NCBI GenBank assembly: GCA_913046215.1
Contig: CAJWRJ010000001.1
Span: 72,897 to 136,896 of the forward strand
Source: an uncultured Legionellales bacterium
Lineage (GTDB): Bacteria; Pseudomonadota; Gammaproteobacteria; Eutrophobiales; Eutrophobiaceae
Length of the DNA stretch: 64,000 nt
Reading direction: 5' to 3'
Shown here: positions 1-64,000 of the stretch, piece after piece
Position numbering within the stretch: the first letter of the stretch is position 1
Layout: the number at the start of each line of letters is the position of its first letter
Program-made: the position numbers and the translations under genes
Notes under the pieces: model-generated
The model's database searches: none
What the model was told of the DNA's origin: nothing
The model's input: the letters and a program-made list of their open reading frames with translations, nothing else

Positions 1-273
1 TTAATTAGCCACAGAACGATTCTAGTTAATGATCATAGTGTGAATATACCGTCTTTTCAAATTAGACCTAGTGATAAAGTCACGATTAGAGAAAAAGGTA
101 AAAAACAATTAAGAATTAAAGATGCTTTAAGTGTCGCGGAGCAATATGGTTTTCCAGATTGGGTTGAAGTTGACCCCAAAAATATGGAAGGTACTTTTAA
201 ATCAGTACCCGAGAGAAGTGAGCTACCTTCCGAAATTAATGAACAGCTGGTTGTCGAATTGTATTCAAAGTAA
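1..273 (+). CDS. rpsD: 30S ribosomal protein S4, C-terminal part (5' end lies outside the window)
   Basis: Frame is open from nt 1 ([32 protein letters not shown]...[10 protein letters not shown]). This matches the S4 C-terminus and sits in the canonical rpsD-rpoA-rplQ order. Confidence 0.9.
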
Positions 274-297
274 TTTACGTGTGGAGGATTATTACGC

Positions 298-1302
298 ATG
301 TCAACAACAATGAAAGAACTTTTAAAACCTAGTAAATGCACAGTAAACGAAAAGGATAATAATACTTCAGAAATTATTATCGAACCATTAGAAAGAGGTT
401 TTGGGCATACTCTTGGTAATGCATTGCGTCGAGTTTTATTATCATCCATGCCTGGTTGTGCAGTTACAGAACTTGAGATTTTAGAGCCCGAAGTTTTACA
501 TGAATATACAACTATGGAAGGTGTTCAGGAAGATGTTACAGATATTATTCTCAATCTAAAAGGTTTAGCTATCATTATGCACTCAAAGGATGAGGCAACA
601 CTTACTTTGAAAAAAAGCGGACCTGGGGAGGTATGCGCTAGAGATATAACTGTTGACCATGATGTTGAGATTGCGAATCCTGAGCACGTAATTGCAAATT
701 TGACTAAGGCAGGTCAATTAAGCATGGTAATGAAAGTTGTTCGTAGTCGAGGTTACAAACCTGTTATTGCTGGAGGAAAAGACGATGAGCAGACTATAGG
801 AAAAATAAAGTTAGATGCTTCGTATAGTCCAGTTACGCGTGTTTCTTATGATGTTGGTAACGCTCGTGTTGAACAACGCACAGATTTGGATAAACTGATT
901 TTACAGTTGGAGACAGATGGAACAATAGATCCAAATGATGCTATTCGTGAAGCTGCAACAATATTGAGAAATCAGTTAGTTATATTTGTTGATCTTGAGG
1001 CAGAAGAAGCAATAGAGGCAAGCAAGAGTAGTGAGCCCGAAATTGATCCAATTTTACTAAGGCCGGTAGATGATCTTGAATTGACTGTTCGTTCAGCAAA
1101 TTGTCTGAAAGCAGAGAGTATTTATTACATTGGTGATTTAATCCAACGTACCGAAGTTGAGTTATTGAAAACACCAAATTTAGGAAAAAAGTCGTTAACA
1201 GAAATAAAAGATATATTAGCATCGCGCGGATTATCATTAGGTATGCATTTGGATAATTGGCCACCAAGTGGGTTCAATAATCAGGAAGCATTATCAGTAT
1301 AA
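298..1302 (+). CDS. rpoA: DNA-directed RNA polymerase alpha subunit
   Basis: 334 aa. Carries [30 protein letters not shown] and the C-terminal domain [21 protein letters not shown]...[22 protein letters not shown], near-identical to E. coli RpoA. A GGAGGA ribosome-binding site lies upstream. Confidence 0.97.
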
Positions 1303-1320
1303 TTTAAAGAGGAATAATTA

Positions 1321-1704
1321 ATGCGTCATCGTGAAAGTGGTAGGAAATTAAATCGTAATAGCTCTCATCGTAAAGCTATGTTTAGGAATATGGCTGCGTC
1401 ACTTATCGAGCATGAAATAATAAAAACTACTTTGCCAAAAGCCAAAGAATTAAGACGTGTTGCCGAGCCACTCATAACGATGGCTAAAATCGATAGTGTG
1501 GCTAAGAGACGTATAGCATTTTCTCGCATTCGCGATAGAAATGTCGTAACAAAACTATTTAATGAATTAGGCCCACGATATAAGAAGCGACCCGGCGGAT
1601 ATTTGCGTATATTGAAATGCGGTTTTCGTTCGGGAGATAAAGCTCCGATGGCAATTGTTGAGTTAGTTGACCGACCTGAATTATCTGATAATAGTGAAAA
1701 GTAA
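1321..1704 (+). CDS. rplQ: 50S ribosomal protein L17
   Basis: 127 aa, [47 protein letters not shown]. Strong L17 match, positioned after rpoA. Confidence 0.97.
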
Positions 1705-1724
1705 ATTACTTATATCTAAATTTA

Positions 1725-3182
1725 TTAGTTATCTAATTTTTTTCTTAATAATTCATTCACTTGCGAAGGATTAGCTTTACCCTTAGATTTTTTCATAACT
1801 TTACCTACAAAGAAGCCAATAAGTTTCTGTTTTTTTTCATCTGAAGAGTTTTTATATTGTTCAACTTGCGGCTTATTTTCAGTAATCGTTTCGGTAACAA
1901 TTTTTTCAATTTCTTTTGAGTCTGTAACTTGTTGTAAATTTTTATTTTCAATTATTTCTTTAGCATTACCATCACCATTCCACATTGCTTCAAAAACTAC
2001 TTTTGCTATTTTTCCAGAAATTGTATTATTTTTTATTAGATTAATCATTTCCCCGAGCATTTTTGCAGAAACTGGGCTATCTTTTAAATTAATATTATTT
2101 TTATTCAAAGAGGCTGAAAGATCTCCCATAATCCAGTTGGCGCACATTTTTGCTTCCTTTGTAATTCTAAAAGTTTCTTCAAAATAATTAGCAATATCAG
2201 GATTGATTGTTAAATTATTGCTATCATACTTAGATAGATCTAGCTCACTTATGTAGCGTTTACGTTTAATATCGGGCAATTCTGGTATTTCTTCTTTAAT
2301 TTTTTTCTTTGTTTCATCCGTAATTAGTATAGGTAACAAATCTGGATCTGGAAAATATCTATAGTCATTAGCTTCTTCTTTACTTCTCATTGAACGCGTT
2401 TCATTTTTATTTGGATCATATAAGCGGGTTTCCTGAACGACCTTTTTTCCTGATTCAATCAATTCTATTTGACGATCAACCTCATAATTAATTGCAGCTT
2501 CAATAAATTTAAAAGAATTAAGATTTTTTATTTCTGCACGAATACCCAATTCTTCTTTATCAATAGGTCTAATTGAAACATTTGCATCACAACGAAAGGA
2601 GCCTTCCTGCATATTACCGTCACAAATCTTCAAATATTGGACAAGTGAATGTATCTTTTTCAAGTAATTAACAGCTTCTTTTGCGTTATTCATATCAGGC
2701 TCAGAAACAATCTCAAGAAGCGGATTACCTGCACGATTAAGATCAACTCCAGTATTGTTTAAAAAATCATCATGGTTTGATTTTCCAGCATCCTCCTCCA
2801 AATGCGCTCTTGTAATTCTGATAATCTTCTTATTATTTTCATCGATATCAATTTCTATTTGACCATTACTGACAATCGGTAACTCGAATTGACTTATTTG
2901 ATATCCTTTTGGAAGATCAGGATAAAAGTAATTTTTTCTTGCAAAAATAGATTTTTTAGGAATCTCCGCACCAATTGCTAAGCCAAATTTTACTGCCATA
3001 AAAATTGCTTGTTCATTAATTACTGGTAAAACACCGGGCAAACCTAAGTCTACTGCATTAGCTTGTGTATTTGGAGCAGCACCATATTTTGTTGATGAAC
3101 CTGAAAAAATTTTACTTTTTGTTGCTAATTGGGCGTGTATTTCAAGCCCTATAATAGTCTGCCATTCCGTATTTTTATTCAT
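1725..3182 (-). CDS. gatB: Asp/Glu-tRNA amidotransferase subunit B
   Basis: 485 aa, starting [22 protein letters not shown]...GLPGVLPV. Shares an 8-nt overlap with gatA upstream. Confidence 0.95.
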
Positions 3183-4629
3183 ATTTTTTTGGTATTTTTT
3201 TGTGCCAGTCAGTGGCTTTTTGATACTGATGGGCTACATTTATTATAAGTGATTCTTGAAAATGATTACCAATCAGCTGCATTCCGACTGGTAATTCGTT
3301 AATAAAACCAGAGGGAATCGAGATAGCTGGTAATCCAGCGAGATTTGCCGAAACAGTATATATATCTGAAAGGTACATGCTTATTGGATCATTAAGTTTT
3401 TCATTTAATCTAAAGGCGGTTCCAGTTGTCGTTGGTCCTGCTAAAAGATCAACTTTATCAAAAACTTCCTTAAAATCATTACGTATTATTTGTCTAACTT
3501 TTTGTGCTTTTAAATAATATGCATCGTAATAACCAGCTGATAAAACATACGTACCGATCATTATTCGCCTTTTTACCTCTTTTCCGAATCCTTCTTGCCG
3601 ACTTCGACAATATAGATCTTTCAAATCTTTTGGTTCATTGCAACGATGACCAAAACGTATGCCATCATAACGAGATAAGTTAGATGAACATTCGGCTGGA
3701 GCAACAACATAATATGCAGGAATAGATAGTTCTGTGTGAGGTAAATCAACATCAATAAATTTAGCACCTAATTTTTCAAGTTCTTTAATTCCATTTTCTA
3801 CTAAGTTTGCAACATCATTATTTAAATTTTTATCAAAGTATTGTTGTGGAAGCCCAATCTTCAATCCCTTAATTGAGTCATTTAGGTTTTTTGTGTAATC
3901 TTCTATTTTATTATTTGCTGATGTTGAATCATTTCCATCATAACCTGCAATAACATTCATAATTAATGCTACATCTTCTGCTGTTTGCGCCATTGGTCCT
4001 CCTTGATCAAGACTGGAGGCAAAGGCTATCATTCCGTAACGGGAAACTCTTCCGTATGTCGGCTTTAGTCCTGTTATTCCACAAAATGATGCTGGTTGTC
4101 TTATTGAGCCACCAGTATCAGTGCCAGTAGCCGCTGGACATAATCTGGCAGCAACAGCACTTGCAGACCCACCAGATGACCCCCCTGGCACATTATCATT
4201 ATTCCATGGATTTTTTGCAGGCCCAAAGAAACTTGTTTCGTTTGATGAGCCCATTGCAAACTCATCCATATTAGTCTTCCCTAACATGACAAAACCATTT
4301 TCATTCATTTTTTTGACTAGCGTTGCATCGTATGGCGCTATAAAATTACTTAGCATTTTAGAACCACAGGTTGTCTTAACTCCATTTGTACAAAATATAT
4401 CTTTTTGTGCAACAGGCACACCTGTTAGCAATGTGTGATTACCCCTAGCACGATTTTTGTCAGCAATCTTTGCTTTTTTTATTGCTTCGTCTTCAGTAAT
4501 TGTAATAAAGCAATTTAATGAAACATTATGCTTTTTGCAGCGCTCAATATAGCCACGAATTAATTCTTCGCTACTTATCTTTTTTGATTCTAGAGCTGAT
4601 GAGAGTTCTGCTAGCGTAGATTGATGCAT
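3175..4629 (-). CDS. gatA: Glu-tRNA(Gln) amidotransferase subunit A
   Basis: 484 aa with the amidase signature [36 protein letters not shown]. Confidence 0.95.
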
Positions 4630-4663
4630 ATTAATAATATTTTTAATTCGTTTTTCTAGTCGG

Positions 4664-4951
4664 TTATTCTATTACTTTGGGAACGAGGTAGTACCCGTCT
4701 TTTGTTTCCGTAGCATTTGCTTGGAAATTCTCACGTTCATTTTTTTCTGTAACATTATCAGTTCTTAGGCGTGAAAATAGGTCGAGCGGATGAGCAAGTG
4801 GCTCTATACTTGCTGTATCAACCGAATTCATTTTTTCGATTAAATCTATAATATCAGCCAATTCCTTACAGTGACTAGCAATGTCGTCCTCGTCTATTGT
4901 CAGCCTAGCTAGTAGCGCAATATTTTGAATTTCAGATTTATCGAGAGACAT
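4664..4951 (-). CDS. gatC: Glu-tRNA(Gln) amidotransferase subunit C
   Basis: 95 aa. GatC-like sequence ([36 protein letters not shown]) positioned directly upstream of gatA. Confidence 0.9.
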
Positions 4952-5057
4952 ATAAGTAGTTGTTCTTATTTATTGAAAAAATTAGAGTTTTTTACGTTTC
5001 TTGTGCTTGCTCAAAGCTTCGCCCATTGATACAGTTACACTACAGATTGTCATATGA

Positions 5058-6245
<1,188 letters not shown>

Positions 6246-6286
6246 TACAGGAGAGTTTTCATATTAGCGATTTATTTCGAAAAGGA

Positions 6287-7126
6287 GTGTCGATAAATGC
6301 TTCCTTTTTTTTCTTTTTGGCATTATCAATTACAATTATTTATTTTGATAATCAAAAAAATGCTCTAAAAACAGCCCGTTCTTTCATTTCAACCCTTATT
6401 CACCCAGTAGAGATAATAGCTAGTTTTCCATATAAAATTAAAGATAGTGTTTCAGCTTTATTAGTTTCTCATCAAACTTTATCGTCAGATAATGAGAAAT
6501 TAATAGAAGAGCTGCTTCTGTTAAGAACAAGATTACAGCAATACGAAATTATTGAGTCTGAAAATCGTCGATTACGTAAATTGTTAGAATCGTCCTTCCG
6601 CCTCAAAAATAAGATTTTATTGGCTCAATTAGTTGCAGTTCAATTAGATTCATTTCAAAAAAAAATAGTTATAGATAAAGGAGAGAATGACTTAGCCTAT
6701 GAAGGTCAGCCGGTGGTTGACTCTGGTGGCATAGTTGGTCAAATCATTGAAACCAATCCTTTCTCTAGCACAGTTTTATTGATCACTGATCCAAATCACG
6801 GTTTACCTGTTCAGATTGATAGAAATAGTTTACGTGCTAATGCTATTGGTTCAGGGGAGGGCGATAAATTAATACTTGAAAATTTGCCTAACCCATTAGT
6901 TACAGATTCTGAAGTTCCAAATTGTTGCGATATCATGGTTGGAGATTTAGTAGTTTCCTCGGGACTTGCGCGAGTATTTCCTAGGAATTTTCCTGTAGGC
7001 GAAGTAGAAGAAATAAAACAAGATATTAGCAAATCGACAACAACAATTATTGTCAAACCTTTTGCTCAATTTGCAAATATAAGAGAAGTTTTAATGGTAT
7101 GGCCAAATGAATATAAAGAACAGTAA
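6287..7126 (+). CDS. mreC: rod-shape determining protein MreC
   Basis: 279 aa with an N-terminal TM helix, a coiled-coil (LLLLRTRLQQYEIIESENRRLRKLL) and a beta-rich C-terminal domain. Lies between mreB and mreD. Confidence 0.85.
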   Translation: MSINASFFFFLALSITIIYFDNQKNALKTARSFISTLIHPVEIIASFPYKIKDSVSALLVSHQTLSSDNEKLIEELLLLRTRLQQYEIIESENRRLRKLLESSFRLKNKILLAQLVAVQLDSFQKKIVIDKGENDLAYEGQPVVDSGGIVGQIIETNPFSSTVLLITDPNHGLPVQIDRNSLRANAIGSGEGDKLILENLPNPLVTDSEVPNCCDIMVGDLVVSSGLARVFPRNFPVGEVEEIKQDISKSTTTIIVKPFAQFANIREVLMVWPNEYKEQ

Positions 7127-7185
7127 ATAAATTTTACGAGGTAAAAAACATTCATAATCGAATAAAAAGCAATTTACTAATAGCC

Positions 7186-7635
7186 ATGACATTTGCTCTT
7201 GGTTTCGTTTTATCTGCTATTCCAATTCCTGAAGCAGTTAGTAATTGGCGACCATCTTTGGTGCCACTAATTTTAATTTATTGGTGTATGGCTTTACCAA
7301 ACAGAGTTGGGATAAAATCAGCTTGGATTTTAGGAATGTTATTTGACGTACAGAAAAGTTTTGTATTGGGACAACATGCAATAGGCTTCATTTTTTTGGC
7401 GTATATAATAATAAGAAACCATAAACGTATGAGAGTGTATCCATTACCACAACAGGCTGTTATAGTCTTAATATATTTATTAATATATAAAAGCATAATG
7501 TTATCCATTATGTTTTTATCTGGATCTTTTCACTTCACTTGGTCTTATTGGCTACCAATTGCTAGTAGCGTAATATTATGGCCATTTTTATTTTTGGGCA
7601 TGAGACTTTTTCGACGTAGATATGATATATCTTAA
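7186..7635 (+). CDS. mreD: rod-shape determining protein MreD
   Basis: 149 aa polytopic membrane protein immediately after mreC. Confidence 0.8.
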   Translation: MTFALGFVLSAIPIPEAVSNWRPSLVPLILIYWCMALPNRVGIKSAWILGMLFDVQKSFVLGQHAIGFIFLAYIIIRNHKRMRVYPLPQQAVIVLIYLLIYKSIMLSIMFLSGSFHFTWSYWLPIASSVILWPFLFLGMRLFRRRYDIS

Positions 7636-7662
7636 CTAGAAATTCACAACGAAAAATAACTG

Positions 7663-9555
7663 ATGAGTTTTTTCCCTAAAGATCGAGTTGAATTTATCCT
7701 TAAAGATAGAGATAAAGAATCTTCAATTATAAAAAAGCGTATATATATAGCCGCGTTTATAATCATCGTGCTTTTTATTGGACTTATTTCAAGGCTATTT
7801 TTTCTTGCCGTGATTCAAAACGAACATTATACAACCCTATCTAAAACTAACCGTCAAAAAATTTTACCTATAGCTCCAATTAGAGGAATGATCTATAGCA
7901 GAGAAGGAATAATTCTCGCTGAAAATAAACCAATGTATAGCCTCCAGGTAATTCCAGAAAAAATAACTGATGTTGATCAATTAATAATTGATCTACGAGA
8001 AATAATTCACATAGATGATAAAGATATTGAAAGATTTAAATTTCTATCAAATAAAAAAAGACGTTTTGAAAGAATTTCTATAAAAGAAAACTTAAACGAG
8101 ATAGAAGTCGCATTATTTTCCGTAAACAGGCACCGTTTTTCAAGTGTAGATGTTGTTGAAAGTTTTTTTAGGCATTACCCGTTAGGAAAGAGCCTTGCAC
8201 ATAGTATTGGTTACGTTGCAAGGATTGATGAAGATGATCTTAATAGTATTTCTAAGTCAGGACTAAATTCAAACTATATTGCCACCACTCATATTGGTAA
8301 AGTTGGAATTGAAAAGTCATACGAATCATATTTGCATGGCAAGGTTGGGTATCAAAAAGTTGAAGTTAATGCTGAAGGCAGAGTGATTCGTGTTTTGGAA
8401 AAAACTAATCCTCAGCCAGGTAAGAATCTTTATTTATCTATTGATTTATCATTACAAGATATTGCTATAAAGTCTTTAGGAGATAGAAAAGGTGCAATTG
8501 TTGCTATGGATCCACGTAATGGTGATGTTCTAGCTTTAGTTAGTTCGCCTAGCTATGATCCAAATGAATTTTCAAGCGGTATAGATACATCCATCTACAA
8601 ATTATTATTATCATCAGAAAACAAACCTTTAGTAAATAGAGCGCTTCAGGGAAAATACCCACCTGGTTCTACGATCAAACCTTTTTTAGGGTTAATAGCA
8701 TTAGATAATGAAGTAGTAGCGTTGCAAGAAGAGGTTTGGTGCCCAGGGTGGTTCTCCTTGGAAGGTCATGAACATCGTTATCGTGACTGGAAGAAAGAAG
8801 GACATGGTCATACTAATTTGAATAAGGCAATAGTAGAGTCATGCGATGTTTTCTTCTATCAATTGGCTTATCAATTAGGAATTGATCAAATACATAAAAG
8901 TTTATCAACTTTTGGCTTTGGTGCCTCTAGCGGGGTAGATATTACAGGTGAAAAATCTGGGTTGTTACCTTCAAGAGAATGGAAGAAAAAGAAAAATAAA
9001 GGAGCCTGGTTCCCAGGCGAGACATTAATCATAGGCATTGGTCAGGGTTATTCATTAACAACACCCGTGCAATTAGCAGCAGCAACTTCTGTGATAGCAA
9101 ATAAGGGTAAATTATACAAACCCAAACTAGTTTCGGGCATTAGTAGCCAGGGCGAACAAGGTGTGATTGTGTTGCCAAATAACATACAAAGTAAAATTGA
9201 ATTAAAAAATAGCGCTTATTGGGAAGAGATTACTAACTCAATGAGAAGCGTAGTTCATAGCACAAGCGGCACAGCGTGGAAAAGCGGTCTAAATGCCGAA
9301 TATACTTTTGCCGGTAAAACAGGGACTGCACAGATTATAGGAATTGATCAAGAAAGTGAGTACAAGGAGGAGGAGATTCCGGATGATTTGAAAGATCATG
9401 CACTTTTTATAGCATTTGCTCCTGTCGAGCAACCTGAGATTGCTGTTGCAATAATTGTAGAAAATGGAGGGGGCGGGTCAAAAACTGCTGCACCAATTGC
9501 GAGAAAAATGTTTGATAATTATTTCTTAAATAAGAGCATAAGTAAAAATGAGTGA
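7663..9555 (+). CDS. mrdA: penicillin-binding protein 2 (peptidoglycan D,D-transpeptidase)
   Basis: 630 aa with an N-terminal TM helix, SxxK (GSTIKP), SCDVFFYQLA and KTGTAQ motifs. Confidence 0.93.
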   Translation: MSFFPKDRVEFILKDRDKESSIIKKRIYIAAFIIIVLFIGLISRLFFLAVIQNEHYTTLSKTNRQKILPIAPIRGMIYSREGIILAENKPMYSLQVIPEKITDVDQLIIDLREIIHIDDKDIERFKFLSNKKRRFERISIKENLNEIEVALFSVNRHRFSSVDVVESFFRHYPLGKSLAHSIGYVARIDEDDLNSISKSGLNSNYIATTHIGKVGIEKSYESYLHGKVGYQKVEVNAEGRVIRVLEKTNPQPGKNLYLSIDLSLQDIAIKSLGDRKGAIVAMDPRNGDVLALVSSPSYDPNEFSSGIDTSIYKLLLSSENKPLVNRALQGKYPPGSTIKPFLGLIALDNEVVALQEEVWCPGWFSLEGHEHRYRDWKKEGHGHTNLNKAIVESCDVFFYQLAYQLGIDQIHKSLSTFGFGASSGVDITGEKSGLLPSREWKKKKNKGAWFPGETLIIGIGQGYSLTTPVQLAAATSVIANKGKLYKPKLVSGISSQGEQGVIVLPNNIQSKIELKNSAYWEEITNSMRSVVHSTSGTAWKSGLNAEYTFAGKTGTAQIIGIDQESEYKEEEIPDDLKDHALFIAFAPVEQPEIAVAIIVENGGGGSKTAAPIARKMFDNYFLNKSISKNE

Positions 9556-10639
9556 ACATGCTTTTAGTAACAAAGTGCATATTGATTTTATACTCATATT
9601 GCTTATTTTTTCGCTATGTTTATTTGGCCTAGTTATATTATATAGTGCCAGCGGTCAAAATATAGATCTAGTTTATAGCCAGGCGGTGAAATTATTAATT
9701 GCTTTGTTATGTATGATACTTGTTGCTCAAATCCCGCCGGCTAATTTAAATCGGTTGTCTTTTTTGTTGTATTTTTCTGGTGTTATTCTTCTTGTATTTG
9801 TAATCTTTTTTGGCGATATTGGTAAAGGTGCGCAACGCTGGCTAGATTTGAAAATTTTGCGTTTTCAACCATCCGAATTAATGAAGATAGCAGTGCCTAT
9901 TTTACTTTCGTCGTATCTTTCAGAAAGATTTTTACCGCCTAAATTTATAAGAATCATTTTATCTTGCATTTTTATAGTGATACCGGTCATTCTGATTGCT
10001 AAACAACCAGATCTTGGTACTGCTTTGCTAGTAGCTGTGGCAGGTTTTTCTGTTATTTTTATTGCAGGAATTTCATGGCGTTTCTTGTTATATATGGCTA
10101 TTATTTTCTCATCATGCATACCAATATTTTGGCACTTTATGCGTGATTATCAAAAGCAGAGGGTATTGACTTTTTTGGATCCCGAGAGCGATCCCCTCGG
10201 TGCTGGTTATCATATTATTCAATCAAAGATAGCCATTGGTTCTGGGGGATTCACAGGAAAAGGATGGTTAAATGGCACGCAATCGCATCTTGAATTTTTA
10301 CCAGAGCGTTCAACAGACTTCATATTTGCTGTTTTGTGTGAAGAATTCGGCATGTTAGGAGTGATATTACTCTTACTTATTTACTTACTAATAATTATAA
10401 GAGGATTATACATTTCATATAAAGCTCAAGATGCTTTTCGTCAGTTACTTGCTGCCGGCATAACGCTTACTTTTTTTGTTTATATTATTGTTAATATGGG
10501 TATGGTTGCAGGCCAGCTTCCTGTTGTTGGTGTTCCTCTACCACTAGTTAGTTTTGGAGGGACATCTATTGTTACATTAATGATAGGTTTCGGTATTTTA
10601 ATGTCTATACATACACACAAAAGATTTTTAAAACGGTAG
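9548..10639 (+). CDS. mrdB: peptidoglycan glycosyltransferase RodA
   Basis: 363 aa FtsW/RodA/SpoVE-family polytopic protein. Overlaps the mrdA stop. Confidence 0.92.
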   Translation: MSEHAFSNKVHIDFILILLIFSLCLFGLVILYSASGQNIDLVYSQAVKLLIALLCMILVAQIPPANLNRLSFLLYFSGVILLVFVIFFGDIGKGAQRWLDLKILRFQPSELMKIAVPILLSSYLSERFLPPKFIRIILSCIFIVIPVILIAKQPDLGTALLVAVAGFSVIFIAGISWRFLLYMAIIFSSCIPIFWHFMRDYQKQRVLTFLDPESDPLGAGYHIIQSKIAIGSGGFTGKGWLNGTQSHLEFLPERSTDFIFAVLCEEFGMLGVILLLLIYLLIIIRGLYISYKAQDAFRQLLAAGITLTFFVYIIVNMGMVAGQLPVVGVPLPLVSFGGTSIVTLMIGFGILMSIHTHKRFLKR

Positions 10640-10650
10640 TTTATTCTATT

Positions 10651-11637
10651 ATGAAAAAATTCTGCATTATAAATATAATATTTTTATTCTTGGTATCGTC
10701 AACCACATATTCAAAAGATATTTATTCTGTTGGTGAATTTATTTCTCACATGCAAGATGCACATGGATTTGATGAAGAGAAACTAATTACATTATTTGAT
10801 AATGCCACCATTTCAGAATCTATTTTAGAGGCTATACAGAGACCTGCTGAAAAGAAATTGGTATGGCATCAATATCGTAAAATCTTTATAAAGAAAAAAA
10901 GAATAGAAGAGGGTTTAAAGTTTTGGAAAAATAATGAATCTACCTTAAGAAGAGCGGAAGAGAAATTTGGTGTTCCGGCAGAAATAATAGTTGCGATTAT
11001 TGGCGTAGAAACATTTTATGGCAGGATCTCTGGGAGTTATCGTGTCATTGATGCATTGAACACACTTGCATTTCATTATCCAAAACGAGCACCTTTTTTT
11101 CGTTCCGAGTTAGAGCATTTTTTACTACTTACTAGAGAGCAAAAATTTGATCCAAACAATTTGAAGGGATCCTATGCGGGGGCGATGGGAATGCCACAAT
11201 TTATATCGAGTAGCTATCGTCATTATGCTGTTGATTTTGACAATGATAATGTAATTGATATCTGGAATAATACAGATGATGTAATTGGGAGCGTTGCTAA
11301 TTATTTTTCAAGGCATGGCTGGAAGAGTGGCAAGTCAATTATTTCGAAGGTCACTATTGAGGGTGAAAGATATGAAGAAATTCTCAATAATAAGTTAGAA
11401 CTCAATATAAAAGCATCAGATTTAAAAAAATATGGAATAAAAACTAATTTATCATTCAATAGCAATGAAAGGCTTAAACTATTTGAATATAAATTAGAAA
11501 ATTCTTCTGAATATTGGTTAGCTGAAAATAATTTTTATGTAATAACACGATATAATCATAGCAAGCTCTATGCAATGGCAGTTTATCAACTAGCATTGGA
11601 AGTAAAAAAACTTAAAGATAATAATGTTATACACTAG
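10651..11637 (+). CDS. mltB: lytic murein transglycosylase B-like
   Basis: 328 aa with a signal peptide and the motifs GVPAEIIVAIIGVETFYGR and AGAMGMPQFISSSY, typical of the MltB/Slt35 family. Confidence 0.8.
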   Translation: MKKFCIINIIFLFLVSSTTYSKDIYSVGEFISHMQDAHGFDEEKLITLFDNATISESILEAIQRPAEKKLVWHQYRKIFIKKKRIEEGLKFWKNNESTLRRAEEKFGVPAEIIVAIIGVETFYGRISGSYRVIDALNTLAFHYPKRAPFFRSELEHFLLLTREQKFDPNNLKGSYAGAMGMPQFISSSYRHYAVDFDNDNVIDIWNNTDDVIGSVANYFSRHGWKSGKSIISKVTIEGERYEEILNNKLELNIKASDLKKYGIKTNLSFNSNERLKLFEYKLENSSEYWLAENNFYVITRYNHSKLYAMAVYQLALEVKKLKDNNVIH

Positions 11638-12445
11638 TAAACTCAAAGCGAATTTATTTGCTATACTTTTCTTCTCTTTATTAACCTCTTGTAGCCGTCT
11701 TGATAAAGTAGTTACTATAGAGGACGCAGCGCCGGATAAACATATTGATGTTTCTAATATTCCAAATGCCAAACCTAAAGTGGAGCCAAAAAGTCGTTAT
11801 GGTAATCCTGAATCATATGTTGTTTTTGGCAAACGCTATTATGTAAAAGACAGTAGCAAAGGATATGTTGAAACGGGTATAGCCTCATGGTATGGCACTA
11901 AATTTCATGGCAGACGAACTTCAAGTGGAGAGACATACGATATGTATGCGATGACTGCGGCACATAAGACTCTTCCTTTGCCCACATATGTTGAGGTAAA
12001 AAATTTGAATAATGGGAGATCAATCATAGTTAAGGTAAATGATAGAGGTCCGTTTCATGAAAATCGCATTATTGATCTTTCGTATACGGCTGCAATCAAA
12101 CTTGATATCGTAAAAAAAGGGACGGGTTTAGTAAAAGTCAGAGCAATTAATCCAAAAAATAAACAAGATGATTTAGTTAGAGATCAAGTTAAGGAAACAA
12201 TAAAAACCAATACCAACTTTTATATTCAAGTAGGTACATTCAGTGAGCTAAGAAATGCTAAAATGATGAGACAAAAACTCTCATCATTTGGTAGTAATTT
12301 AGTTAAAATAAGTGATGTTGTCATTTCAGGTGAGACATTGTATCGTGTATTAATTGGACCATTTACGGATAGCAATGTCTCCGACGAAATCGTTTCTAAG
12401 TTATCTAGTTTTGATATTTTCGAATATCGTATTGTAATAAAATAA
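11624..12445 (+). CDS. rlpA: septal ring lytic transglycosylase RlpA (DPBB + SPOR domains)
   Basis: 273 aa. Lipoprotein-like signal (LLTSCS), a DPBB core (SWYGTKFHGRRTSSGETYDMYAMTAAHKTLPLPTYVEV...NDRGPF) and a C-terminal SPOR domain (FYIQVGTFSELRNA). Confidence 0.88.
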   Translation: MLYTSKLKANLFAILFFSLLTSCSRLDKVVTIEDAAPDKHIDVSNIPNAKPKVEPKSRYGNPESYVVFGKRYYVKDSSKGYVETGIASWYGTKFHGRRTSSGETYDMYAMTAAHKTLPLPTYVEVKNLNNGRSIIVKVNDRGPFHENRIIDLSYTAAIKLDIVKKGTGLVKVRAINPKNKQDDLVRDQVKETIKTNTNFYIQVGTFSELRNAKMMRQKLSSFGSNLVKISDVVISGETLYRVLIGPFTDSNVSDEIVSKLSSFDIFEYRIVIK

Positions 12446-12462
12446 TCAAGTGTAAGATCAAT

Positions 12463-13623
12463 ATGAATATTAAATTATACCGTGCTGTATTATTAACTTT
12501 TTTTTTAATCGCTGGCAATTTGTATGCAGATACAGCGATTGTTCCTGCATTTCCAAAAATTTCAGCATCTTCATATTTATTAATGGATTACAACAGCGGC
12601 AAAATATTAGTACAGGAAAATATTCATCAAAAATTAGCACCAGCAAGCTTGACAAAAATAATGACAGTATATGTCATAGGACATGAGTTAGAAAAAGGAA
12701 CAATATCATTATCAGATGAAGTTTACATAAGTGATACAGCATACAATACTTTTGGTTCTCGAATGTTTGTTGAAGTGAATAGTAAGGTTAAATTAGAGGA
12801 TCTAATGTATGGCGTGATAATTCAATCTGGCAACGATGCTAGTGTTGCATTAGCAGAACATGTATCAGGAAGTGACATAAGTTTTGCTGCCCTCATGAAT
12901 CAGCATGCAGAAAATTTGGGCATGAACAATACTTATTTTGTTAATAGCTCAGGCATGCCAGTTGAAGGTGGTGGCAATTATACGACAGCACATGATTTAG
13001 CAATATTATCGCAAGCATTAATAAGAGAACATCCGGAAATATATAAACTTCATGTAATCAAGGAATATACTTACGGAGAAAAGAAGGCAATAACACAATA
13101 TAATCGAAATAGATTGCTATGGCGTGATCAAAGTGTAGATGGAATAAAAACAGGCCATACTGATGAGGCTGGTTATTGTTTAGTTGCATCAGCAATAAGG
13201 AATAATATGCGCTTAATCTCAGTTGTGATGGGTGCTGACAGTAAGAACTCAAGAGTCAAATCAAGCCAAACTATTTTAAACCATGGTTATAGATTTTTTC
13301 AGACCCATAAACTTTATGATGCAGGCGATGAAGTAACAGATGCAACGATTTTTAAAGCTAATACAGATAGCGTGGGATTGGTAATTGAGGATGATTTATA
13401 TGTTACGATTCCTAGGGGTCAATATGATCAATTAGAATCAGTTGTTGAAATTGATAAAAAAATAATTGCACCTGTTAATCAAGGATTGAAGCTTGGAGTA
13501 TTAAGTATTGTTCTATCTGATGAAAATATTAAATCAGTTTCTTTGTTAGCCAACAAAAATATTCCAAAAGGCGGTATTTTCAATCAATTAAAAGATCAGA
13601 TTCGTCTCCTACTACTTAAATAA
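12463..13623 (+). CDS. dacA: D-alanyl-D-alanine carboxypeptidase (PBP5/6 family)
   Basis: 386 aa with a signal peptide and the motifs SLTKIMT (SxxK), SGN and KTG. Confidence 0.9.
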   Translation: MNIKLYRAVLLTFFLIAGNLYADTAIVPAFPKISASSYLLMDYNSGKILVQENIHQKLAPASLTKIMTVYVIGHELEKGTISLSDEVYISDTAYNTFGSRMFVEVNSKVKLEDLMYGVIIQSGNDASVALAEHVSGSDISFAALMNQHAENLGMNNTYFVNSSGMPVEGGGNYTTAHDLAILSQALIREHPEIYKLHVIKEYTYGEKKAITQYNRNRLLWRDQSVDGIKTGHTDEAGYCLVASAIRNNMRLISVVMGADSKNSRVKSSQTILNHGYRFFQTHKLYDAGDEVTDATIFKANTDSVGLVIEDDLYVTIPRGQYDQLESVVEIDKKIIAPVNQGLKLGVLSIVLSDENIKSVSLLANKNIPKGGIFNQLKDQIRLLLLK

Positions 13624-13632
13624 TAATTTATC

Positions 13633-14472
13633 ATGAGCTTGGTATATCTTAACGGTGAGTTTAAGCCAATTGAAGAGGCTTCAGTTAATGTTTTGGATCG
13701 TGGATTCATATTTGGAGATGGAATCTATGAAGTAATTCCCGTTTTCAATCGTAAAATTTTTCGTTTTGACGAGCATATGAGACGTTTAGAGACGAGTCTA
13801 AACAAAATTTATATGAAAAGTCCCGTTTCTTCCAAAGAGCTATTTTCTATATTTGAACAACTAATAAATTCTATGGAAGAATATGATCAATCAATATACC
13901 TACATATAACCAGAGGGGTTTCTGATAGAGATCATGATATTTCAATAGCTAACGAACCAACAGTTTTTGCTATGAGTCGACCAATAAGAAAGAATAATTT
14001 ATATTTAGGGGTTAAGGCAATTACACATGATGATATTCGTTGGCAGTATTGCGATATAAAAGCGACCACATTGTTATCCAGTGTTCTACTGAGACATAAG
14101 GCAAAAGAAGAAGGTTCACGCGAGGCTATTTTAGTAAGAGATGGTTTTGTAACAGAAGGTGCTGCTAGCAATATATTTATTCATTTAGATGACAAAATTT
14201 ATACTCCACCAAAAACTAATCATGTTCTACCTGGAATAACCCGCGATCTTTTAATTGAGATATTGTTAGATTATAAAATACCTCTAAAAGAGGAGGCCAT
14301 TAGCGTGGATATGTTATCTAGTGCTAGTGAAATCTGGCTTACAAGCTCAACTTGGGAGATAGTGCCCGTGGTTGAATTGAATGGTAATTTAGTTGGTGAA
14401 GGAAATCCCGGCCCTCTATGGAAAGAAGTTAATATTTTATATCAAGAATTTAAACGTAATTACTGTAACTAA
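13633..14472 (+). CDS. dat: D-amino-acid (D-alanine) aminotransferase, fold-type IV PLP enzyme
   Basis: 279 aa. The motifs CDIKATTLLSSVLL...EAILVRDGFVTEGAASNIFI...LPGITRD align closely to Bacillus Dat. Confidence 0.8.
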   Translation: MSLVYLNGEFKPIEEASVNVLDRGFIFGDGIYEVIPVFNRKIFRFDEHMRRLETSLNKIYMKSPVSSKELFSIFEQLINSMEEYDQSIYLHITRGVSDRDHDISIANEPTVFAMSRPIRKNNLYLGVKAITHDDIRWQYCDIKATTLLSSVLLRHKAKEEGSREAILVRDGFVTEGAASNIFIHLDDKIYTPPKTNHVLPGITRDLLIEILLDYKIPLKEEAISVDMLSSASEIWLTSSTWEIVPVVELNGNLVGEGNPGPLWKEVNILYQEFKRNYCN

Positions 14473-14473
14473 T

Positions 14474-14830
14474 ATGGAAATATATAAGTCATTTAGGATA
14501 GAAGCTGCACACAGGTTACCAAATCTACCAAGTCATCATAAATGCAGTCGGCTTCATGGACATTCATTTGTAATCGAAGTACATCTTTCTGGTGAGATTG
14601 ATAAAAAGCATGGTTGGGTAATGGATTTCGCTGATATTAGCGGCGCATTTCAATCTGTATACAAGCGTTTAGATCATCATTATCTTAATGATATTGATGG
14701 TTTAGAAAACCCTACAAGTGAGAATTTAGCAAAATGGATTTGGAATGAACTCATTATAAACTTGCCTTCATTGCATTCGGTCGTTGTAAAAGAAACATGC
14801 AATTCTGGTTGCGTGTACAAGGGTGAGTAA
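14474..14830 (+). CDS. queD: 6-carboxy-5,6,7,8-tetrahydropterin synthase
   Basis: Internal start MEIYKSFRIEAAHRLPNLPSHHKCSRLHGHSF (118 aa), PTPS/QueD family. The track ORF starting at 14393 is an upstream extension that overlaps dat. Confidence 0.85.
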   Translation: MEIYKSFRIEAAHRLPNLPSHHKCSRLHGHSFVIEVHLSGEIDKKHGWVMDFADISGAFQSVYKRLDHHYLNDIDGLENPTSENLAKWIWNELIINLPSLHSVVVKETCNSGCVYKGE

Positions 14831-14847
14831 TTAGTTTACATCCATTA

Positions 14848-15636
14848 TTAATTTTTGATACGCGTCCCTCTATTAAGCAAATACAGTGAGATGAGAAATA
14901 GAATTAATATAAATACAAATAGAATAGTGAAAGCATAGGTGATACTAATATCAGATTCTCCCAACATTCCATAACGAAAAGCATTAACCATGTATAATAT
15001 TGGATTTAAAATTGAAATTTTTTGCCAGAATTCAGGCAGCATATCTATCGAATAGAATACTCCGCCTAAATAGATCAATGGCATCAAAACAAATGTAGGT
15101 ATAATCGCTATGTCATCAAATTTTTCAGCAAAAACTCCATTAATAAATCCAGCCAACGAAAATGCTATTGATGTTAGAAGAACAATTGCAATAGTAATAC
15201 TTAGGCTATACAAATTTAATTTAGTGAAGAACAGAGCCACTATCGTTACAACGATCCCAACTAAAATTCCCCTTGCTACACCACCAGCAACATAACCTAT
15301 TAATATTATAATGTTAGGTATTGGTGCTACCAGTATCTCTTCTATATGTTTTTGAAATTTAGCACCAAAGAATGATGAGACAACATTTCCATAAGAATTA
15401 CTAATTATCGCCATCATAATGATACCAGGGGCTATATATTCCATATAACCGAATCCGTTCATTGTTCCAATTCTCGGTCCGATTAAACTGCCAAAAATTA
15501 TGAAATACAGCGACATACTTACAGTGGGGGGTAGAATAGTTTGCATCCATATTCTTGTAAATCTGGTAATTTCTTTTAATATGATTGTATTTAAAGCAAT
15601 TAGTATTGGTTTTTTATACATGATTTTATTTTTCAT
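14848..15636 (-). CDS. ABC-2 type transporter permease
   Basis: 262 aa with six TM helices. Overlaps the upstream ATPase gene by 11 nt. Confidence 0.8.
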   Translation of the reverse strand: MKNKIMYKKPILIALNTIILKEITRFTRIWMQTILPPTVSMSLYFIIFGSLIGPRIGTMNGFGYMEYIAPGIIMMAIISNSYGNVVSSFFGAKFQKHIEEILVAPIPNIIILIGYVAGGVARGILVGIVVTIVALFFTKLNLYSLSITIAIVLLTSIAFSLAGFINGVFAEKFDDIAIIPTFVLMPLIYLGGVFYSIDMLPEFWQKISILNPILYMVNAFRYGMLGESDISITYAFTILFVFILILFLISLYLLNRGTRIKN

Positions 15637-16537
15637 TTAGTAAGTTTATGAAGAGTTCTTCTAAACGATTTCTTTTATTTCTCATGCTTGCGACGCTAAT
15701 TCCTGATTCATTAAAAATTTCAAAAAGCTCATTTATATTATTTTTTCTATTTACTTCAACTTCAATTGTTGTGCTATCAATTGAATTTATTTTGAAATTT
15801 TTCATGGATGGCAATTTTTTTGTAGGATGGGTTAAATCAAAAATAAAAGTTTCTTTTTTTAATTTTGATAATAAAATCTTCATTGAAGTATTCTCTACAA
15901 TTTTACCATGATCGATAATCGCTATATTTTTACAAAGTGATTCGGCTTCTTCTAAATAATGTGTTGTTAGCACAATAGTCACGCCTTGTTTATTTATATC
16001 AATAAGAAAATCCCACATAGAACGTCTTAATTCTACATCAACACCAGCTGTAGGTTCGTCTAGTATCAGCATCTTTGGTTCGTGAACCAAAGCTCTTGCT
16101 ATCATTAGACGTCTTTTCATTCCGCCTGATAAATTACGGGATCTCTCATTTCTTTTGGTCCATAGATCGAGTTTTTTAAGATACTTTTCAGCGCGTTCTA
16201 ATGCTAATCTTCGATTAATACCATAGAAACCACCCTGATTTACAACAATTTCAAGGCATGTTTCAAATTGGGAGAAATTAATTTCTTGCGGTACAACACC
16301 TATACATGATTTTGCAGCATTACTATGTTCATCAATATCATGGCCAAAAACTTTTACTGATCCTGATGTCTTCATTGAAAGATCACAGATAATGCTAATT
16401 GTTGATGATTTGCCGGCGCCATTTGGTCCGAGTAGTGCAAAAAAATCACCTTGGCTTACATTTAAATTTATATTATCTAATGCTTTAACATCATTTTTAT
16501 ATATTTTTGTTAAATTATTTATTTCAAGTGCTTTCAT
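15626..16537 (-). CDS. ABC transporter ATP-binding protein
   Basis: 303 aa with Walker A (GPNGAGKSS), the LSGGMKRRL signature and Walker B (ILDEPT). Confidence 0.9.
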   Translation of the reverse strand: MKALEINNLTKIYKNDVKALDNINLNVSQGDFFALLGPNGAGKSSTISIICDLSMKTSGSVKVFGHDIDEHSNAAKSCIGVVPQEINFSQFETCLEIVVNQGGFYGINRRLALERAEKYLKKLDLWTKRNERSRNLSGGMKRRLMIARALVHEPKMLILDEPTAGVDVELRRSMWDFLIDINKQGVTIVLTTHYLEEAESLCKNIAIIDHGKIVENTSMKILLSKLKKETFIFDLTHPTKKLPSMKNFKINSIDSTTIEVEVNRKNNINELFEIFNESGISVASMRNKRNRLEELFINLLNEK

Positions 16538-16730
16538 AAAGGATGCTATAGATATTAAATGTAATATTATTTATTATTAGGATTATAAATAAGCGTATTT
16601 GTTCCTAATATTTTACTTTATAATTGGGCTGTAGAGTATCATATAATCGGTTTTAATTCCTTGTAGGTAGACTCGCTACATAATCAATAATAATATTTAA
16701 AATGCACGTATTAAAATATACAGAAAATTT

Positions 16731-17003
16731 ATGAACGAAGTAGAAAAAGACACAATCATGAAATTTCCTTGTCAGTTCCCAATAAAAGTGATGGGAAAAG
16801 TTTCTGATGATTTTGATATAGTCGTTGGTGATATCGTTAGAAAACATGCGCCGGAGCTATCCAAAAACGCAGTAAAAAGTAAATTGAGTAATGCTGGGAA
16901 TTACATAGCCGTGACCATTACAATCGAAGCTAAAAGTAGAGAGCAACTGGATGATATTTATCTAGATCTGACAAACAATGATAAAGTTTTAATGGCGTTA
17001 TAA
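16731..17003 (+). CDS. ybeD: YbeD-family protein (UPF0250)
   Basis: 90 aa (FPCQFPIKVMGK...YIAVTITIEAKSREQLDDIY) aligns to E. coli YbeD. Sits in the conserved position before lipB. Confidence 0.85.
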   Translation: MNEVEKDTIMKFPCQFPIKVMGKVSDDFDIVVGDIVRKHAPELSKNAVKSKLSNAGNYIAVTITIEAKSREQLDDIYLDLTNNDKVLMAL

Positions 17004-17635
17004 TGTTTATAACTAGAGATTTGGGTAAAAAGGATTATTTGGAAACATATCAAATGATGCGTGATTTTACCTTTAAGCGTGATACTTACACAAACGATGA
17101 AATATGGTTAGTAGAGCATTTTCCAGTTTATACTCTTGGGTATTCAAAAAAAAAGGAACACGTGCTCCATGTTAAAAATATCTCAATAATTGAAACTGAT
17201 CGAGGCGGGCAGGTAACTTATCATGGACCTGGTCAGCTAGTTGTTTATCTATTGGTAGATTTAAAAAGACAATCCTACAAAGTAAAGAAACTGGTCTCGC
17301 TAATAGAGGAATCAGTAATCAGTTATTTACAAGAATGTGGAGTAGAGGCTAGAAAAAAACATAATACACCAGGAGTTTTTGTGGAAAATTCAAAGATATC
17401 TGCTTTGGGGCTGCGAGTGAAAAAAAATTGCACATATCATGGTTTTTCACTTAATGTGAATATGGATCTGTCACCATTCAAAGACATTAATCCATGCGGA
17501 ATACAAAATATGCCAGTTACACAATTAATTAATTTTAATGAAAATATAACTATTGAAATTGTAAAAAAAGATCTTTTAAGTCATCTAATAAAAAACTTGG
17601 AAGAAACTTCAAAATACAACCGAAAAGTCGCATAG
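17003..17635 (+). CDS. lipB: octanoyltransferase
   Basis: 210 aa with TDRGGQVTYHGPGQLVVY and ALGLRV...HGFSLNV. Confidence 0.9.
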   Translation: MFITRDLGKKDYLETYQMMRDFTFKRDTYTNDEIWLVEHFPVYTLGYSKKKEHVLHVKNISIIETDRGGQVTYHGPGQLVVYLLVDLKRQSYKVKKLVSLIEESVISYLQECGVEARKKHNTPGVFVENSKISALGLRVKKNCTYHGFSLNVNMDLSPFKDINPCGIQNMPVTQLINFNENITIEIVKKDLLSHLIKNLEETSKYNRKVA

Positions 17636-17647
17636 AAAAATTGAAAT

Positions 17648-18601
17648 ATGTATCAAAATAATATCTATCTGAAACCCAACATAAACCAACGTGGAAAATT
17701 TAAAACTAATAAAGTTTTAAATCAAAAAATATCGATTAATAAAAATATCAAAAGAAAACCCAGTTGGATAAAATTAAAAACACCAATTAATAATAATGTT
17801 TTAGGTCTTAGAAGATTAATAAGAAAGAATAAATTACATACCGTTTGCGAAGAAGCGTCATGTCCAAACATTGGAGAGTGTTTTTCAAGCGGCACTGCAA
17901 CATTTATGATTTTAGGTGATATTTGTACAAGACGCTGTCCTTTTTGCGATGTTGCACATGGAAAGCCTAAGCCTCCAGATATTAATGAAGCTAGTAATCT
18001 CGCAAAAATAATAAATCAAATGAAATTAAATTATGTTGTAATTACCTCCGTTGATCGTGACGATTTGTTAGATAGAGGAGCCTTACATTTTCATCATTGC
18101 ATCAATCAAATAAGGAAAGAGTGTGCTAATACAAAAATTGAAATATTAGTTCCTGATTTTAGATCGAAAATAGATATAGCGCTTGATATCCTATCAAAAT
18201 CACCACCTGATGTTTTCAACCACAATCTTGAATCTGTCCCACGTCTATACAGTAAAGTTAGGCCAGGTGCAGATTACTATGCATCACTGTCATTAATTAA
18301 AAAGTTTAAAGAAAGAAATAATCATATTTTCACCAAGTCTGGTTTGATGGTAGGCATAGGGGAGAAATCGGATGAGGTTGAGCAGGTGCTGATTGATTTG
18401 AGAGAGCATGGCTGCGATATGGTAACGATAGGACAATATTTACAACCAAGTCGATATCACTTGCCTCTCGAACGATATGTTCATCCAAATGAATTTCAGG
18501 ATCTTGCTAGCTTCGCTAAAAAATTAGGGTTTACCAGTGTTGCAAGCTCACCAATGGTAAGATCATCATATCATGCTGATCAGCAGATGTTTTCGAACTA
18601 G
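17648..18601 (+). CDS. lipA: lipoyl synthase
   Basis: 317 aa with [13 protein letters not shown] and the radical-SAM motif [10 protein letters not shown]. Confidence 0.95.
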
Positions 18602-18607
18602 TGAGCG

Positions 18608-19456
18608 TTATTTTGCGTTTAAAAAAAGTAGCGGCTCAACAGTTGTGTTATTTAGATAGACACTCCAATGGAGATGTGCGCCCGTAGAGCGGCCTGTTGA
18701 ACCAACAGTACCAATCAGGTCATTTGTATTCACATGTGCACCCTCTGCAACGTTTATCTCATTGAGATGACAATACATTGTGATTAACCCCTGTCCATGA
18801 TCTAAGAACACCGTCTTACCATTAAAAAAGTAATTACCAGTATTTATCACAATGCCAGCTGCTGGCGCTGTAACCGGAGTGCCCTCTGCTGCTGCGATAT
18901 CAATCCCACCATGTGGATTTCGAGGCTGGTTATTGAAGAACCGGCGGAGTCCAAATGCACTACTATAAGGACCTACCGTAGGTTTTTGGAACTTTAGTGG
19001 AATGCTATTAATTTCTCTCCAGCTATTTTTCACATTTTTTATTAATTTTATTTCTTTTGTAATTCGTTCCATATCTTCTTTATTTGGATTTACTTTACGT
19101 TTGTTTTTAATAGTCAGGTATTGAGCTTCATATTTTTTGTCTAATATTTCAAAAAAATAATTAGACTCAGCCCCATTATTAATCACTTTTAATTTATGTT
19201 CTCCGATTTCTATTTTTAATGGTATCCCGATAATTGCTTTCCAATTATTACTGCTGCCTATAATCATAACTTTACGTTTATAGAAAAATGCCTCCGGTTT
19301 ATCATCAGTTTGAATAGATATTATTACTATTCCACCGGGCACATTCGATTCTATTGGTAATTTATCTGCAAAAACCAAATTTATTGGAATTACTAAGATT
19401 AATACTAGATATAATATTAATTTATTTTTCATAGATTTTTTCCACAATTGAGTCAA
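18608..19456 (-). CDS. M23 family metallopeptidase
   Basis: 282 aa with a signal peptide and the LytM motifs HGGIDIAAAEGTPV...GSTGRSTGAHLHW. Confidence 0.85.
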   Translation of the reverse strand: MTQLWKKSMKNKLILYLVLILVIPINLVFADKLPIESNVPGGIVIISIQTDDKPEAFFYKRKVMIIGSSNNWKAIIGIPLKIEIGEHKLKVINNGAESNYFFEILDKKYEAQYLTIKNKRKVNPNKEDMERITKEIKLIKNVKNSWREINSIPLKFQKPTVGPYSSAFGLRRFFNNQPRNPHGGIDIAAAEGTPVTAPAAGIVINTGNYFFNGKTVFLDHGQGLITMYCHLNEINVAEGAHVNTNDLIGTVGSTGRSTGAHLHWSVYLNNTTVEPLLFLNAK

Positions 19457-20801
19457 TTTCAGATTCTGCCAGCTTCACATGTAATTTTTTACCAATCTTT
19501 AGCTTATCAGAATTTTTCACAATTTTATTAGTATTGTAATCGGTCACAATTGCGTAACCTCGCTCTAACGTTGCAGTTGGACTAATCGACGTTAGTATAC
19601 TTTTTATACTCATTATTTCACTGTTCTTTTGTTTTAGAATCGACCTAATTGTACCAATAAATCTGAAATGCAAGTTGTTAACATGTGATAGCTGTTGCGC
19701 AACAATATATACAGGATTTAGTTTTGTTAACCGATTTTCTATTTTTGTTAGAGTTATTTTTTTTGATGATATGTTTTTTTCAAAATGATGTTTAAGACGG
19801 ATTGAGTGTTCATCAATTCTTTGCATGAGTTCAATTAATTTTCTATCAGGCCGCGGTAAATTTTTAAACAAAATTTCAATAGATTTTTTATAATTTTTAA
19901 TAATTTGTTTTTGAAAACGCACTAATTGTTTTTCGCGAATTTCAAGTTCTTGCCGAAGCTCATCAATATTTGGACTAACCAGCTCTGCTGCCGCAGAAGG
20001 GGTCGGGGCTCTTAAATCAGCAACAAAATCTGTGATTGTAAAATCAATTTCATGACCTATCCCGCTAACTATTGGCGTATCAATACTAAATATTGCCCGT
20101 GCTACAATTTCTTCATTAAATGCCCACAGGTCTTCCAGTGAGCCACCACCTCGTGCGATTATCAACACATCACACTCCTTTCTTTTTTCAGCAACTTTTA
20201 TTTTATTGGCAATCATTTTTGCAGCTTCATCACCCTGAACCGAAACAGGGTAGATAATCAGGTCACAAAGTGGATATCGGCGTTTTAGTACAGTTAAAAT
20301 ATCTCGAATAGCTGCTCCCGTTTCGGAAGTGATCACTCCTATTGTTTTAGCATACTTCGGAATAGCTTTTTTATGTTTTTCATCAAATAAACCCTCGCTG
20401 GAAAGCTTTTGTTTTAGAGCGTCGAATGCAATTTGTAGTGCCCCAGCACCAGCTGGTTCAATTTGTTGAATGATGAGCTGGTATTCACCTCGGCCTTCAT
20501 AGAGACCAACATTTGCTTTTGCGAGCACCTTCATTCCATTGTCTATATCAAATCGTAAATTGGCATGTCTGTTTTTGAAAAAAGCGCATCTTATTTGGGC
20601 TTCATTATCCTTCATGGTGAAATAAAAATGTCCTGAGCCGGGCTTTGCCAAATTTGATATTTCTCCTTCAATCCAGATTGAGGGATATACCTCTTCTAGC
20701 AAATACCGCACCTCGCGATTGAGACGGGAAATCGTGTAGATATCCTCTTCTGGAGCTGGAAATGTATTTTTTGATCTAATTTCTGCCATTTTTAACTTCA
20801 A
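19422..20801 (-). CDS. xseA: exodeoxyribonuclease VII large subunit
   Basis: 459 aa. N-terminal OB-fold segment (YTISRLNREVRYLLEEVYPSIWIEGEISNL...HFYFTMKD) matches XseA. Confidence 0.9.
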   Translation of the reverse strand: MKLKMAEIRSKNTFPAPEEDIYTISRLNREVRYLLEEVYPSIWIEGEISNLAKPGSGHFYFTMKDNEAQIRCAFFKNRHANLRFDIDNGMKVLAKANVGLYEGRGEYQLIIQQIEPAGAGALQIAFDALKQKLSSEGLFDEKHKKAIPKYAKTIGVITSETGAAIRDILTVLKRRYPLCDLIIYPVSVQGDEAAKMIANKIKVAEKRKECDVLIIARGGGSLEDLWAFNEEIVARAIFSIDTPIVSGIGHEIDFTITDFVADLRAPTPSAAAELVSPNIDELRQELEIREKQLVRFQKQIIKNYKKSIEILFKNLPRPDRKLIELMQRIDEHSIRLKHHFEKNISSKKITLTKIENRLTKLNPVYIVAQQLSHVNNLHFRFIGTIRSILKQKNSEIMSIKSILTSISPTATLERGYAIVTDYNTNKIVKNSDKLKIGKKLHVKLAESEIDSIVEKIYEK

Positions 20802-20899
20802 AACCTATGAAAATTTAAAAATAATCAAAGACGGACTTGCCGTTGTCAAAGTTCGGACTATAATGCACGGCTATTTTAAATCCAACGCAGGGTGCTGTC

Positions 20900-22360
20900 A
20901 TGAAAATAACGGAAGAAGCCCTAACTTTTGATGATGTTCTATTAGTCCCTGATTATTCAGAGATCCTCCCTCGCCAGGCGTCGTTGCAGACACAGTTAAC
21001 TCGGGACATAAAAATGAACATACCCCTTGTTTCTGCGGCAATGGACACCGTTACCGAATCGGAATTAGCTATCGCATTAGCCCAAGAAGGCGGTGTCGGT
21101 ATTATCCATAAAAATATGGATCCAGAGCTTCAGGCAAAGAATGTTCGTCGTGTTAAAAAATATGAGAGTGGCATCATTCAAGAACCCGTTACAGTAGGAC
21201 CATATACAAGCATACAAGAAGTAATTGATTTGACGAGACAAAAAAATATCTCCGGTGTTCCTGTGGTAGATGGAGATGAGCTTGTTGGTATTGTTACAAG
21301 CAGGGACCTGCGTTTTGAAGAAAAACCAGATGATCCTGTTAGAAACATTATGACTAGAAAGGAATCTTTGGTTACCGTAGAGGAGCACGCGACTAAAGAA
21401 GAGGTCCGCGCTCTTTTACATAAACATCGCATAGAAAAAATATTGGTGGTCAATAACAAATTTCAGTTAGCCGGTTTAATTACAGTGAAGGATATGCAAA
21501 AAGCTTCTGAGTATCCAAACGCATGTTTAGATGATGCCGAACAGCTAAGAGTAGGTGCGGCAGTTGGTGTAGGAGAAATAGCAAGGAAACGAGCTGCACT
21601 CCTTGTTGAGTCTAACGTTGATGTTATTGTTGTTGATACAGCACACGGTCATTCAAAGGGTGTGTTAGATATGGTGAAGTGGATAAAGACGAATTTTAAG
21701 GAGACGCAAGTTATTGGAGGCAATATTGCAACAGCAGATGCGGCATTGGCATTAGTAAAAGCAGGTGCTGATGCTGTTAAAGTTGGTATAGGCCCCGGTT
21801 CAATTTGTACGACACGAGTTATAAGCGGTGTGGGCATGCCACAAATCTCCGCAGTCACAAATGTTGCCAAGGCTTTAAAAAACAAAGGTATTCCCGTCAT
21901 ATCTGATGGCGGCGTTCGTTATTCGGGGGATTTAGCAAAGGGCTTAGCAGCAGGCGCAAATAGTATGATGGTCGGCGGATTATTTGCGGGCACTGAGGAA
22001 GCACCGGGTGAAGTTGAGCTTTATCAAGGACGGTCCTATAAAACGTATCGAGGAATGGGTTCGCTTGGGGCAATGGCTGAAAAATACGGCTCATCAGATC
22101 GTTATTTTCAAGAGAATGATGAGGTTGAAAAACTTATACCAGAGGGTATTGAAGGTCGCGTACCATATAAAGGTGCGCTAGAAGCAGTTGTTCATCAACT
22201 ATGTGGTGGCATCAGAGCTGCGTTAGGTTATACAGGATGCTTGGATTTAAAAGAAATGAGGGATAAGGCAAAATTTGTACGATTAACAAGCGCAGGATTT
22301 AAAGAAAGTCATGTGCACGATGTTGCCATTACCAAGGAGCCACCTAATTACCGTTTGTAG
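20900..22360 (+). CDS. guaB: IMP dehydrogenase
   Basis: 486 aa with a CBS pair and the catalytic loop [12 protein letters not shown]. Confidence 0.96.
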
Positions 22361-22410
22361 ATCTCAATAGTATTAATTAGGCGCAATCAATTTATTGCGG
22401 AGAGAAAAAT

Positions 22411-22872
22411 ATGAGAATCACTATATACCTAATGTTACTTTTCTTTACATTACCTCTTATCTCAGAGGAAAGAAAACATGGCGGCAAGGCAATCAAAGTA
22501 ATGGTTGAAGCGGGGACTAAAGATGGCAAGATGATATTCACACCAAATGACTTTACATTCGAACGCGGTAAGCACTACAAGCTTATTATATCAAACCCAA
22601 GTCCCAGTGCGCATTACTTTAGCGTCGATGAATTTGCAACCCACATCTATACCCGTAAGATTGAAGTTGTTGGTCCGAATGGTAAAGCACTAGCTGAAAT
22701 TTACGGCGATGTTCATGATGTTGAGGTATTTCCTAACTCAACTATTGAATGGTATTTTTATCCTATGAAAAAAGGTAAAAATTTAAAATTGTATTGTCAC
22801 AAAGAAAATCATGAAGAAATGGGCATGGTTGGTACAGTTAATATTATTGGGTCATTACCTTTGAGTAAATAA
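22411..22872 (+). CDS. secreted cupredoxin-like (type-1 blue copper) protein
   Basis: 153 aa. Signal peptide, a candidate first His ligand (PSPSAHYFSV) and a C-terminal YCHKENHEEMGMVGTVNIIG that resembles the Cys-His-Met ligand loop and GMVGKVTV tail of plastocyanin/azurin. Confidence 0.5.
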   Translation: MRITIYLMLLFFTLPLISEERKHGGKAIKVMVEAGTKDGKMIFTPNDFTFERGKHYKLIISNPSPSAHYFSVDEFATHIYTRKIEVVGPNGKALAEIYGDVHDVEVFPNSTIEWYFYPMKKGKNLKLYCHKENHEEMGMVGTVNIIGSLPLSK

Positions 22873-22906
22873 TCAGAGAGAATTTTATATAAAAAAATTT
22901 TATTAA

Positions 22907-24481
22907 ATGACAGACATTCATTCCGAAAGAATACTAATTCTTGATTTTGGTTCTCAATATACTCAATTGATAGCAAGACGTGTTCGCGAAGCGGGTGTCT
23001 ACAGTGAGATTCATTCCTACGAGATTGATGATCAAAAAATAAAAGATTTTAAACCCAGTGCAATCATTCTCTCAGGCGGCCCAGAATCGGTTACCTCTCT
23101 CAATGGCTTTCGTGCACCTAAACTAGTCTTTGATATCGACGTACCTGTTTTGGGAATCTGTTATGGCATGCAGACCATGGCTGAGCAGTTGGGTGGAAAA
23201 GTTGCTAACTCTAATTTAAGAGAATTTGGTTACGCGCAGATCAGAGCTCGTGGCCATTCAGATCTGTTGAAAGATATTCAGGATGAGACTAATAGTGAAG
23301 GCCATGGCCTACTAAATGTATGGATGAGTCATGGTGATCAGGTTGAGTCCCTACCCGAGGGTTTTAAATCTATTGCTTCCACTGACAATACATCAATTGC
23401 CGCAATGGCGGATGAGACTCGTAAATTTTATGGCTTGCAATTCCATCCTGAAGTTACCCACACCACACAAGGCTCCAAAATATTAGAACGCTTTATACAT
23501 CAAATTGCTGGCTGCCAATCGTTATGGACAACTGAGAAGATTATCGAGAGGTCTATTGCACAAGTAAAAAAACAAGTAGGAAACGACAGAGTACTCTTGG
23601 CCTTGTCGGGTGGCGTTGATTCATCTGTTGTTGCTGCACTACTACACAAAGCAATTGGCAAGCAATTGACTTGTGTATTTGTTGACAATGGATTACTGAG
23701 ACTGAATGAAGCCGATCAGGTGATGGAAACCTTTGCCAAACACATGGGAATACACGTTATTCGTGTTGATGCTGAGGCACGTTTTTTGAAAGCACTAAAA
23801 GGAATTAGTGACCCTGAGAAGAAACGTAAAGTTATTGGTGTTGAGTTCATCAAAGTTTTTGAAGAGCAGGCAAAAAGTCTTGAGGGTATAAATTGGTTAG
23901 CACAAGGTACTATTTATCCGGACGTCATTGAATCAGCGGGTGCCGAAACCGGTAAGGCGCACGTGATTAAATCACATCATAATGTTGGTGGATTACCCGA
24001 CACTATGAAAATGGAGTTAGTTGAGCCACTGCGTGAATTATTTAAAGATGAGGTCCGAAAAATAGGTATAGAACTTGGTTTACCCAAATCACTTGTCTGT
24101 CGCCATCCTTTTCCGGGCCCAGGCTTGGGCGTTAGAATTTTAGGCGAAGTTAAAAAAGATTATGCCGATTTATTACGTCTTGCAGATAACATCTATATTG
24201 AGGAACTCAGAGCACATGATTTATATGATGATGTGAGTCAGGCCTTTTCGGTCTTCTTACCGGTTCGTTCAGTTGGCGTAATGGGCGATACTCGAAAATA
24301 TGATTATGTTATTGCACTTCGTGCCGTTCAGACTATTGATTTTATGACAGCACACTGGGCACACTTACCCTATCAGTTTCTAGAAAAAGTTTCTAATCGC
24401 ATTATTAATGAGGTGGAAGGAATATCTAGGGTAACTTATGATATTTCAGGTAAACCACCAGCAACGATTGAGTGGGAGTAA
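22907..24481 (+). CDS. guaA: GMP synthase (glutamine-hydrolysing)
   Basis: 524 aa with a GATase domain (GICYGMQ), the PP-loop SGGVDSSV and a C-terminal dimerisation domain. Confidence 0.96.
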
Positions 24482-24488
24482 CACAAAA

Positions 24489-24719
24489 TTATCTATTATC
24501 TAAACGGTCGAGTACAGCATATATCGTTTTATATATCACATAGTATATAAAGAAAAAATTTATAATTGGAATAATAGACAATAATACCCATAAAAATTTA
24601 TTTGTACCCAAACGCATAGCCAGGAAATAATTACCAATTGCAAATAATATTCCGAAGAAACCCCAAAATATAAAAATCGGCAATATACCAGCAACCAACA
24701 TTGCTTCATCTGCACTCAT
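24489..24719 (-). CDS. small membrane protein (2 TM), hypothetical
   Basis: 76 aa. Two hydrophobic helices; no recognisable motif. Confidence 0.3.
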   Translation of the reverse strand: MSADEAMLVAGILPIFIFWGFFGILFAIGNYFLAMRLGTNKFLWVLLSIIPIINFFFIYYVIYKTIYAVLDRLDNR

Positions 24720-24805
24720 ATACTTCCTCCCCGATAAGTTATTGCGTATTATTCTACATATAGACTGCTAAAAAAAATAGGCGAAGAATCGATTTCATTA
24801 ATAAA

Positions 24806-25267
24806 ATGATTACTGATGAAGAATGGATGCAGCAAGCTTTCCAGTTAGCAAAGAAATCTGAGGGGCAGGGTGAGGTGCCAGTAGGCGCAATTATTGTGTA
24901 TCAAAATGAGATTATTGGTAAAGGATGGAACCAACCTATCTTGTTACATGATCCGACAGCACATGCCGAGATAATTGCGCTTAGAGAAGCAGGAAGGAAG
25001 ATGCATAATTACCGTCTTTTAGGGTCTACCATGTATGTCACACTCGAACCTTGTGCAATGTGCGCTGGGGCTATAGTTCAGGCTCGTATTTCTAGACTTG
25101 TATACGCCGTTGAAGATAAAAAAACGGGCGCATGTGGTAGTGTATTTAATATAGTCCAGACAGAGGAACTCAATCATAGTGTTGAAATAACAAAGGGTAT
25201 TCTAGAGAGAGAATGTCAAACACTAATCAAAAATTTTTTTAAAGAGAAAAGATTAAAGAAATTATGA
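24806..25267 (+). CDS. tadA: tRNA adenosine(34) deaminase
   Basis: 153 aa with the zinc motifs HAEIIALRE and TLEPCAMCAGA. Confidence 0.92.
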   Translation: MITDEEWMQQAFQLAKKSEGQGEVPVGAIIVYQNEIIGKGWNQPILLHDPTAHAEIIALREAGRKMHNYRLLGSTMYVTLEPCAMCAGAIVQARISRLVYAVEDKKTGACGSVFNIVQTEELNHSVEITKGILERECQTLIKNFFKEKRLKKL

Positions 25268-25761
25268 CAAGCCCAATCGAAATTTTAGTTAGTCAACTAG
25301 CTGAACGTTTTATAAAAACTTCTATGAAACTGGTTGTTGCTGAGTCATGCACTGGAGGCGGATTAGGAGAGAATCTTACCCGCTTCCCAGGAAGTTCATC
25401 TTGGTTTGATTCTGGTTTTATTGCCTATTCAAATCAATCAAAACAGGATTTATTATCTGTATCCAGTAAAACAATAGACGAGTTTGGTGCGGTCAGTGAG
25501 GAGGTCGCACTGGAGATGGCAAGAGGTGCGCTTGAAAAAAGTACAGCAGACTATAGTGTTTCAATTACAGGTATCGCGGGACCTGATGGCGGAACTGATG
25601 ACAAACCAGTAGGTACGGTTTGTATTGCTTGGTACGAGAAAAGTATGGGTGGAAATACCACACGTATTAATTTTAGTGGAGATAGAATCAGGATCAGAGA
25701 TCAAGCCTGTATGCTAGCTATGCAGGGGTTACTTGATATTTTACAGAAAGCATCAGATTAG
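25264..25761 (+). CDS. pncC: CinA C-terminal domain protein / NMN amidohydrolase
   Basis: 165 aa with VVAESCTGGGLGENLT...SITGIAGPDGG. Overlaps tadA by 4 nt. Confidence 0.85.
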   Translation: MTSPIEILVSQLAERFIKTSMKLVVAESCTGGGLGENLTRFPGSSSWFDSGFIAYSNQSKQDLLSVSSKTIDEFGAVSEEVALEMARGALEKSTADYSVSITGIAGPDGGTDDKPVGTVCIAWYEKSMGGNTTRINFSGDRIRIRDQACMLAMQGLLDILQKASD

Positions 25762-26030
25762 TTTTTTTTCTTTCCCCAGCGCCATTTGACGCCTCCCTTA
25801 ACTCTATCCTTAACCAAAATAAAATAAACTATGTGAATAATTGTAAAATCGATAATAAAACGTAACCAATCTTTAATTGCCTGATCTGTCGTTTTGTATT
25901 CAAAGGGATCACTCAAATAGAATGCAGCACAAATCAGTGCAAGCGCAGTAAGAATGATTACCCATCCTTGCCAAGATGATGGATAAAAGCCGCTACCAAA
26001 ATTTTTAGGCGTAAACCAAAACTCTTTCAT
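25758..26030 (-). CDS. small membrane protein, hypothetical
   Basis: 90 aa with two TM helices and a basic C-terminus. Confidence 0.35.
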   Translation of the reverse strand: MKEFWFTPKNFGSGFYPSSWQGWVIILTALALICAAFYLSDPFEYKTTDQAIKDWLRFIIDFTIIHIVYFILVKDRVKGGVKWRWGKKKN

Positions 26031-26063
26031 TTCTTTTTCTCTCCTAATTGTCCAAATAATAAT

Positions 26064-26960
26064 CTAATCAAAAGCCCAGCTCGCAAAAGGCTCAATCTCC
26101 CCTCTGTTAACCACTATAAGTTGATATTTATTTGGGTTTAGTGAATGGTCAGCAGTTGTATCAACGGAGAGTTGTTGTAGTAGATAGCCAATTAATGAGC
26201 GTCTTACCTTAATATTAATTAAATTCTTACTATTACTACTATAATCAATAAGTAAACTTTTTTGTTTTTCTTTGTCAAGTTTTGGATGGGGTGCGAGTTC
26301 TAATGATATAATCTCTACCCAGTCATCATCATAGAGTTCATTTGATTCCGCTGCATCATTGAGACATTTTGCATTTGCAAAACGAGATAGCACAAAATCT
26401 CTAAAATCAAATGTTTCTTCAGAGTAGGCGCGTACGTGCCAACGAAAACCAGTGTTAACAAGTGAATGAGGCTCAATAATTCTTTTTGATGGTTGTTCTT
26501 TTTCAGTGAGTGAATGATAACTTACCTTTAACTTTCTTTTGTTACATATCGACCGCGTAATTTGTGAAAGCACATTCTTTTTAGGTAGTCGACTTGGGAG
26601 TGTTAATGAAAAAGCAGGTATACCAAAGATAGAGTCATTCATATTTTGCGAATTTGAAATTATAAAATTAGATTCAAATATTGGCAGGGCTGAGGCCGGA
26701 GATAAGTCGGCGACGACCTCCTCGAATGAATCACTCGGCACAAAGCCAAACACGCTGTGCTTGTAGATAAGATTATCAGGTGCTAGCTCACTGTATAATT
26801 TCAAATCTTTGGTAGCAGCTGCATCAGAGATTGCAAACGCTCTTGCCACATCACTACGCGTGATCAATCCCGCGTAAAAGGCCATCAGTTCAATATACTG
26901 GAGACGTTGCAGAGTTACCCACTTGATTTCATCTATCGCTGTTCTTCGTTTTGTCATCAT
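26064..26960 (-). CDS. HTH + WYL-domain transcriptional regulator (PafBC/DriD/BrxR-like architecture)
   Basis: 298 aa. N-terminal helix-turn-helix (LMAFYAGLITRSDVARAFAISDAAATKDL), a central WYL-type segment (KLKVSYHSLTEKEQPSKRIIEPHSLVNTGFRWHVRAYSEETFDFRDFVLSRF) and a C-terminal extension. Transcribed divergently from recA. Confidence 0.6.
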   Translation of the reverse strand: MMTKRRTAIDEIKWVTLQRLQYIELMAFYAGLITRSDVARAFAISDAAATKDLKLYSELAPDNLIYKHSVFGFVPSDSFEEVVADLSPASALPIFESNFIISNSQNMNDSIFGIPAFSLTLPSRLPKKNVLSQITRSICNKRKLKVSYHSLTEKEQPSKRIIEPHSLVNTGFRWHVRAYSEETFDFRDFVLSRFANAKCLNDAAESNELYDDDWVEIISLELAPHPKLDKEKQKSLLIDYSSNSKNLINIKVRRSLIGYLLQQLSVDTTADHSLNPNKYQLIVVNRGEIEPFASWAFD

Positions 26961-27054
26961 TCAATCCCCGGAAACACATAGAATTATACAAAAATTCCCA
27001 TAAAACATAGTAAAATATACGATATGGTAAAAAATATAAAGGTCATAAAAAGTA

Positions 27055-27083
27055 TTGACATCTAAAAAAGTATAGCTTATAGT
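27055..27083 (+). promoter_or_regulatory. sigma70-like promoter for recA (TTGACA-17-TATAGT)
   Basis: TTGACA at 27055-27060, a 17-bp spacer and TATAGT at 27078-27083, about 50 bp upstream of the recA ATG. No CTGT-N8-ACAG LexA box is visible nearby. Confidence 0.45.
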
Positions 27084-27130
27084 CGATTTATTATTAACAG
27101 TTTTATTGCTTAAAAGCGGGGAGAATTAAG

Positions 27131-28183
27131 ATGGCAGCAGAATCAGGAGATGACAAAAAAAAGGCTCTCACGATGGCATTAAGCCAAATTGAGAAGCAAT
27201 TCGGCAAGGGTTCAGTAATGAAAATGGGCGACCAACCAATCACCAAAATTGCATCGGTGAGTACCGGCTCCCTAGGCCTTGATATTGCCTTGGGTGCTGG
27301 TGGGTTACCTTATGGACGTGTTGTCGAAGTTTATGGTCCGGAGTCATCAGGTAAGACTACATTAACCTTATCAGCAATTGCCGAAGCACAGCAACAAGGA
27401 AAGACCTGTGCATTTATTGATGCGGAGCATGCACTGGATCCAGTTTATGCGGAGAAGCTCGGTGTTAACATTGACGATCTCTTGGTGTCACAGCCAGATA
27501 CAGGTGAGCAGGCGCTTGAGATTTGTGACATGTTAGTCAGAAGCGGTGCGGTTGAATTAGTGGTGATTGATTCTGTTGCGGCACTTGTACCTCGGGCAGA
27601 AATAGAGGGTGAAATGGGAGATTCGCATATGGGTCTTGCAGCACGTTTGATGTCCCAAGCTTTAAGAAAACTAACTGGAAATATTAAACGTGCAAATTGC
27701 TGTGTGATTTTTATTAACCAGATTCGTATGAAGATAGGTGTGATGTTCGGCAACCCTGAAACAACAACAGGCGGTAATGCATTGAAGTTTTATTCGTCAG
27801 TTCGTTTAGATATCCGCAGAATTGGGGCAATCAAGAAAGGCGAAGAGGTGGTGGGGAATGAGACCCGAGTTAAAGTAGTTAAGAATAAGATCGCGCCGCC
27901 ATTTAAACAGGCTGAATTTGGCATTTTATATAACGAAGGTATTTCTCGCGAGGGAGAGATAGTAGACCTAGGAGTAAAAGAAGGATTGATAGACAAATCC
28001 GGTGCTTGGTATAGCTATAAAGATGACCGAATTGGTCAAGGCAAAGATAATGTCCGGGTCTTCTTAAAAGAAAACCCTGAAATTGCGAGTGAAATAGAAG
28101 AACAGATACGAGCCAAATTATTACCATCTGTTCCTGTAGAGGATATTGCCGAGGAACCTGTTAAAGAAGAGGTGGAGGTCTGA
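27131..28183 (+). CDS. recA: recombinase RecA
   Basis: 350 aa with Walker A (GPESSGKTT) and near-identity to proteobacterial RecA throughout. Confidence 0.98.
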
Positions 28184-28620
28184 GCACAGAACGTCAACAA
28201 GTTTTACAGCGTGCCTGTGATTTCTTAGCTAGAAGGGAGCATGCTCGGGATGAATTATCGAATAAACTTGCCCGAGCATGCGATGATCAGGCGCTTATTG
28301 AGGAGCTTCTGGACAAACTATCAAGCGAGGGCCTGCAAAGCGATAAACGATTTGCCGAGAGCTTTGTTAATCATCGGATTAATAGCGGAAAAGGCCCACT
28401 TAAAATTCAGCTGGAATTACACCAACGCGGAATTGATAAGTCTCTGATACGGCAGTATCTCGAATCTGATTCCATAAACTGGCTTTCACACGCTGAAACG
28501 GCCAGAGTTAAAAGGTTTGGCGAAAAACCTCCAATTAACTCTACCGACAGGTTAAAACAATCAAAATTCTTACTTAACAGGGGTTTTAGCAGTCAACTAA
28601 TCACCGAACTTTTGTCATAA
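28180..28620 (+). CDS. recX: recombination regulator RecX (start codon non-canonical or unresolved)
   Basis: Frame-1 ORF open from 28165 to the TAA at 28618-28620. It translates ...[32 protein letters not shown]...[25 protein letters not shown]...[22 protein letters not shown], aligning with the RecX three-repeat fold. There is no in-frame ATG/GTG/TTG; a CTG at 28180 overlaps the recA TGA. The gene is absent from the ORF track. Confidence 0.65.
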
Positions 28621-28630
28621 TTAGGTATTC

Positions 28631-31237
28631 ATGAAAACTAGTAATGACATACGCCAGTCTTTTTTGGAGTTTTTCAAATCAAAAGACCACGAAATTATAT
28701 CGAGTAGCTCACTAGTTCCCTCGAACGATCCGACCTTGTTGTTTACAAATGCGGGCATGGTTCAGTTTAAAGATGTATTCCTAGGGCGTGAAAGTTTGCC
28801 ATATAAACGTGCTGCGTCATCCCAGCGGTGTGTCCGTGCAGGCGGAAAACATAACGATCTAGAGAATGTTGGTTATACCGCGAGGCACCACACATTTTTT
28901 GAAATGCTCGGAAATTTCAGTTTTGGCGATTACTTTAAGAAGGAAGCAATTTCATATGCATGGGTGTATTTGACCGATGTATTAAAAATTCCAGAATCCA
29001 AACTCTGGGTAACAGTTTTTGAGGATGATGATGATGCTGCTAATATTTGGTTAAAAGAAATTGGTATCTCATCTAAGCAGTTTAGTCGTTGCGGAGAAAA
29101 AGATAATTTTTGGTCAGTAGGCGACACCGGTCCATGTGGTCCTTGTAGTGAAATTTTTTATGATCATGGTAAAGAGATACCCGGCGGACCACCTGGCTCA
29201 AAAGATGCCGAACTGGACCGCTATGTTGAAATATGGAATTTAGTATTTACTCAATACAATCGTAATTCTGATGGCTCATTAACACCAATTCCTCACCCTT
29301 CAGTTGATACCGGAATGGGTCTTGAAAGAATTACTGCCGTTATGCAAGGGGTGCACAATAATTTTGAGATTGAGTTATTCAAAAAAATCATCAGTAAGAT
29401 TCATAGTTTTTGCAATACCAAGCAGATTGATATCGTATCAAGTCGTGTTGTGGCAGATCATATTCGTTCTTGTTCCTTTTTGTTAGCGGATGGCGTTATT
29501 CCATCTAATGAGGGTCGTGGTTATGTTTTAAGACGAATAATTCGAAGAGCAATTCGTCATGGTAATAAATTAGGATTGAAGGAACCATTCTTTTACAAAT
29601 TAGTTGAGGTGCTTGAGAATCAAATGGCGCAAGCCTATCCCGAGCTATCAAAATCAAAAACGAATATTGAGAGTGTCTTACTTAATGAAGAAGAGCGTTT
29701 TGCCGAAACGCTCGATCAGGGGTTGAAAATTCTGGATGATATTATTGCAAAGATAAAAGGCGATGAAATTCAAGGTGAAGATGTTTTTCGTTTATATGAT
29801 ACATACGGTTTCCCGGTTGATCTGACCGCAGATATAGCTCGTGAAAAAAACCTTAAGGTTGATATGAAAGGTTTTAATAAAGCGATGGCTGGGCAACGAC
29901 AACGCGCACGTGCAGCAAGTAAATTTGATGCTGATGTTGCGGTTAATACCGATACTAATTTAGTTAGTGCATTTACAGGTTATGAGAGATTTGAACAAAA
30001 AACATCAATAATTGGTCTCTATCAAGATGGTAGAAATGTAAAATCATTAAATGAAGGCGATATTGGCGGAGTTATTTTGCTAGAGACACCATTTTATGCG
30101 CAATCCGGAGGACAAGTTGGCGACAGAGGAGAGTTATTTGCAGGCGATGTTTTCTTTGAAGTTGAGGATACAAAAAAACAAGGACAATCTCATATTCATT
30201 TAGGTGTGTTACGAACCGGAACTCTCAAGGTAGGCGATGTTGTGCGTGCTGTTGTTGATCAAAAGAGACGACACGATATAGCGCGTAATCATTCTGCCAC
30301 GCATTTACTGCATGCCGCATTACGAAAAATTTTAGGAGCACATGTTCTTCAGAAGGGGTCGTTAGTTGAGAGTAATCGATTAAGATTTGATTTCTCACAT
30401 AATGATGCGCTTGATACTAACCAGATTAAAGAAATACAGAGATTAGTAAACACAAAGATATTAGATAATGACGAAACTCAAGTTCAAGTCATGCCGCTTG
30501 AAAAAGCAAAATCATCTGGAGCTATATCGTTATTTGGTGAAAAGTATGAGGATGTTGTGCGTGTTTTGAATATTGGCGGTGAGTTTTCATGTGAGTTATG
30601 TGGCGGGACGCACGTCGAACGTACGGGCGATATTGGCGCATTTAAAATCACTTCAGAATCAGGCATTGCATCTGGAGTAAGGCGCATTGAAGCAACCACA
30701 GGCATAGGCGCACTCGATTGGATTGAGAGTACCGAAGATAAGTTGCAGCGAATAGCAAAACTTTTGAAATCGGATACAGAAACCGTTGATTCCAAACTAA
30801 CCGCACAACTTGAAAAAAATCGTAAACTTGAAAAGGAACTACTAGATCTTAAAAGCAAGCTAACGAGTTCAGCGGGTTCAGATTTAATTCAAAATGCTGA
30901 AGTTATAGATGGTATAAGTATTATTGCGAGATCCCTTGATAATACCGATCCAAAAAATCTTCGTGATGCTGTTGACCAACTAAAAAATAAATTAGGGACA
31001 GCTGTTTTGGTTCTAGCGACAGTCAATGATTCTAAGGTTAGTTTGGTTGCAGGAGTAACCAATGATACAACAAGTCGAATTAAGGCCGGTGAACTGGCAA
31101 ATTTTGTCGCCGAGCAGGTTGGTGGTAAAGGGGGAGGTCGCCCTGATATGGCTCAGGCGGGAGGAGATAATCCAAAGGAGCTTGAAAGTGCTCTAGCAAA
31201 AGTTCCGCAATGGGTTCGTGATCAGCTAGAAAGTTAA
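28631..31237 (+). CDS. alaS: alanine--tRNA ligase
   Basis: 868 aa with class-II motifs (FTNAGMVQFK), the editing domain HSATHLLHAALRKILG and a C-terminal DHHA1 domain. Confidence 0.97.
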   Translation: MKTSNDIRQSFLEFFKSKDHEIISSSSLVPSNDPTLLFTNAGMVQFKDVFLGRESLPYKRAASSQRCVRAGGKHNDLENVGYTARHHTFFEMLGNFSFGDYFKKEAISYAWVYLTDVLKIPESKLWVTVFEDDDDAANIWLKEIGISSKQFSRCGEKDNFWSVGDTGPCGPCSEIFYDHGKEIPGGPPGSKDAELDRYVEIWNLVFTQYNRNSDGSLTPIPHPSVDTGMGLERITAVMQGVHNNFEIELFKKIISKIHSFCNTKQIDIVSSRVVADHIRSCSFLLADGVIPSNEGRGYVLRRIIRRAIRHGNKLGLKEPFFYKLVEVLENQMAQAYPELSKSKTNIESVLLNEEERFAETLDQGLKILDDIIAKIKGDEIQGEDVFRLYDTYGFPVDLTADIAREKNLKVDMKGFNKAMAGQRQRARAASKFDADVAVNTDTNLVSAFTGYERFEQKTSIIGLYQDGRNVKSLNEGDIGGVILLETPFYAQSGGQVGDRGELFAGDVFFEVEDTKKQGQSHIHLGVLRTGTLKVGDVVRAVVDQKRRHDIARNHSATHLLHAALRKILGAHVLQKGSLVESNRLRFDFSHNDALDTNQIKEIQRLVNTKILDNDETQVQVMPLEKAKSSGAISLFGEKYEDVVRVLNIGGEFSCELCGGTHVERTGDIGAFKITSESGIASGVRRIEATTGIGALDWIESTEDKLQRIAKLLKSDTETVDSKLTAQLEKNRKLEKELLDLKSKLTSSAGSDLIQNAEVIDGISIIARSLDNTDPKNLRDAVDQLKNKLGTAVLVLATVNDSKVSLVAGVTNDTTSRIKAGELANFVAEQVGGKGGGRPDMAQAGGDNPKELESALAKVPQWVRDQLES

Positions 31238-31300
31238 ATTGTTTATATCCAATATCTTTTAGTTAAGCTAGAATCGCACGCTTTTTAACATAGAAAAATA

Positions 31301-32518
31301 ATGGCACTTATAGTACAAAAATATGGCGGCACTTCTGTTGGCACTGTCGAGAAAATTCAACTTGTCGCGGAAAAAATAATTGAGACCAAGAAAGAAGGTC
31401 ATCAAGTTGTAGTGGTTGTTTCAGCAATGAGTGGAGAGACTAATCGCCTGCTAGCTCTTGCTAAAAATATCTCATCATCTCCAGATAACAGAGAACTCGA
31501 TGTGCTTTTATCAACCGGAGAGCAAGTTACCATCGCATTATTAAGTATGGCGCTTAAAGAAAAAGGTTTTGATGCGATTTCCTATACAGGCGGTCAGATT
31601 TCAATTCAAACAGATAGCGCACATAGTAAAGCCAGGATTAATAATATTGAGGTGGGACGGGTTCAAAGAGAGCTGGAGGATGGAAGAATAGTTGTCATAG
31701 CAGGATTTCAGGGAGTTGATGAGCACGGAAATATTACAACATTAGGGCGAGGAGGCTCTGACACAACAGCTGTTGCTATGGCTACTGCTTTGAGTGCACA
31801 AGAGTGCAGAATTTATACAGATGTTAATGGCGTTTATACTGCAGATCCAAGGATCGTAGATGATGCAAAAAAATTATCATCAATTACTTATGAAGAAATG
31901 CTTGAAATGGCAAGTCTCGGTTCAAAAGTCTTGCAAACTCGTGCTGTTGAATTTGCTGGAAAATATAATATTAATTTGCGCGTACTATCAAGTTTTGAAG
32001 AGGGTTCAGGAACATTAATAACTAATGAGGAAGAAATAATGGAAGCGGCCTTAATATCTGGAATTGCACATAATACTGATGAAGCAAAATTAACCGTTAT
32101 CGGTGTGCCTGATAAACCTGGCGTTGCATCTTTGATTCTCACACCAATAGCAGAAGCAAATATTGAAGTCGATATGATAGTTCAAAATGTTGGTGTAAAT
32201 AACAGCACAGATTTTACCTTTACTGTTCATCGAAATGATTATGATAAAGCAATGTCAATCTTGAAGAGGACTGCAAAGGAGATAAATGCAGCAGATGTAA
32301 TAGGCGATGATAAAATTGTAAAAATCTCCGTCGTAGGTGTTGGTATGCGATCACATGCAGGTGTTGCACGCACTATATTCAAAGTATTAGCGGATGAAAA
32401 AATAAATATTCAGATGATTTCAACCTCCGAAATTAAGGTTTCTGTTGTTGTCGATGAAAAGCATTTGGAATCAGGAGTCCGTACTTTACACATGGCATTT
32501 GGTTTAGGAAAAGTGTAA
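31301..32518 (+). CDS. lysC: aspartate kinase (monofunctional, ACT-domain)
   Basis: 405 aa with KYGGTSVG...VVVVSAMSGETNRL and two C-terminal ACT domains. Confidence 0.92.
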   Translation: MALIVQKYGGTSVGTVEKIQLVAEKIIETKKEGHQVVVVVSAMSGETNRLLALAKNISSSPDNRELDVLLSTGEQVTIALLSMALKEKGFDAISYTGGQISIQTDSAHSKARINNIEVGRVQRELEDGRIVVIAGFQGVDEHGNITTLGRGGSDTTAVAMATALSAQECRIYTDVNGVYTADPRIVDDAKKLSSITYEEMLEMASLGSKVLQTRAVEFAGKYNINLRVLSSFEEGSGTLITNEEEIMEAALISGIAHNTDEAKLTVIGVPDKPGVASLILTPIAEANIEVDMIVQNVGVNNSTDFTFTVHRNDYDKAMSILKRTAKEINAADVIGDDKIVKISVVGVGMRSHAGVARTIFKVLADEKINIQMISTSEIKVSVVVDEKHLESGVRTLHMAFGLGKV

Positions 32519-32590
32519 TGTAAGAACTCAGTTGTTAGTTTAATTTATTAGGAAATAAAGATATTCAAGGAAACACAAGGAGGATGGGTT

Positions 32591-32791
32591 ATGTTGATAC
32601 TAACACGACGAGAAGGAGAATCGCTGATGATCGGCGATAATGTTGAAGTTACCGTTCTAGGTATTCGTGGCCACCAAGTTCGTATAGGAATAAATGCCCC
32701 CAAAGATGTCTCTGTCCATCGTGAGGAGATTTATGACCGAATTCAAGGTGAGAAATCTGAGGAGACAGTTACACCAGATTTATCAGGATAA
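32591..32791 (+). CDS. csrA: carbon storage regulator CsrA
   Basis: 66 aa, [48 protein letters not shown]. The upstream leader contains GGA repeats (AAGGAAACACAAGGAGGATGGG). Confidence 0.95.
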
Positions 32792-32809
32792 ATAGGAGTT
32801 TTCTCTTTT

Positions 32810-32901
32810 GGAGAGGTGGCCGAGTGGCTGAAGGCGCTCCCCTGCTAAGGGAGTATACGGTTTATCCCGTATCGAGGGTTCGAATCCCTCCCTCTCCGCC
32901 A
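32810..32901 (+). tRNA. tRNA-Ser (anticodon GCT)
   Basis: GGAGAGGTGGCCGAGTGGCTGAAGGCGCTCCCCTGCTAAGGGAG...long variable arm...GGTTCGAATCCCTCCCTCTCCGCCA. Cloverleaf with a 7-bp acceptor stem, GCT anticodon and encoded CCA. Confidence 0.9.
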
Positions 32902-33034
32902 AAAAACAGATTCTAAAATCGAGATTCAGCCTCAATTGTCAAGGTTCATTTCAGGACAGCCAATATTTTACACTTAAAAAACTGTCCTAATTATAGGTAT
33001 AATTGACTCATATACTACGAAAGTGCCAATAATA

Positions 33035-34390
33035 ATGAAAAAAAAATATAAAAACTTTCATATTTTTGTCGGGCTGTTACTTGTGTTAAAAGTATCAATC
33101 ACCACAGCTGAAACATTACCTCAGTATGGCAAAGATATGCATCTAGGAGTACAAACTTGCTCAGGATCAACATGTCATGGTGCCGTTCAACCATGGCAGA
33201 ATTCATCTGTGCTTCAGAATGAAGCAATTACTTGGAAAAAATATGATCATCATGCTCGTGCTTTTAAGACATTAGCAAGCGAGCGTTCAAAACGTATTGC
33301 AAAAAATTTGGGAATAGAAAACCCGCAGAAAGATAATGTGTGTTTAAACTGTCATGCAAATAATGTTCCCAAAGAAAAACGTGCTAAAAATTTCATGATA
33401 AGTGATGGTGTTACCTGCGAAGCATGCCATGGAGGTGCAGAAAAATGGCTAGGCATTCATGTTTCCGGAGTGGGTGGACGTGAAGAAAATATTAAAGCTG
33501 GGCAGTACCCAACCGAGGAGCCTTTAGCTAGAGCAAAACTTTGTTTAAGTTGTCATTATGGTACTGAAAATAAATTTCTTACACATAGAATAATGGGTGC
33601 AGGCCATCCAAGGTTAGCTTTTGAACTTGACACATATACTGCGACACAACCAGCACATTACAAAGTTGATGCAGATTATAGACAAAGGAAAAGATGGAGC
33701 AATGGTGTTAGAACATGGGCAATCGGACAGGCAGTTGCTGTCGAAGAAACCTTAAATGCGTTGACAGATAAAAATAGAAATCGCCAAGGTATTTTTCCTG
33801 AACTTGTATTCTTCGATTGCCATGCTTGTCACCACCCTATGTCTAATCTTCGCTGGGAGCGAAGAGATAGTGTAGGTCTTGATCCTGGAATTCCAAAACT
33901 AAATGACGCAAACATTGTAATGTTGCGAGTAATTTCTTCTGTAGTTGATCCAGAACTTGGTAAGCGTATAGAAGAAGAGACTAAACGGTTACATCAAGCA
34001 TCAATGAAAGGCGGTGATGCAACGTTTGAAGCCGCGGATGTTTTGAGATCAACCTTAAAAGGCGTTGTTCAAAAGATTAGTAAACATACTTTTAATCAAA
34101 AAGAAATGGAAAAAATACTTAATGCGCTCTTAGAGTTTGGATTTCATGGTGAATATGTTAATTACATAGCAGCTGAACAGGCTACTTACTCAATTGGTAG
34201 CGTCATCGAGGCTATGAAAGATAGTGGAATGATAAGAGGGAAGGCGATTGAAAAAGTTAAAAAAGCAATGGACATGGCCTACGAAGCGGTTAAATCTGAT
34301 GAAAAGTATCGTCCTTCAGAATTTGTCAAAGCAATTGAAAATATAAAAAAATCCGTAAGTCCGGAATTACAGCTTTCAAAAAAACACTAG
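33035..34390 (+). CDS. secreted pentaheme c-type cytochrome (4 CXXCH + 1 CX4CH) with a non-heme alpha-helical C-terminal domain
   Basis: Signal peptide MKKKYKNFHIFVGLLLVLKVSITTAETL. Heme sites CSGSTCH, CLNCH, CEACH, CLSCH and CHACH fall in the first ~270 aa. The remaining ~180 aa are heme-free and predicted helical. Confidence 0.8.
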   Translation: MKKKYKNFHIFVGLLLVLKVSITTAETLPQYGKDMHLGVQTCSGSTCHGAVQPWQNSSVLQNEAITWKKYDHHARAFKTLASERSKRIAKNLGIENPQKDNVCLNCHANNVPKEKRAKNFMISDGVTCEACHGGAEKWLGIHVSGVGGREENIKAGQYPTEEPLARAKLCLSCHYGTENKFLTHRIMGAGHPRLAFELDTYTATQPAHYKVDADYRQRKRWSNGVRTWAIGQAVAVEETLNALTDKNRNRQGIFPELVFFDCHACHHPMSNLRWERRDSVGLDPGIPKLNDANIVMLRVISSVVDPELGKRIEEETKRLHQASMKGGDATFEAADVLRSTLKGVVQKISKHTFNQKEMEKILNALLEFGFHGEYVNYIAAEQATYSIGSVIEAMKDSGMIRGKAIEKVKKAMDMAYEAVKSDEKYRPSEFVKAIENIKKSVSPELQLSKKH

Positions 34391-34516
34391 GTGATTAGCC
34401 AAAATCTGGACAAAATTACGACCTAAATTATCATCAAGTGTTTTATAGAATAATATTATTAGATAGTGTATTTTTTCAGTATGAGATTAGAAAAATCACC
34501 GAATGTAAGTCAATAT

Positions 34517-36349
34517 ATGGTATTTCCAAAAAAGACACTTTTTTTACTCGTAGGCATTATTTTTTTCAGTGTCTCAAGTGCTAATGAACCTATTATAGAT
34601 CAAGACCTAAAATTACCCGATAATTATCAATCTCAGTGGGAGAAAGTTGCTGGTGATTCTGAACCCGTAATGCCAGGCGGGGGAGACGGATTAGATCCAC
34701 ATCTTAAAATATTACAACAATCGAAATATCCATCAGCTGCACTTTGTGGAAGATGTCACCAGCGTATTTTTACTGAGTGGGCTTCATCAAACCATGCTTA
34801 TGCATCAATTTCGCCAATGTTTCACAAGTTTGAGCAAGCGGTCAATGCATTGACGTCTGGCACGATGGGTACTTTTTGCGTGCGTTGTCATCAACAAGTC
34901 GGTACTCAAGTCGGAGAAACTCGCGAAGCACCTCTTTGGGAACGTTCACAAGTTGCTAGAGAAGGTATCACATGCATTACTTGCCATAGAGTTAATCAAG
35001 CGTTTGGAAAAGTAAATGGCGAGCGTCACATACAGCCAGGGACTATTTACGAACCAGTATATAATACTGGCGATGCGCCAGGTGTTGCAGAGGTGATATC
35101 TGAACGTGATTATTATAAAGTTGCAACGAATCCTGACGAGGAAGGCTTCCCGATACACGGCGGCGCTCAAGTTTTCGAGACAATTGGAGAGTCTGAGTTT
35201 TGTGTTTCATGCCATCAGGTCGCAGTTAATTTAGGAATTAAGTTAGAAGTTGTATGGGAACAGTACCGTGATAGTCCTGCGCATGCGAAGGGCGTGACTT
35301 GTCAAGAGTGTCATATGGGCAAGATTCCGGGAGAAGCAAAAGGCTATGATACTGGACCTGTTGCTATAGTTAATGGACGCGTTGTTGGAGATCCAAATCG
35401 TAAACATTCAAATCATGCATTTTACGGACCCGGTTATCCAATTGCTCACCCTGGTTTATTTCCATTTAATGTGCGTTCATTGAAATGGTCTGTAAAAGAG
35501 TGGCTGACATTTAATTATCGAAAGCCATGGGGTAAGCCTGATTGGGAGGATAAGCTCGAACAAGGATTGGTGGAAAAACCAGAATTTCCTGAAATATGGT
35601 CGACTAGACAGGCACGAGAAGAAGCTAGATACATAATTGGCCAGAACAATAAATTGCTCGAGAATAAAAAGCTAGATCGTTTAGCTGTAATGGAAAATGG
35701 AAGCCGTATTGATGGACCATTTTTTGATAATGGTAAACCAGAAATGGGAAAAGATTTAAAATTTCGTTATCGAATTACAAATGTTGATGAGGGACACAAT
35801 CTTCCATCTGGTTCTTTAGGCGCACAACCAGAAATCTGGCTCAATGTCGTACTCACAGATCCTGATGGCGAACGTGTATTTGAATCAGGATATGTTGACA
35901 AGTACGGAGATATGGTTGATTTACATTCGTTAGAGTTGGCCGAGGGCACAATAGAACACGATGATCAACTTTTTAATCTACAAACAAAATTTTTGACAAC
36001 CAATATTAAAGGTACTGATCGCGAGATGTATCTGCCTGTTAATTTCGATATAGATCAACTCCCATTTTTAAGACCTGCCCCACAACCAACGACTGTCATG
36101 AATCATCCACCTTTCGTGAGAATGGAGGGTCGTTCAATACCACCTTTAGCTTACCGTGATGCTAAATATAAAGTCTCCGGTGATTTAATAAAAAAATCTG
36201 GCACATATAAATTACAAGTAAGAATGCGAAGTCGTGCGGAACCAATTTATTTTATGAAATTTGTTGGTGCAACACTTGATATGGAAAAAAGAATTAATGA
36301 CTGGATGATTGATATTCATCCATACTCAGTCGATTTTGATATCAATTAA
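34517..36349 (+). CDS. secreted pentaheme c-type cytochrome with a ~300-aa non-heme C-terminal domain
   Basis: Likely start MVFPKKTLFLLVGIIFFSVSSANEP (signal peptide). Heme sites CGRCH, CVRCH, CITCH, CVSCH and CQECH. The track ORF begins at 34466. Confidence 0.8.
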   Translation: MVFPKKTLFLLVGIIFFSVSSANEPIIDQDLKLPDNYQSQWEKVAGDSEPVMPGGGDGLDPHLKILQQSKYPSAALCGRCHQRIFTEWASSNHAYASISPMFHKFEQAVNALTSGTMGTFCVRCHQQVGTQVGETREAPLWERSQVAREGITCITCHRVNQAFGKVNGERHIQPGTIYEPVYNTGDAPGVAEVISERDYYKVATNPDEEGFPIHGGAQVFETIGESEFCVSCHQVAVNLGIKLEVVWEQYRDSPAHAKGVTCQECHMGKIPGEAKGYDTGPVAIVNGRVVGDPNRKHSNHAFYGPGYPIAHPGLFPFNVRSLKWSVKEWLTFNYRKPWGKPDWEDKLEQGLVEKPEFPEIWSTRQAREEARYIIGQNNKLLENKKLDRLAVMENGSRIDGPFFDNGKPEMGKDLKFRYRITNVDEGHNLPSGSLGAQPEIWLNVVLTDPDGERVFESGYVDKYGDMVDLHSLELAEGTIEHDDQLFNLQTKFLTTNIKGTDREMYLPVNFDIDQLPFLRPAPQPTTVMNHPPFVRMEGRSIPPLAYRDAKYKVSGDLIKKSGTYKLQVRMRSRAEPIYFMKFVGATLDMEKRINDWMIDIHPYSVDFDIN

Positions 36350-36359
36350 AAAAAAGATC

Positions 36360-38825
36360 ATGCCTCTAAAACATAATAAATTAAATAAGATTTATAGTTT
36401 ATTTTTATATAGTGCACTAGTTTTATTTTCATACCAGCAGCCATTATATGCGGATGTGTTGACTTCAGTTAATGATTGGGCGAAGGCTTGGGCATCACAA
36501 AATGTTGATCAATATTTTGAAAGTTATGCTGAAGATTTTGCGCCCTCTCAAGAACATACTAAAAAAACTTGGAAATCTCAAAGAGAGAGTAGATTGTTGT
36601 CTCCAAGTTTTATCAAGGTGACATTATCTAATATAGAAATCAGCCAGCACTCTGAGGATTTTGCTGATGTGCTTTTTACACAAAACTATAAGTCAGATAG
36701 CTATTCTGATGAAGTGACAAAACAATTGAGAATGCAAAAAATTGATGACAAATGGCTGATTATAAAGGAAAAAACTATAAAAATAAGACAGAAAACAGAA
36801 CTCCAATTAGTGAAAAAAAATGAGGTTTTAGAGGACACCACAACAGTCCAAATCGAACATGATGTTAAAGAGGCCTTGAATAGTTGGTCAAAGGTTTGGT
36901 CATCTCAGGATATTGATGGTTATTTTGCAGCTTACGCTGAAGATTTTTCGCCATCCAACATATCAAACAAAAAAAAATGGAAAAAACAACGTCATAATAG
37001 AGTCATTAGTCCAAGCTATATAAAGGTAACTCTTACTGATGTGAAGATTACACAACACAGTAAAAATAATGTCGACGTAGTATTTAATCAAAATTATGAA
37101 TCTAGTAATCACAGCGATGATGTTAGAAAACTTATTTCCATGCAGAGGGAAAATGAGCGATGGTTGATCACCAAGGAGAGAGTAAAAAAAGTTTTGATTG
37201 ATATTAGTGAAGACCTATCTTCACAAGACAAAACTAATCTTATAGCAGAATTAGATTCTCACAGTGATAGTTCAATAAATTATGCAGATGTTGTTCCTGT
37301 TGAAGATGATTTGAAAGATGAAAGTATTTTACGAAGAAGAGATGTACCCGCCGATACTGTTTTAGAGAAGAGAAGTGGTAGTCCTAAACATAAAAGTCAC
37401 CAAGCGCCACCCGAAATGGATCCTCATGTTCGTCCATCTGAATTTGAGCCAGATCTTTTTGGAAGTGATCCAGTATATCCAGATAATGTTTATGATGTTG
37501 CTGAGCAAATAAAAATTTATGGTGGAAAAACTCCATTTGATGAACCACGTCCAATACTAGAATTTGGTTATCCTCTTTATTCCGAGGGTGCTTTGGGTAG
37601 AACCTATGATGTTATTGGAGAGAAAAACTTGTTAAGACCACAGCTACTTGTATACGGTGATTTTAGAAGTGCTCTTGCTTTTAACGACAATGGCAACAAG
37701 GAGATTGGTCAGATCGCTGCAAGGTTGAATCTTGATGTTGATTTAAAATTAACCGCAACAGAACGTATTCATCTTTTTCTTCGTCCTATTGATAAAAATA
37801 ATAATTTTCTTCGTCACGAGTTTTTTGGCGATGATCATAATGACTTCGATTTTGTGTTAGATGCAAATCTTGAGACTATTTATTTTGAGGGTGATATAGG
37901 GGCCATTCAATCGGGATTAACAAATGAATGGGCAACTTATGATTTGCCCTTTGCTATTGGTTTCATGCCTTTGCTTTTTCAGAATGGAATATGGCTTGAT
38001 GACGCATTTGTAGGTGCTGCATTTGCTATTCCAGCGATGAATTCTCCAAAGTACGATATATCAAATATGGATATTAGCTTTTTCACTGGTTTTGACAAAG
38101 TAACAACTGCAGCATTAAAAAATGGAGCTGGTCAAATAGAGGATAGTAAGGGAAATGTTTTTGGTGTAAATGCATTCGTGGAAACTCGACAAGGATACTT
38201 AGAAGCCGGTTATGGTTTCATTGATGATAAACGTAATGGAAATATATTAAGTGGTTTTGATCATCATAGTTTGACTGCAGCATGGACAAAGAGATATAGA
38301 GGGAAACTTTCAAACTCAATACGTGGTATCTGGACATTTGGACAAACTCCGAATGGAGGCAATACCCAGACTGCTGATGGGTTTGTCATTCTCATAGAGA
38401 ACTCACTTATAACTAGCAAGCCATCAACTTTAATTCCATATGGCAATTTTTACGTTGGTGTGGATAGACCTCAACCACTTGTACGTGGCAATGATGGGCT
38501 TCTTAAAAATACAGGAATAGTCTTTGAAACCGACGGTTTAACAGGATTTCCAAAACTTGATTCCTCTGCTCAAGATGTATTTGGTGGCGCAATTGGTATT
38601 CAATACCTCTTTGATTTATCTAGACAGGCTGTATTTGAAGTTGCAACTGTTCAGCCATTTGGCGGTCAGTCTGCGACGATTGTTGGCGATCAGTACGGAT
38701 TGAGCGCACGATATCAGCATAATTTAAATGATCGTTGGCTTATAAGGACGGACGCAATGATTGGAATTCTTAATAATGCAGAGAATATTTCTGGTATTCG
38801 TCTCGAATTGCGCCGTAAATTCTAA
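36360..38825 (+). CDS. outer-membrane beta-barrel protein with two tandem N-terminal NTF2/SnoaL-like domains (putative porin partner of the cytochromes)
   Basis: Signal peptide MPLKHNKLNKIYSLFLYSALVLFSYQQPLYA. Two ~110-aa repeats (VNDWAKAWASQNVDQYFESYAEDFAPS...WLIIKEK and LNSWSKVWSSQDIDGYFAAYAEDFSPS...WLITKER). The ~540-aa C-terminal region shows alternating amphipathic strands and a terminal ...GIRLELRRKF, the OMP C-terminal Phe signature. Confidence 0.6.
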   Translation: MPLKHNKLNKIYSLFLYSALVLFSYQQPLYADVLTSVNDWAKAWASQNVDQYFESYAEDFAPSQEHTKKTWKSQRESRLLSPSFIKVTLSNIEISQHSEDFADVLFTQNYKSDSYSDEVTKQLRMQKIDDKWLIIKEKTIKIRQKTELQLVKKNEVLEDTTTVQIEHDVKEALNSWSKVWSSQDIDGYFAAYAEDFSPSNISNKKKWKKQRHNRVISPSYIKVTLTDVKITQHSKNNVDVVFNQNYESSNHSDDVRKLISMQRENERWLITKERVKKVLIDISEDLSSQDKTNLIAELDSHSDSSINYADVVPVEDDLKDESILRRRDVPADTVLEKRSGSPKHKSHQAPPEMDPHVRPSEFEPDLFGSDPVYPDNVYDVAEQIKIYGGKTPFDEPRPILEFGYPLYSEGALGRTYDVIGEKNLLRPQLLVYGDFRSALAFNDNGNKEIGQIAARLNLDVDLKLTATERIHLFLRPIDKNNNFLRHEFFGDDHNDFDFVLDANLETIYFEGDIGAIQSGLTNEWATYDLPFAIGFMPLLFQNGIWLDDAFVGAAFAIPAMNSPKYDISNMDISFFTGFDKVTTAALKNGAGQIEDSKGNVFGVNAFVETRQGYLEAGYGFIDDKRNGNILSGFDHHSLTAAWTKRYRGKLSNSIRGIWTFGQTPNGGNTQTADGFVILIENSLITSKPSTLIPYGNFYVGVDRPQPLVRGNDGLLKNTGIVFETDGLTGFPKLDSSAQDVFGGAIGIQYLFDLSRQAVFEVATVQPFGGQSATIVGDQYGLSARYQHNLNDRWLIRTDAMIGILNNAENISGIRLELRRKF

Positions 38826-38834
38826 ATAATTATA

Positions 38835-40532
38835 TTAAATTTTTTCTTTTGGCATCATCAAGTCTTCGCGATGAAAGCCATGACATTCAGTACAGGTGCT
38901 TTTTACTTTTGTTGTCGTTGTTTCTCCACCATGGCATTCCTGACAAGTTGTAATTGACGGGAGCAGTATATCGGTAGCTTTTTCACTTTTTGTTGCATCA
39001 TGACATGTTGTACATTCTCTATCTTTGTGCGGTTTATGATTAAAGAAACTTTTTGGTAGCCACTTTGTTGGTACATGAACAGTTGCTATATCCCATCTAC
39101 CCGTTTTTTTATTTTCTACAATTTGGTGACATTCTCCACATAGTCCACGACCATATCTTCCTTGTACAATTTCTTCGGCTTTTGCTTCAGCCCATTCTAG
39201 AGCCGCCTTCTTTTTTTCTTTAGTATCAGGTTTATCGCCTATTAGTTTACGAAAAGTTGATGTTTCATCATTTAATGTATTTGACTCAATAAAATTGCCT
39301 CGAAGTGCAAACTCGGCATATGTTCCTATAATATATTCTTTTGCTAAAGAAATATTTCCATGCGGCATCTCTCTATTAGGTGCTTGAGGTTCAAATTTTA
39401 AGTCGTGGCAACTGGCGCAGTGTTTTTCAAAACTTACAGGGAGTAAAGCAACACCTCCAGTTTCAGGCTCATGGCAGAATCCACACTGAAGAACCGTTCG
39501 TGTTCCATTTGGATGTCTAACTCCATTTTCTTTTAGATGCTTATTATGTGGAAATTTCAAATTCGATCGATCTATTGGTTTTGGTTTTTTTTGATCAATC
39601 GTCACTCTCTCAAAAGTTAAAGGCTGATGAGTTTTTATGAGTGTAGGACGAAATTGAGGATGTTCGTTAAAGTTTGAGACATTTTTTAATTTAGAATTCT
39701 CAGCAACATCTAGGATTTCACTATGGCAGTTGCTACAAAATCTTTCAGTGGTGATAAGCAAGCCCTGATCGCCATTATGTTCTTTATGACAATCCTGACA
39801 CTGTTGTCCATCTAAAGAGGCGCTTGGAAATATAGACGGGTCCGCATGGTGCCCGGCATCATCATGACAATCAAAACATACTTTATTTCCTACTTGTTGA
39901 AATGCATCTGTATGGCATGTTTCGCAGCGATCGCCAAAATGTGCATGCACACTAGAATGAGGGCCTGACAACCAAATTTTATCAGCGGTTGCTAAAATTC
40001 CATTTTTTTTTGTTTCACTTACTGTTTCATTTTTTTTATATTTTATCGTATATGCGGTAAGTGGCCCCAATATTCCAAGCGTGATAATTCCAATAAATAA
40101 AACCCACGCCCATCCTCTAGTACTGAGTCCAAGCGAATCAAACTGTGTATTTGATCGTTTTTTAAATGCTTCTAATTCATCACCTAGTGGACGCGAGTAC
40201 TCAATAGTTAATACAGCATCATATCCATCTTCATTATCTAAGACCTCGATATCATATGGACCAAGATGAATTTTATCTCCCGTTTTTACGGTTGATTTAG
40301 TAAGGATTTGATCATTAACCTGAAAATCACTATCTCCTTGACCCTCTAAGTATAGTTCTCCCGAACGCTCTGTTATTTCAAGTTGAATTAATAGAATTCT
40401 TGGATCAGTTAAGTGAACCTCGCATTCTGAACCACGTCCAAAGCGAATTGCAGGAGATTCTATATCTTCGTCACGCTGAGCATATCCCCCAGAACGAGTT
40501 TTTTTAAGAAGATGTCTAATAAGTACTTTCAT
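38835..40532 (-). CDS. FHA-domain / single-TM / periplasmic decaheme c-type cytochrome fusion
   Basis: 565 aa. N-terminal FHA-like fold (IRFGRGSECEVHLTDPRILLIQLEITERSGELYLEGQGDSDFQVNDQIL...GDKIHLGPYDIEV), TM helix (WAWVLFIGIITLGILGPLTAY), then ten CXXCH sites: CETCH, CFDCH, CQDCH, CSNCH, CGFCH, CASCH, CGECH, CTTCH, CQECH, CTECH. Confidence 0.75.
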   Translation of the reverse strand: MKVLIRHLLKKTRSGGYAQRDEDIESPAIRFGRGSECEVHLTDPRILLIQLEITERSGELYLEGQGDSDFQVNDQILTKSTVKTGDKIHLGPYDIEVLDNEDGYDAVLTIEYSRPLGDELEAFKKRSNTQFDSLGLSTRGWAWVLFIGIITLGILGPLTAYTIKYKKNETVSETKKNGILATADKIWLSGPHSSVHAHFGDRCETCHTDAFQQVGNKVCFDCHDDAGHHADPSIFPSASLDGQQCQDCHKEHNGDQGLLITTERFCSNCHSEILDVAENSKLKNVSNFNEHPQFRPTLIKTHQPLTFERVTIDQKKPKPIDRSNLKFPHNKHLKENGVRHPNGTRTVLQCGFCHEPETGGVALLPVSFEKHCASCHDLKFEPQAPNREMPHGNISLAKEYIIGTYAEFALRGNFIESNTLNDETSTFRKLIGDKPDTKEKKKAALEWAEAKAEEIVQGRYGRGLCGECHQIVENKKTGRWDIATVHVPTKWLPKSFFNHKPHKDRECTTCHDATKSEKATDILLPSITTCQECHGGETTTTKVKSTCTECHGFHREDLMMPKEKI

Positions 40533-40535
40533 TTC

Positions 40536-41378
40536 TTACCAATAAAAAAATACAGCTAGTATGTGAGAGAAAAGTGCAGCCAATAAACCTATCGATAGTG
40601 GAATATGAAAAAATAACCACACTCTTAGAATTACTTTTATTTGAATATCGCGTCTCGCTCGTCTGAGTAATTTTGTTTTTTTTGCAAGTAAAGCGATTAC
40701 CTTTGATATGTTTTGATCGCGAAGACCCATATCAGCAAATTTTTCTTCAATTAAATTCCTAGCATTTAGGGTTGGACAGTCAATATTTTTTGGTGATAAT
40801 TTTTCTATTATATTTCCACCTATACTAGTCTCAGTGGCTGCTTTAAGTAGAGCCGTATTTATTTCTTCAGGCAGTTGCTGACCAGCTTTAAGAATATCTT
40901 GATCTAGTTCTGAAATTTGCCCCATCATTTCATCTAGAGACAGTCCAGCTCGATTTTTTGTCATTAGCTTTGGATAATATGCATAAATAAATACCCCAAC
41001 AACACCACTTAACACAGTTAACAGCATAAGGATGTAAGCAATGGAATGGATATTCCATCCAATCTGAAAACCACTATGTAGAGTTGCGGTAACTACAAGA
41101 GCGAGTCCAAGATAAATATGAGCAGACAACCAAACCTTTAATCCTGTTGCACTAACAGCATATTGCCTTTTTCTAACTCCAAACCAAGTTAACCACAAAA
41201 CTAAAACAGCTGAAATTATCCCCAATGTGTATCCAAGCCATGATCCGCCATTTGGTTCACCCAGGGGGTTATGCCATATATAAAGAACGATTGAGATAAA
41301 AGCCAATGCGACGGCATACCAAAGAAACTTGAGACCTTTATAGATAAAAAAAGAATCATGGACATTACGTGAACTCAT
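40536..41378 (-). CDS. polytopic inner-membrane protein with conserved intramembrane His (putative b-heme / quinol-interacting subunit)
   Basis: Start MSSRNVHD, placed by a TGATATG stop/start junction with the upstream gene; 280 aa. Five TM helices with His in helices 3-5 (LSAHIYLGL, WNIHSIAY, FFHIPLSIGLLAALFSHIL). A ~100-aa soluble loop lies between TM4 and TM5. The track ORF is extended to 41579. Confidence 0.55.
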   Translation of the reverse strand: MSSRNVHDSFFIYKGLKFLWYAVALAFISIVLYIWHNPLGEPNGGSWLGYTLGIISAVLVLWLTWFGVRKRQYAVSATGLKVWLSAHIYLGLALVVTATLHSGFQIGWNIHSIAYILMLLTVLSGVVGVFIYAYYPKLMTKNRAGLSLDEMMGQISELDQDILKAGQQLPEEINTALLKAATETSIGGNIIEKLSPKNIDCPTLNARNLIEEKFADMGLRDQNISKVIALLAKKTKLLRRARRDIQIKVILRVWLFFHIPLSIGLLAALFSHILAVFFYW

Positions 41379-41379
41379 A

Positions 41380-43788
41380 TCACTCGCTCCCGTCTCTAAT
41401 AAAGTCCATGAATTCGTCTGGTTTGACACGTATCGCCGCCCCAGTTGGGCAAGCACGCACACAAGCAGCACCACCTTTAATATCCTTACACATATCGCAC
41501 TTAACTGCTGTTTTGCGAGCATCCTCCGGTGCTCTTTCTCGGTAACCATAGTCTTCGCCTGGTCCAGGACCTTTTCCAAAAAGAAGCCAAGAAAACAAAT
41601 TTGGTTTTTCTGGTGGTTCAGGCGCCATTTGAATTACCCCATATGGGCAATTTTTTTGGCAGTTACCACAACCAATACAGTCATTTGTAATGTAAACTTC
41701 ACCGTCAGGGTTTCTTTTAATAGCATCGGGAGGACAGTCCGTCATACAGTGCGGATGTTCGCAATGTCGGCAACTTGTTGGAACATGCACGTTTGCAAAT
41801 GTTGGTCCTGCCTCACGATTTAATCTCGAAATACCCCTGTGTGTCTCGGCACAGGCTTTTTCACAATTATCACATCCAACACATAACGATTCGTTTATTA
41901 AAAGCACATCAGTTGCTTCACCTATACCTTCTCCCATTAAAAATTCTACAATACTTCCAGCCTCAGGTTGCTCTATCATTTTTTCTGTTGAAACAATACG
42001 TTCACCATATTTCTCTTCGATTTCTTTTTGAAGAGAAGGATTTTCATCAACTAATTTGCGGAAGATTTCACCATCTATCTTAATTGTTTCACAATCAACC
42101 GCGGCTTTAATTGTTGCTGTTCGATTTAAATCTGACATTAATGCCATTTCCCCAACATAATTACCTGCAGCGACGTAAGCAAGGGTTACCTCCTTACCAC
42201 CTATTCGTTTCGATACCATCACTGAGCCTTTACTTATGAGATAAAGCGCATCACCCTCATCACCCTCATTAAATATAACTTTACCTTTACGAAAGGTTTC
42301 TATTGAAGCTGAGTCTGCCAATTTTTGTATTGCATTAATGTCGAGGGCGCTTGCGATATAAGTTTGAATTTGCCTTACGATAGCCTCTTTATCCATAGAA
42401 TTTCGTAAAGAACGGACATCCTCTCTTAATTTAAGCATCGTACGACGAGGCGTTTCAATTAATATCGTATCATCTGCATTAGATAAAATTGTTGCCGAAC
42501 GTCTACGACCCGATATTAATCCCACTTCTCCAAAAAATGCACCTTGCTCCAAGACAACAAACTTAGATGGATCATCCTCGCTAGTTTGTATTTTGACTGA
42601 GCCCCTGAATATTGTGTAGACACTATTCGTATAATCTCCCCGTTCAAAAATTACTGTTCCATTAGGCGGCGCAGTTACGGTTGATTCAACTAACATTTCT
42701 CTTTCCATTAATGGGTTTAGTTCTTCAAATATAGGAAGTCTTGCCCTCACTTCTTTTAAAAAAGAATCATTATCAAAATCCTTTATATCTTTTAAAGTTT
42801 TAGTAATTATTGGTTCATCAGCTGGATCTAATTCCGTGTTACCGTTGATATATTCAATGACTTCATAACCCTGATTTATTGCATGTTTAATTAACGGATA
42901 TCCACCTAAGGAGCCAACTATATATAGGCCTTTAACATTTGATTCGTAGGTTTTGCTTACTTCTGGCAACGCGCTGCGTGCATCAGATGGAAAAGTAACT
43001 CCACAGGCTTCAACAAACTTTCGTGGCGGTGCTGCACCAAGTCTAGCAATCACTCTGTCACACTCTATTGTTACATCGCCATCAGGCGTATCAAAAGTTA
43101 ATGTTCCTTCCGAACATTCCTTTGAACTACTATTGTATAGGGGAGTAATACGTCCTCTATCAATTTCAGCTAAAATAGCCGCTTCATTTGCTTCTTTTGC
43201 ACGTGAAAATTCATTACCACGATTAGCTATATAAACTGTGTTATGCGTACACAAACCAAGTGCATTTTCTATTGCAGCATCACCCGCACCGATAACAATG
43301 ATAGTTTCATGCTCATATTCATCTGGGTCATCTAATTGATATTGAATATGCGTGACATCATCTATTCCAGGTATTCGTAAAGTATTCAGATTACCTTGAA
43401 GACCTATTGCAAGAACGATTGATTCTACTTTAATAATATCTTTATTTTTTAGTGTAAGCTCAAACTTTCCTTTTGTTCCTGAAACAGATTTAACTTCAGA
43501 ATTGTATAGAATATTAACTTGGTGATTTTTTAATGCTAGATTCCATCTATCGAGAACATCTTCTCTGCTTCCCATTTTAAAATCGATATCTGAACGCAAG
43601 GGAAGCACGTCCGGAGTTGCCATAACATGCTTACCTTTTTGAAACTTGTAAATTGTGTCCGATACATGATCTGCTTTTTCAATTAATACATGTCGTAAAC
43701 CTAATACAGATGCATGCGCTGCTGCACTAAGACCAGCTGGTCCAGAACCTATTATTGCAACTTGAAAAATTGATTCTTTACTCGCCAT
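41380..43788 (-). CDS. FAD-dependent pyridine-nucleotide oxidoreductase fused to two cyclic-nucleotide-binding domains and a poly-[4Fe-4S] ferredoxin domain
   Basis: 802 aa. Rossmann fold VAIIGSGPAGLSAAAHA plus a second dinucleotide site IIVIGAGDAAIENA. Two cNMP-binding segments (FFGEVGLISGRRRSATI; YVGEMALMSDLNRTATIKA). C-terminal Cys clusters CVGCDNCEKAC, CRHCEHPHCMTDCP, CIGCGNCQKNCP and CDMCKDIKGGAACVRACP. Confidence 0.8.
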   Translation of the reverse strand: MASKESIFQVAIIGSGPAGLSAAAHASVLGLRHVLIEKADHVSDTIYKFQKGKHVMATPDVLPLRSDIDFKMGSREDVLDRWNLALKNHQVNILYNSEVKSVSGTKGKFELTLKNKDIIKVESIVLAIGLQGNLNTLRIPGIDDVTHIQYQLDDPDEYEHETIIVIGAGDAAIENALGLCTHNTVYIANRGNEFSRAKEANEAAILAEIDRGRITPLYNSSSKECSEGTLTFDTPDGDVTIECDRVIARLGAAPPRKFVEACGVTFPSDARSALPEVSKTYESNVKGLYIVGSLGGYPLIKHAINQGYEVIEYINGNTELDPADEPIITKTLKDIKDFDNDSFLKEVRARLPIFEELNPLMEREMLVESTVTAPPNGTVIFERGDYTNSVYTIFRGSVKIQTSEDDPSKFVVLEQGAFFGEVGLISGRRRSATILSNADDTILIETPRRTMLKLREDVRSLRNSMDKEAIVRQIQTYIASALDINAIQKLADSASIETFRKGKVIFNEGDEGDALYLISKGSVMVSKRIGGKEVTLAYVAAGNYVGEMALMSDLNRTATIKAAVDCETIKIDGEIFRKLVDENPSLQKEIEEKYGERIVSTEKMIEQPEAGSIVEFLMGEGIGEATDVLLINESLCVGCDNCEKACAETHRGISRLNREAGPTFANVHVPTSCRHCEHPHCMTDCPPDAIKRNPDGEVYITNDCIGCGNCQKNCPYGVIQMAPEPPEKPNLFSWLLFGKGPGPGEDYGYRERAPEDARKTAVKCDMCKDIKGGAACVRACPTGAAIRVKPDEFMDFIRDGSE

Positions 43789-44090
43789 GTGGTGATTTTT
43801 TCCCTTTAATTTATTGCAAATTATATCTATTTTTCTTATTCAGGAATGCCAACTATTTTTGCAAAGATTAACAAAAAAATCAGGTCTTTACTTCAATATA
43901 CTAATTATTTTTTTAGTTTTTTTTACTAATTTGACTCAATTTCTATCTAATATATCATTCGGGGCCTAATCTGTATGAGCGCAAACTTACTGTTTGTATA
44001 TTAATTATTACCATAAATTCCTCTGGCAGGTATTAAATACCAAGCCTTTGGTTTATATTATAATGGGAAGTTTACATCAAGATTTGAAAT

Positions 44091-44167
44091 GCGCCCGTAG
44101 CTCAGTTGGATAGAGTACCTGGCTACGAACTAGGGGGTCGGAGGTTCGAATCCTTCCGGGCGCGCCA
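44091..44167 (+). tRNA. tRNA-Arg (anticodon ACG)
   Basis: GCGCCCGTAGCTCAGTTGGATAGAGTACCTGGCTACGAACTAGGGGGTCGGAGGTTCGAATCCTTCCGGGCGCGCCA. 77 nt canonical cloverleaf, close to E. coli argV. Confidence 0.92.
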
Positions 44168-44197
44168 TTTTATTTGTATAGAGGAATTTAATTTTTC

Positions 44198-44926
44198 TTA
44201 CTGTCGCCTTTTAAGCCACATCCAAATACCGGTAGCGGAAATAACAAGCATTAGAATTGCAACCAGATCCATAAAGTAGGTACCCCATTTTCCTACAACA
44301 CGGCCGCTATGCATATCAAGCAATACTCTTTCAATTGTCAGACCTTTGCCGCGGTACTCGTTAAAAATAGCAATTCTTAGTTTCTCGGATATATTATTTG
44401 ATGTGTCCGACCAATTTGCAGAAAGCAGATCATGTTCATTCCAGTTCAAAATATCCAAATTGACGCGATAATAACCATGTGCCGATTTAATTATTACATT
44501 ATCCTTATCATCAACACCAATTGCTTTCATCCCTGCGGGAACACCCTCGGCACCTGATAAAGATTCTAAAAGTTTACCGTCTTCAGTAAGCACCATTAAT
44601 TTTCCATCATAACCAACGACAAATGTGTTATTTATATAAACAACACCAATTAGGTTTTCTACATTAGTAATAATTTCTATGTCATTGAAATAAACACGTT
44701 GACCAAGTTGTGTTATCCAGTTGTTATTGTAGGAAGGGTATGCGATAGGTTCGGAGTTTGGGCTAATTTGATAAAGATCAAGCAACCATTCCATCTTTAT
44801 AAATGTTGTATTTAACTTGAACTTTTCACTGTGGTTTAATGCGATACCGCTAATAGCAAGAAAAATAACAAATATTACGATGAATATTCCTATCTTTTTG
44901 TGCCACCTTTGTATAAAAAGAAACAT
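44198..44926 (-). CDS. PepSY-associated TM-helix family membrane protein (two TM helices flanking a periplasmic domain)
   Basis: 242 aa. N-terminal QRWHKKIGIFIVIFVIFLAISGIALNH and C-terminal LDMHSGRVVGKWGTYFMDLVAILMLVISATGIWMW are typical PepSY_TM helix signatures with conserved His. Confidence 0.6.
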   Translation of the reverse strand: MFLFIQRWHKKIGIFIVIFVIFLAISGIALNHSEKFKLNTTFIKMEWLLDLYQISPNSEPIAYPSYNNNWITQLGQRVYFNDIEIITNVENLIGVVYINNTFVVGYDGKLMVLTEDGKLLESLSGAEGVPAGMKAIGVDDKDNVIIKSAHGYYRVNLDILNWNEHDLLSANWSDTSNNISEKLRIAIFNEYRGKGLTIERVLLDMHSGRVVGKWGTYFMDLVAILMLVISATGIWMWLKRRQ

Positions 44927-44956
44927 ACACCTATTCTAGGATGCAATTATTTATTT

Positions 44957-45484
44957 TCAATTTTTATTATCGATATATTGATCTAGAAATAGAGCTAGAC
45001 GTGCTAATTTTATCAAAGCATCAACTGACAATGTTGCTCCACTAATACCATCAATTTTTCTATCTAATTTTGTATCAGCCTTAAGAGAGGCATCTGCAAA
45101 TTGTTCTGTAAAAAAAGGATATCTTACTTCCCATCCTCTTGATTCTCTAAAAACTAGTACTTTCACATCTAGAATCTTTCCTTTTGAAGTAACATATCCA
45201 GTCGTAATTGGCTTGTCTCTGCCAATTCTCTCTAAAATCCAGGCTTTTTTAGACCCATCATCCCAATATCGAAGTCGTAATGGCTTGAATTCATCTCCCA
45301 GTATTTTTTTTATTTCTTTCTTTAGCTCTTTTTTAAGCCATAGTTTTTTTGGATTTGGAGGGTTATTGTTAAACACGTCCGATAAAAATTTTTCAGGTTC
45401 TAAGTAAGTTCCCTTTGCATAAGAGTGTAAACTCCAACTCTGAGTTAGTAGAAATAAAAAGATATATAAAGTCAGTTTTGTCAT
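44957..45484 (-). CDS. secreted FMN-binding domain protein (predicted ApbE flavinylation target)
   Basis: 175 aa with a signal peptide. The C-terminal KIDGISGATLSVDAL matches the D-x-[ST]-G-A-T-x-[ST] motif of NqrC/RnfG-type FMN_bind domains, whose Thr (here T151) is covalently flavinylated. Confidence 0.65.
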   Translation of the reverse strand: MTKLTLYIFLFLLTQSWSLHSYAKGTYLEPEKFLSDVFNNNPPNPKKLWLKKELKKEIKKILGDEFKPLRLRYWDDGSKKAWILERIGRDKPITTGYVTSKGKILDVKVLVFRESRGWEVRYPFFTEQFADASLKADTKLDRKIDGISGATLSVDALIKLARLALFLDQYIDNKN

Positions 45485-45589
45485 ATTTAGTTATAAGCCT
45501 ACAAAAAAAATAGGGCACTTACAAAAGTGCCCTAAATATATCACCACGAGGATATTACCGTTGGTACGATAATTCTTAAAATTTATTAT

Positions 45590-46756
45590 TTAGAACGAAT
45601 ACCCTACACCAAGATAGAAGTTATCTGTGGTTGTATTATCATCAACATCTTTAACCGATTCAAAGGTACCTTTGAAAACTACCTTTGGATGTGGCCAGAT
45701 ATTAAAACCTGTTGAGGTACGTTCTTCTTCGTTTCTAGAGCCTGTAAAACCTCTGTCTATGTCTTCGTATCTGATGTAGACACCTACGTCGGTATTACTA
45801 TTACCCACAGTCCAACGATAGGCTGGCTCAACATACCAACCTTCTGAGTCTTTACCATCAGCTGATAAGTTCTTATTCATATCCCATCCCGCATAAAGAG
45901 CGCGGAAACCTAAACCCGAGCTATGTTTATAATCGACATGAGTTGTAAATAAGTGAGCATCATTTCCTGATACTAGTTCACCACCGATGTTACTTTGGAA
46001 TTGGTATGAAGCAGATAATTCAAGACCTGGAACACCGGTATAACGGAGTCGACCAGTTGCTGCCGGATATTCTGCGTTTGCTTCTGCTACCTTTTGTCTA
46101 CCAGATCGTATGTTGCTACTCGTTTCTAACCCTGAGTGAAGTACGATGTCATAGTTAACACCTGGTGCAACTTCCCCATTGAAACCAAAACCTGCTTCCC
46201 ACCAAGTTGAAGGAATGATTCTTTTTTCTACTTCATTTCGCTCAACTCCATAGAATGTATTAGGTTCATGTGTAACATTCAACATACCAACAGGTAGAAT
46301 ATCAAGACCGGCACGGAAATGATGATTTTCACTAAGGTCAATTTCAATCCATGCTTGTTCTAATTCAACCTCACCTTCTTTACCCTCTCCAGCTAATGAA
46401 TGCTCTAATTCCCATTCTGAGAAGAAGTGGATGTTATCGGTGTAGTCATGACCTATGTATAGGACATAACGGTGGAAGTCGACTTGATCTGTTCCATCAC
46501 CAAATTTGTAATGAAGTTCACCATAGCCGCCCATCTGAGTTTTATCAGCCCAATTACCAGTTGCACCACCAGCACCAGATTCTACAGCTTCTGCGGTAGC
46601 ATCAAGTTGCTCCTGGAGCTCTTCAATAACTTTTTGCTGTTCTTGTATAGTTTGCCACATTTCTTCTGCTGTCGGTGCTGCTTTAGCGGCAGAGACAGTA
46701 AAAAACATGAATAGAATCATGTAGATAACTCTATTAATGTGATTATTCGTATTCAT
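45590..46756 (-). CDS. outer-membrane beta-barrel porin-like protein
   Basis: 388 aa. Signal peptide (an alternative start is MILFMFFTVSAAKA at 46720), an N-terminal coiled-coil (WQTIQEQQKVIEELQEQLDA), alternating amphipathic strands, and a C-terminal ...NFYLGVGYSF. Confidence 0.6.
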   Translation of the reverse strand: MNTNNHINRVIYMILFMFFTVSAAKAAPTAEEMWQTIQEQQKVIEELQEQLDATAEAVESGAGGATGNWADKTQMGGYGELHYKFGDGTDQVDFHRYVLYIGHDYTDNIHFFSEWELEHSLAGEGKEGEVELEQAWIEIDLSENHHFRAGLDILPVGMLNVTHEPNTFYGVERNEVEKRIIPSTWWEAGFGFNGEVAPGVNYDIVLHSGLETSSNIRSGRQKVAEANAEYPAATGRLRYTGVPGLELSASYQFQSNIGGELVSGNDAHLFTTHVDYKHSSGLGFRALYAGWDMNKNLSADGKDSEGWYVEPAYRWTVGNSNTDVGVYIRYEDIDRGFTGSRNEEERTSTGFNIWPHPKVVFKGTFESVKDVDDNTTTDNFYLGVGYSF

Positions 46757-46819
46757 AAATATCCCTCTCTATTTACTAAAAAACTAGTTTTTTACATGTA
46801 ATTGAATAAGAATAATAAC

Positions 46820-46860
46820 CTAAATGATAATCATTATCAATACAAATGATAATTATTATC
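46820..46860. promoter_or_regulatory. two tandem Fur-box-like sites
   Basis: GATAATCATTATC at 46826-46838 is an exact match to positions 7-19 of the 19-bp Fur consensus GATAATGATAATCATTATC. GATAATTATTATC at 46848-46860 has one mismatch. Both lie 70-100 bp upstream of the start of the minus-strand porin operon. Confidence 0.6.
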
Positions 46861-46987
46861 GATATAGAAAGAAATTAGAGCTTTAATTTTTTTACATATA
46901 AAATGATGTTTTATTTTTTAGTAGTTACGACTAATATGAGTAAGAAAATTTTATATAAATTAAGTAAATTAAAAGGAGTTCAGTAAG

Positions 46988-47194
46988 ATGAGTAGCGGTA
47001 AAGTTAAGTGGTTTAACGAATCGAAAGGTTTTGGTTTTATTGAGCCGGATGAGGGTGGAGATGATATCTTCGTTCATTTTTCGTCAATTAAAGCCGAAGG
47101 TTTTAAAACATTAAATGAAGGGCAGGCTGTAACGTACAATGCAGAGCAAGGACCAAAGGGTCTGCATGCAGTTGAAGTCGAAGTGACCTCTTAA
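46988..47194 (+). CDS. cspA: cold-shock protein (CspA family)
   Basis: 68 aa, [34 protein letters not shown], with RNP1/RNP2 motifs. Confidence 0.95.
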
Positions 47195-47268
47195 ATAAGC
47201 ATTTAGAAATTTTTTACAACTATCAAAGCTAAGTGCAATATCTTTTGTTCACATCCCACAAAGGACGC

Positions 47269-47294
47269 AAGATAAATAATTATCTTTTAATTTT
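47269..47294 (+). terminator. weak AT-only hairpin + T-tract downstream of cspA
   Basis: AAGATAA-ATAA-TTATCTT followed by TTAATTTT. The stem is entirely A/T, so stability is low. Confidence 0.25.
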
Positions 47295-47344
47295 GTTCAT
47301 CATATACAACATGACCATATAGTGAAATTATTAGGTGTCTATAG

Positions 47345-47530
47345 ATGAATTTATGGGAACAAATTTTACTTGGAATGGTCGCAGTTATTGTGACATTTTT
47401 ATTCTGGCCCGGAATAAAAAAAGCTATTGAACAAAGTAAAAACGTAGAAAATCCTGATTGGGCGGGCGCATTGATACCAATAGGTGTCGTTGTTTTATTT
47501 ATCATATTTCTGATTTCGGTATCAGGATGA
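47345..47530 (+). CDS. small 2-TM membrane protein, hypothetical
   Basis: 61 aa with two hydrophobic helices. Confidence 0.3.
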   Translation: MNLWEQILLGMVAVIVTFLFWPGIKKAIEQSKNVENPDWAGALIPIGVVVLFIIFLISVSG

Positions 47531-47591
47531 TAGAAACGACAGCTTTAAAATTTAATTATATATAGTAAACAAATTACAACACGAGGATGCT

Positions 47592-47990
47592 ATGCATTTA
47601 TGTAAAAAGGTATTTTTTATATTATCGAGTCTAATATTATTCAACCCATTACAAGTGTCTGCTGATGATCATGAAGCAATGCTTACTGCGGGTGAATTAC
47701 TGTCAGGGTGTGAGGAAAATTCCTCACCTGGTGCACCCAACCAGTATTGTATGCGATACCTTTTTGGGTTGATTCAAACTGTACTTACGCTCCAGCAGGC
47801 AGATCAAAGCCCACCGATTTTTTGCATAGATCCACAAGTTACGCCTATACAAGAGGCTACCGACAATATGATTGCACATCTGCGAAGTCAGTCCTCGCGT
47901 TCAAATGAGGATGCACAGAAAATAGTTTTAGAGGGGCTCAATAAAAATTATCCTTGTTCAAATCAATCGAAAAAACCAACCTATCACTAG
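47592..47990 (+). CDS. secreted Cys-containing hypothetical protein
   Basis: 132 aa. Signal peptide (ILFNPLQVSA/DD) and four Cys in the mature region. No recognisable motif. Confidence 0.4.
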   Translation: MHLCKKVFFILSSLILFNPLQVSADDHEAMLTAGELLSGCEENSSPGAPNQYCMRYLFGLIQTVLTLQQADQSPPIFCIDPQVTPIQEATDNMIAHLRSQSSRSNEDAQKIVLEGLNKNYPCSNQSKKPTYH

Positions 47991-48083
47991 AGAATTTAAA
48001 TCAAGTTACATGGTTGGCTCCATTTGTATGAACTAAGCGCTGATATTTATGTCTCTTAATTATAATTTCAACAAGGGTTCATC

Positions 48084-48893
48084 ATGAAAAATATAGTTAA
48101 GTTGTCGCCAATGATTTTTCTGGCCTTCTTCATATCTGTCTCTGCCGCTGATTTTGATGAAGTATATAGCGCATATGAAAAACAAAAATATGATATAGCT
48201 CTAGAGGGTTTTCTTGAGCTTGCAAATGAAAATCATATGGAATCTCAATATTACCTTGGCACTATGTATCGTGAAGGAGAGGGCGTTGATCAGGACTATT
48301 CAAAGTCGCTTGAGTGGTATCTCAAGGCAGCTAATCTTGGAAGCAAAGGCGCACAGCACAATGTAGCATTGTTTTATCACAATGGTATATCAGTCGATCA
48401 GAATATTGCCAAAGCTCTTGATTGGTACTATAAATCAGCGAACCAGGATTACATCCCATCGCAAATAAATATTGCCAAAATTTTTTATAGCGGTCAGGGA
48501 GTAAGTGAGAATATTCCTGAAGCGATAAAGTGGTGGAATAAAGCAGCTGAGCTTGGAAGTAAAGGTGCACAACATAATCTCGGGCTAATGTATTTTCTCG
48601 GGCAGGGCGTAGAGAAAGATTTATCAAAAGCTAGAGAATGGTACTTACTTGCAGCCAAACAAGGCTCGAAAGAAGCTCAGAATAGTATGGGTTTTATGTA
48701 TTTCGAAGGTAAAGGAGTTAAAAAAGATTTGATTGAAGCTTATGCGTGGTTTCAGTTGGCTGCAGTTACGACAGACTTTCAACAAGCTAAACTGAATTCT
48801 AGTATTGTTGAGGCGAATCTAAATACAGAGGAGTTGCAAGAAGCAAAGGAAAGAGCGCAGAAATATATTTCACTTTATGCAGTTGGTGATTAA
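48084..48893 (+). CDS. secreted Sel1-repeat (TPR-like) protein
   Basis: 269 aa with a signal peptide and at least six repeats of A-x-x-Y-x-x-G-x-G-V-x-x-D-x-x-[KE]-A-x-x-W-[YF]-x-x-A-A-x-x-G. Confidence 0.85.
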   Translation: MKNIVKLSPMIFLAFFISVSAADFDEVYSAYEKQKYDIALEGFLELANENHMESQYYLGTMYREGEGVDQDYSKSLEWYLKAANLGSKGAQHNVALFYHNGISVDQNIAKALDWYYKSANQDYIPSQINIAKIFYSGQGVSENIPEAIKWWNKAAELGSKGAQHNLGLMYFLGQGVEKDLSKAREWYLLAAKQGSKEAQNSMGFMYFEGKGVKKDLIEAYAWFQLAAVTTDFQQAKLNSSIVEANLNTEELQEAKERAQKYISLYAVGD

Positions 48894-48907
48894 ATTTGTA
48901 CATATTG

Positions 48908-50233
48908 TTAGTGCGTAAGAAGTAATCTATTGAGTTCTTCTGGAGTATAAACCGGTTTTGATTTGAATCCATCAATTTCAATTGATACCGAATCCGCGTT
49001 TGACTCATAGATCTTGATTAATTTATACCACCCCTCCTTTCTATGTGCGATATCTAAGAATTCAGAAATTTTAGGATTACCTATATTGCCAAATATATTA
49101 ATTGTTAGTGGCGGCATTCGTGTTTCTTTATCAACAAGTAAAACTCCAGCCTCTTCAACCCGTGCAGTTGCAACTTCAGGAATTGATAGATAGCGTAAGC
49201 CATGCTTTACAACATCATTATAATTATCTTTATTGCTATAAAATTTTAAGAGATTAGCAAATCGTGTTAATGAAATATTTTCATCTATCTGACATCTCGC
49301 AGCATTATCATTTGTATTATAGATTGTATTGCAAAATCCAAAAAAGCTATTTCTAAAATTTGAATTAATAAAATCTAATGATTGACATGAATAATCCAAA
49401 TATTTTTTGTTAAATGTACATCGATAAAGTTGCAACATTGCTCTCGCCATTGCTAATGTGTCCGATAAATATTGTGTACTTTTGGTAGTTTTATTTTTTC
49501 TGTACCCTCCGTCTGAATTTCTAAAACTATCATTAATCCACTTAGCAGCCTTTATTGCCATAGATAAACTTTTTGTATCTCCACAGTACTCAGCATGTGT
49601 TCCGAGAGCTTCAATTAACCAACCGTTATCCCTAGTTAAAACTTGTTTATTAATTTCTGGAATTCCAATTTCTTCACGTTTTAATTTTTGAAGAGAAAAA
49701 TATTTAACTGAATCTATTCCTGATATAGCACCTGATTGACTTGTATAGAACACACCATTTCTGGACGTCATAAAATTCAAAACATATTTTTGAATTGATT
49801 TTGTTACATCCAGGTAATTACCTGACTTCATGTAACTATATGCAAGTGAATATAGTCTTAAATGTCCGGCTTGTGCTGCTATTGTTTTTCTATAGTGAGG
49901 CATATCCCACCTACCAAGTGTTGAGTATTGATAGACACCGCCCCACACGGGATCGATTAAAGCTATGGCATTATCGAGTGTCAATTTAGCCATTCTTTTT
50001 TCATTAATATCACCATTGCTACCAGTTTCTAAAGAATATTCAACGCTATCTCGATCAATAAATTTTATTGGTGAGGATATCCCGCCATATTTCCAATCGA
50101 AACTAGAGTGATGCATATACTTAAGACGACGACGACATTTATTACTTAATACTGGATTAATCTTATCTTTTAATTTTATTTTTTTTTCAATAGGAATAGG
50201 ATTTTCATATGTTGATTTCAAAAGCGTATGCAT
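48908..50233 (-). CDS. YyaL/SSP411-like (alpha/alpha)6 six-hairpin domain protein lacking the N-terminal thioredoxin domain
   Basis: 441 aa. WGGVYQYSTLGRWDMPHYRKTIAAQAGHL matches the GGF-x-RYS-x-D-x-RW-x-VPHFEKMLYDQA block of DUF255/YyaL proteins. There is no CXXC thioredoxin segment and no upstream coding space for one. Confidence 0.4.
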   Translation of the reverse strand: MHTLLKSTYENPIPIEKKIKLKDKINPVLSNKCRRRLKYMHHSSFDWKYGGISSPIKFIDRDSVEYSLETGSNGDINEKRMAKLTLDNAIALIDPVWGGVYQYSTLGRWDMPHYRKTIAAQAGHLRLYSLAYSYMKSGNYLDVTKSIQKYVLNFMTSRNGVFYTSQSGAISGIDSVKYFSLQKLKREEIGIPEINKQVLTRDNGWLIEALGTHAEYCGDTKSLSMAIKAAKWINDSFRNSDGGYRKNKTTKSTQYLSDTLAMARAMLQLYRCTFNKKYLDYSCQSLDFINSNFRNSFFGFCNTIYNTNDNAARCQIDENISLTRFANLLKFYSNKDNYNDVVKHGLRYLSIPEVATARVEEAGVLLVDKETRMPPLTINIFGNIGNPKISEFLDIAHRKEGWYKLIKIYESNADSVSIEIDGFKSKPVYTPEELNRLLLTH

Positions 50234-50270
50234 TATTTTCTCCGAATTCTTAGTTTATTTTTTTTATAGA

Positions 50271-50324
50271 ATTAAAAAATTGCTCTGACCAAAAGCAGGT
50301 GAGAACCACTTGCTTTGGCCAGAA
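50271..50324 (-). terminator. putative intrinsic terminator after the OmpA-like gene
   Basis: Imperfect ~17-bp stem (TCTGACCAAAAGCAGGTG / CACTTGCTTTGGCCAGA) with a 6-nt loop. On the minus strand it is followed by GCAATTTTTTAAT. Confidence 0.45.
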
Positions 50325-50364
50325 CTGAGAGGTAGGTATTATGAGGAGGGAAGAAATTCTCATT

Positions 50365-51075
50365 TTAAGTTTCTTGATTTAATGTCAAGTTAATAGTTAC
50401 TCGACGATCAAATACATATGATTCACTATCACCTTCATATGCTGAAGCTTCACGTTCGCCATGTGCTTGTATTTGGAATCTATTATTGGTGATTCCTACT
50501 TTTAAGAATTCATTGCGAACATTTTCTATTCTTTCTTTACTTAGTTTTAAATTATAATTATCAGAACCACGATAATCAGTGTACCCACTAATCTGTATTT
50601 GAATTTTTGGATACTCTTTTAATAATTTAGCTAAGTTATGTATTTCTGGAAGTATATCTTGATTAATTTTTGCATCATTAGTTTTGTAATATATTGTATA
50701 TGAGATTCCATCACTCAGTTTTTCCAACGAATGAATTTCTTTTTTCAGCATGACTTTTTGAAATTCCTGTTGAAATTTAGATTTAGTTTCAGCTAACTCA
50801 TTTTGTTGGTACGCAAGCTGAATACTTTTTTCATTCAATTCTTTTTCAAGACTTGCAATAGTTTCGTCAGTTTTGTTTTCACGATCACCCAACCAAACCC
50901 CACCACCTGCACCCACGACAGCTCCAACGGGACCAGCTATTAAGCCACCTATTAGACTGCCTAATCCAAAACCAATATTTTCTTTAGTTGAGGCATAATT
51001 AGTTTCTGTATCTTCTGCATTAACAGATTGATGACCTATTAGGCATATTAAAATTAAAGTCTTAAATAATTTCAT
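50365..51075 (-). CDS. OmpA-family peptidoglycan-binding protein with N-terminal glycine-zipper
   Basis: 236 aa. Signal peptide, a Gly-zipper (GLGSLIGGLIAGPVGAVVGAGGGVWLG), a coiled-coil, and a C-terminal OmpA_C domain (ISGYTDYRGSDNYNLKLSKERIENVRNEF...RRV). Confidence 0.8.
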   Translation of the reverse strand: MKLFKTLILICLIGHQSVNAEDTETNYASTKENIGFGLGSLIGGLIAGPVGAVVGAGGGVWLGDRENKTDETIASLEKELNEKSIQLAYQQNELAETKSKFQQEFQKVMLKKEIHSLEKLSDGISYTIYYKTNDAKINQDILPEIHNLAKLLKEYPKIQIQISGYTDYRGSDNYNLKLSKERIENVRNEFLKVGITNNRFQIQAHGEREASAYEGDSESYVFDRRVTINLTLNQET

Positions 51076-51263
51076 GATTCATTTCTCCTTGACCTTGAAT
51101 AAATTTAGACTCTATTAAACACTCTACAAATGGCAGAAGAAGGCTAGGATTAGGGAAATGTGATGATAAAATGTGGCAAAAAAGTGATATTCAGGCTCAA
51201 TAGGTTTAAATAATTTAAGGACTGTTTTATGGTGTATACATCATAAAAACGGGGAGCAGATTA

Positions 51264-51968
51264 ATGCCAAAACAAATACTTCTGGTCGAGGATGAACTTA
51301 TAATTTGTGATAACTATGCTAAGGCAATAAGACAGCATGGGTATGAAGTATTAACATGCCAAACTAAATCTGAGGGAATCGCATTTATAGATAAGCATCT
51401 ACCTGATTTAGCTATTTTGGATATAGGATTAGGCGATGAAGTTGAAGCAGGTTTTGAACTTTGCAGAGAGATACGCACTCGCTCGACTGTTCTTCCAATA
51501 ATATTTTTAACTGCGAGAGATTCTGATCTTGATATGGTTAGCGGTTTGAGGTTAGGTGCTGATGATTATCTTAGTAAAGATACTTCCATGGATAATTTGC
51601 TTGCCCGCATAGCTGCGTTATTTCGGCGTATCGATGCTCAGCAATTAACTGAAAATAGAGGAGATCAAATAGTTCGTGGCAAATTGACTGTGGATGCTGA
51701 TCGTTTAAGAGTTGAGTGGGATGGAAAAAAAATAGATTTAAGTTTAACTGAATTTTGGATGGTTCATTCATTAGCGAAAAGAGTAGGTCACGTGAAAAAT
51801 AAAGATCAATTAATGAATGATTCGTATCAAAAAGATAGAAATCAAATTGTTGCAGATAATACAATTACATCGCATCTAAAAAGAATAAGAAAAAAATTTC
51901 TAGAGCAGGATAAAAATTTTAATCAAATTGAAACTGTTTATGGTGTTGGCTATCGTTGGAAATCTTAA
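51264..51968 (+). CDS. OmpR-family two-component response regulator
   Basis: 234 aa. Receiver domain (LVEDE...LAILDIGLGD...LTAR) plus a winged-helix output domain (TVYGVGYRWK). Confidence 0.9.
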   Translation: MPKQILLVEDELIICDNYAKAIRQHGYEVLTCQTKSEGIAFIDKHLPDLAILDIGLGDEVEAGFELCREIRTRSTVLPIIFLTARDSDLDMVSGLRLGADDYLSKDTSMDNLLARIAALFRRIDAQQLTENRGDQIVRGKLTVDADRLRVEWDGKKIDLSLTEFWMVHSLAKRVGHVKNKDQLMNDSYQKDRNQIVADNTITSHLKRIRKKFLEQDKNFNQIETVYGVGYRWKS

Positions 51969-51986
51969 GGACTACATTATTTTTAA

Positions 51987-54047
51987 ATGTTTAATTCCAA
52001 AATAAAAATATCCCTACGTAGTAAATTAATGCTGATGTCAATTTCAGTTTTGATTATCCCATATATTGGTTTTGAGTATATAAAGCAAACAGAGACCTAT
52101 TTGAGGTCAGAACTCGAAAAATCACTAGCATATATATCAACTGCTGTTGCAAGTGGTTTAGATAATGAACCAAGTTTTTTTAGAACAAGTTTCTCAGAGG
52201 AAAAGGATGCTTTATATGTTCACAAGTTAAATAATCATCTTATAGAGATAGATGGCTATATAAGTGATTGGAGATCATATCTTAAGTGGTCGCGCTCATT
52301 TGAGTCTATTTCACTGACAAATAAAGATAATTTTAGACTATTTTTGAGTGAGGATAGGCAGTATTACAATATTTTACTTCAGGTTGAGGATGATCAATTA
52401 ATCTATCGAACACCTGGAAGTAATGAGATTAATGGCGATCATATAGTTTTAGTATATCGTGACAAGTACGCAAGACTAAAAAAAATCTATATTAGTCCTA
52501 TAACAAGTGGCGTTGTCTATCCATTTTCAATTCAGGAGTTCTTCAATGAATATACACTCATTAAAGAAAAAAAAGAAAAGCCACTTACAAATCTAAAGTC
52601 ATTTATTCAAGAGACTAATAAAGGTTTTAATATAGAAGTAAAAATTCCACTTGATATGATCGGTGATAATCTAGGTTTTGTATTTAATGATTATGATATT
52701 AGGAATGGCGCAAAAAATGTAATAAGGACTTTTGCAATTGAACCAAATAAAATTGTTCGTTCATCAAAAGACATTATAGATAAAATTCCGGATCATATTG
52801 ATAAAGTAGGAAAAAGAATATGGATACTTGATAAACATGGCTTAGTGTTAGCTAGTACTGGCAGTTTAAAACAGAAATTAAAAGAGAATGTTTTTAATAT
52901 TCTATATACCTTTTTACTCCCGCCAGCTTATGATCAATTTGAGGACGATTTAGCAGGTGCGTCACAACTTAAAGGTGTGGAGATAGAAAGCGCGTTAAAG
53001 GGGATTCAAAAAACAAAATGGCGTTCGTCACCAGATAATAGGGCGGTTATAGTGTCTGCTGCGACTCCTATTTATTTCGATAAAGAAATTATCGGTGCTG
53101 TTGTTGTTGAAGAAACTACAAATAATATTCAGTTTATGCAAAGACAGGTATTATCTGATTTTTTTGACGAAGCTCTATTCACACTAGCTTTTATCGTTTT
53201 TCTTCTATTATTATTTGCTAGTCGATTATCATCTAGACTTATAAAACTGAATCGTGATGCAACTAGTGCGATTGATGAGCACGGGAAAGTACAGGGAGAA
53301 TTTACTTCAAGTAGTTCCAGCGATGAAATCGGCGAGTTATCACGAAGTTTTAGCAGTATCCTGAAGCGACTAGACCAATATCATCATTATCTAGAGGGTA
53401 TGACCGGACGTTTATCGCATGAGCTAAGAACACCCATGACTATTGTTAAATCTTCCTTAGATAGAATGGAGAAAGAAAGTCACGAGGATGAAAAAAAAGA
53501 GGCGCTTAATCGTGCTAAGCAAGGACTTGATCGATTACAAAATCTTTTAAATAGATTAAGTGAAGCCGCCAGCATTGAACAGGCTCTTCAAGAGGGCGAT
53601 AAACAAAGCATAATTTTGAATGCTTTTTTAGAACAATGCATTGATGGCTACAGAAATGCGTTCCCAAATCAAGAATTTGATTTAAACACGCCTAGTGATG
53701 ATTTTGAAATGAATATTGATGGCGAATTATTTTCTCAGATGTTGGACAAAATTATTAGTAATGCGGTAAATTTTTCACATCCTGATAAGCCAATACTTAT
53801 AAATTTAATTCATAATTTAGATCACGCAACAATAGAAATTATTAATTATGGCTCTCCTTTACCACAGAATATGACTGATGAATTATTTAATTCAATGGTT
53901 TCAATACCTGGCAACAGAACTGATGCGGGCCCGCATTTAGGTTTGGGATTATTTATTGCAAGACTTATTGCTGAATTTCATGGCGGAGTAATTTCAGCAA
54001 GTAATTTACAAGACCAAAAAGGCGTTTGTTTTAGTATAAAAATCTAG
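51987..54047 (+). CDS. sensor histidine kinase with a large periplasmic sensor domain
   Basis: 686 aa. Two TM helices flank a ~360-aa periplasmic region. H-box LSHELRTPMT and an HATPase domain (GLGLFIARLIAEFHGG). Confidence 0.88.
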   Translation: MFNSKIKISLRSKLMLMSISVLIIPYIGFEYIKQTETYLRSELEKSLAYISTAVASGLDNEPSFFRTSFSEEKDALYVHKLNNHLIEIDGYISDWRSYLKWSRSFESISLTNKDNFRLFLSEDRQYYNILLQVEDDQLIYRTPGSNEINGDHIVLVYRDKYARLKKIYISPITSGVVYPFSIQEFFNEYTLIKEKKEKPLTNLKSFIQETNKGFNIEVKIPLDMIGDNLGFVFNDYDIRNGAKNVIRTFAIEPNKIVRSSKDIIDKIPDHIDKVGKRIWILDKHGLVLASTGSLKQKLKENVFNILYTFLLPPAYDQFEDDLAGASQLKGVEIESALKGIQKTKWRSSPDNRAVIVSAATPIYFDKEIIGAVVVEETTNNIQFMQRQVLSDFFDEALFTLAFIVFLLLLFASRLSSRLIKLNRDATSAIDEHGKVQGEFTSSSSSDEIGELSRSFSSILKRLDQYHHYLEGMTGRLSHELRTPMTIVKSSLDRMEKESHEDEKKEALNRAKQGLDRLQNLLNRLSEAASIEQALQEGDKQSIILNAFLEQCIDGYRNAFPNQEFDLNTPSDDFEMNIDGELFSQMLDKIISNAVNFSHPDKPILINLIHNLDHATIEIINYGSPLPQNMTDELFNSMVSIPGNRTDAGPHLGLGLFIARLIAEFHGGVISASNLQDQKGVCFSIKI

Positions 54048-54064
54048 TTATCTGTAGTTTATTA

Positions 54065-54913
54065 TTAACTATTTTCTTCCCATAAATGCCAAACTGGTTT
54101 CAAATCACTAGGAAGATGCGGTAACTTTCCAAATTTATTCCAGGTATTATTTTCATTATGAAAGTCTGAGCCAATGGATGCAGATAACCCATATTTTTTT
54201 GCAATATTTGAAGCCAGTAGAATTTCACTTTTTTGATCATGGCTTGTGATTACCTCGATTGCCGCACCCCCAAGACTTTTAAATTCCTCGATTAAACTTT
54301 CCAATTTTGTAGCCGTCATGTTATATCTTAGCGGATGCGCTATTACTGCAATTCCTTTAGCTTTCTTAATAAGATTTATTATTTCACTAAGTTCTGGCCA
54401 TTTAGGTGAATAATAACCTGGTTTATTTTTAACAAGAAAACGTTTAAATACATCCGAATTATTTTTTGCATATTTTTTTTCTATTAGAAATTTGGCAAAA
54501 TGATGACGTGTGATATTTTCACCACCAGAAATTTTCTTTACATATTCAAAGGCACCTTCAATACCAGCTTTAGATAATTTTTGACCAATTTTTTTTGCTC
54601 TATCCTGTCTTAATGAACTTAATTTTTTGCATGCATTAATTAAATCTAAATTATTGATATTTAAATTCAGTCCTACAATATGAATGGATCTATTTTGCCA
54701 TTGCGTTGATAATTCAACGCCATTTATTAATTTGATATGTCGTTTTATAGCCTCTTTTTTTGCATCTTCGAGTCCTGAAATAGTGTCATGATCAGTAAGT
54801 GCCATCATTTTTATTCCATTATTTGATGCCTTATTTATAAGATCTTTTGGCGTTAATTGACCGTCCGATTTATTCGAATGTGTATGTAAGTCGATTGTTG
54901 AATATTCAGACAC
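54065..54913 (-). CDS. PHP-domain phosphoesterase (TrpH/YciV family)
   Basis: 282 aa with IDLHTHSNKSDGQLTP...MALTDHDT and HP...GSDFH metal-binding motifs. Confidence 0.85.
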   Translation of the reverse strand: MSEYSTIDLHTHSNKSDGQLTPKDLINKASNNGIKMMALTDHDTISGLEDAKKEAIKRHIKLINGVELSTQWQNRSIHIVGLNLNINNLDLINACKKLSSLRQDRAKKIGQKLSKAGIEGAFEYVKKISGGENITRHHFAKFLIEKKYAKNNSDVFKRFLVKNKPGYYSPKWPELSEIINLIKKAKGIAVIAHPLRYNMTATKLESLIEEFKSLGGAAIEVITSHDQKSEILLASNIAKKYGLSASIGSDFHNENNTWNKFGKLPHLPSDLKPVWHLWEENS

Positions 54914-54922
54914 TTGAAGTTT

Positions 54923-55405
54923 TCAATCGCGAAAGTTTATATATTGAAGAGGAATGTTTATCTTTGTTTTTTTTAGTTCGGAGATTGCATTTTGTAGATC
55001 ATCACGTTTTTTTCCAGAAATTCTCACCTGTTCACCTTGAATTGAGGCTTGTATTTTTAGCTTACTATTTTTTATCATCTTCACAATTAATTTTGCTTTA
55101 TCTTTATCTATTCCTTTTTTTATTTTTATAATTTGCCTAGCCTCATTATTATTTTCTACTATTTCTTCATATTCAAGACATCGTATGTCTATTCCTCGTT
55201 TATTAAGTTTATTTTTTAGGATGTCATTTATTTGTTTAATTTGAAATTCTGATTTAGATACAATCGTTAGCACCCATTCATTGAGATCTATTTTTGAATC
55301 TGTTCCCTTGAAGTCAAAACGTGTACTAATTTCCCTATTTGCTTGATCGATAGCATTAGTCAATTCTTGCTGCTCAATTTCTGAAACCACATCAAAAGAA
55401 GGCAT
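54923..55405 (-). CDS. yajQ: YajQ-family (UPF0234) nucleotide-binding protein
   Basis: 160 aa, MPSFDVVSEIEQQELTNAIDQANREISTRFDFKGT. Colinear with YajQ. Confidence 0.88.
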   Translation of the reverse strand: MPSFDVVSEIEQQELTNAIDQANREISTRFDFKGTDSKIDLNEWVLTIVSKSEFQIKQINDILKNKLNKRGIDIRCLEYEEIVENNNEARQIIKIKKGIDKDKAKLIVKMIKNSKLKIQASIQGEQVRISGKKRDDLQNAISELKKTKINIPLQYINFRD

Positions 55406-55425
55406 TATAGTTTCCTCGCCAATAT

Positions 55426-55761
55426 TTATTTATTAATTCTAGTTTCTTGTATGATTATACCATCAGGGTGATTTAATCGAATAGATTGCGGTTTTTGCCC
55501 TATTAGAAAGGCATTACCACTGAATCTATTAATACCATCGGTGCTAAATTCAAAATAATAATACCTATAAAATACAAAATTACCTGCGGTATTACGTCCC
55601 GTATTTAGTTTTTTTACCGCCACACTTTCATCTAGAAATTGTAAATTTATTTCCCCACAATATTTTTTTGCAAATGATATTGCTACCTCACGAGCAGCTA
55701 GCGAATCAATCCAAAAGATAATTACAGCTGCAAGACAGATCAAAAAAAGAATAATATCCAT
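55426..55761 (-). CDS. DUF3301-like small membrane-anchored protein
   Basis: 111 aa. N-terminal TM helix followed by ...WIDSLAAREVAISFAKKYCGEINLQFLDESVAVKKL...FYRYYYFEFSTDG, resembling the DUF3301 pattern. Confidence 0.45.
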   Translation of the reverse strand: MDIILFLICLAAVIIFWIDSLAAREVAISFAKKYCGEINLQFLDESVAVKKLNTGRNTAGNFVFYRYYYFEFSTDGINRFSGNAFLIGQKPQSIRLNHPDGIIIQETRINK

Positions 55762-55765
55762 CTAA

Positions 55766-56767
55766 CTACTTTGAAATAAATGGCTCAAAATATTCATTGT
55801 ATTCCTCATAAAAATTTTCATCATTTTTTATGATTAAATATACTCCTATTTTTAGTTCATTTGCCAATTCTATTGTTTTTGCTGGACCTAAGACCATGAA
55901 TGCTGTCGCCAGAGCATCTGCGTTCATTGCTGTTTTATCCAGTACGGTAACTGATGCCAATTTATGTTTTATTGGTTTACCGGTATTCGGGTTAATTGTA
56001 TGCGAGTAGCGCACTCCATTTTTTTCAAAGTAGTTCCTATAATCACCAGATGTAGCCATGGCTATATCTTTAAGTCCAATAATTTTTACAAGATTATTAT
56101 TAGGATTTTCAATTCCTATTTGCCATACTTCATTATCTTCATTTGTCCCTTTAGCAATCAACTCCCCACCAATTTCAACTAAATAATTTTCTAAGTTATA
56201 GCTATTTAAATATAGTGCAATTTTATCTACTGCAAAACCTTTTGCTATTCCTGAGAGGTCTACATATAGATCAGGGTGTAATTTTTTTATACTTGTAGTT
56301 TCCTTGTTTAGATAGATTTTCTTATATCCAATGTTTTTCTTTATTAATTCAATCTCTTCATTAGATGGTATTTTATTTTCTGATTTATTAGGACCAAAAC
56401 CCCATAGATTTACCAAAGGACCAACCGTTATATCAAACGCTCCATTTGTAGTTTTACTTATAGTATTTGCATGAGAGATTACTTTGAATAAGTCATCAGA
56501 TATGAGATTCGAATCTAAGCTATTTGAAAAATTGATCACGGATAATTCTGAATCTACTATATATGTCGACATTTTCTGATTAATTTCTAATAGTATTTTT
56601 TCGATGTCAGCACGTATTTTTTCTTGATTAACTACGGCATCAGCCGTTTTAATTTTTATACTATAGGTGGTTCCCATAGTTAATCCATTGATTAACACAA
56701 TTTTATAATTATTATTTTGACAGGCACCGGTGCCTATCATTAGGAATATTATTATCAAAATTCGCAT
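55766..56767 (-). CDS. apbE: FAD:protein FMN transferase (ApbE family) lipoprotein
   Basis: 333 aa. Lipobox (IGTGAC), MGTTYSIKI, FDITVGPL...WGFGP and DLSGIAKGFAVDKIA are ApbE hallmarks. Confidence 0.88.
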   Translation of the reverse strand: MRILIIIFLMIGTGACQNNNYKIVLINGLTMGTTYSIKIKTADAVVNQEKIRADIEKILLEINQKMSTYIVDSELSVINFSNSLDSNLISDDLFKVISHANTISKTTNGAFDITVGPLVNLWGFGPNKSENKIPSNEEIELIKKNIGYKKIYLNKETTSIKKLHPDLYVDLSGIAKGFAVDKIALYLNSYNLENYLVEIGGELIAKGTNEDNEVWQIGIENPNNNLVKIIGLKDIAMATSGDYRNYFEKNGVRYSHTINPNTGKPIKHKLASVTVLDKTAMNADALATAFMVLGPAKTIELANELKIGVYLIIKNDENFYEEYNEYFEPFISK

Positions 56768-56832
56768 AGTAATTTTTTTGTAAAATATAAATAAAATAGT
56801 ATAATCAGTTATAATTTATCGATCACAGAAAT

Positions 56833-57546
56833 TTGACTCACCCACATAATAACAAGAAAAAGAAAAAATCGCTTTCTCAGGAAAGTGTCATATCCTATCT
56901 TAGTTCAAATCCAAATTTTTTATTTGAAAACGAATCGTTATTGATAGAGTTATTAGTGCCTCATAAATTAAAGGGCAATGTGCATTCATTAATTGAACGT
57001 CAAGTAAAAGTTCTGCGCGAGGAAAATGCTCGATTTAAAAATGCGACTATAGCTCACATGAAAGCTGCAGATAAGGAAGCAAAAAGGAGAAAAGGTATTC
57101 GAGAATCTATTCTAACAATACTCGATATTGGTACATTAGAAGAATATGGAGAATTTTTATTTTCATTTCTAACTAAATTCCAAAGTACTAATTATTTTAG
57201 ATTATTTATTTTTAATGATAATTTTGATATAAAAAATATAAAAAATATATTTTTTGTTGGTAGTCATTCTAGAATACGTTTTCTATTTACGGAGATATTT
57301 AATAGAAATAAGTCGTTATGTAGTAGCTTGCAAGAAGAACAATTACAAATTTTATTTGGTTCTGATACTAAAAAAATAAAATCAAATTTATTGATACCGA
57401 TTAATTATAACGGTTTGGACGGATTATTAGCATTAGGTAGTCATAAAGAAAATCAATATGGTATTGGTGAAGATTTAGAGGCGTTGGAATTCGTTATAAA
57501 ATTATCAATGTTTAAATTTAAAAGTATTGTTACACAGCAATACTAA
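56833..57546 (+). CDS. DUF484-family protein (YigA-like)
   Basis: 237 aa. N-terminal VISYLSSNPNFLFENESLLIELLVPH...GNVHSLIERQVKVLREEN matches the DUF484 signature. Confidence 0.7.
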   Translation: MTHPHNNKKKKKSLSQESVISYLSSNPNFLFENESLLIELLVPHKLKGNVHSLIERQVKVLREENARFKNATIAHMKAADKEAKRRKGIRESILTILDIGTLEEYGEFLFSFLTKFQSTNYFRLFIFNDNFDIKNIKNIFFVGSHSRIRFLFTEIFNRNKSLCSSLQEEQLQILFGSDTKKIKSNLLIPINYNGLDGLLALGSHKENQYGIGEDLEALEFVIKLSMFKFKSIVTQQY

Positions 57547-57578
57547 TCTTTTGATCTATTAAGCTATCCAATATTTTT

Positions 57579-59423
57579 TCATGAATGCGACTGCCGTACA
57601 CCATAGAGCTTCGCGTAAAGACCGTCTTGAGTGAGCAGCTGATGATGTGTTCCTTGCTCCCCTATTTGACCAGACTCGAATACATATACACGATTTGCTT
57701 GTTTTATGGCACTTAGTCTGTGCGCAACAATAATTGTTGTTTTATCAACGAGAAAATCAGATAGCGCCTCATGAAGATGATATTCAGTTTCAGCATCCAA
57801 TGCTGAGGTCGCTTCATCAAGGATTACGACACTTGGTTTGCTGAGCACCATTCTTGCAATTGCAAGTCGCTGACGCTGACCACCAGATAATCTAATCCCT
57901 TGGCGTCCCACTATGGTATCTAGTTTTTTTGGAAGTTGTTCAACTGTATCTTTGAGTTGCGCTATTTCAAGTGCATGCCACAGTTCTTTATCACTAATAT
58001 CACGACCTAGTGTTAGATTTACCCTAACGCTATCATTAAATAATGCAGGATTTTGTAATACAGTGGCTACGTGTTCCCTAACAACATCCAGACCAATATT
58101 TTTGACTGATACGTTGTCATACAGTATATCTCCACTTTTTACTGGGTATAATCCTATCAACACTTGAACTAGTGTTGATTTTCCACCACCACTCGCACCC
58201 ACTAGCGCAACTTTTTCGCCAGCTTCAATTTGAAGTTTTATTCCATTAAGCACATCAGGATTATTACCATAAGAAAAACGTAAATCAGAAATATCAATTG
58301 AAACAGTATTTTTATTTTCGAAAGGATTAATTGTATGTGGATAATTCGGCTCTTGTTCTAGTGTTAATAAGTTATTAATACGACTTAGAGCAGCATTAGC
58401 ATTATAAAAGGAATATTGAATGTTAAGTATCTCTTGTACGGGCCCCATCATATACCAAAGATAACCAAAGACAGCAAACATCTGACCAATTGATAATCCA
58501 GAAAAAACTACCATGATCATAGATACTGCTCTGAATATATCAAAGCCAAATAAGAAAACGACGAAACTTAATCGATTTGCTGCATCACTTTTCCATTGAA
58601 ATGAAACACCATGTTCTCTTACGTCTCTTGCATTTTCAATTACTCTTCTGAAGTAGTGTTTTTCTCTGTTACTAGCACGTATTTGATGTATTGAATCAAG
58701 TGTTTCAGTTAATGATTGTTGAAAGATTGCGAAAGCTGAATTTTCTTTTTTCTTTAATTCCTTAACACGATTTCCTAATATTTTAGTAAAATATATAACA
58801 ATAGGATTTGCAAAAAGTATTAGAAGGGCAATTTGCCAATGCATTATAATTAAAATTATTGCAACTCCAATAATAGTTAAGATAGCTATTAAAAGTTTAC
58901 TAACAGTTGTTCCTACAAACTCATCAACTGTTGATAGGTCTGTTACAAAATATGAGGATACTGTCCCGCTACCTAATGTCTCATACTCAGTCATTGAGAC
59001 TTTATTCAATTTAGATATGAGAGAGTGCCTCATTTTATAGATAAGATCTTTTGAGATAATAGTGAATTGTCTCGTTTGAAAAACACTTAGAATTAATGAT
59101 GTTATACGCAGGAATAATGTGAGTACTAGTATCGATAATATATAAAGCAATGGCCCATGTAATGAGGATGGCATAATATTATTGATAGTTTGTACAACAA
59201 CACCTGGGTTATTGAGTAATACCTCATCCACTAAAAGTGGTAGTAAAAGTGGAACAGGAATACTAGCGAGTGTTGCAATAATTGCGATTATGTTTGCAAG
59301 AATTAACTGTTTTTTATGTTTTTTGGCAACCTCGAAAATATATTTCCAATCGTAAGAGGTTTTACTCGCATAATTTTCAGGCTTATTTTTTATTGTATTT
59401 TCTTTTTCGATGATAGATGTCAT
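57579..59423 (-). CDS. ABC exporter, fused permease/ATPase (MsbA/multidrug-like)
   Basis: 614 aa. Six-TM N-terminal domain, Walker A (GASGGGKST), signature LSGGQRQRLAIAR and Walker B (ILDEATSALD). Confidence 0.9.
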   Translation of the reverse strand: MTSIIEKENTIKNKPENYASKTSYDWKYIFEVAKKHKKQLILANIIAIIATLASIPVPLLLPLLVDEVLLNNPGVVVQTINNIMPSSLHGPLLYILSILVLTLFLRITSLILSVFQTRQFTIISKDLIYKMRHSLISKLNKVSMTEYETLGSGTVSSYFVTDLSTVDEFVGTTVSKLLIAILTIIGVAIILIIMHWQIALLILFANPIVIYFTKILGNRVKELKKKENSAFAIFQQSLTETLDSIHQIRASNREKHYFRRVIENARDVREHGVSFQWKSDAANRLSFVVFLFGFDIFRAVSMIMVVFSGLSIGQMFAVFGYLWYMMGPVQEILNIQYSFYNANAALSRINNLLTLEQEPNYPHTINPFENKNTVSIDISDLRFSYGNNPDVLNGIKLQIEAGEKVALVGASGGGKSTLVQVLIGLYPVKSGDILYDNVSVKNIGLDVVREHVATVLQNPALFNDSVRVNLTLGRDISDKELWHALEIAQLKDTVEQLPKKLDTIVGRQGIRLSGGQRQRLAIARMVLSKPSVVILDEATSALDAETEYHLHEALSDFLVDKTTIIVAHRLSAIKQANRVYVFESGQIGEQGTHHQLLTQDGLYAKLYGVRQSHS

Positions 59424-59435
59424 TTTTTAGTATTT

Positions 59436-60815
59436 TTATAATAAGATTTTCTTTTCATGCATACATAAAATATCATAATAAAGCATTACTCTTCTTATGA
59501 ATTCGATCGGCTCTTGTCCTCTAGCGAAACCATGTTTTGTTTTTCTATACCATTTTTTTTGACTTAATTTTGGCAGATGTTTTTTCACACTATTCCATTC
59601 GTTTGGATCGCCACCTTGTGCTTTTGTTATTGAGCGCGCGTCTTTGAGATGACCCAAACCAATGTTGTATGCAGCCAAAGTAAAATAGAGACGATCTATT
59701 TCTTGTATGTTATTACTAAACGATTTGTATAGTATCTCTAAATATTTAGCTCCGCCATAAATACTCTGTTTAGCGTTGAGACGATTTTTTACACCTACTC
59801 GCTCGGCTGTATCTAGTGTAAGCATCATCATACCCCTCACACCAGTTGGAGAGCGTGCTTTTCTGTTCCAATGAGATTCTTGGTAGCTGACTGCTGCTAC
59901 CATACGAGGGTCAAGCACAGTATATTTTGCTGTCTTTTTGAAGTATTTTTTATAGCTAGGTAGTTTTTTATTAATTCGATTAAGATAATAACTCACATCA
60001 ATATAATCGAATTTATCTAGATGCTCGAAGTATATTTCTCTTATTTTTTTTAGATTTTCATTTTTTTTTAATACTATAAAAAAATTATTAATCGAATACA
60101 TAAAAGATAATTCTTTAGTATCTTTTATTAGCCAACGAGAAGGGTATTTTTTTGGTAGAGTAAAGATTACTTTTGTTTCAGGATATAAATATTGGTAGTA
60201 AGCATAAATATCAGAGTTAATTATACCAAATTTAGAATTATCTTTATTGATTTCCGCCAATACTTTTTTTAAATCATTACTTTTAAATTTTTTGAATACA
60301 ATTGATTCATGAATCTTTTTCATCTCATCTATAATAAAATTGGCATTACTATTGCTTCCTAAAATTATCGTATTAGGTTTGATTTCAGAAATTGATTTTG
60401 GCAAAAATTTATTTTTACGGTTACCAATCAGATACCATTCACTATCATTATAGGTTATTGCATTTTTGGTATTTCCAATTAAGGAATCTGGCATGCTTCC
60501 TGTTATTCCAATATCTACTCTATTTTGCTCTAAAAGTGATACTATTTTTTTACTATCAGTAGCTTCAATAATTTTTAATTTCACACCAATTTTTGTTGCA
60601 TAATGATATACTAAATCAAAGTCGTATCCTCTTTTTTCATCTCTATTATTAAAGTAGTGCGGAGGGTGGGCTATTATTGCAACACGTAATACTTCATTTG
60701 TTTTTATTTTTTCAAGTTTTGATGCTTCATTTGAACATCCATTCAAAACTAAAATAGTCAAATATAATGTTACGTAATATGAAAGATTTTTTAATTTTTT
60801 GTAGTTGAAAGCCAT
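59436..60815 (-). CDS. mltF: membrane-bound lytic murein transglycosylase F
   Basis: 459 aa. Signal peptide, an N-terminal periplasmic solute-binding-like domain, and a C-terminal SLT domain (ESHWNRKARSPTGVRGMMMLT...AYNIGLGH). Confidence 0.85.
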   Translation of the reverse strand: MAFNYKKLKNLSYYVTLYLTILVLNGCSNEASKLEKIKTNEVLRVAIIAHPPHYFNNRDEKRGYDFDLVYHYATKIGVKLKIIEATDSKKIVSLLEQNRVDIGITGSMPDSLIGNTKNAITYNDSEWYLIGNRKNKFLPKSISEIKPNTIILGSNSNANFIIDEMKKIHESIVFKKFKSNDLKKVLAEINKDNSKFGIINSDIYAYYQYLYPETKVIFTLPKKYPSRWLIKDTKELSFMYSINNFFIVLKKNENLKKIREIYFEHLDKFDYIDVSYYLNRINKKLPSYKKYFKKTAKYTVLDPRMVAAVSYQESHWNRKARSPTGVRGMMMLTLDTAERVGVKNRLNAKQSIYGGAKYLEILYKSFSNNIQEIDRLYFTLAAYNIGLGHLKDARSITKAQGGDPNEWNSVKKHLPKLSQKKWYRKTKHGFARGQEPIEFIRRVMLYYDILCMHEKKILL

Positions 60816-60872
60816 TTTTATTTTTTTTAGTAATAGAAACTTAATAATACCATATAGTATAATAAATATGTT

Positions 60873-61532
60873 ATGAGACAGGCGCTACAATCATTAGTTC
60901 TATTAATTGCTATTTTTCCTAATGCAAGTATTAGTGAAATAACGTCAATAAAAAATTACGATGAGATTTCAGAAAATATTTTTTGGAGCGATCTGTATCC
61001 AGGTGGAGGCTGGTCATTATATTGTGGTTTTCGTTTCGAAAATCAATCAAATTCAAATGAAAATCACTTATTTGTTATAGAGCATATTTATCCTGTCAGC
61101 GAAATGTTGAAATTTCTAAAATGTAAAAGTCGTCGTCAATGTAGACTTGAAAAAAATGAAAAATTTATTCGCATGGAAGCTGATATGCAAAATTTGTATC
61201 CTGTATGGCAAGATGCAAGTGTTGCTCGAAGTAATAGGGAATATGGTTCTATAGAAGGGGAGGAGTGGCGTTTTGAAAACTGTGATTTTGAACGTGGTTT
61301 TAAGACAATAGAGCCAAGACCTCTTGCACGCGGTAATATTTCACGATCAGTTTTTTATATGCATACTCAATATGGGTTGCCAATTAATAATAGTAATATC
61401 GATCTTTTAAAAAGATGGAATAAAGAGGACCTACCAAGTAAACAAGAGAAATCAAGGAATGACCGTATTGAAGAAATTCAGGGTAAAAGAAATCCCTATA
61501 TCGATAATCCTGATCTTATAGATAAATTATGA
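60873..61532 (+). CDS. endA: secreted endonuclease I (EndA/Vvn family)
   Basis: 219 aa with a signal peptide and the motifs EHIYP...MEADMQNLYPV...RGNISRSVFYM...NPYIDNP. Confidence 0.85.
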   Translation: MRQALQSLVLLIAIFPNASISEITSIKNYDEISENIFWSDLYPGGGWSLYCGFRFENQSNSNENHLFVIEHIYPVSEMLKFLKCKSRRQCRLEKNEKFIRMEADMQNLYPVWQDASVARSNREYGSIEGEEWRFENCDFERGFKTIEPRPLARGNISRSVFYMHTQYGLPINNSNIDLLKRWNKEDLPSKQEKSRNDRIEEIQGKRNPYIDNPDLIDKL

Positions 61533-61579
61533 TAAAAACATACTCTACCGGAGTTACTTAGTATATATTTTCATTTTAG

Positions 61580-64000
61580 ATGGATACTGAGCTTAGTAAA
61601 CTAATTGAAAATGGTGCGACGGTCGTAACACCAACAGAAAGATTAAGTCGTCATATTTCATTTCTTTTCTCGCAAGAAAAAATAAATCAAAGAAAATCTT
61701 GGATTACACCACATTGTTTATCATGGGATTCTTGGTGTAGAATTATTTTTGATAAATTATTATTTTCTAAAAAAGGACAGTGGATATTAATAAATAATTT
61801 TCAGCAGCAATGGTTATTTGAAGAAATAATAAGAAATTCAAAATATAGCGATCAGTTATTAAGGGTTGATACAACTTCAAAAGAAGTAATAAATTGCTAT
61901 AGATTATGCAAAGAATGGGATATTTCTATTTTTCCAAAAAATATTGACTTGCCTGAAGATGCTAATGCTTTCAGACAATGGGTAAATCTGTATGAAAATA
62001 AAAAAAGAAATAATTTTTGGCTAGATAGCATATGTTTACCAGATTATATTGCATCCCGTATCAATGAATTTGATTTTAATCCAAATGGAGTAACATTCTA
62101 TGGTTTTGATCAATTAACAAAACAGCAATCTAATTTAAAAAAGCTATTGATTGATTTAAAAATATATAATGAAATTCAAGTCGGTAAAGATCGAAATCAA
62201 TCAATAGAATTTAGTATTCAAGATGATTTAGATTCTGAAATAAAAGCTGCAGCATGCTGGGCAAAGAAAAAACTAGAAAATGATGAAACTGCGACAATAG
62301 GAATTATATTTAGAGATATTAACAAAATAAGAAACAAGATAGAGTATGGATTTAGTTCTGTCCTCACACCTGAGAAATGGACTAAATTTGATTTCACACC
62401 GACAAAACCATACTCAATCTCAATGGGAAAGTCATTATTAACATACCCCCTAATTTATGTTGCAGTAAATCTTCTATCTCTTAGCGCTAATAAAATTTCA
62501 GTGCGTGATTTATCTAATTTGTTGAATTCACCTTATATTCGTTTGAATGGAGGCGCAAAACTTGATGAAAAATTAAGAAAATTTGGTGAAACCGAAATTA
62601 GTTTAGAACAACTTCTCTCTATCAATGATAAAGAGTGCAGAGATTTTGTTGAAGCCCTAGTTAAGTTTAAGAAATCATTTGAAATTGATGTTAAAAAAAA
62701 CATGAAGTTTTCAATGTGGGTAACAAATTTCACGAAGTGGCTTAAGATTTTTAAATGGCCAAATAAGCAATTGGATAGTGATGAATACCAAACACTGCAA
62801 AAATGGAATGAAGCATTACGTAATTTGGGGAGTATTGCTGAATTTGACCAATCTATAGATTTTAAAACAGCATTTACTTATTTAAAAAATATATTGGCGG
62901 AGATTCATTTTCAGCCAAAAGCACATTATGAGACACCAATTCAAATTATTGGAATGACTGGTGTTGCAGGTGCAAAGTTTGATTATCTATGGGTCACAAA
63001 TGCACGCGATGATAATTGGCAAACAACAAGTCCCGATTTTGGATTTATTCCATATGAATGTCAGATGATGCTACCAGGAAGGACACCAGAGTCCCGATTA
63101 AAGATAACCAAGAATATTACCAATGAATTAGTTCGATCTTCTAAAAATTTAATTTTTAGTTATATAAGACAAGAAGGTGATGATGATAGAGTAAGGCTTA
63201 GTCCTTTAATAATGTCTACACATAAGCCAAAAAAAATTGATGAGATTTTTGAGGATGACTATACAAAAGAAATTTTTGATATAGAAGCAATAGAAGAAAT
63301 AGAAGATTTTAATGCTCCGGAAATTAAAATTGGGAATAAAGTTTCAGCCGGCAGTTCGTTGCTAGAAGATCAATCCGCTTGCCCTTTCAGAGCTTTTGCC
63401 AAACATCGACTTAATGCACATGCCTTAGATGAACCAAATGATGATTTAGATAGTGCAGGACGTGGAAAGCTCGTTCACCGAATCATGGAGATACTCTGGG
63501 AAAAATTAGAAAATTCAAAAAATCTCGAATTAATATCTCAGAATAAATTGGAAAATATAATATGTATTAGCATTTCTAAAGGCTTAGCCGAAGCAAAAAG
63601 CAAGAGACCGGGAATTTTCAAAGCATGGTTTGTTGATTTAGAGCATCGCAGATTAAAAGATTTACTGAAAGAATGGCTAGTGATTGAAAAAAATAGATCA
63701 GAGTTTTTAGTTTATGAAAAAGAAAAAGTAAAAAAAGTTATTTTTGGAGGCATTGAATTTAATTTACGAATAGACCGAGTTGATAAATTAGATGCAAATC
63801 GGTATTTAATTATTGACTACAAGACTGGGAAAGTGACAAAAGCTAATTGGACAAAGGATCGCCTAAAAGAACCCCAACTACCTTTATATGCAATTACTTC
63901 TGAGCATCCAATAAGTGGAATAGCATATGCGTGTTTAAAAACTAATGAATATGGATTTGATGGGTATGCTGATTCTGATGAAATTTTTTCTCGAGAGACG
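61580..64000 (+). CDS. AddB-like PD-(D/E)XK nuclease family protein (3' end lies outside the window)
   Basis: ORF opens with ATG at 61580, directly after an in-frame TAG, and runs at least 806 aa to the window end; it is missing from the ORF track because no stop is reached. C-terminal RecB-family nuclease motif ...NLRIDRVDKL...YLIIDYKTGK...EPQLPLYAIT. No Walker A in the N-terminal region. The 66-aa minus ORF at 62533-62733 lies inside it. Confidence 0.6.
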   Translation, partial: MDTELSKLIENGATVVTPTERLSRHISFLFSQEKINQRKSWITPHCLSWDSWCRIIFDKLLFSKKGQWILINNFQQQWLFEEIIRNSKYSDQLLRVDTTSKEVINCYRLCKEWDISIFPKNIDLPEDANAFRQWVNLYENKKRNNFWLDSICLPDYIASRINEFDFNPNGVTFYGFDQLTKQQSNLKKLLIDLKIYNEIQVGKDRNQSIEFSIQDDLDSEIKAAACWAKKKLENDETATIGIIFRDINKIRNKIEYGFSSVLTPEKWTKFDFTPTKPYSISMGKSLLTYPLIYVAVNLLSLSANKISVRDLSNLLNSPYIRLNGGAKLDEKLRKFGETEISLEQLLSINDKECRDFVEALVKFKKSFEIDVKKNMKFSMWVTNFTKWLKIFKWPNKQLDSDEYQTLQKWNEALRNLGSIAEFDQSIDFKTAFTYLKNILAEIHFQPKAHYETPIQIIGMTGVAGAKFDYLWVTNARDDNWQTTSPDFGFIPYECQMMLPGRTPESRLKITKNITNELVRSSKNLIFSYIRQEGDDDRVRLSPLIMSTHKPKKIDEIFEDDYTKEIFDIEAIEEIEDFNAPEIKIGNKVSAGSSLLEDQSACPFRAFAKHRLNAHALDEPNDDLDSAGRGKLVHRIMEILWEKLENSKNLELISQNKLENIICISISKGLAEAKSKRPGIFKAWFVDLEHRRLKDLLKEWLVIEKNRSEFLVYEKEKVKKVIFGGIEFNLRIDRVDKLDANRYLIIDYKTGKVTKANWTKDRLKEPQLPLYAITSEHPISGIAYACLKTNEYGFDGYADSDEIFSRET

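What the first reader, a model, noticed from the sequence alone, without database searches (positions are those of the whole stretch)
40536..41378. His-rich five-helix membrane protein between oxidoreductase and decaheme: putative b-heme transmembrane relay
The gene is translationally coupled (TGATATG) to the oxidoreductase and is 3 nt from the decaheme gene. Histidines sit inside TM helices 3, 4 and 5, two of them in helix 5. This is reminiscent of di-heme b membrane electron carriers such as cytochrome b561, PepSY_TM/FoxB-like or CbcL b-domains, but with a distinct topology and a ~100-aa soluble insert. It would be the step that moves electrons across the inner membrane.
Basis: inference. 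Interest (0 to 1): 0.55.

Follow-up and report, generated by a model that had tools for sequence, protein, structure and literature searches.

The report
Likely two-haem membrane electron relay protein
This small five-helix membrane protein very probably holds two b-type haems. It would pass electrons across the inner membrane, from a cytoplasmic NAD(P)H/iron-sulfur enzyme to a periplasmic ten-haem cytochrome, in a widespread but biochemically untested bacterial module.

Summary
Window 40536-41378 (minus strand) encodes a 280-aa, five-helix inner-membrane protein. It is joined TGAtATG to an 802-aa FAD/NAD(P) + 2x cNMP + 4x[4Fe-4S] protein and lies 3 nt upstream of an FHA-anchored decahaem cytochrome c.

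In 100 divergent relatives only seven columns are invariant, and four are His87/His101 (TM3) and His258/His272 (TM5), each pair 14 apart. His111 (TM4) is replaceable, so it is not a ligand. Covariation places TM2-5 in a four-helix bundle with TM3 and TM5 diagonal and in register. TM3 and TM5 are sequence repeats. The only recurrent Pfam signal is the di-haem cytochrome b clan, not transporters.

The three-gene core is conserved in about 80 of 83 loci and in at least 591 species genomes, and one genome fuses the Fe-S protein to this protein.

It works like the NOX/ferric-reductase haem domain, with ligands on TM3 and TM5. It fails membership tests for PF01292 and PF01794, and Foldseek finds no solved relative.

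The cluster is already named ptd (PtdF, "ferric reductase-like"), with function unknown. Haem binding, electron direction and quinone involvement remain untested.

The parts
40536..41378 (-). Gene for the 280-aa five-TM protein (PtdF-like), the putative di-haem b relay.
   Evidence: ORF and junctions. 738 homologues of the same length. 3448 50%-identity clusters at E<=1e-3. AlphaFold2 pLDDT 83.9.
41073..41150 (-). TM3 (aa 77-102, running in to out), motif W-L-x-x-H87-[IV]-x-L-x9-H101. H87 codon is 41118-41120 and H101 codon is 41076-41078. These are proposed axial ligands of the cytoplasm-side and periplasm-side haems.
   Evidence: H87 and H101 are 100% conserved in 249 sequences and invariant in 100 divergent representatives. 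TM3 aligns to TM5 without gaps at hhalign E=4.2e-5.
40539..40634 (-). TM5 (aa 249-280, running in to out), motif W-L-x-x-H258-[IV]-P-L-x9-H272. H258 codon is 40605-40607 and H272 codon is 40563-40565. These are the partner ligands. The C-terminus ends at the periplasmic face.
   Evidence: Invariant in all sequences with an intact C-terminus. Covariation pairs A98/T99 with L269, an offset of about +170-171, which places H87 about level with H258 and H101 with H272. Pfam PF01292 profile positions 132-165 match this helix in relatives.
41175..41240 (-). TM2 (aa 47-68, running out to in) with G53 and G67, 14 residues apart. A flanking helix of the four-helix bundle.
   Evidence: G53 100% and G67 97% conserved. 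Covariation ladders to TM3 and TM5.
40974..41051 (-). TM4 (aa 110-135, running out to in) with H111 (codon 41046-41048), G125 and G128. A flanking helix. H111 sits at the periplasmic mouth.
   Evidence: H111 is 98% conserved but genuinely replaced by S, P or Q in three otherwise intact relatives. G125 is invariant. Ladders to TM3 and TM5.
41271..41339 (-). TM1 (aa 14-36, running in to out), a peripheral helix. It is followed by the conserved periplasmic loop P38-N43-G44-G45-x-W47.
   Evidence: Hydropathy and AlphaFold2. Loop conservation.
40635..40973 (-). Cytoplasmic helical insert (aa 136-248) between TM4 and TM5. A candidate docking platform for the Fe-S domain and/or the FHA domain.
   Evidence: 19 K/R residues and a predicted helical fold. 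Conserved N142, R143, G145, D159, T184, G187, G188, C201, T203, R242. No Pfam or PDB match.
41380..43788 (-). Upstream partner (PtdE-like), 802 aa and cytoplasmic. It has a TrxR/YpdA-like FAD/NAD(P) domain (about 42868-43767), two cNMP-binding domains with intact G-E...R-[ST]-A cassettes, and a four-cluster ferredoxin domain (about 41419-41901).
   Evidence: Pfam and NCBIfam. 16 Cys in four motifs, no TM helix and no signal peptide. PDB relatives: HycB 6e-20 for the Fe-S domain, and YpdA/Bdr 2e-25 plus TrxR-type FNR for the flavin domain. cNMP cassettes. Found upstream in 79/83 loci. Fused to the TM protein in P0169.
38835..40532 (-). Downstream partner (PtdG-like), 565 aa. It has a cytoplasmic FHA domain (about 40242-40463), one TM helix (about 40044-40118) and a periplasmic decahaem c domain (about 38880-39926).
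   Evidence: Pfam FHA and cytochrome c3/c7. 10 CxxCH motifs. TM helix. Found downstream in 81/83 loci.
33023..38825 (+). Divergently placed outer-membrane module. It comprises a 455-aa cytochrome (4 CxxCH plus one CX4CH), a 627-aa pentahaem cytochrome and an 838-aa putative porin with two NTF2-like domains (PtdD/PtdA/PtdB-like). It is an optional accessory to the core.
   Evidence: Present within 6 kb in only 13, 6 and 9 of the 83 loci. The ptd description is in bioRxiv 10.1101/2023.11.21.568154.

Best explanation
The 280-aa protein is a di-haem b-type cytochrome. TM2-TM5 form a four-helix bundle. TM3 and TM5 lie diagonally and each gives two axial His: H87+H258 hold a haem near the cytoplasmic face, and H101+H272 hold a haem near the periplasmic face.

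The protein is the membrane-crossing link of a three-subunit chain: NAD(P)H -> FAD -> four [4Fe-4S] clusters (802-aa cytoplasmic subunit) -> haem b (inner) -> haem b (outer) -> ten c-haems of the FHA-anchored cytochrome in the periplasm. In this window the chain would continue to a periplasmic and outer-membrane cytochrome/porin set.

Shown here: gene order and coupling, topology, invariance and spacing of the four His, the bundle arrangement from covariation, weak but consistent homology to the di-haem cytochrome b clan, and a natural fusion to the Fe-S subunit.

Inferred: that haem is bound, that electrons flow outward, that no quinone is involved, and that the cNMP and FHA domains gate the flow.
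For: - His conservation. In 100 representatives at 30-45% identity only G53, R71, H87, H101, G125, H258 and H272 are invariant. The enrichment for His has P = 4.8e-6.
- Spacing and depth. Both His pairs are spaced 14 residues apart on helices that run in the same direction (in to out), so they sit at matching depths.
- Covariation. Mean-field DCA (Meff 171) gives self-consistent ladders for TM2-3, TM3-4, TM4-5 and TM2-5. It also gives a TM3-TM5 contact, A98/T99 with L269, that puts H87 about level with H258 and H101 with H272.
- Internal repeat. TM3 and TM5 are repeats (hhalign E = 4.2e-5; controls 0.07-0.1). The TM2-3 hairpin resembles TM4-5 (E = 8.9e-4).
- Pfam. PF01292 is hit by 74/77 close and 43/100 divergent members (best E = 3.8e-8; two of eight members scanned individually reach the 30.1-bit gathering score). 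DUF4405 and Ferric_reduct are the next most frequent recurring families among the divergent members, where nothing else recurs in more than 3.
- Partners. The Fe-S domain is a four-cluster HycB/NrfC/FdnH-type wire. The flavin domain is YpdA/TrxR-FNR-like. The decahaem must be periplasmic.
- Synteny. The oxidoreductase is upstream in 79/83 loci and the FHA-cytochrome downstream in 81/83. At least 591 GTDB species genomes carry the family.
- Fusion. P0169 (GCA_039908105.1) joins the oxidoreductase, a linker of about 17 aa and this protein in one ORF. This fits a cytoplasmic N-terminus and direct Fe-S to haem contact.
- Known precedent. The His arrangement equals that of NOX2 (His101/115 on TM3, His209/222 on TM5; inner haem 101+209, outer haem 115+222; PMC3591440).
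Against: - No experimental data on haem content exist for any member.
- The window protein itself scores only 15.3 bits against PF01292, whose cut-off is 30.1.
- Profile or HMM comparisons with E. coli CybB, YodB, YceJ, FdnI, HyaC and MsrQ are not significant.
- Foldseek of the full model and of TM1-4 against the PDB gives nothing below E = 0.3. A PDB profile search gives nothing.
- I could not read model coordinates, so His-His distances are unverified.
- The covariation analysis rests on only about 170 effective sequences.
- One preprint found no redox motif in the Ferrigenium homologue and suggested a scaffold role.
- A few loci (for example L067) lack the adjacent oxidoreductase.
Confidence: 0.66

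Rival explanations
1. It is a haem-b protein, but a quinone-reactive one like its weak PF01292 relatives FdnI, HyaC and CybB, or like CbcL. It would couple the quinone pool to the decahaem (quinol dehydrogenase) or to the Fe-S protein (NAD(P)H:quinone reductase), rather than acting as a pure relay.
For: - The strongest family signal is PF01292. To my knowledge, most of its characterised members bind quinone.
- The conserved periplasmic motif H101-S-G-F-Q-x-G-W-N-x-H111, with its nearly invariant H111, N109 and Q105, could form a Q site next to the outer haem.
- The TM plus decahaem pair occurs without the oxidoreductase in L067 and L075.
Against: - The oxidoreductase is adjacent in 79/83 loci and is fused in one genome. 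It already supplies a complete donor side.
- H111 is replaceable.
- The ligand distribution (2+2) and the orientation differ from FdnI and CybB.
- Nothing here tests quinone binding.
Confidence: 0.17
2. It is a cofactor-free scaffold or anchor that only holds the Fe-S protein and the single-helix decahaem together, or acts as a sensor. The Ferrigenium straubiae preprint suggested this.
For: - InterPro, Pfam and NCBIfam give no above-threshold redox domain for the window protein.
- No solved structural relative was found.
- The large conserved cytoplasmic insert looks like a docking module.
Against: - A scaffold does not explain why four of only seven invariant residues are intramembrane His, in two H-x13-H pairs at matched depth on repeat helices.
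- Without membrane cofactors, the cytoplasmic Fe-S clusters and the periplasmic haems would be too far apart across the bilayer for electron transfer (general electron-tunnelling limits; my own knowledge).
Confidence: 0.1
3. It is a metal-ion or small-solute transporter that uses the membrane His as a binding or conduction site.
For: - Intramembrane His can coordinate transition metals.
- There are isolated weak hits to Polysacc_synt (E = 0.0011, 18.9 bits against a 28.2 cut-off) and to a silicon transporter (13 bits against a 1047 cut-off).
Against: - These hits are below threshold and are seen in 1 of 100 members.
- No transporter family recurs.
- The obligate neighbours are both redox proteins.
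- A five-helix bundle with Gly-rich flanking helices fits haem packing, not a pore.
Confidence: 0.03

Closest known systems
Ferric-reductase-domain superfamily (NOX, FRE, bacterial FRD, YedZ/MsrQ, STEAP; Pfam PF01794)
   Same: - The N-terminus is inside.
- Two His on TM3 and two on TM5, about 13 residues apart. The first His of each helix holds the inner haem and the second holds the outer haem (PMC3591440).
- The donor is a cytoplasmic NAD(P)H/FAD module, and electrons leave on the outer face.
- There is an extra conserved His near the outer surface (NOX2 His119 against H111 here), by analogy only.
   Different: - Five helices rather than six, so the C-terminus is outside.
- A 113-aa insert lies between TM4 and TM5.
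- The dehydrogenase is a separate subunit that interposes four [4Fe-4S] clusters and two cNMP domains.
- The acceptor is a decahaem cytochrome c, not O2 or Fe(III).
- PF01794 is matched by only 14/77 members, at E>=0.008.
Prokaryotic cytochrome b561 / Ni_hydr_CYTB family (PF01292: FdnI, HyaC, CybB)
   Same: - It gives the best and most recurrent profile signal.
- The last helix carries H-x13-H, as in FdnI TM4. A local alignment pairs FdnI H155/H169 with H258/H272 (not significant).
- The partner is a four-cluster FdnH/HycB-type ferredoxin.
   Different: - To my knowledge of the Fdn-N and CybB structures, those proteins have four helices with both ends inside, ligands spread over TM1, TM2 and TM4, and a quinone site.
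- Here there are five helices, 2+2 ligands, the opposite orientation of the H-x13-H helix, and the Fe-S partner on the cytoplasmic side.
Tmc and Hmc complexes of sulfate reducers, and CbcL of Geobacter
   Same: The overall logic is the same (my own knowledge): a periplasmic multihaem cytochrome c, a membrane cytochrome b, and (in Tmc/Hmc) a cytoplasmic Fe-S protein form a transmembrane electron conduit. The decahaem gives a weak TmcA hit (8e-5) and the Fe-S domain a weak HmcB hit (5e-9), both far below cut-off.
   Different: - To my knowledge, their cytochrome b subunits are NarI/HdrE-type or FdnI-type.
- Their cytoplasmic partner is HdrD-like and has no NAD(P)H flavoprotein.
- Electrons are thought to flow inward, or to and from quinol.
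- They have no FHA or cNMP domains.
ptdABCDEFG cluster (PtdE, PtdF, PtdG) of marine Alphaproteobacteria, and the 'NHC' locus of Ferrigenium straubiae
   Same: The gene content and order match: a cNMP/4Fe-4S protein, then a five-TM protein, then an FHA-anchored deca- or nonahaem cytochrome, with a porin and penta/tetrahaem cytochromes nearby. This window is almost certainly a ptd locus.
   Different: - Those reports only name the parts. PtdF is called 'ferric reductase-like' without analysis, and the Ferrigenium paper sees no redox motif.
- No PtdC-like flavohaemoprotein lies next to the cluster here.
- I could not compare sequences with the named PtdF, because none is in the held supplements.

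Membership tests
Pfam PF01292 Ni_hydr_CYTB (prokaryotic cytochrome b561; FdnI/HyaC/CybB) | Profile match at or above the curated gathering score (30.1 bits) | tested here: inconclusive
   The window protein scores 15.3 bits, E = 0.018. 74/77 close relatives match at E<=1 and 43/100 divergent relatives match at E<=0.01. P0047 (30.1 bits) and P0094 (31.1 bits) just reach the cut-off. TM1-4 map to profile positions 16-125 and TM5 to 132-165.
Pfam PF01292 Ni_hydr_CYTB | Four TM helices with both termini cytoplasmic; haem ligands on TM1, TM2 and two on TM4 (Fdn-N and CybB structures; my own knowledge) | tested here: not met
   There are five TM helices, with the N-terminus inside and the C-terminus outside. 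TM1 and TM2 carry no conserved His. The ligand candidates are two on TM3 and two on TM5.
Ferric reductase domain superfamily (PF01794) | Four canonical His, two on TM3 and two on TM5, about 13 apart, pairing first-with-first and second-with-second (PMC3591440) | tested here: met
   H87/H101 lie on TM3 and H258/H272 on TM5, both pairs 14 positions apart and invariant. Covariation supports the in-register arrangement.
Ferric reductase domain superfamily (PF01794) | Six TM helices and a significant profile match | tested here: not met
   There are five helices. PF01794 is matched by 14/77 members at best E = 0.0083 and by 3/100 at best E = 0.0014, all far below significance for membership. E. coli MsrQ is not significantly similar.
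Cytochrome b of bc1/b6f (PF00033/PF13631) | Four-helix bundle with H-x13-H on helices B and D and Gly pairs on helices A and C (my own knowledge); profile match | tested here: not met
   The same 14-residue pattern is present (G53-G67, H87-H101, H111-G125, H258-H272). No Pfam hit to these families appeared. To my knowledge, the helix orientation is inverted relative to cytochrome b.
ptd cluster (PtdF) | Position between the cNMP/4Fe-4S protein and the decahaem cytochrome, near a porin and penta/tetrahaem cytochromes | tested here: met
   Gene order in the window, matched against the published description. The same order is seen in 79-81 of 83 loci.
ptd cluster (PtdF) | Sequence similarity to the PtdF named in the paper | not testable with these tools
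   No PtdF sequence or accession is found in the text or the held supplements.
Any di-haem b cytochrome | Binds two b haems through bis-His ligation | not testable with these tools
   This needs spectroscopy or a structure.
   Polysacc_synt scores 18.9 bits against a 28.2 cut-off, in the window protein only. The silicon transporter scores 13 bits against a 1047 cut-off. MFS_1, FliP and similar families each appear in 1 of 100 members.

The most novel reading that the evidence does not exclude
The three-gene core is a quinone-independent, nucleotide-gated 'bacterial NOX-like' electron exporter. NAD(P)H would be oxidised by a flavin / four-cluster subunit whose activity is set by cAMP or cGMP (two intact cNMP cassettes), and perhaps by phospho-signalling through the FHA domain. 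Electrons would then cross the membrane on two b haems of an unmodelled five-helix family and load a periplasmic decahaem wire. That wire would serve different lineage-specific acceptors: porin-cytochromes here, HbpS-like proteins elsewhere. This would make it a general, regulated way for largely aerobic Proteobacteria to deliver cytoplasmic reducing power to the periplasm or the cell surface.
Probability: 0.35. Interest if true: 0.75.

Novelty: new variant of a known kind. Interest (0 to 1): 0.55.

Why it matters
Electron transfer across the inner membrane is the least understood step in most newly found multihaem and porin-cytochrome systems. This module is widespread: at least 591 species genomes and 3448 50%-identity clusters, spanning marine oxygen-deficient-zone Alphaproteobacteria, soil Lysobacterales and iron-oxidising Gallionellaceae. 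It is transcribed in situ. The two papers that noticed it disagree on whether its membrane subunit is redox-active at all.

Showing that four invariant His form a NOX-type di-haem site gives a concrete, mutable hypothesis. It points to a route from NAD(P)H to the periplasm that bypasses quinones and may be gated by cyclic nucleotides. It also changes the proposed role in iron oxidisers: electron export is more plausible than quinone reduction by Fe(II).

Culturable hosts are available for testing: Oceanibacterium hippocampi, Zavarzinia sp. CC-PAN008 and Desertibaculum subflavum.

Tried and rejected
- Foldseek of the full AlphaFold2 model against the PDB. The best hit has E = 0.33 (BAR domains, sensor four-helix bundles), and no cytochrome appears.
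- Foldseek of a second model limited to TM1-4. The best hit has E = 1.2; NarI appears at rank 10 with E = 3.1, which is meaningless.
- Profile search of PDB sequences. Only coiled-coil noise came back.
- hhalign and hmmsearch of the family profile against E. coli CybB, YodB, YceJ, FdnI, HyaC and MsrQ, singly or as small alignments. All were non-significant. The FdnI TM4/TM5 His-to-His alignment is suggestive only.
- Reading model coordinates to measure His-His distances. Models are not exposed to the scripting sandbox.
- The 1.84-billion-protein profile search lists only the best 150 hits, all from the close family. The distant halo (about 1900 clusters between 1e-10 and 1e-3) could not be inspected.
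- The promoter/terminator scan around the operon gave no more sites than shuffled sequence.
- The held supplements of the ptd preprint contain no PtdF entry.
- H111 was rejected as an axial ligand, because it is substituted in three intact relatives.
- The 347-aa TTG-start ORF was rejected, because it overlaps the upstream gene and no homologue supports it.
- The PepSY_TM / FMN_bind / OMP genes at 44198-46756 were rejected as part of the module: they are absent from all 83 related loci.
Full report
**1. What is there**

On the minus strand, ATG 41378 to TAA 40536-40538 encodes a 280-aa protein.
- The upstream junction is GGGAGCGAG-TGA-T-ATG, so the stop of the 802-aa gene is one base from this start and a GGAG lies 8 nt upstream.
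- The downstream junction is TAA-GAA-ATG, so the next gene starts 3 nt later.
- The ORF listing entry reaching 41579 (TTG start, 347 aa) overlaps the upstream gene by 200 nt. It is not supported, because every homologue starts at or just after the ATG.
- The window has 35% G+C and carries recA, alaS, lysC, guaA and guaB.
- The identical protein occurs on 97 public contigs from marine samples. One cluster member (at least 90% identical) is labelled 'MAG: Legionellales bacterium' (MBK68732.1).

**2. Anatomy**

Hydropathy and two AlphaFold2 models agree on five TM helices. The full-length model has pLDDT 83.9 and pTM 0.75, and the model of residues 1-140 has pLDDT 83.0.
- The helices span about 14-36, 47-68, 77-102, 110-135 and 249-280.
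- A helical insert of about 113 residues lies between TM4 and TM5.
- Loops 34-46 and 102-110 have no K/R. Loop 67-81 has four and the insert has 19. This gives the N-terminus inside and the C-terminus outside, with the insert in the cytoplasm.
- TM3 and TM5 therefore both run from cytoplasm to periplasm.

**3.

The family is large. It gave 738 hits in the 5.8-billion-protein set, all about 273-310 aa and all 'hypothetical'. It gave 3448 50%-identity clusters at E<=1e-3 in the exhaustive search.
- In 249 near-full-length sequences (30-100% identity), H87 and H101 are 100% conserved, and H111, H258 and H272 are 98% conserved. H7 is 69% and H36 is 59%.
- Every exception at 258 or 272 has a frameshifted or truncated C-terminus.
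- The three exceptions at 111 (S, P, Q) sit in otherwise intact motifs.
- In 100 cluster representatives at 30-45% identity to the query, only seven columns are invariant: G53, R71, H87, H101, G125, H258 and H272.
- Four His among seven invariant columns, with seven His in 280 residues, has hypergeometric P = 4.8e-6.
- So the four candidate ligands are two on TM3 and two on TM5.

**4. Geometry without coordinates**

- A 14-residue spacing recurs on four helices: G53-G67 (TM2), H87-H101 (TM3), H111-G125 (TM4) and H258-H272 (TM5).
- TM3 and TM5 share the motif W-L-x-x-H-[IV]-x-L-x9-H. Their profiles align without gaps at E = 4.2e-5, pairing H87 with H258 and H101 with H272.
- The TM2-3 hairpin aligns to TM4-5 at E = 8.9e-4. 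Control helix pairs give 0.07-0.1.
- Mean-field DCA on 245 sequences (Meff 171) gives coherent contact ladders:
  - TM2-TM3: F66-L84, S56-T97.
  - TM3-TM4: V95-V122, V95-L119, L92-V126, A98-M118.
  - TM4-TM5: L120-L261, A114-L265, I113-A267, I110-S271.
  - TM2-TM5: T64-S262, T64-I263, V60-L265.
  - Diagonal TM3-TM5: A98-L269 and T99-L269, an offset of about +170-171.
- The result is a TM2-3-4-5 four-helix bundle. The two His-bearing helices lie diagonal and in register, with H87 about level with H258 and H101 with H272. Gly-rich helices flank them.
- To my knowledge of cytochrome b of bc1/b6f, and as documented for the ferric-reductase domain, this is how a di-haem bundle is built. NOX2 has His101/115 on TM3 and His209/222 on TM5, with the inner haem on 101+209 and the outer haem on 115+222 (PMC3591440).
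- The DCA rests on few effective sequences. It should be read as supportive, not conclusive.

**5.

It does not.
- The window protein has no Pfam or NCBIfam hit above cut-off. PF01292 scores 15.3 bits at E = 0.018, Polysacc_synt scores 18.9 bits against a 28.2 cut-off, and a silicon-transporter model scores 13 bits against 1047.
- Scanned member by member, PF01292 (prokaryotic cytochrome b561 / FdnI / HyaC) is hit by 74 of 77 close relatives, with best E = 2.4e-7. DUF4405 is hit by 20 and Ferric_reduct by 14.
- Among the 100 divergent representatives at E<=0.01, the counts are 43, 10 and 3. No other family exceeds 3.
- To my knowledge, these three families form one Pfam clan of di-haem cytochromes.
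- TM1-4 map to PF01292 profile positions 16-125 and TM5 to positions 132-165, so the insert falls between them. Two members just reach the gathering score.

**6. Limits of that homology**

- Comparisons of the family profile with E. coli CybB, YodB, YceJ, FdnI, HyaC and MsrQ were not significant.
- One local alignment pairs FdnI H155/H169 with H258/H272.
- A PDB profile search found nothing.
- Foldseek of both models found nothing better than E = 0.3.
- The family is therefore a distant, unmodelled branch. It fails the PF01292 architecture (four helices, ligands on TM1/TM2/TM4, both ends inside) and the FRD architecture (six helices). It does share the FRD ligand arrangement and orientation.

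**7. Partners and context**

The upstream 802-aa protein has no TM helix and no signal peptide.
- Its flavin domain is closest to YpdA/Bdr (7a7b, 2e-25) and to TrxR-type ferredoxin-NADP reductases.
- It has two cNMP-binding domains with intact G-E...R-[ST]-A cassettes.
- It has 16 Cys in four ferredoxin motifs. The closest solved relatives of this Fe-S domain are four-cluster wires such as HycB (7z0s_B, 6e-20), HDCR HycB3/4, NrfC and FdnH.

The downstream 565-aa protein has an FHA domain, one TM helix and ten CxxCH motifs.

Across 83 related loci, the oxidoreductase lies immediately upstream in 79 and the FHA-cytochrome immediately downstream in 81. Most of the exceptions are contig ends; L067 and L075 have ample upstream flank yet no adjacent oxidoreductase.
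- The outer-membrane set seen in this window is far less common. The 455-aa cytochrome is nearby in 13 loci, the 627-aa cytochrome in 6 and the 838-aa porin-like protein in 9.
- Other lineages instead carry large HbpS-like proteins downstream.
- In L067 (Burkholderiales) the TM protein plus FHA-cytochrome pair sits next to a ccmH-like (CycH) gene, with no oxidoreductase.
- In GCA_039908105.1 the oxidoreductase (residues 1-777) is fused through a linker of about 17 residues to this protein (795-1110), and the FHA-cytochrome follows. This fits a cytoplasmic N-terminus and direct Fe-S to haem hand-over.

**8. Mechanism proposed**

The proposed chain is NAD(P)H -> FAD -> 4x[4Fe-4S] -> haem b inner (H87/H258) -> haem b outer (H101/H272) -> decahaem c. 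From there electrons would pass to lineage-specific periplasmic or outer-membrane acceptors.
- Outward flow is inferred. It runs downhill in potential and is aided by the membrane potential.
- The reverse would be Fe(II) or periplasmic donors reducing NAD(P)+. That would have to work against both potential and membrane potential.
- The highly conserved periplasmic loops (P38-N43-G44-G45-W47 and H101-S-G-F-Q-x-G-W-N-x-H111) are candidates for docking the first c-haem domain. Alternatively they could form a quinone site, which is the main rival reading.
- The cNMP cassettes and the FHA domain suggest regulated flow. This is pure inference.

**9. What is already known**

- A 2023-24 preprint on marine oxygen-deficient-zone Alphaproteobacteria named this cluster ptdABCDEFG. 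[quoted passage not shown] The authors state that its function 'remains completely unknown'.
- A 2026 preprint on Ferrigenium straubiae describes the same trio. It found no redox motif in the five-TM protein and suggested a scaffold role.
- The Gallionellaceae pangenome lists a ten-haem 'forkhead-associated protein' cluster in 27 genomes, without comment.
- No paper in the library analyses the His pattern or tests haem binding.

**10. Verdict**

The protein is best described as a new, unmodelled variant within the di-haem b membrane cytochromes. It works like the NOX/FRD haem domain but is not a demonstrable member of PF01794 or PF01292. I put the probability that it is a di-haem transmembrane relay at about two in three. 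Direction and quinone independence are less certain.

Noticed in passing
window 44198-46756 (minus strand): Just upstream of the oxidoreductase, on the same strand, lie three genes: a 242-aa PepSY_TM-like protein with two TM helices, a 175-aa secreted FMN_bind protein (weak RnfG-like hit) and a 388-aa secreted protein. This may be a second, flavin-based periplasmic redox set. None of the three occurs in the 83 related loci, so it is not part of the conserved module.
   Followed up: partly
window 36309-38825 (plus strand): The 838-aa putative porin carries two N-terminal Cds6_C/NTF2-like domains (about aa 50-155 and 186-259), and Pfam finds nothing for the C-terminal 500 aa. The listed TTG start overlaps the end of the pentahaem gene by 41 nt. 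The real start is probably the internal Met of 'MPLKHNKLNKIYSLFLYSALVLF', which reads like a signal peptide.
   Followed up: no
window 33023-34390 (plus strand): The 455-aa cytochrome has four CxxCH motifs plus one CX4CH motif (CSGSTCH at aa 46). It may therefore bind five haems, one through an unusual motif.
   Followed up: no
window 40242-40463 (minus strand; FHA domain of the decahaem protein): The FHA domain keeps the G-R pair (FGRGSE). Where my recollection of canonical FHA domains expects S-x-x-H, it reads T-D-P-R-I-L-L. It may be a degenerate, phosphothreonine-independent interaction module. Conserved T184 and T203 in the cytoplasmic insert of the five-TM protein are possible targets if it is not.
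   Followed up: no
window 42040-42711 (minus strand; cNMP domains of the 802-aa protein): Both cyclic-nucleotide-binding domains retain the phosphate-binding cassette (GEVGLISGRRRSA and GEMALMSDLNRTA). This suggests real cAMP or cGMP binding placed between the flavin and the Fe-S wire.
   Followed up: partly
L089 4001-7333 (GCA_039908105.1, JAMOBI010000025.1): A single 1110-aa ORF fuses the oxidoreductase to the five-TM protein through a linker of about 17 aa. A 529-aa FHA-like multihaem gene follows. This is one genome only, so an assembly or annotation artefact is not excluded.
   Followed up: yes
L001 13051-16826 and L067 8653-12400: In Desertibaculum subflavum and a Burkholderiales MAG, the FHA-cytochrome gene is followed by a protein of about 630-640 aa with HbpS-like (haem-binding/degrading) domains and an unannotated protein of about 620-670 aa, instead of a porin-cytochrome set. 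L067 also lacks the oxidoreductase and abuts a ccmH-like (CycH) gene.
   Followed up: partly
window 40536-41378, residues 1-13: The cytoplasmic N-terminal motif M-H-E-S is conserved (H7 69%, S9 at least 90% in close relatives). Its neighbouring residues (F10, F11, Y13) co-vary with the cytoplasmic ends of TM3 and TM4 and with R240 of the insert (F10-I88, F10-A133, F11-R240, Y13-K81). It may cap the inner haem pocket or contact the Fe-S domain. The motif is absent in the fused P0169.
   Followed up: no

Follow-up and report, generated by a model that had tools for sequence, protein, structure and literature searches.

The window (the whole stretch of DNA that was analysed, 64,000 nucleotides in length) encodes on its minus strand an 802-amino acid protein from a family that has been named but not characterised, of which it is an ordinary member. 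The gene, referred to here as gene E, is the first of a tightly packed three-gene operon, E-F-G, with junctions of 1 nt and 3 nt. From their sequences, the products of the operon are tentatively read, at slightly short of an even chance, as an inner-membrane complex that would export electrons from NAD(P)H to the periplasm under the control of an allosteric cNMP switch. The operon and its surroundings are as follows.

41380..43788, minus strand: gene E (PtdE-type), cytoplasmic flavo-iron-sulfur protein with tandem cNMP-binding domains, 802 aa
40536..41378, minus strand: gene F (PtdF-type), 280 aa, 5 TM helices, second gene of the operon; a 280-aa gene call is also present in locus L085
38835..40532, minus strand: gene G (PtdG-type), 565 aa, third gene of the operon
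44091..44167, plus strand: tRNA-Arg(ACG), on the opposite strand, upstream boundary of the operon
33023..34390, plus strand: c554-like tetraheme cytochrome (PtdD-like), first gene of a convergent plus-strand unit
34466..36349, plus strand: pentaheme cytochrome (PtdA-like)
36309..38825, plus strand: porin-like protein (PtdB-like C-terminal region of about 520 aa, ending ...RRKF) with two extra N-terminal Cds6_C/NTF2-like domains

The PtdB-like C-terminal region of the porin-like protein gave no Pfam match. An earlier note on this DNA had placed gene E at the head of the cytochrome operon; this is correct with respect to gene F and the FHA-decaheme cytochrome gene G, which it precedes, but the porin, pentaheme and tetraheme genes are not downstream of it and lie in convergent orientation on the opposite strand. 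A scan for promoters and terminators was uninformative, with shuffled sequence giving more promoter-like sites than the real one. The frame of gene E was uninterrupted over its full length, and a protein identical to its product was found in a Tara Oceans metagenome contig, where the gene calls were 802, 280 and 565 aa.

Domain annotation of gene E was performed with Pfam, and the scores obtained were far above chance level. Pyr_redox_2, cNMP_binding (in two stretches) and Fer4-type models were all matched and, together with the motifs, bore out the fusion proposed in the earlier note, namely that of an FAD/NAD(P) module, two cNMP-binding domains and four Cys groups. The domains, all on the minus strand, are positioned as listed.

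42868..43767, minus strand: FAD/NAD(P)H two-dinucleotide-binding module, aa 8-307 (Pfam; alignment to 7a7b (Bdr) and 3ab1 (FNR))
42379..42756, minus strand: cNMP-binding domain A, approximately aa 345-470 (Pfam, PDB-relative alignment)
42490-42534, minus strand: phosphate-binding cassette PBC1 FGEVGLISGRRRSAT of domain A, aa 419-433 (read from the sequence)
41989..42357, minus strand: cNMP-binding domain B, approximately aa 478-600, best Pfam stretch 497-583 (Pfam, PDB-relative alignment)
42112-42156, minus strand: phosphate-binding cassette PBC2 VGEMALMSDLNRTAT of domain B, aa 545-559 (read from the sequence)
41419..41901, minus strand: HycB/HydN-type ferredoxin tail, aa 630-790, with 16 Cys in four groups; four [4Fe-4S] clusters predicted

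No TM helix was found in the protein, and no HTH model of Pfam was matched at E≤0.01, in agreement with the view of the earlier note that it is an enzyme and not a Crp paralogue. The match to the NCBIfam CRP model covered the nucleotide-binding part only (98 bits, cutoff 266), and assignment as a CRP/FNR transcription factor or Crp paralogue was rejected since the C-terminal HTH (HTH_Crp_2) is missing, the segment from CNB-B to the first Cys group being no longer than about 35 aa. Having no DNA-binding domain, the protein would be an enzyme or a redox subunit. The AlphaFold model (29 sequences) had a mean pLDDT of 69 and a pTM of 0.55 with a pLDDT below 50 in the Fe-S tail, so that the distances between the FAD, cNMP and cluster domains and the geometry of gating are not readable from it.

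The flavin module (aa 8-307) matched Pyr_redox_3 (2.4e-31) and Pyr_redox_2 (4.2e-23), and contains GSGPAG at aa 14 and GAGDAA at aa 167, followed by N189-R190...R196-K198. The NAD(P)H motif GxGxxA/G was kept in 75/75 homologs, R190 in 74/75 and R196 in 72/75. The closest structural relatives of aa 10-294 were 7a7b (YpdA/Bdr, 2e-25), 3ab1, 5ygq and 6gar. Both Rossmann motifs and the Arg-rich NADPH loop are common to gene E, YpdA/Bdr and the TrxR-type ferredoxin-NADP reductases, and the module resembles the last of these. Two assignments were tried and rejected, thioredoxin reductase (TIGR01292; no CxxC, 54 bits against a cutoff of 343) and YpdA/Bdr bacillithiol-disulfide reductase (TIGR04018; 136 bits against a cutoff of 340, catalytic Cys14 replaced). 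The CxxC of thioredoxin reductase was absent from aa 1-340 of gene E and from the flavin region of 56/56 full-length homologs. The position of Cys14 in Bdr (GGGPCG) is occupied by Ala18 in gene E and by G, A or S in 46/48 homologs. The earlier description of the module as thioredoxin-reductase-like was apt for the FAD/NAD(P)H fold, but not for the identity of the enzyme.

The match to cNMP_binding (PF00027) comprised two stretches (4.9e-35, 119.8 bits) and was above the gathering threshold of 27.5 bits, with an intact G-E...R-[ST]-A cassette. In domain A, G420, E421 and R430 were kept in 75/75 homologs; in domain B, the same was true of G546, E547, R556 and A558. On alignment, both cassettes are complete and invariant and line up in register with the functional sites of PKG and PKA, which removes the objection, foreseen in the earlier note, that the conserved cassette might be lacking. 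An apparent loss of the cassette in 13/56 homologs, obtained with a strict PBC regular expression, was rejected as an artefact, since the alignment shows that it is the residue after the Arg that varies. The PKA regulatory subunit and PKG likewise have a pair of CNB domains in succession, each with a canonical phosphate-binding cassette. Unlike these proteins and CRP, gene E has neither a kinase-inhibitor segment nor an HTH, and its output is presumably the redox module.

It is unlikely that the domains bind neither cAMP nor cGMP and serve as a structural or dimerisation scaffold, or take another ligand as in CooA, NtcA and CprK. Many members of the CRP/FNR superfamily do not bind cNMP, no cyclase was present in any inspected neighbourhood, and the R-[ST]-A sequence is common to cAMP binders (CRP) and cGMP binders (PKG), so that ligand specificity is not readable from it. 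However, superfamily members that do not bind cNMP typically lack the Gly-Glu...Arg-[ST]-Ala residues, which are present here in both cassettes, in all 75 homologs and in register with the ligand-binding sites. Neither a nucleotide cyclase nor a Ser/Thr kinase or phosphatase was found in the annotated part of the window or beside loci L001, L002 and L004. Direct gating of electron flow by cNMP would be a reasonable reading. In the sampled relatives of the Fe-S tail, cNMP domains were fused to it in 10/10 cases and the flavin module was sometimes missing. Since the cNMP pair is always found with the Fe-S module and flavin is optional, any gating probably acts on the ferredoxin module rather than on the flavin.

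The 16 Cys of the tail, at aa 636-780, form the groups C636xxCxxCxxxC, C673xxCx4CxxxCP, C704xxCxxCxxxCP and C764xxCx8CxxxCP, and all were conserved in 75/75 homologs. The four CxxCxxCxxxC-type clusters reported in the earlier note are thus present as four groups, but the strict spacing applies to two of them only; the other two are longer, as is typical of HycB/DmsB-type four-cluster proteins. Dicluster models (Fer4_7, Fer4_9 and Fer4_11, the last at 37.4 bits, cutoff 26.2) were matched by aa 630-790, and sequence matches were obtained to HycB (7z0s, 8.1e-19), to HycB3 and HycB4 of HDCR, and to the AegA/HydN/ArrB/DmsB models of NCBIfam. With four groups of four Cys, the tail is of the four-cluster ferredoxin type (HycB/HydN/DmsB, PF13247). 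The alternative of structural zinc sites, raised in the earlier note, draws on the general capacity of four-Cys motifs to hold zinc. It was rejected and is considered extremely improbable, because HycB/HydN/NrfC/DmsB have their four groups in the same order, with matching CxxCxxCxxxC(P) spacing and CP ends, and the sequence matches are to four-[4Fe-4S] ferredoxins such as HycB.

Gene F contains five invariant His residues, H87 and H101 in TM3, H258 and H272 in TM5, and H111, the first four forming two pairs spaced i/i+14, and a cytoplasmic helical insert of about 110 aa. Its match to PF01292 was below the cutoff (15.3 bits, cutoff 30.1), with 2.4e-7 for the best member of the family; weak matches to this model were obtained for 32/34 members, along with weak matches to Ferric_reduct and DUF4405. 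A sequence search of the PDB returned only designed repeat proteins, and the structural model (pLDDT 83) resembles the di-heme bundles of CybB, STEAP4, cytochrome b561 and cytochrome b. On the basis of the His pairs and the model, gene F is probably a di-heme cytochrome b.

The features of gene G, all on the minus strand, are the following.

40248-40463, minus strand: FHA-like domain, N-terminal, cytoplasmic (Pfam)
40053-40109, minus strand: one TM helix
38868-39947, minus strand: ten CxxCH motifs

Ten CxxCH motifs were found in 56/58 homologs of gene G. The N-terminus matched FHA (PF00498) at 24.6 bits (cutoff 20.7) with G32 and R33 invariant, and, in a register set manually, the Ser and His that canonically bind pThr seem to be replaced by Leu47 and Gln50. 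Searches of PDB sequences with gene G and with its FHA-like region gave nothing meaningful, only designed repeat proteins.

While domain content, invariant ligand residues, operon structure, synteny and wide distribution are observed, the following scheme is inferred as regards the cofactors bound, the way the electrons run, the role of cNMP as ligand and gate, and the final acceptor. Electrons drawn from NAD(P)H in the cytoplasm would reach the periplasm, not necessarily with the involvement of the quinone pool. In gene E, they would enter at the FAD (aa 8-307) and move along a four-cluster [4Fe-4S] wire (aa 630-790), from which two stacked b hemes of gene F, held by H87 and H258 on the cytoplasmic side and by H101 and H272 on the periplasmic side, would carry them across the membrane to the ten c hemes of membrane-anchored gene G. 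Soluble tetra- and pentaheme cytochromes and the outer-membrane porin, all convergently encoded, would receive them in turn. The tandem PKA-R/PKG-like cNMP domains, placed between the flavin and ferredoxin modules, would act as an allosteric switch, such that this energy-dissipating outward leak would run only with cAMP or cGMP bound, or only without. The cytoplasmic FHA-like domain of gene G may help to dock or regulate gene E.

A four-cluster protein combined with a PF01292-type di-heme b is the design of FdnH/FdnI, and NADPH-FAD-two b hemes is that of NOX/FRE; by analogy, E-F-G is most likely comparable to NOX or to a reversed FdnHI. In FdnH/FdnI, Hya/Hyb and HycB-type systems, a four-[4Fe-4S] wire passes electrons to a PF01292-type di-heme b, and the tail of gene E aligns with HycB (7z0s) and HDCR HycB3/B4. 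In Fdn and Hya, however, the cluster protein is periplasmic and the flow is inward to quinone, whereas gene E is cytoplasmic and has its clusters fused to flavin and cNMP modules. The flavin modules of eukaryotic NOX, FRE and STEAP are not homologous to that of gene E, and E-F-G further differs in its Fe-S wire, its cNMP domains, the decaheme as acceptor and the distribution of the components over separate polypeptides.

A quinone site is usual in PF01292-type proteins, and E-F-G may for this reason involve the quinone pool. In one alternative, which we hold to be improbable, genes F and G together would be a split CbcL/MtoC-like bc-cytochrome working on the quinone pool, as quinol oxidase or quinone reductase, with gene E as an accessory. 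Gene E would then either be a regulated NAD(P)H:quinone oxidoreductase of the alternative kind, passing electrons from NAD(P)H via gene F to quinone, or adjust the redox poise of the b hemes. The weak matches to PF01292, a family (HydC/FdnI/CybB) with quinone-binding members, extend across the gene F family and are in line with this, and CbcL is a precedent, a fusion of a c domain with nine hemes and a HydC/FdnI-like di-heme b domain that oxidises quinol at the inner membrane in the course of extracellular electron transfer (PMC6295460). CbcL, MtoC and MtrH of Geobacter combine a multiheme c and a HydC/FdnI-like di-heme b at the inner membrane as F and G would (PMC6295460), but CbcL is a single quinol-linked polypeptide with six TM helices that lacks FHA and cNMP domains as well as an Fe-S/flavin partner in the cytoplasm. 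A quinone link is also favoured by the authors who described the trio in Ferrigenium (10.64898/2026.01.22.701106). Against it, no quinone-site motif was identified in F-G, a wire of four [4Fe-4S] clusters and an NAD(P)H flavoprotein would be superfluous for a plain quinol oxidase, and the synteny of gene E is as strict as that of F and G.

Clusters of this type have been reported in two bioRxiv preprints, of 2023/24 and 2026. The ptdABCDEFG cluster of marine bacteria was named by Elbon et al. (10.1101/2023.11.21.568154), in whose account PtdE is a cNMP-binding protein with 4Fe-4S clusters that is followed by the 'ferric-reductase-like' TM protein PtdF and decaheme PtdG, with pentaheme PtdA, porin PtdB and tetraheme PtdD as neighbours; the function of PtdE/F/G was called 'completely unknown' and no mechanism was offered. 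Transcripts of the ptd genes are present in an oxygen-deficient zone. In the window, as in the ptd cluster, a cNMP and 4Fe-4S gene directly precedes PtdF and PtdG with PtdA/B/D near, and all six of pentaheme, porin, tetraheme, E, F and G are present. None of the PtdE accessions of Table S7 was among the members returned for the cluster of gene E, nor were the contigs of that table among the loci compared, and the equivalence to PtdE is by synteny. The canonical order penta-porin-tetra-tetra-E-F-G was found in locus L052, whereas in the window the opposite strand carries the A, B and D genes, arranged as D-A-B, and the counterpart of PtdB has the two extra NTF2-like domains. The separate FAD protein PtdC has no counterpart in the window, where the flavin module is fused to gene E instead. 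The preprint counts two clusters in PtdE, but the sequence supports four, and it predicts a periplasmic PtdG, whereas gene G is anchored by a TM helix and has its FHA-like domain in the cytoplasm.

The second report is that of a 'nonaheme cytochrome' cluster of Ferrigenium straubiae (10.64898/2026.01.22.701106, section 6.3.2), in which the same trio was assigned no function. As in E-F-G, an FHA, single-TM, multiheme c protein is adjacent to a 5-TM protein and a cytosolic [4Fe-4S] protein; the cytochrome has nine hemes against the ten of gene G. No motif was found by those authors in the TM protein, in contrast to the invariant His pairs evident in gene F, which neither preprint recognised as putative heme b ligands. 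The cNMP and FAD domains are not mentioned, and the protein may be of the split type seen in locus L087. Regulation of the trio was analysed in neither preprint, and the statement of the earlier note that the regulatory logic is not described is true in part, the cluster itself having already been named. No characterisation of a combination of FHA, multiheme and cNMP domains, or of a cNMP-TrxR fusion, was found in the literature.

Inward flow, as proposed by the Ferrigenium authors with quinone as the target, is a much less probable reading, in which donors in the periplasm or outside the cell, for example Fe(II) or reduced N or S compounds, would deliver electrons via genes G and F to quinone or to a cytoplasmic acceptor at gene E. 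An Fe(II) oxidiser has the trio and expressed it under all conditions tested (10.64898/2026.01.22.701106), and ptd genes are found in nitrite oxidisers, with PtdA being NrfA-related (10.1101/2023.11.21.568154). Reduction of NAD(P)+ (about -320 mV) by c hemes across the membrane and against its potential would nevertheless be doubly uphill by standard bioenergetics, no coupling ion pump is encoded, and the hosts of E-F-G are mostly aerobic heterotrophic Alpha- and Gammaproteobacteria.

The E-F-G trio was found in at least 595 reference genomes, and cultured hosts with an orthologue of gene E include Oceanibacterium hippocampi, Zavarzinia sp. and Tistlia consotensis. Among 84 loci, gene F followed gene E in 69/84 and gene G was present in 71/84, the partners being either the tetraheme/pentaheme/porin set, as in the window, or an HbpS-like/LVIVD-decaheme set. 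In one relative, two FHA domains are fused to the N-terminus of the E protein, with F and G still next. Split-type relatives have no flavin module, and NAD(P)H would thus not be the universal donor. Outward export through E-F-G, as set out above, may more broadly define a new class of exporter, a quinone-independent NAD(P)H:periplasmic-cytochrome oxidoreductase with an Fe-S wire switched post-translationally by cAMP or cGMP and at least two alternative periplasmic/outer-membrane modules. It would be the bacterial analogue of NOX/FRE, made up of a reversed FdnHI and a decaheme, and would occur in hundreds of Proteobacteria, most of them aerobes and some from abundant marine lineages; this wider proposal is doubtful. 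To our knowledge, no electron conduit, respiratory or extracellular, has been characterised that a second messenger gates at the protein level, and none was found in the literature.

If correct, the export reading would give many aerobic marine and soil Proteobacteria a switchable route by which NAD(P)H electrons cross the inner membrane directly to multiheme cytochromes, without the quinol dehydrogenases (CymA, ImcH and CbcL) that define the known pathways of extracellular electron transfer. It would be the first case of cyclic-nucleotide allostery on an electron-transfer chain, would be relevant to reductive iron acquisition and to cryptic oceanic redox cycling of metals or nitrogen, and would imply extracellular redox chemistry by organisms that are not counted as electroactive.

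Protein E, the PtdE-type protein of the window, is read from the frame below.

41380-43788, (-) strand, uninterrupted 802-codon frame encoding E

In a Pfam scan, residues 8-307 matched Pyr_redox_3 (2.4e-31) and Pyr_redox_2 (4.2e-23), cNMP_binding was matched twice (4.9e-35 overall), several 4Fe-4S dicluster models covered residues 630-790, and no helix-turn-helix model was matched. The translation contains Rossmann motifs at residues 14 (GSGPAG) and 167 (GAGDAA), phosphate-binding cassettes at 419-433 (FGEVGLISGRRRSAT) and 545-559 (VGEMALMSDLNRTAT), and a tail with 16 cysteines in four groups (C636xxCxxCxxxC, C673xxCx4CxxxCP, C704xxCxxCxxxCP and C764xxCx8CxxxCP). On the basis of these matches and motifs, the fusion of a flavin module, two cNMP domains and four Cys groups described in the earlier note is real and essentially right; the four groups it had typed as CxxCxxCxxxC are present, but strict spacing is kept in only 2/4.

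Homologs of E numbered 6987 proteins at E<=1e-10, and the best 120 of these were nearly all 780-840 aa long with an identical Pfam set, annotated at source only as 'cyclic nucleotide-binding domain-containing protein'. With one genome scanned per species, relatives turned up in at least 595 genomes, those listed belonging to Alpha-, Beta- and Gammaproteobacteria and some Acidobacteriota-labelled MAGs. Conservation was calculated from a 75-sequence alignment drawn from the scanned loci, with a smaller alignment giving consistent results. The NAD(P)H motif GxGxxA/G was present in 75/75 sequences, as were the cassette Gly, Glu and Arg of both cNMP domains, so the cassettes are intact and not degenerate. 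All 16 tail cysteines (16/16) were 100% conserved.

The flavin module (residues 10-294) gave its best solved-structure alignment with YpdA/Bdr (7a7b, 2e-25), followed by the TrxR-type ferredoxin-NADP+ reductases 3ab1, 5ygq and 6gar. A disulfide reductase identity was rejected: no CxxC was found in residues 1-340, Ala18 (GSGPAG) occupies the position aligned with Bdr's catalytic Cys14 (GGGPCG), and E scores far below the equivalog cutoffs for YpdA (136 vs 340 bits) and TrxR (54 vs 343 bits). These features argue for a simple TrxR-fold NAD(P)H:FAD dehydrogenase. An invariant loop after the second Rossmann motif (N189-R190...R196-K198) resembles the NADPH 2'-phosphate loop of TrxR, which suggests a preference for NADPH.

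Over residues 380-599 E aligns in tandem with the cNMP domains of PKA RII-alpha and of Plasmodium and Toxoplasma PKG-type proteins, and both cassettes are in register with the ligand-binding sites of these domains. Cyclic nucleotide regulation of E is plausible, the idea being strengthened by the invariance of both cassettes; alternatively, the cNMP-like domains could bind another ligand or none. The tail aligns with formate hydrogenlyase subunit HycB (7z0s, 8e-19) and with HycB3 and HycB4 of hydrogen-dependent CO2 reductase, all of which are four-[4Fe-4S] ferredoxins, and its NCBIfam matches (AegA, HydN, ArrB, DmsB, NrfC) are consistent with the HycB alignment. Structural zinc sites were discarded given this HycB-type tail and the fully conserved cysteines.

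The start codon of F (ATG at 41378) sits one nt past the E stop (41380-41382) and opens a 280-aa frame; a longer TTG-initiated ORF at this place is an artefact. The ATG of G, a 565-aa frame, follows three nt after the F stop. An identical locus on a Tara Oceans contig carries independent gene calls of 802, 280 and 565 aa. Upstream of E lie approximately 300 AT-rich bases and then a tRNA-Arg on the opposite strand. The tight junctions and the upstream tRNA thus place E at the head of a three-gene operon, as had been proposed.

F has five hydrophobic helices, with a helical insert of approximately 110 aa between TM4 and TM5. Among 67 homologs H87, H101, H111, H258 and H272 were invariant, and a second analysis was consistent. 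H87/H101 on TM3 and H258/H272 on TM5 are each spaced i/i+14, the bis-His geometry known from cytochrome b, NOX/FRE and FdnI. By the positive-inside rule, H87 and H258 would lie on the cytoplasmic side and H101 and H272 on the periplasmic side. G has an N-terminal FHA match (24.6 bits, cutoff 20.7), to which a YscD cytoplasmic-domain model also matches, one TM helix (residues 142-160) and ten CxxCH motifs, exactly ten being found in 56/58 homologs. The FHA-fold Gly-Arg is invariant; phosphopeptide recognition appears doubtful because, in a manual register, Leu and Gln occupy the positions of the canonical Ser and His that bind phosphothreonine.

Synteny was analysed in 84 loci. F directly followed E in 69/84 and G was present in 71/84; departures were mostly due to contig ends, together with a rearranged layout in Betaproteobacteria. 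That layout (L039, L040, L075, L077, L080 and L082, from Burkholderiales and other Betaproteobacteria MAGs) has the tetraheme gene directly upstream of E and in the same orientation, places a G-like gene approximately 9 kb upstream, and lacks an F-like gene after E. In the window, three genes converge on the E-F-G operon.

33023-34390, (+) strand, c554-like tetraheme
34466-36349, (+) strand, pentaheme
36309-38825, (+) strand, porin-like protein with two N-terminal NTF2-like domains

The last is a PtdB-like porin candidate, and its Cds6_C/NTF2-like domains (Pfam 2.4e-30) are absent from the 524-560-aa porin homologs in loci L002, L027 and L052, and therefore represent a lineage-specific extension. 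The tetraheme/pentaheme/porin set was found within 10 kb of E in only 5/84 loci, and the tetraheme in 24/84. About half of the loci (L001, L004, L089 and approximately 35-40 others) have another set after G in place of Ptd A/B/D, comprising an HbpS-like (x3) protein of ~650-740 aa, an uncharacterised protein of ~610 aa (range ~600-780), a decaheme protein with LVIVD repeats (1100-1300 aa) and a small 136-310-aa protein; no literature on this partner set of E-F-G was found. With two different outer sets beside it, E-F-G behaves as a portable inner-membrane module serving different outer partners.

The gene family and cluster have already been named. In description and synteny E, F and G match PtdE, PtdF and PtdG, whose function 'remains completely unknown' (bioRxiv 10.1101/2023.11.21.568154), and locus L052 shows the canonical ptd gene order; E resembles a PtdE to which a flavin module, possibly the counterpart of PtdC, has been added. 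The trio is also described, around a nonaheme cytochrome with an FHA domain, in a 2026 preprint on Ferrigenium straubiae (bioRxiv 10.64898/2026.01.22.701106); for the TM protein it reports no motif, and neither cNMP nor FAD domains are mentioned. A literature search returned no characterisation of E and no discussion of cNMP control. New here are the four-cluster count of the tail, the flavin module without redox cysteines, F's putative di-heme signature, G's membrane topology, the modular coupling to two outer sets, and the tying of the cNMP pair to the ferredoxin, not to the flavin.

The last point comes from querying 1.84 billion representatives with only the Fe-S tail, which gave 140 matches at E<=1e-30; ten of differing length were scanned for domains. 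The cNMP domains were attached to the tail in 10/10, and the flavin module was absent in 7/10, six of those seven being cNMP x2 plus Fe-S proteins of 464-564 aa. Such split-type relatives (L087 2433-3863, L088; P0383, P0395, P0400, P0457, P0497, P0515) are probably the Ferrigenium '[4Fe-4S] protein'; at L087 a cytochrome c'-like gene comes before the split-type one. In P0421 (1134 aa; L089 5316-8720, also L090), two FHA domains are fused N-terminal to the flavin module. An F-like gene follows both the L087 split-type gene and P0421, the latter also being trailed by G, which keeps its own FHA-like domain, and the HbpS/LVIVD set. The fusion hints, as a Rosetta-stone sign, that E is a target or partner of the FHA fold, and the fold would work in the cytoplasm alongside E. 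The conserved regulatory unit would be the cNMP pair plus ferredoxin, and any gating would therefore act on the Fe-S wire.

The window is chromosomal, with housekeeping genes (rpoA, gatBA, mreBC, pbp2-rodA, guaBA, recA, alaS, lysC) and no mobile-element signs seen. Its RecA matches marine MAGs labelled 'Legionellales bacterium' (NCBI) at 99% identity, and there are many Tara Oceans matches. GC is ~35% overall, ~39-41% in the housekeeping block (20-36 kb) vs ~31-36% elsewhere, and 35-38% at 36-44 kb, where E-F-G and the Ptd-like genes lie. A second small envelope-redox-looking trio (44198-46756, (-) strand) lies a short way upstream of both the tRNA and the E operon, and likewise adjoins E in Tara contigs L085 and L086; it encodes a 388-aa secreted OMP-like protein ending GVGYSF without Pfam match, a 175-aa FMN_bind protein and a PepSY_TM protein of 242 aa. 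The trio might form a ferric or flavin reductase system with a function related to that of E-F-G. Two further genes were recorded.

55766-56767, (-) strand, ApbE flavin transferase, ~9 kb from the FMN_bind/PepSY_TM trio
54923-55405, (-) strand, DUF520/YajQ-family protein

Nucleotide or cyclic-di-GMP binding is reported for the DUF520/YajQ family in some bacteria; no link between this family member and E-F-G was evident.

The observations are domain content, ligand conservation and synteny; going further, we infer that electrons would pass from NAD(P)H to FAD, the four [4Fe-4S] clusters, the two b hemes of F and the ten c hemes of G, and from there to periplasmic cytochromes and the porin. This path would be the FdnH/FdnI design turned around, with a functional likeness to NOX/FRE. 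Inward flow through G, F and E, as put forward for Ferrigenium, would be energetically unfavourable towards NAD(P)+ by standard bioenergetics. Alternatively, F-G could be a split bc-cytochrome resembling quinol-linked CbcL (PMC6295460), with E auxiliary. Outward transfer from NAD(P)H through E-F-G would dissipate membrane potential and reductant, which provides a rationale for the tight post-translational control that the cNMP pair would exert on this flow.

Follow-up and report, generated by a model that had tools for sequence, protein, structure and literature searches.

The window, that is, the whole stretch of 64,000 nucleotides analysed here, carries on its minus strand three open reading frames in the order porin, FMN_bind protein and PepSY_TM protein. 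The first gene (positions 45590–46756, with its start at 46756) encodes a 16-strand outer-membrane porin of 388 amino acids. The second (44957–45484) encodes a putative periplasmic protein of 175 amino acids that belongs to PF04205 and has a putative signal peptide (...HSYA/KG), and the third (44198–44926) a half-size inner-membrane protein of 242 amino acids that matches PF03929 and PF16357. The FMN_bind and PepSY_TM genes are separated in the window by 30 nt. A tRNA-Arg gene (44091–44167, plus strand) is convergent with the cassette, and a scan of the cassette region against Rfam matched this tRNA alone. The preliminary description of this DNA had the operon start 31 bp from the tRNA gene. 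The distance is correct; however, the cassette is transcribed towards tRNA-Arg, and thus it is the 3' end of the operon, and not its start, that lies there.

Conservation was counted in the best 80 related loci, of which 77 could be evaluated for the porin gene and 79 for the PepSY_TM gene. The porin gene was found in 75 of these 77 loci and its PepSY_TM counterpart in 78 of these 79, with order and strand unchanged throughout, and the trio is kept in relatives down to 33% identity. Because the same gene order recurs in nearly all evaluable loci, the arrangement is far beyond chance; any other neighbour is common to about one-third of the loci at most. The three-gene set claimed earlier is therefore real, and lack of co-conservation, named beforehand as part of a possible refutation of the proposed module, is not what the relatives exhibit. 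The median gap between the FMN_bind and PepSY_TM genes across the related loci is –4 nt (i.e. the genes usually overlap), and this overlap indicates that the two are translationally coupled. Carriers of the cassette comprise at least 520 bacterial species-level genomes. A database search found 3297 homologues of the FMN_bind protein, and the PepSY_TM protein is represented by 1096 clusters (50% identity) at E ≤ 1e-30. Many of the carrier records are titled Thiotrichaceae, Thiohalobacterales or Chromatiales. The window organism itself was recovered in TARA Oceans marine metagenomes and occurs in many ocean metagenome assemblies.

Two tandem Fur-box-like sites (46820–46860, minus strand) precede the porin start codon by 64–104 nt. 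Site 1, GATAATAATTATCATTTGT (46860..46842), agrees with GATAATGATAATCATTATC at 14 of 19 positions, and site 2, GATAATGATTATCATTTAG (46838..46820), at 15 of 19. When 13 or more of the 19 positions were required to match, 41 of 66 related loci, GC-rich loci included, had such a box in front of the porin gene, compared with 5 of 66 shuffled sequences and 9 of 72 downstream regions used as controls. Both sites overlap a sigma-70-like promoter on the minus strand (46812–46840; TTGATA, a 17-nt spacer and TATTAT), which has 10 of 12 consensus matches in its –35 and –10 elements, although sites of this quality are no commoner in the region than in shuffled sequences. Because the two Fur-box-like sites overlap this promoter-like pair, and with boxes conserved across loci, the cassette is predicted to be a Fur-repressed, iron-regulated operon, as had been proposed from the sequence at the outset. 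Between the porin and FMN_bind genes there is a terminator-like hairpin, TAGGGCACTT-ttgt-AAGTGCCCTA, followed by a T run (45501–45534, minus strand; z = –2.5), about 20 nt from the FMN_bind ATG. Of 53 related loci, 34 contain a hairpin with T run of the same kind, whereas the reverse complement gave 8 of 53, and the hairpin is probably an internal attenuator.

The porin of the window has no direct match in Pfam or NCBIfam, and PF07396 (Porin_O_P) gave no match to it at E < 1. However, 20 of 26 of its homologues match PF07396 (best E-value, 8e-14), and many database homologues carry this domain. The AF2 model is a 16-strand barrel (pLDDT 70), for which Foldseek returned 16-strand porins such as OmpK36, OmpU and OprP with E-values of about 1e-12 to 1e-10 and TM-scores of about 0.6. 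The protein has a putative signal peptide (...SAAKA/AP), a C-terminal Phe and a conserved periplasmic N-terminal coiled coil (approximately residues 28–60). The identification of this gene as a porin is thus borne out by PF07396 in the homologues and by the modelled barrel, and the protein is distantly OprO/P-like. OprO and OprP (PF07396; PDB 2O4V) are likewise 16-strand barrels, and the cassette porin model aligns to OprP with a TM-score of 0.59. In contrast to these proteins, the window porin is below Pfam significance for PF07396 and has the conserved N-terminal coiled coil. The composition also differs: the mature protein is acidic and His-rich (59 D+E versus 26 K+R, and 13 His), whereas OprP contains an arginine ladder according to the title of 2O4V. 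Invariant Glu, Asp and His residues occur at the predicted lumen-facing parity of the strands, a parity assigned by a heuristic and not by structure. By composition and this heuristic, the basic (Arg/Lys), anion-selective lining of OprO/OprP appears to be absent, and the porin may provide a path for cations.

In the 175-amino-acid protein, the PF04205 match (32.8 bits versus a cut-off of 22) extends over residues 97–165 and covers profile positions 12–76 of 77. The motif D145-G-I-S-G-A-T151-L-S153 (45026–45052, minus strand; Thr151 codon, 45034..45032) conforms to the ApbE-type flavinylation motif [S/T]GA[S/T], as defined in PMC8238504 and PMC11334425. It occupies residues 145–153 and so lies inside the domain alignment, the position that the preliminary description had singled out for checking. 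Conservation of S148-G-A-T151, with Thr151, is 95% or higher across 79 homologues, and the invariant blocks of the family are FRESRGWE and IDGISGATLSV. By inspection of the sequence, the N terminus shows a hydrophobic segment followed by a conserved small-x-Ala/Lys-Gly site. These features point to a periplasmic protein with covalent FMN at Thr151.

NqrC, RnfG and RsxG share PF04205 with this protein, and in them ETPGLG-like and D-x-x-[S/T]-G-A-T motifs occur in the same order as in the window protein. They are, however, membrane-anchored subunits of a six-subunit pump, whereas the window FMN_bind protein is predicted to be soluble and periplasmic, with a putative signal peptide, and is highly divergent from NqrC and RnfG. 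Local alignment and an unfiltered hmmsearch (weak, 1.1 bits) placed Thr151 of IDGISGAT on the Thr of DQFTGAT(IT) in E. coli RsxG, but hhalign of the family profile with RsxG aligned another segment and did not place SGAT on TGAT. A search of PDB sequences with the family profile found neither NqrC nor RnfG.

The third protein scores 47.9 bits against PF03929 (gathering score, 28.8) and 41.4 bits against PF16357, and the PF03929 alignment covers the transmembrane parts alone (profile positions 176–295). The PepSY domain PF03413 gave no match in the 242-amino-acid protein. Its AF2 model (pLDDT 89.6) has two long helices, TM1 (residues 2–31) and TM2 (213–241), and between them an all-beta periplasmic domain (residues 61–165), the best PDB matches of which are propeller blades (E about 1e-3). 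His9 and Asn31-His32 are located at TM1, and D204-x-H206-S-G-R just before TM2; His9, His32 and His206 are invariant in the homologues. Among the best 150 of the 1096 clusters, nearly all proteins are 213–290 amino acids long, and three are 308–364 amino acids long.

The sole relevant PDB match is FoxB of P. aeruginosa (7ABW, E = 2e-4), over TM1 and the HxGR+TM segment, about 70 residues in total, in which the window His residues align to the FoxB segments HRYVG...FH and IHGGRI. FoxB, FpvG, FsrB and HiuB are inner-membrane ferric-siderophore reductases that share PF03929 with the window protein, and FoxB shares with it the His residues at both ends of TM1 and HxGR before the last transmembrane helix. 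FoxB has two bis-His b haems, one at each membrane edge (10.1101/2021.01.28.428567). On the other hand, FoxB is a single chain of 382 amino acids with four transmembrane helices and two PepSY domains, whereas the window protein has two helices and no PepSY domain. The relationship to FoxB noted earlier therefore stands for the PF03929 match and the aligned His residues, but not for the architecture. From the two helices, the conserved His9, His32 and His206 and the beta-rich periplasmic domain, we infer that the half-size protein is a homodimeric cytochrome b, a homodimer being needed because two b haems require four ligands. Such an arrangement has a precedent in the FezC/DUF4405 cytochromes, small membrane proteins linked to flavinylation or iron handling; FezC is a half-size cytochrome that forms bis-His haem sites via homodimerization (PMC11334425), but these proteins are of another family and have another number of helices. 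The genomic context also differs from that of FoxB, the gene of which adjoins a TonB-dependent transporter gene, whereas the window gene has a porin neighbour and a flavoprotein partner; no TonB-dependent receptor cluster was present among the annotated neighbour groups of the related loci.

PepSY-like flavinylation systems linked to iron reduction and assimilation have been described by Meheust et al. (2021, eLife, PMC8238504). The window cassette falls within their definition, in that a PF03929/PF16357 gene adjoins a gene for an FMN-binding domain, and the same role may be proposed for it, namely, the passage of electrons across the membrane to a flavinylated protein of the periplasm. Fur control has been reported for other members of these systems (PMC8238504). 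The published clusters contain DUF2271 (2833 of 3220), DUF4198 and ApbE, and sometimes VIT1, a TonB receptor or a fused NAD-binding domain (PMC8238504). In contrast, the usual partners DUF2271, DUF4198 and ApbE are all absent from the window cluster, in which the flavin carrier is an FMN_bind protein and the third gene a dedicated porin, and the word 'porin' does not appear in the main text of PMC8238504. Thus, the general concept was published in 2021, and the porin-linked, half-size variant with an FMN_bind protein is undescribed in the literature searched. We also considered whether the Fur-regulated so1188–1190 operon of Shewanella oneidensis, cited in PMC8238504, is the same cassette, and rejected this on its annotations: SO1188 is a PepSY-TM protein and SO1190 the periplasmic component of an ABC-type Co2+ transporter, which point to a DUF2271/DUF4198-type cluster. 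By description, so1188–1190 thus appears to be a different type of cluster. VciB of Vibrio cholerae (Peng and Payne 2017), as cited in PMC8238504 and PMC13038864, is an inner-membrane protein of a PepSY_TM-related family that is reported to function in iron reduction; it can be likened to the cassette by description only, and the account of it in PMC8238504 reports no association with flavinylation components.

An ApbE gene (FAD:protein FMN transferase; PF02424, 305 bits) is located at 55766–56767 on the minus strand, 9.0 kb from the porin start, in the context DUF484 | apbE-DUF3301-yajQ-PHP. No nqr or rnf genes were seen in the annotated parts of the window, in agreement with the preliminary description of an ApbE gene unlinked to them. 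Its inclusion in the module does not hold, for no apbE gene was found within 10 kb of the trio in any of the 80 related loci (0/80); this ApbE is best seen as a housekeeping enzyme outside the cassette and a candidate for flavinylating the FMN_bind protein in trans. The cytochrome block (FAD/4Fe-4S/multihaem) next to the cassette had likewise been suggested to interface with it. The block adjoins the trio only in the closest relative (1 of 80 loci), with the convergent tRNA between them in the window, and for this reason we reject a functional link.

The abundance of multihaem cytochromes beside the cassette in the window nevertheless fits a different reading of its role, in which the FMN_bind and PepSY_TM pair forms a general periplasmic electron-transfer branch, induced at low iron, where a flavoprotein replaces iron-rich carriers such as c-type cytochromes in the way that flavodoxin replaces ferredoxin. 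It would not act on iron, and the porin would be co-regulated separately. Fur control is compatible with such an iron-sparing response, and functional redundancy between flavinylated proteins and cytochromes has been noted (PMC8238504). However, co-conservation with the trio is lacking for the cytochrome block, the membrane protein of the pair would also need iron for its haem, the near-obligate dedicated porin (75 of 77 loci) would be left unexplained, and the recurring neighbours described below point to iron handling. We consider this reading unlikely.

A bacterioferritin gene (TIGR00754, 250 bits) is adjacent to the trio in about 20 related loci, and suf genes occur near it in one locus. 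In eight loci, genes for SBP_bac_6, a fused permease and an ATPase, corresponding to an Fbp/Afu-type ABC importer, directly follow the trio on the same strand; because NCBIfam cut-offs were not passed, the specificity of this importer stays putative. No Fbp genes are linked to the cassette in the window, and no ferrous-iron transporter gene was found linked to the cassette. An importer in this position might suggest that electrons flow in the opposite direction. In that case Fe(II) would enter through a cation-selective porin, the flavoprotein and cytochrome b would oxidize it in the periplasm and pass the electrons to the quinone pool, and the resulting Fe(III) would be taken up by an Fbp/Afu-type binding protein and ABC importer. 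Such uptake would be comparable to the oxidase-coupled systems EfeUOB, FtrABCD and Fet3-Ftr1. A strongly acidic and His-rich porin is what a cation path would lead one to expect, and the Thiotrichaceae, Thiohalobacterales and Chromatiales named in many carrier records include sulfur oxidizers of low-oxygen habitats where Fe(II) exists. On the other hand, flavins oxidize Fe(II) poorly at neutral pH, the importer is linked in only about one-tenth of the loci, and Fbp genes are not linked to the cassette in the window organism, which is of marine metagenomic origin. Reversal of electron flow is possible in principle according to the authors of PMC8238504, but the characterized PepSY_TM relatives FoxB, FpvG, FsrB, HiuB and VciB are all reductases (PMC13038864), and ferroxidase-type uptake therefore seems improbable to us.

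The neighbouring genes bear also on whether the metal is iron. CrpH of Bordetella pertussis, a PepSY_TM protein for which reduction of Cu(II) to Cu(I) has been proposed (PMC13038864), indicates that the family extends beyond iron, and a porin lined with His and Glu would bind several divalent metals, so that periplasmic reduction of another metal could be envisaged here. The operator sites, however, match Fur and not a copper regulator and are conserved across loci, and bacterioferritin recurs as a neighbour, with suf genes in one locus. Furthermore, CrpH, as described in PMC13038864, contains four or more transmembrane segments and falls in another PepSY_TM cluster. Reduction of a metal other than iron is, in our view, very improbable.

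We consider it moderately probable that the three genes form a self-contained, Fur-repressed iron-acquisition cassette that spans the cell envelope and reduces Fe(III) in the periplasm for uptake. Under iron scarcity, Fur would dissociate from its two operator sites and the operon would be transcribed; the hairpin after the first gene would result in an excess of the porin over the two translationally coupled redox proteins. The acidic, His-rich barrel would admit small iron species to the periplasm. In the inner membrane, a homodimer of the 242-amino-acid protein would hold two b-type haems within its four helices, ligated by His9 of each subunit at the cytoplasmic edge and by His206 (possibly His32) at the periplasmic edge, and these haems would carry electrons across the membrane to the soluble FMN_bind protein, the FMN of which would be bound covalently to Thr151 after attachment by the ApbE encoded in the genome. 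The flavoprotein, or its complex with the membrane protein, could then reduce Fe(III) to Fe(II), which would be imported by transporters encoded elsewhere.

This prediction fits the co-conservation and coupling of the genes, the Fur-like boxes, the conserved Thr, the FoxB-aligned His residues and the iron-related neighbours in some loci. Of the extracytosolic, flavin-based ferric-reduction module proposed in the preliminary description, the three-gene core is thus consistent with all of the data, whereas the apbE linkage, the cytochrome interface and a FoxB-type architecture are unsupported. Several observations count against the model. Only about 70 residues are homologous to FoxB, in a protein with two transmembrane helices and no PepSY domain, the cassette is without a linked ferrous-iron transporter, and the FMN_bind family is remote from NqrC and RnfG. 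The Fbp/Afu-type importer of the eight loci usually takes Fe(III), which is awkward beside a reductive step.

More tentatively, and with some doubt on our part, the cassette may represent a TonB-independent, porin-based reductive route for non-siderophore iron, widespread in marine and sediment Proteobacteria. Its products would form a trans-envelope assembly in which the conserved coiled coil of a cation-selective, metal-binding porin docks the covalently flavinylated reductase, fed by a half-size, homodimeric PepSY_TM cytochrome b of a novel class, and the two beta-rich half-domains might pair into a propeller-like chamber that handles iron.

The means by which bacteria that lack siderophore systems obtain iron in seawater and sediments are still little understood, and periplasmic reduction has been shown for few PepSY_TM proteins. 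Compact and very widespread as it is, the cassette lends itself to testing such questions, with a putative haem protein that has a defined flavoprotein as its partner and an outer-membrane channel dedicated to the same system. Should the reduction model fail, the strict linkage of three genes under predicted Fur control would still call for an explanation. If the model is true, the PepSY_TM family would gain a known periplasmic redox partner, the FoxB fold would be seen in a minimal, dimeric version, and a candidate iron-selective porin would have been identified.

The cassette consists of three genes arranged in tandem, all on the minus strand: a porin gene (46756..45590, an ORF of 388 aa), an FMN_bind gene (45484..44957, 175 aa, PF04205) and a PepSY_TM gene (44926..44198, 242 aa, PF03929 and PF16357). 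The preliminary description had the operon start 31 bp after tRNA-Arg, but the tRNA-Arg(ACG) gene (44091-44167) is on the plus strand, so that the operon is convergent with it and ends, rather than starts, 31 bp away. We scanned one genome per GTDB species, counting relatives of the 175-aa flavoprotein, and found one in at least 520 species. Across the best 80 related loci the gene order and strand of the trio are constant; the porin gene is upstream of FMN_bind in 75 of the 77 evaluable loci (the exceptions being L054 and L064), and PepSY_TM follows FMN_bind in 78 of 79 evaluable loci (exception, L048). The median gap between FMN_bind and PepSY_TM is -4 nt, which indicates translational coupling, and that between porin and FMN_bind is 76 nt. 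The trio is kept in more distant relatives (33–41% identity), and any further neighbour is common to about a third of loci at most. Most carriers are Gammaproteobacteria, among them Thiotrichaceae, Woeseiaceae, Thiohalobacterales, Chromatiales and Nevskiales, and Methylophilaceae are represented as well. The source is marine: the 175-aa protein has entries in 271 assembly-collection blocks, TARA Oceans and JGI marine samples among them, and the closest named relative is a metagenome-assembled 'Legionellales bacterium' genome.

In the FMN_bind protein, the Pfam match (PF04205, 32.8 bits against a cut-off of 22) extends over residues 97–165. The D145-G-I-S-G-A-T151-L-S153 motif falls within this match, so that the threonine motif is located inside the FMN_bind alignment, as anticipated. 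The published target motif of ApbE is [S/T]GA[S/T] (PMC8238504, PMC11334425). Residues I144, D145, I147, G149, A150, T151, S153 and V154, together with an FRESRGWE block upstream of the SGAT motif, are conserved in at least 95% of 79 homologues. Local alignment to E. coli RsxG is collinear, with a weak score, placing RESRGW on HETPGLG and ISGAT on FTGAT, and an unfiltered hmmsearch gave the same placement, also with a weak score. The hhalign program picked a different segment of RsxG, and NqrC/RnfG were not recovered in a PDB profile search with the FMN_bind family. The N-terminus reads as a predicted cleavable signal peptide with a conserved Ala/Lys-Gly junction.

The 242-aa membrane protein matches both PF03929 PepSY_TM (47.9 bits) and PF16357 (41.4 bits). 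Its AF2 model (pLDDT 89.6) comprises long helices at residues 2–31 and 213–241, an all-beta domain at 61–165 and two short helices. His9, Asn31, His32, Glu199, Asp204, His206, Gly208 and Arg209 are invariant in the family. The sole relevant sequence match in the PDB is FoxB (7ABW, E 2e-4), and the alignment covers TM1 (LLHRYVG...LLAFH in FoxB), the IHGGRI motif and the final TM. In FoxB a four-helix bundle, capped by two PepSY domains, holds two b haems through conserved His ligands at both membrane edges (10.1101/2021.01.28.428567). In comparison, the membrane part of the window protein is half a FoxB, from which we infer that it acts as a homodimer; haem sites formed through homodimerisation have a precedent in FezC (PMC11334425). 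The periplasmic domain is no PepSY domain, and Foldseek returned only propeller-blade-like matches to it (E about 1e-3). The half-size form is represented by 1096 clusters (50% identity) at E<=1e-30, and the best 150 of these are full-length single matches, almost all of 213–290 aa and three of 308–364 aa; it constitutes a large, coherent family.

Neither Pfam nor NCBIfam gave a direct family match for the 388-aa protein, but 20 of 26 porin homologues match PF07396 (Porin_O_P). It has a signal peptide and a C-terminal Phe, and its AF2 model (pLDDT 70) contains 16 strands and aligns to OmpK36, OmpU and OprP (E 1e-12 to 1e-10, TM about 0.6). A periplasmic N-terminal coiled coil (residues 28–60), where AF2 confidence is low, carries invariant P28, M33, W34, I37, Q38, Q40, I44 and L47, and might serve as a stalk for trimerisation or as a partner-docking site. 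In the mature porin acidic residues (59 Asp+Glu) outnumber basic ones (26 Lys+Arg), there are 13 His, and E80, H82, D93, H95, H103, E114, E116, E118, E138 and D140 are invariant on the polar strand face. Whereas OprP has an arginine ladder, the window porin is the opposite, acidic, and is a putative cation or metal-binding channel.

Two Fur-box-like sites, with 14/19 (46860..46842) and 15/19 (46838..46820) matches on the minus strand, overlap a promoter-like TTGATA-17-TATTAT pair. Of 66 related loci, 41 have a box of at least 13/19 upstream of the porin gene, compared with 5/66 in shuffled controls and 9/72 in a downstream region, and such boxes are present in GC-rich upstream regions too. A rival reading with which Fur control would agree, an iron-sparing electron-carrier role for the FMN_bind/PepSY_TM pair, appears improbable, and iron acquisition is the reading we prefer. 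The gap between porin and FMN_bind contains a stable terminator-like hairpin with a T-run (45501-45534, minus strand), and a similar hairpin is found there in 34 of 53 related loci (reverse-complement control, 8 of 53). Only about 20 nt separate the hairpin from the FMN_bind ATG, and it is thus read as an internal attenuator, which probably sets a high ratio of porin to redox proteins. A cold-shock-protein gene (46988-47194) is divergent from the cassette. Genes for a small secreted Rap1a-like protein (PF18602) and then a 269-aa secreted protein resembling Sel1-type repeats (47592-48893, plus strand) are located just upstream of the cold-shock-protein gene.

A bacterioferritin/ferritin gene adjoins the trio in about 20 loci, about a quarter (TIGR00754, 250 bits; for example, 7218-7745 in L005). 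In L094, a more distant related locus, a ferritin-type gene (6953-7480) lies by the trio, with a suf Fe-S assembly operon nearby too. That the module reduces a metal other than iron seems to us very improbable. In eight loci (L004, L005, L006, L007, L009, L034, L050 and L061) the PepSY_TM gene is directly followed, on the same strand, by ABC importer genes for a binding protein (SBP_bac_6), a fused double permease of 567 aa and an ATPase (TOBE_2) (9766-13528 in L004). This importer is of the Fbp/Afu type, and its substrate assignment is putative. Electron flow in the reverse, ferroxidase-type direction would feed such an Fe(III) importer; the window cassette is without the SBP_bac_6 importer, and we regard this alternative to ferric reduction as unlikely.

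Two links to other genes had been proposed in the preliminary description, and neither is borne out. The apbE gene (56767..55766, minus strand; PF02424, 305 bits) stands between a DUF484 gene and the genes DUF3301-yajQ-PHP, and no nqr or rnf gene was seen across most of the window, as annotated via identical metagenome contigs. None of the 80 related loci has apbE within 10 kb of the trio, although in the window apbE lies just beyond 10 kb and close relatives may share this spacing. ApbE is clearly no component of the cassette. Likewise, the three-gene FAD/4Fe-4S/multihaem block (38835-43788, minus strand) is beside the trio only in the window and, among the 80 loci, in its closest relative, L003. 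Its products are an 802-aa protein that combines a pyridine-nucleotide disulfide oxidoreductase with a pair of cNMP-binding domains and with 4Fe-4S dicluster domains; a polytopic membrane protein; and a 565-aa protein in which an N-terminal FHA domain is accompanied by several CXXCH haem motifs. The mechanical ORF at 40536-41579 (minus strand; 347 aa, TTG start) shares 200 nt with the 802-aa gene upstream of it. Its true start is probably internal, since the gene called on identical contigs codes for 280 aa. Convergent with the block is a group (33023-38825, plus strand) of two multihaem c-type cytochromes (Cytochrome_C554-like, with faint MtrC/MtrF-domain matches), followed by a Cds6_C/DUF4440 protein of approximately 821–838 aa. 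Elsewhere in the window, a BrxR/WYL-type regulator gene (26064-26960, minus strand; WHD_BrxR, WYL and BrxR_CTD) adjoins recA. Regulators of this type often occur at the flanks of defence islands.

A 2021 eLife survey gave the name 'PepSY-like systems' to flavinylation-associated clusters that contain a PF03929 or PF16357 protein, and suggested that they act in iron reduction (PMC8238504). The window cluster falls within this operational definition, but the published clusters carry DUF2271, DUF4198 and ApbE, and the main text of that survey makes no mention of porins. The main idea of the preliminary description, a predicted iron-regulated flavin-based ferric reduction module, is right, though anticipated in print. 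In the literature searched, no paper joined PepSY, FMN-binding, porin and iron, and every protein compared in a 2026 PepSY_TM survey has at least four TM segments (PMC13038864). Three details are new: a half-size putative haem protein, an acidic porin dedicated to the cassette, and a putative attenuator within the operon. The analysis shows which genes are present, their motifs and family relations, their linkage and the operator-like sites; we infer that flavin is covalently attached and haem bound, that the membrane protein dimerises, which way the electrons flow and what the substrate is. The best reading, in which we have moderate confidence, is that the cassette serves iron acquisition as an envelope module under Fur repression. 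Iron would enter across the outer membrane through the porin, a dimeric cytochrome b would move electrons across the inner membrane, and the covalently flavinylated periplasmic protein would serve as electron acceptor and Fe(III) reductase.

Follow-up and report, generated by a model that had tools for sequence, protein, structure and literature searches.

The DNA analysed here is a 64-kb window from an uncultured marine Legionellales-like lineage, and the closest genome match to it is a MAG labelled Legionellales. On the minus strand of the window, three consecutive genes encode an outer-membrane porin (45590..46756, 388 aa), a secreted FMN_bind protein (44957..45484, 175 aa; PF04205, E 1e-7) and a half-size PepSY_TM protein (44198..44926, 242 aa; PF03929, 2e-12, and PF16357, 2e-10), and a convergent tRNA-Arg gene identified in an Rfam scan (44091-44167) closes the unit. 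On the other side of the porin gene, a divergent gene on the plus strand (csp, 46988..47194) encodes a 68-aa cold-shock-domain protein (CSD, E 2e-27), and between porin and csp lie two predicted Fur boxes, box 1 at 46825..46839 and box 2 at 46847..46861, neither of which is assigned to a strand. A minus-strand gene for an ApbE flavin-transferase lipoprotein (55766..56767; PF02424, E 5e-91; lipobox present) is located 9 kb from the three-gene cassette, is not adjacent to it and has no Fur box.

The porin is predicted to consist of a signal peptide, an N-terminal coiled coil and a 16-strand beta-barrel. Searches of Pfam (E<=0.001), NCBIfam and PDB with the porin sequence gave no significant match, so that the identity of this protein rests on its homologues and on the predicted fold. 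The homologues number more than 5600, and many of these carry a precomputed PF07396 (Porin_O_P) assignment and the NCBI name ‘porin’. In the AlphaFold2 (AF2) model (pLDDT 75), the N-terminal helix spans approximately residues 30-59 and the barrel has 16 strands; a Foldseek search with this model retrieved OmpC, OmpU, OmpF, chitoporin and OprP, with E-values from 5e-12 to 6e-11 and a TM-score of about 0.6. Judging from the model and the homologues, the porin is distantly related to the OprO/OprP family.

The FMN_bind protein starts with a hydrophobic, signal-like segment and contains the sequence D-G-I-S-G-A-T, which corresponds to the ApbE flavinylation motif described previously (PMC8238504) and in which G149, A150 and T151 are invariant in all 27 sequences compared. 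From its family assignment, the ApbE protein of the window is the accessory enzyme needed for flavinylating the FMN_bind protein. The PepSY_TM protein has two hydrophobic helices (approximately residues 12-30 and 217-238) around a periplasmic domain, and three of its histidines are conserved, namely H9 (27/27), H32 (26/27) and H206 (27/27). With two helices and three conserved histidines, this protein falls outside the FoxB type, which is defined by at least four transmembrane helices and two bis-His haem sites; a four-helix core could be restored if the PepSY_TM protein formed a dimer. At the sequence level, FoxB (7ABW) is matched only marginally (E = 3), within the C-terminal helix.

The cassette was compared across 27 porin-encoding loci obtained by scanning one genome per species, which come from marine Legionellales MAGs, Colwellia, Kangiellaceae, Haliea, Gilvimarinus, Litorivivens, Woeseiaceae, Lysobacterales and others. 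The porin, FMN_bind and PepSY_TM genes are found in the same order in each of the 26 loci that reach far enough. In L028-L030, two bacterioferritin (bfr) genes and bfd lie upstream of the cassette, with an ABC importer downstream, and L007 similarly has bfd upstream and an importer of the same type downstream; the bfd and importer genes beside the cassette have Fur-like boxes of their own, as seen in L007 and L029. The ferric-reductase or iron-acquisition role with which the original prediction had associated these genes fits this evidence, that is, with the histidines of the PepSY_TM protein, the flavinylation motif, the presence of ApbE in the window and the bfr, bfd and importer neighbours. 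The importer of L007 and L029 was also considered as an FbpABC equivalog and rejected, given that it scores below all NCBIfam equivalog cut-offs and is placed by NCBIfam in the Fe3+/thiamine/2-AEP family only; it therefore counts here as contextual support and no more. The gene for an 802-aa flavoprotein / FeS / cNMP-binding protein downstream of the cassette was rejected as a cassette member because, of the loci long enough to include this position, L001 and L003 alone carry it.

The classical gammaproteobacterial Fur box is the 19-bp sequence GATAATGATAATCATTATC, which in the 7-1-7 reading becomes TGATAATNATTATCA, and multiple adjacent sites are present at E. coli iron-uptake promoters; the consensus and the 7-1-7 reading are said to go back to de Lorenzo in 1987, Escolar in 1999, and Baichoo and Helmann in 2002. 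Box 1 (TGATAATCATTATCA) is a perfect 7-1-7 dyad with 0 mismatches to TGATAATNATTATCA (15/15), and box 2 (TGATAATTATTATCG) has 1 mismatch (14/15). The original prediction described tandem boxes 70-100 bp upstream of the porin and 22 bp apart, one matching the last 13 consensus positions exactly and the other with one mismatch, and this description is accurate. On the plus strand, which reads CTAAATGATAATCATTATCAATACAAATGATAATTATTATCGATAT across both boxes, the 13-mer GATAATCATTATC of box 1 (46826-46838) is identical to the last 13 positions of GATAATGATAATCATTATC, the 13-mer GATAATTATTATC of box 2 (46848-46860) differs at the central position only, and the distance from start to start is 22 bp. 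Measured from the porin start (46756, minus strand), the two 13-mers are located at distances of 70-82 and 92-104 bp upstream, and the 15-mers occupy 69-105 bp; against the complete 19-mer consensus, site 1 (46820-46838) matches at 16 of 19 positions and site 2 (46842-46860) at 15 of 19. Both boxes are contained in a 22-bp tandem duplication that is read directly from the sequence (46822..46865, no strand assigned; copies AAATGATAATCATTATCAATAC and AAATGATAATTATTATCGATAT). Each box is a palindrome, and the pair accordingly appears as an inverted repeat as well (I3; arms 46826-46839 and 46847-46860, 93% complementary). As noted originally, the boxes are upstream of the cold-shock gene as well, which starts at 46988 on the plus strand.

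The GC content is 28-42% in the window and 18% in the 200 bp upstream of the porin, and the objection that an AT-rich motif of this kind might occur at random, which was raised along with the original prediction, was tested within the 64-kb window. Exact matches to GATAATNATTATC within the 64 kb are limited to the two boxes, and these are also the best 15-mer matches of the window. In first-order Markov simulations, 0.11 sites with at most one mismatch are expected per 64 kb, compared with the 2 observed, and two or more such sites anywhere were obtained in 1 of 300 simulations; the observed match was not attained in any of 1000 mononucleotide shuffles of the 200-bp porin-upstream segment. The copies derive from one duplication and, therefore, the boxes are counted as one rare event rather than two. 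Several other sites in the window were rejected as chance matches, in particular, the next best one (3257-3271, 2 mismatches), which lies within the gatA coding region, those at 56703 and 56743 (3 mismatches), within the signal-peptide codons of ApbE, and 42756-42780, within the gene for the 802-aa protein.

The conservation of box 1 is apparent from the relatives, in which the porin start codons were assigned before the distances to the boxes were measured. Most of the 26 loci have a Fur-like box before the porin, typically 69-111 bp from the start, and these include genomes with a GC content of 53-63%, for example, TGATAATGCTTTTCA in L013 (56% GC), TGAGAATCATTCTCA in L021 (55% GC), TGATAATGATTTGCA in L022 (53% GC) and TGAGAATGATTGTCA in L026 (63% GC). 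Sites with at most two mismatches number 15 in 4,862 porin-upstream positions, compared with 3 in 208,655 other positions and, for non-ORF positions, 1 in 17,086, that is, the porin-upstream regions are enriched 53-fold to 215-fold. Two of the three background sites precede iron-linked genes in L007, one of these being bfd and the other the binding-protein gene of the ABC importer. In 18 of the 26 loci, including the GC-rich L013, L021, L022 and L026, the upstream site is unmatched elsewhere in the ∼9-kb locus, and for 17 of the 26, the comparison with composition-matched shuffles gives p<0.05. Among the distant loci, about one in three (L012, L014, L015, L017, L018 and L024) has no good match to the E. 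coli-type consensus, although the family motif is present in L017 and L018.

The same motif is recovered when the Fur consensus is left aside. A de novo search in 20 non-Legionellales upstream regions, in which no Fur consensus was used, produced the 12-mer AATGAGAATGAT / AATGATAATGAT, which is present in 16 of these 20 distant regions compared with a maximum of 6 in shuffles. A matrix of 25 columns with the consensus CTAAATGAGAATGATTTGCATTTAG was built from 16 distant sites only, and the scan of the whole window with a Fur matrix, which had been proposed as a check of the boxes, was performed with it. Among the 128,000 window positions, the top rank belongs to 46820-46844 on the minus strand, that is, in the porin orientation, with 19.6 bits against a window background with a mean of -25.4 and an sd of 8.9, so that box 1 is about 5 SD above the mean; this segment is also the extent of the conserved motif around box 1. 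Box 2 scores 11.2 bits with the same matrix and ranks 7 in the window. The matrix ranking together with the phylogenetic footprint therefore identifies box 1 as an orthologous, conserved operator, in so far as this can be read from sequence comparison.

Box 1 overlaps the predicted promoter of the porin gene. On the minus strand, the highest-scoring promoter-like site in the region (10/12) consists of a predicted -35 hexamer, TTGATA (46835..46840), which is located inside box 1, and a predicted -10 hexamer, TATTAT (46812..46817), supported by the consensus scan and by conservation, with a 17-nt spacer between the two; the Shine-Dalgarno sequence GAGGGA (46762..46767, minus strand) is recognizable 5 nt before the porin ATG. 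Transcription of the porin would start near 46805, leaving a 5' UTR of ∼49 nt. Of this predicted sigma-70-type promoter, box 1 takes in the -35 hexamer together with 10 nt of the spacer; box 2 adjoins the hexamer on its upstream side, between about -42 and -56 relative to the predicted transcription start. On its own, the promoter prediction is weak, being a consensus match in 18%-GC DNA, where such matches are common: between 43700 and 47400, 16 promoter-like matches were found compared with 14 expected, so there is no enrichment. The -35 hexamer, the 17-nt spacer and the -10 hexamer are, however, kept in all seven Legionellales-group sequences (TTGATA-17 nt-TAnAAT/TATTAT/TATATT). The six closest loci, L001-L006, in which the porins are 66-89% identical, have a Fur box over the -35 hexamer (the -10 hexamer is TATATT in L001), and the conservation of this arrangement strengthens the prediction.

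The original proposal of tandem Fur boxes as operators holds for box 1, which is conserved before the porin orthologues, but less so for the tandem itself. In L001, the 89%-identical relative, box 1 is TGATAATAATTCTCA and only a degenerate copy is found at the position of box 2; in L002-L006, the second box sits past the -10 hexamer, 33-39 bp downstream from the first, and covers the transcript start; and in L009, it is 23 bp upstream of the first. Two boxes per promoter are common in the clade, and the position of the second box is not conserved. The 22-bp tandem that includes box 2 is, judging from these comparisons, a lineage-specific duplication.

The porin and FMN_bind genes are separated by the other structural element of the unit, a predicted intrinsic terminator or attenuator (45503..45534, minus strand) with a 10-bp GC-rich stem followed by T8. 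This terminator is conserved in 7/7 Legionellales-group sequences, with stems of 10-11 bp and compensatory changes in 5 of the 11 pairs, and it was recognized in L001-L007, L010, L013, L014 and L016; many GC-rich relatives have a porin-FMN_bind gap of only 0-30 nt, without a hairpin. The distance from the end of the terminator to the FMN_bind start codon is about 20 nt, and because this gap is too short for a promoter, we infer a single Fur-controlled transcript with partial termination after the porin. The three-gene minus-strand operon that had been proposed is thus backed by the gene order, conserved in 26 of 26 loci, but has to be amended with regard to the conserved terminator after the porin: the operon is probably expressed as a porin-rich transcript with partial read-through. 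Given the strength and conservation of the terminator, the co-regulation of the FMN_bind and PepSY_TM genes would depend on this read-through. A conserved sequence in the porin / FMN_bind spacer, ATTATCG..CGATAATATYCTC, was considered as a second Fur box and rejected: the central base of the dyad is absent and the matrix score is low.

It appears very likely that the boxes are operators for iron-loaded Fur that control the porin / FMN_bind / PepSY_TM promoter. This interpretation is supported by the rarity of the boxes, the overlap with the promoter, the conservation before porin orthologues, the conserved gene order and the cofactor motifs of the encoded proteins. The position of the boxes between two divergent genes raises the question whether they are Fur operators that act on csp instead of, or besides, the porin operon. 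Two promoter-like sites on the plus strand include GATAAT from the boxes as the -10 hexamer (TTGAAT-18-GATAAT, 46802-46831, and ATGATA-18-GATAAT, 46824-46853), the end of box 2 is only 127 nt from the csp ATG, and the csp 5' UTR that starts from these sites would be 130-150 nt long, which is similar to the length of the E. coli cspA leader. These sites, however, score 9/12 and are composed of the box sequence itself, and an Rfam scan of 44000-48000 for the cspA leader or another cis-regulatory RNA detected the tRNA-Arg only, the rest being sub-threshold noise. The comparison with the relatives also speaks against csp. The csp gene is adjacent only in L001-L006, and the ∼20 loci without an adjacent csp still have a box upstream of the porin; in L002-L006, where the csp-porin intergenic region is about 260-630 bp long, the boxes are 44-92 bp from the porin start and far from csp; and the conserved block before csp, which is common to the window and L001, lies apart from the Fur box of the latter. 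Control of csp through these boxes is accordingly improbable as an account of their function, and the porin operon is best regarded as the predicted target, with csp an unlikely one, although a side effect on csp in this particular genome is possible.

A still smaller probability attaches to the explanation that the boxes are bound by a different regulator, such as a Fur-family paralogue (Zur, Mur or PerR-like) or a generic AT-tract binder, in which case expression of the operon would follow a different cue, for example, another metal (copper or manganese) or the redox state. PepSY_TM proteins can indeed serve copper: one subfamily, represented by CrpH, is copper-linked and the family as a whole varies in metal specificity (PMC13038864), so that membership in PepSY_TM alone does not fix the metal. 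Furthermore, a tblastn search with E. coli Fur yielded no match to a fur gene within the 64-kb window or the 27 loci, and the presence of fur in this genome is assumed because the gene is near-universal in Gammaproteobacteria. Against another regulator stands the perfect match of box 1 to the Fur 7-1-7 motif, together with the agreement between the family motif, aAATGAtAATGATTtnCATTTAG, and the classical 19-bp Fur box; gammaproteobacterial Zur boxes (of the GAAATGTTATAWTATAACATTTC type) are different. The family motif is also found before the bfd and ABC importer genes that adjoin the cassette in L007 and L029, and bfd is a classic Fur target. The Fur box and the neighbouring iron genes, as read from the sequences, argue for iron as the metal. 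Finally, it is barely credible that the matches are chance occurrences in AT-rich intergenic DNA that were copied by a neutral 22-bp duplication and do not act in regulation: the upstream DNA is indeed AT-rich, the two boxes represent a single event and promoter-like matches are not enriched in the region, but a perfect dyad with 14 specified bases is expected about 1e-7 times per position even at 20-25% GC and never appeared in 1000 composition-matched shuffles, the motif occupies the orthologous position in distant and GC-rich genomes, and a matrix derived without the clade puts box 1 first in the window.

The predicted Fur operators of the porin operon resemble the E. coli-type Fur boxes in being dyads that extend over the -35 hexamer and the spacer, in the presence of more than one site per promoter and in having an iron-acquisition operon as the target. 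The E. coli promoters typically contain a contiguous or overlapping hexamer array, whereas the sites here, at which binding is predicted, are separated, 22 bp from centre to centre, and come from a local duplication. In the related Legionella pneumophila, Fur boxes are predicted at lbtABC, lbtU, frgA, mavN/iroT, feoABC and irsA (PMC11705809). The two systems share a Fur box in the promoter, which in L. pneumophila belongs to genes induced in low iron (PMC11705809); the present operon belongs to an uncultured marine lineage that is Legionellales-like, and no PepSY, porin or FMN gene is mentioned among the L. pneumophila iron-regulated genes in that study (PMC11705809).

The closest parallels to the cassette are found among the PepSY-like flavinylation-associated systems (Meheust et al. 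2021), which have been proposed to reduce and assimilate iron and which include clusters that are Fur-repressed in Shewanella and Caulobacter (PMC8238504). By the operational definition in that work (PMC8238504), the operon described here is a PepSY-like flavinylation-associated cluster, in that, by domain content, a PF03929/PF16357 protein is encoded beside a secreted PF04205 FMN_bind protein with a flavinylation motif. In Shewanella oneidensis, the PepSY gene SO_1188 (SO_1188-1190 are Fur-regulated) has a Fur motif and a strong iron response (PMC2667191, PMC12442407), and in the RegPrecise-derived Fur regulon of Stenotrophomonas, a pepSY gene is listed together with an adjacent periplasmic hypothetical protein (PMC6240677). 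The present operon has in common with the PepSY-like systems the PF03929/PF16357 membrane protein beside a secreted ApbE substrate, the proposed function in extracytosolic reduction and assimilation of iron, and the Fur control, which is predicted in this case. It differs in several respects: the partner is an FMN_bind protein and not DUF2271, there is no DUF4198, VIT1 or TonB receptor, the first gene of the operon encodes an OprO/P-like porin, the half-size PepSY_TM protein has 2 helices, and there is an internal terminator. The characterized PepSY_TM reductases have at least four transmembrane segments (PMC13038864). The ferric-siderophore reductases FoxB, FpvG and VciB and the copper-linked CrpH share with the protein described here the PepSY_TM signature, the conserved histidines at the helix ends and the periplasmic domain (PMC13038864; PDB 7ABW), but differ from it in having at least four transmembrane segments, no flavoprotein partner and a pairing with TonB-dependent receptors. 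No experimental study of the porin / FMN_bind / PepSY_TM cassette was found in the literature. The Fur-repressed PepSY-like class as such is already known.

From the arrangement of the locus, we infer a mode of action that runs from Fur binding and iron repression, through the transcription start and the read-through of the terminator, to the reductase chemistry and its substrate. Box 1 would block the -35 hexamer and most of the spacer, with box 2 on the same DNA face at a distance of two helical turns upstream. Under iron-replete conditions, both boxes would be bound by Fe2+-Fur dimers, probably in a cooperative manner, and the RNA polymerase would be excluded; when iron is scarce, Fur would be released and the operon transcribed. 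Most of the transcripts would probably end at the conserved terminator after the porin and a fraction would continue into the flavoprotein and PepSY_TM genes, so that, with partial read-through, the porin would be made in larger amounts than the two redox proteins. Together, the products are likely to form a route of iron acquisition across the envelope, in which an iron species would enter via the outer-membrane porin, the inner-membrane PepSY_TM haem protein would transfer electrons outwards, and the periplasmic FMN_bind protein, flavinylated by ApbE, would take these electrons, with ferric iron being reduced in the periplasm for uptake.

More tentatively, and with somewhat less than an even chance of being correct, the cassette of porin, flavinylated FMN_bind and half-size, two-helix PepSY_TM proteins can be proposed to represent a distinct, TonB-independent, envelope-spanning pathway of reductive iron uptake under direct Fur control. 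In such a pathway, the ferric substrate would enter through an OprO/P-like porin and not through a TonB receptor, and the proportion of porin to redox proteins would be determined by the internal terminator. With more than 5600 homologues of the porin, the pathway would be widespread in marine Gammaproteobacteria.

A Fur box before an iron-related operon is, by itself, routine and expected biology. The significance of the boxes is rather that they provide an anchor for annotation, tying a conserved three-gene cassette to the iron-starvation response across many marine Gammaproteobacteria, among them an uncultured Legionellales-like lineage, and making this cassette a candidate system by which marine bacteria could take up iron reductively and independently of TonB.

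In distant relatives, the surroundings of the porin / FMN_bind / PepSY_TM cassette are an iron island (positions 3645-3680 and 6515-6540 in locus L007; 7605-7640 and 10690-10710 in L029). In L028-L030, two bacterioferritin genes and a bfd gene (Fer2_BFD), the latter with a strong double Fur box, lie upstream of the cassette, and an ABC importer lies downstream of it. The importer, which has a conserved Fur-like box, AATGTAATTnGnAATnATTATCATTTATA, consists of a binding protein, a fused double permease and a TOBE ATPase. L007 carries bfd and the importer at these same positions.

The third-best Fur-like site of the window, TGAAAATGATTACCA (3257-3271), with two mismatches and a score of 13 bits with the matrix built from distant orthologous promoter sites, is located in the 3' end of gatA, shortly ahead of gatB, and is probably a chance match. 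Two further matches, at 56703 and 56743, with three mismatches each, fall within the signal-peptide codons of the ApbE gene and also look like chance occurrences.

The Fur boxes upstream of the porin gene are flanked, roughly symmetrically, by the two copies of a direct repeat, TTTTTTACATGTAA (46788-46801) and TTTTTTACATATAA (46888-46901), that are spaced by 100 bp, the first copy containing a perfect palindrome, TTACATGTAA; this repeat shows no obvious conservation in the closest loci, L001-L006. The spacer between the porin and FMN_bind genes (45485-45589, minus strand) contains a conserved small hairpin, AATTATCG..CGATAAT, upstream of the terminator hairpin, with stems altered in L006 and L002, followed by a conserved stretch, ATHCTCRTGRTRA. 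Despite the presence of GATAAT hexamers, this spacer element, which might act in the processing or stability of the RNA, does not match the Fur box.

On the csp side of the cassette, the cold-shock-domain gene is followed by a Rap1a-like gene (type VI immunity family) and a Sel1 gene with five repeats (47592-48893), an order that is kept in L001-L004 and L006; the contig of L005 stops inside the Rap1a gene. At the other end, a tRNA-Arg (ACG) gene (44091-44167, plus strand), convergent with the end of the PepSY_TM gene, separates the cassette from an 802-aa redox gene.

The FMN_bind protein is likely to be a substrate of the ApbE flavin-transferase lipoprotein encoded 9 kb away (55766-56767, minus strand). 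The cluster that includes the redox gene (33023-43788) encompasses three multihaem cytochrome c genes (33023-34390 and 34466-36349, plus strand; 38835-40532, minus strand), a Cds6_C-domain protein of 838 aa (36309-38825), a 347-aa ORF with no Pfam hit (40536-41579) and the 802-aa protein (41380-43788), in which a pyridine-nucleotide-disulphide oxidoreductase is fused to two cNMP-binding domains and to 4Fe-4S ferredoxin domains. Such a multihaem cytochrome cluster seems unusual in a Legionellales-like genome and may represent an extracytoplasmic electron-transfer module.
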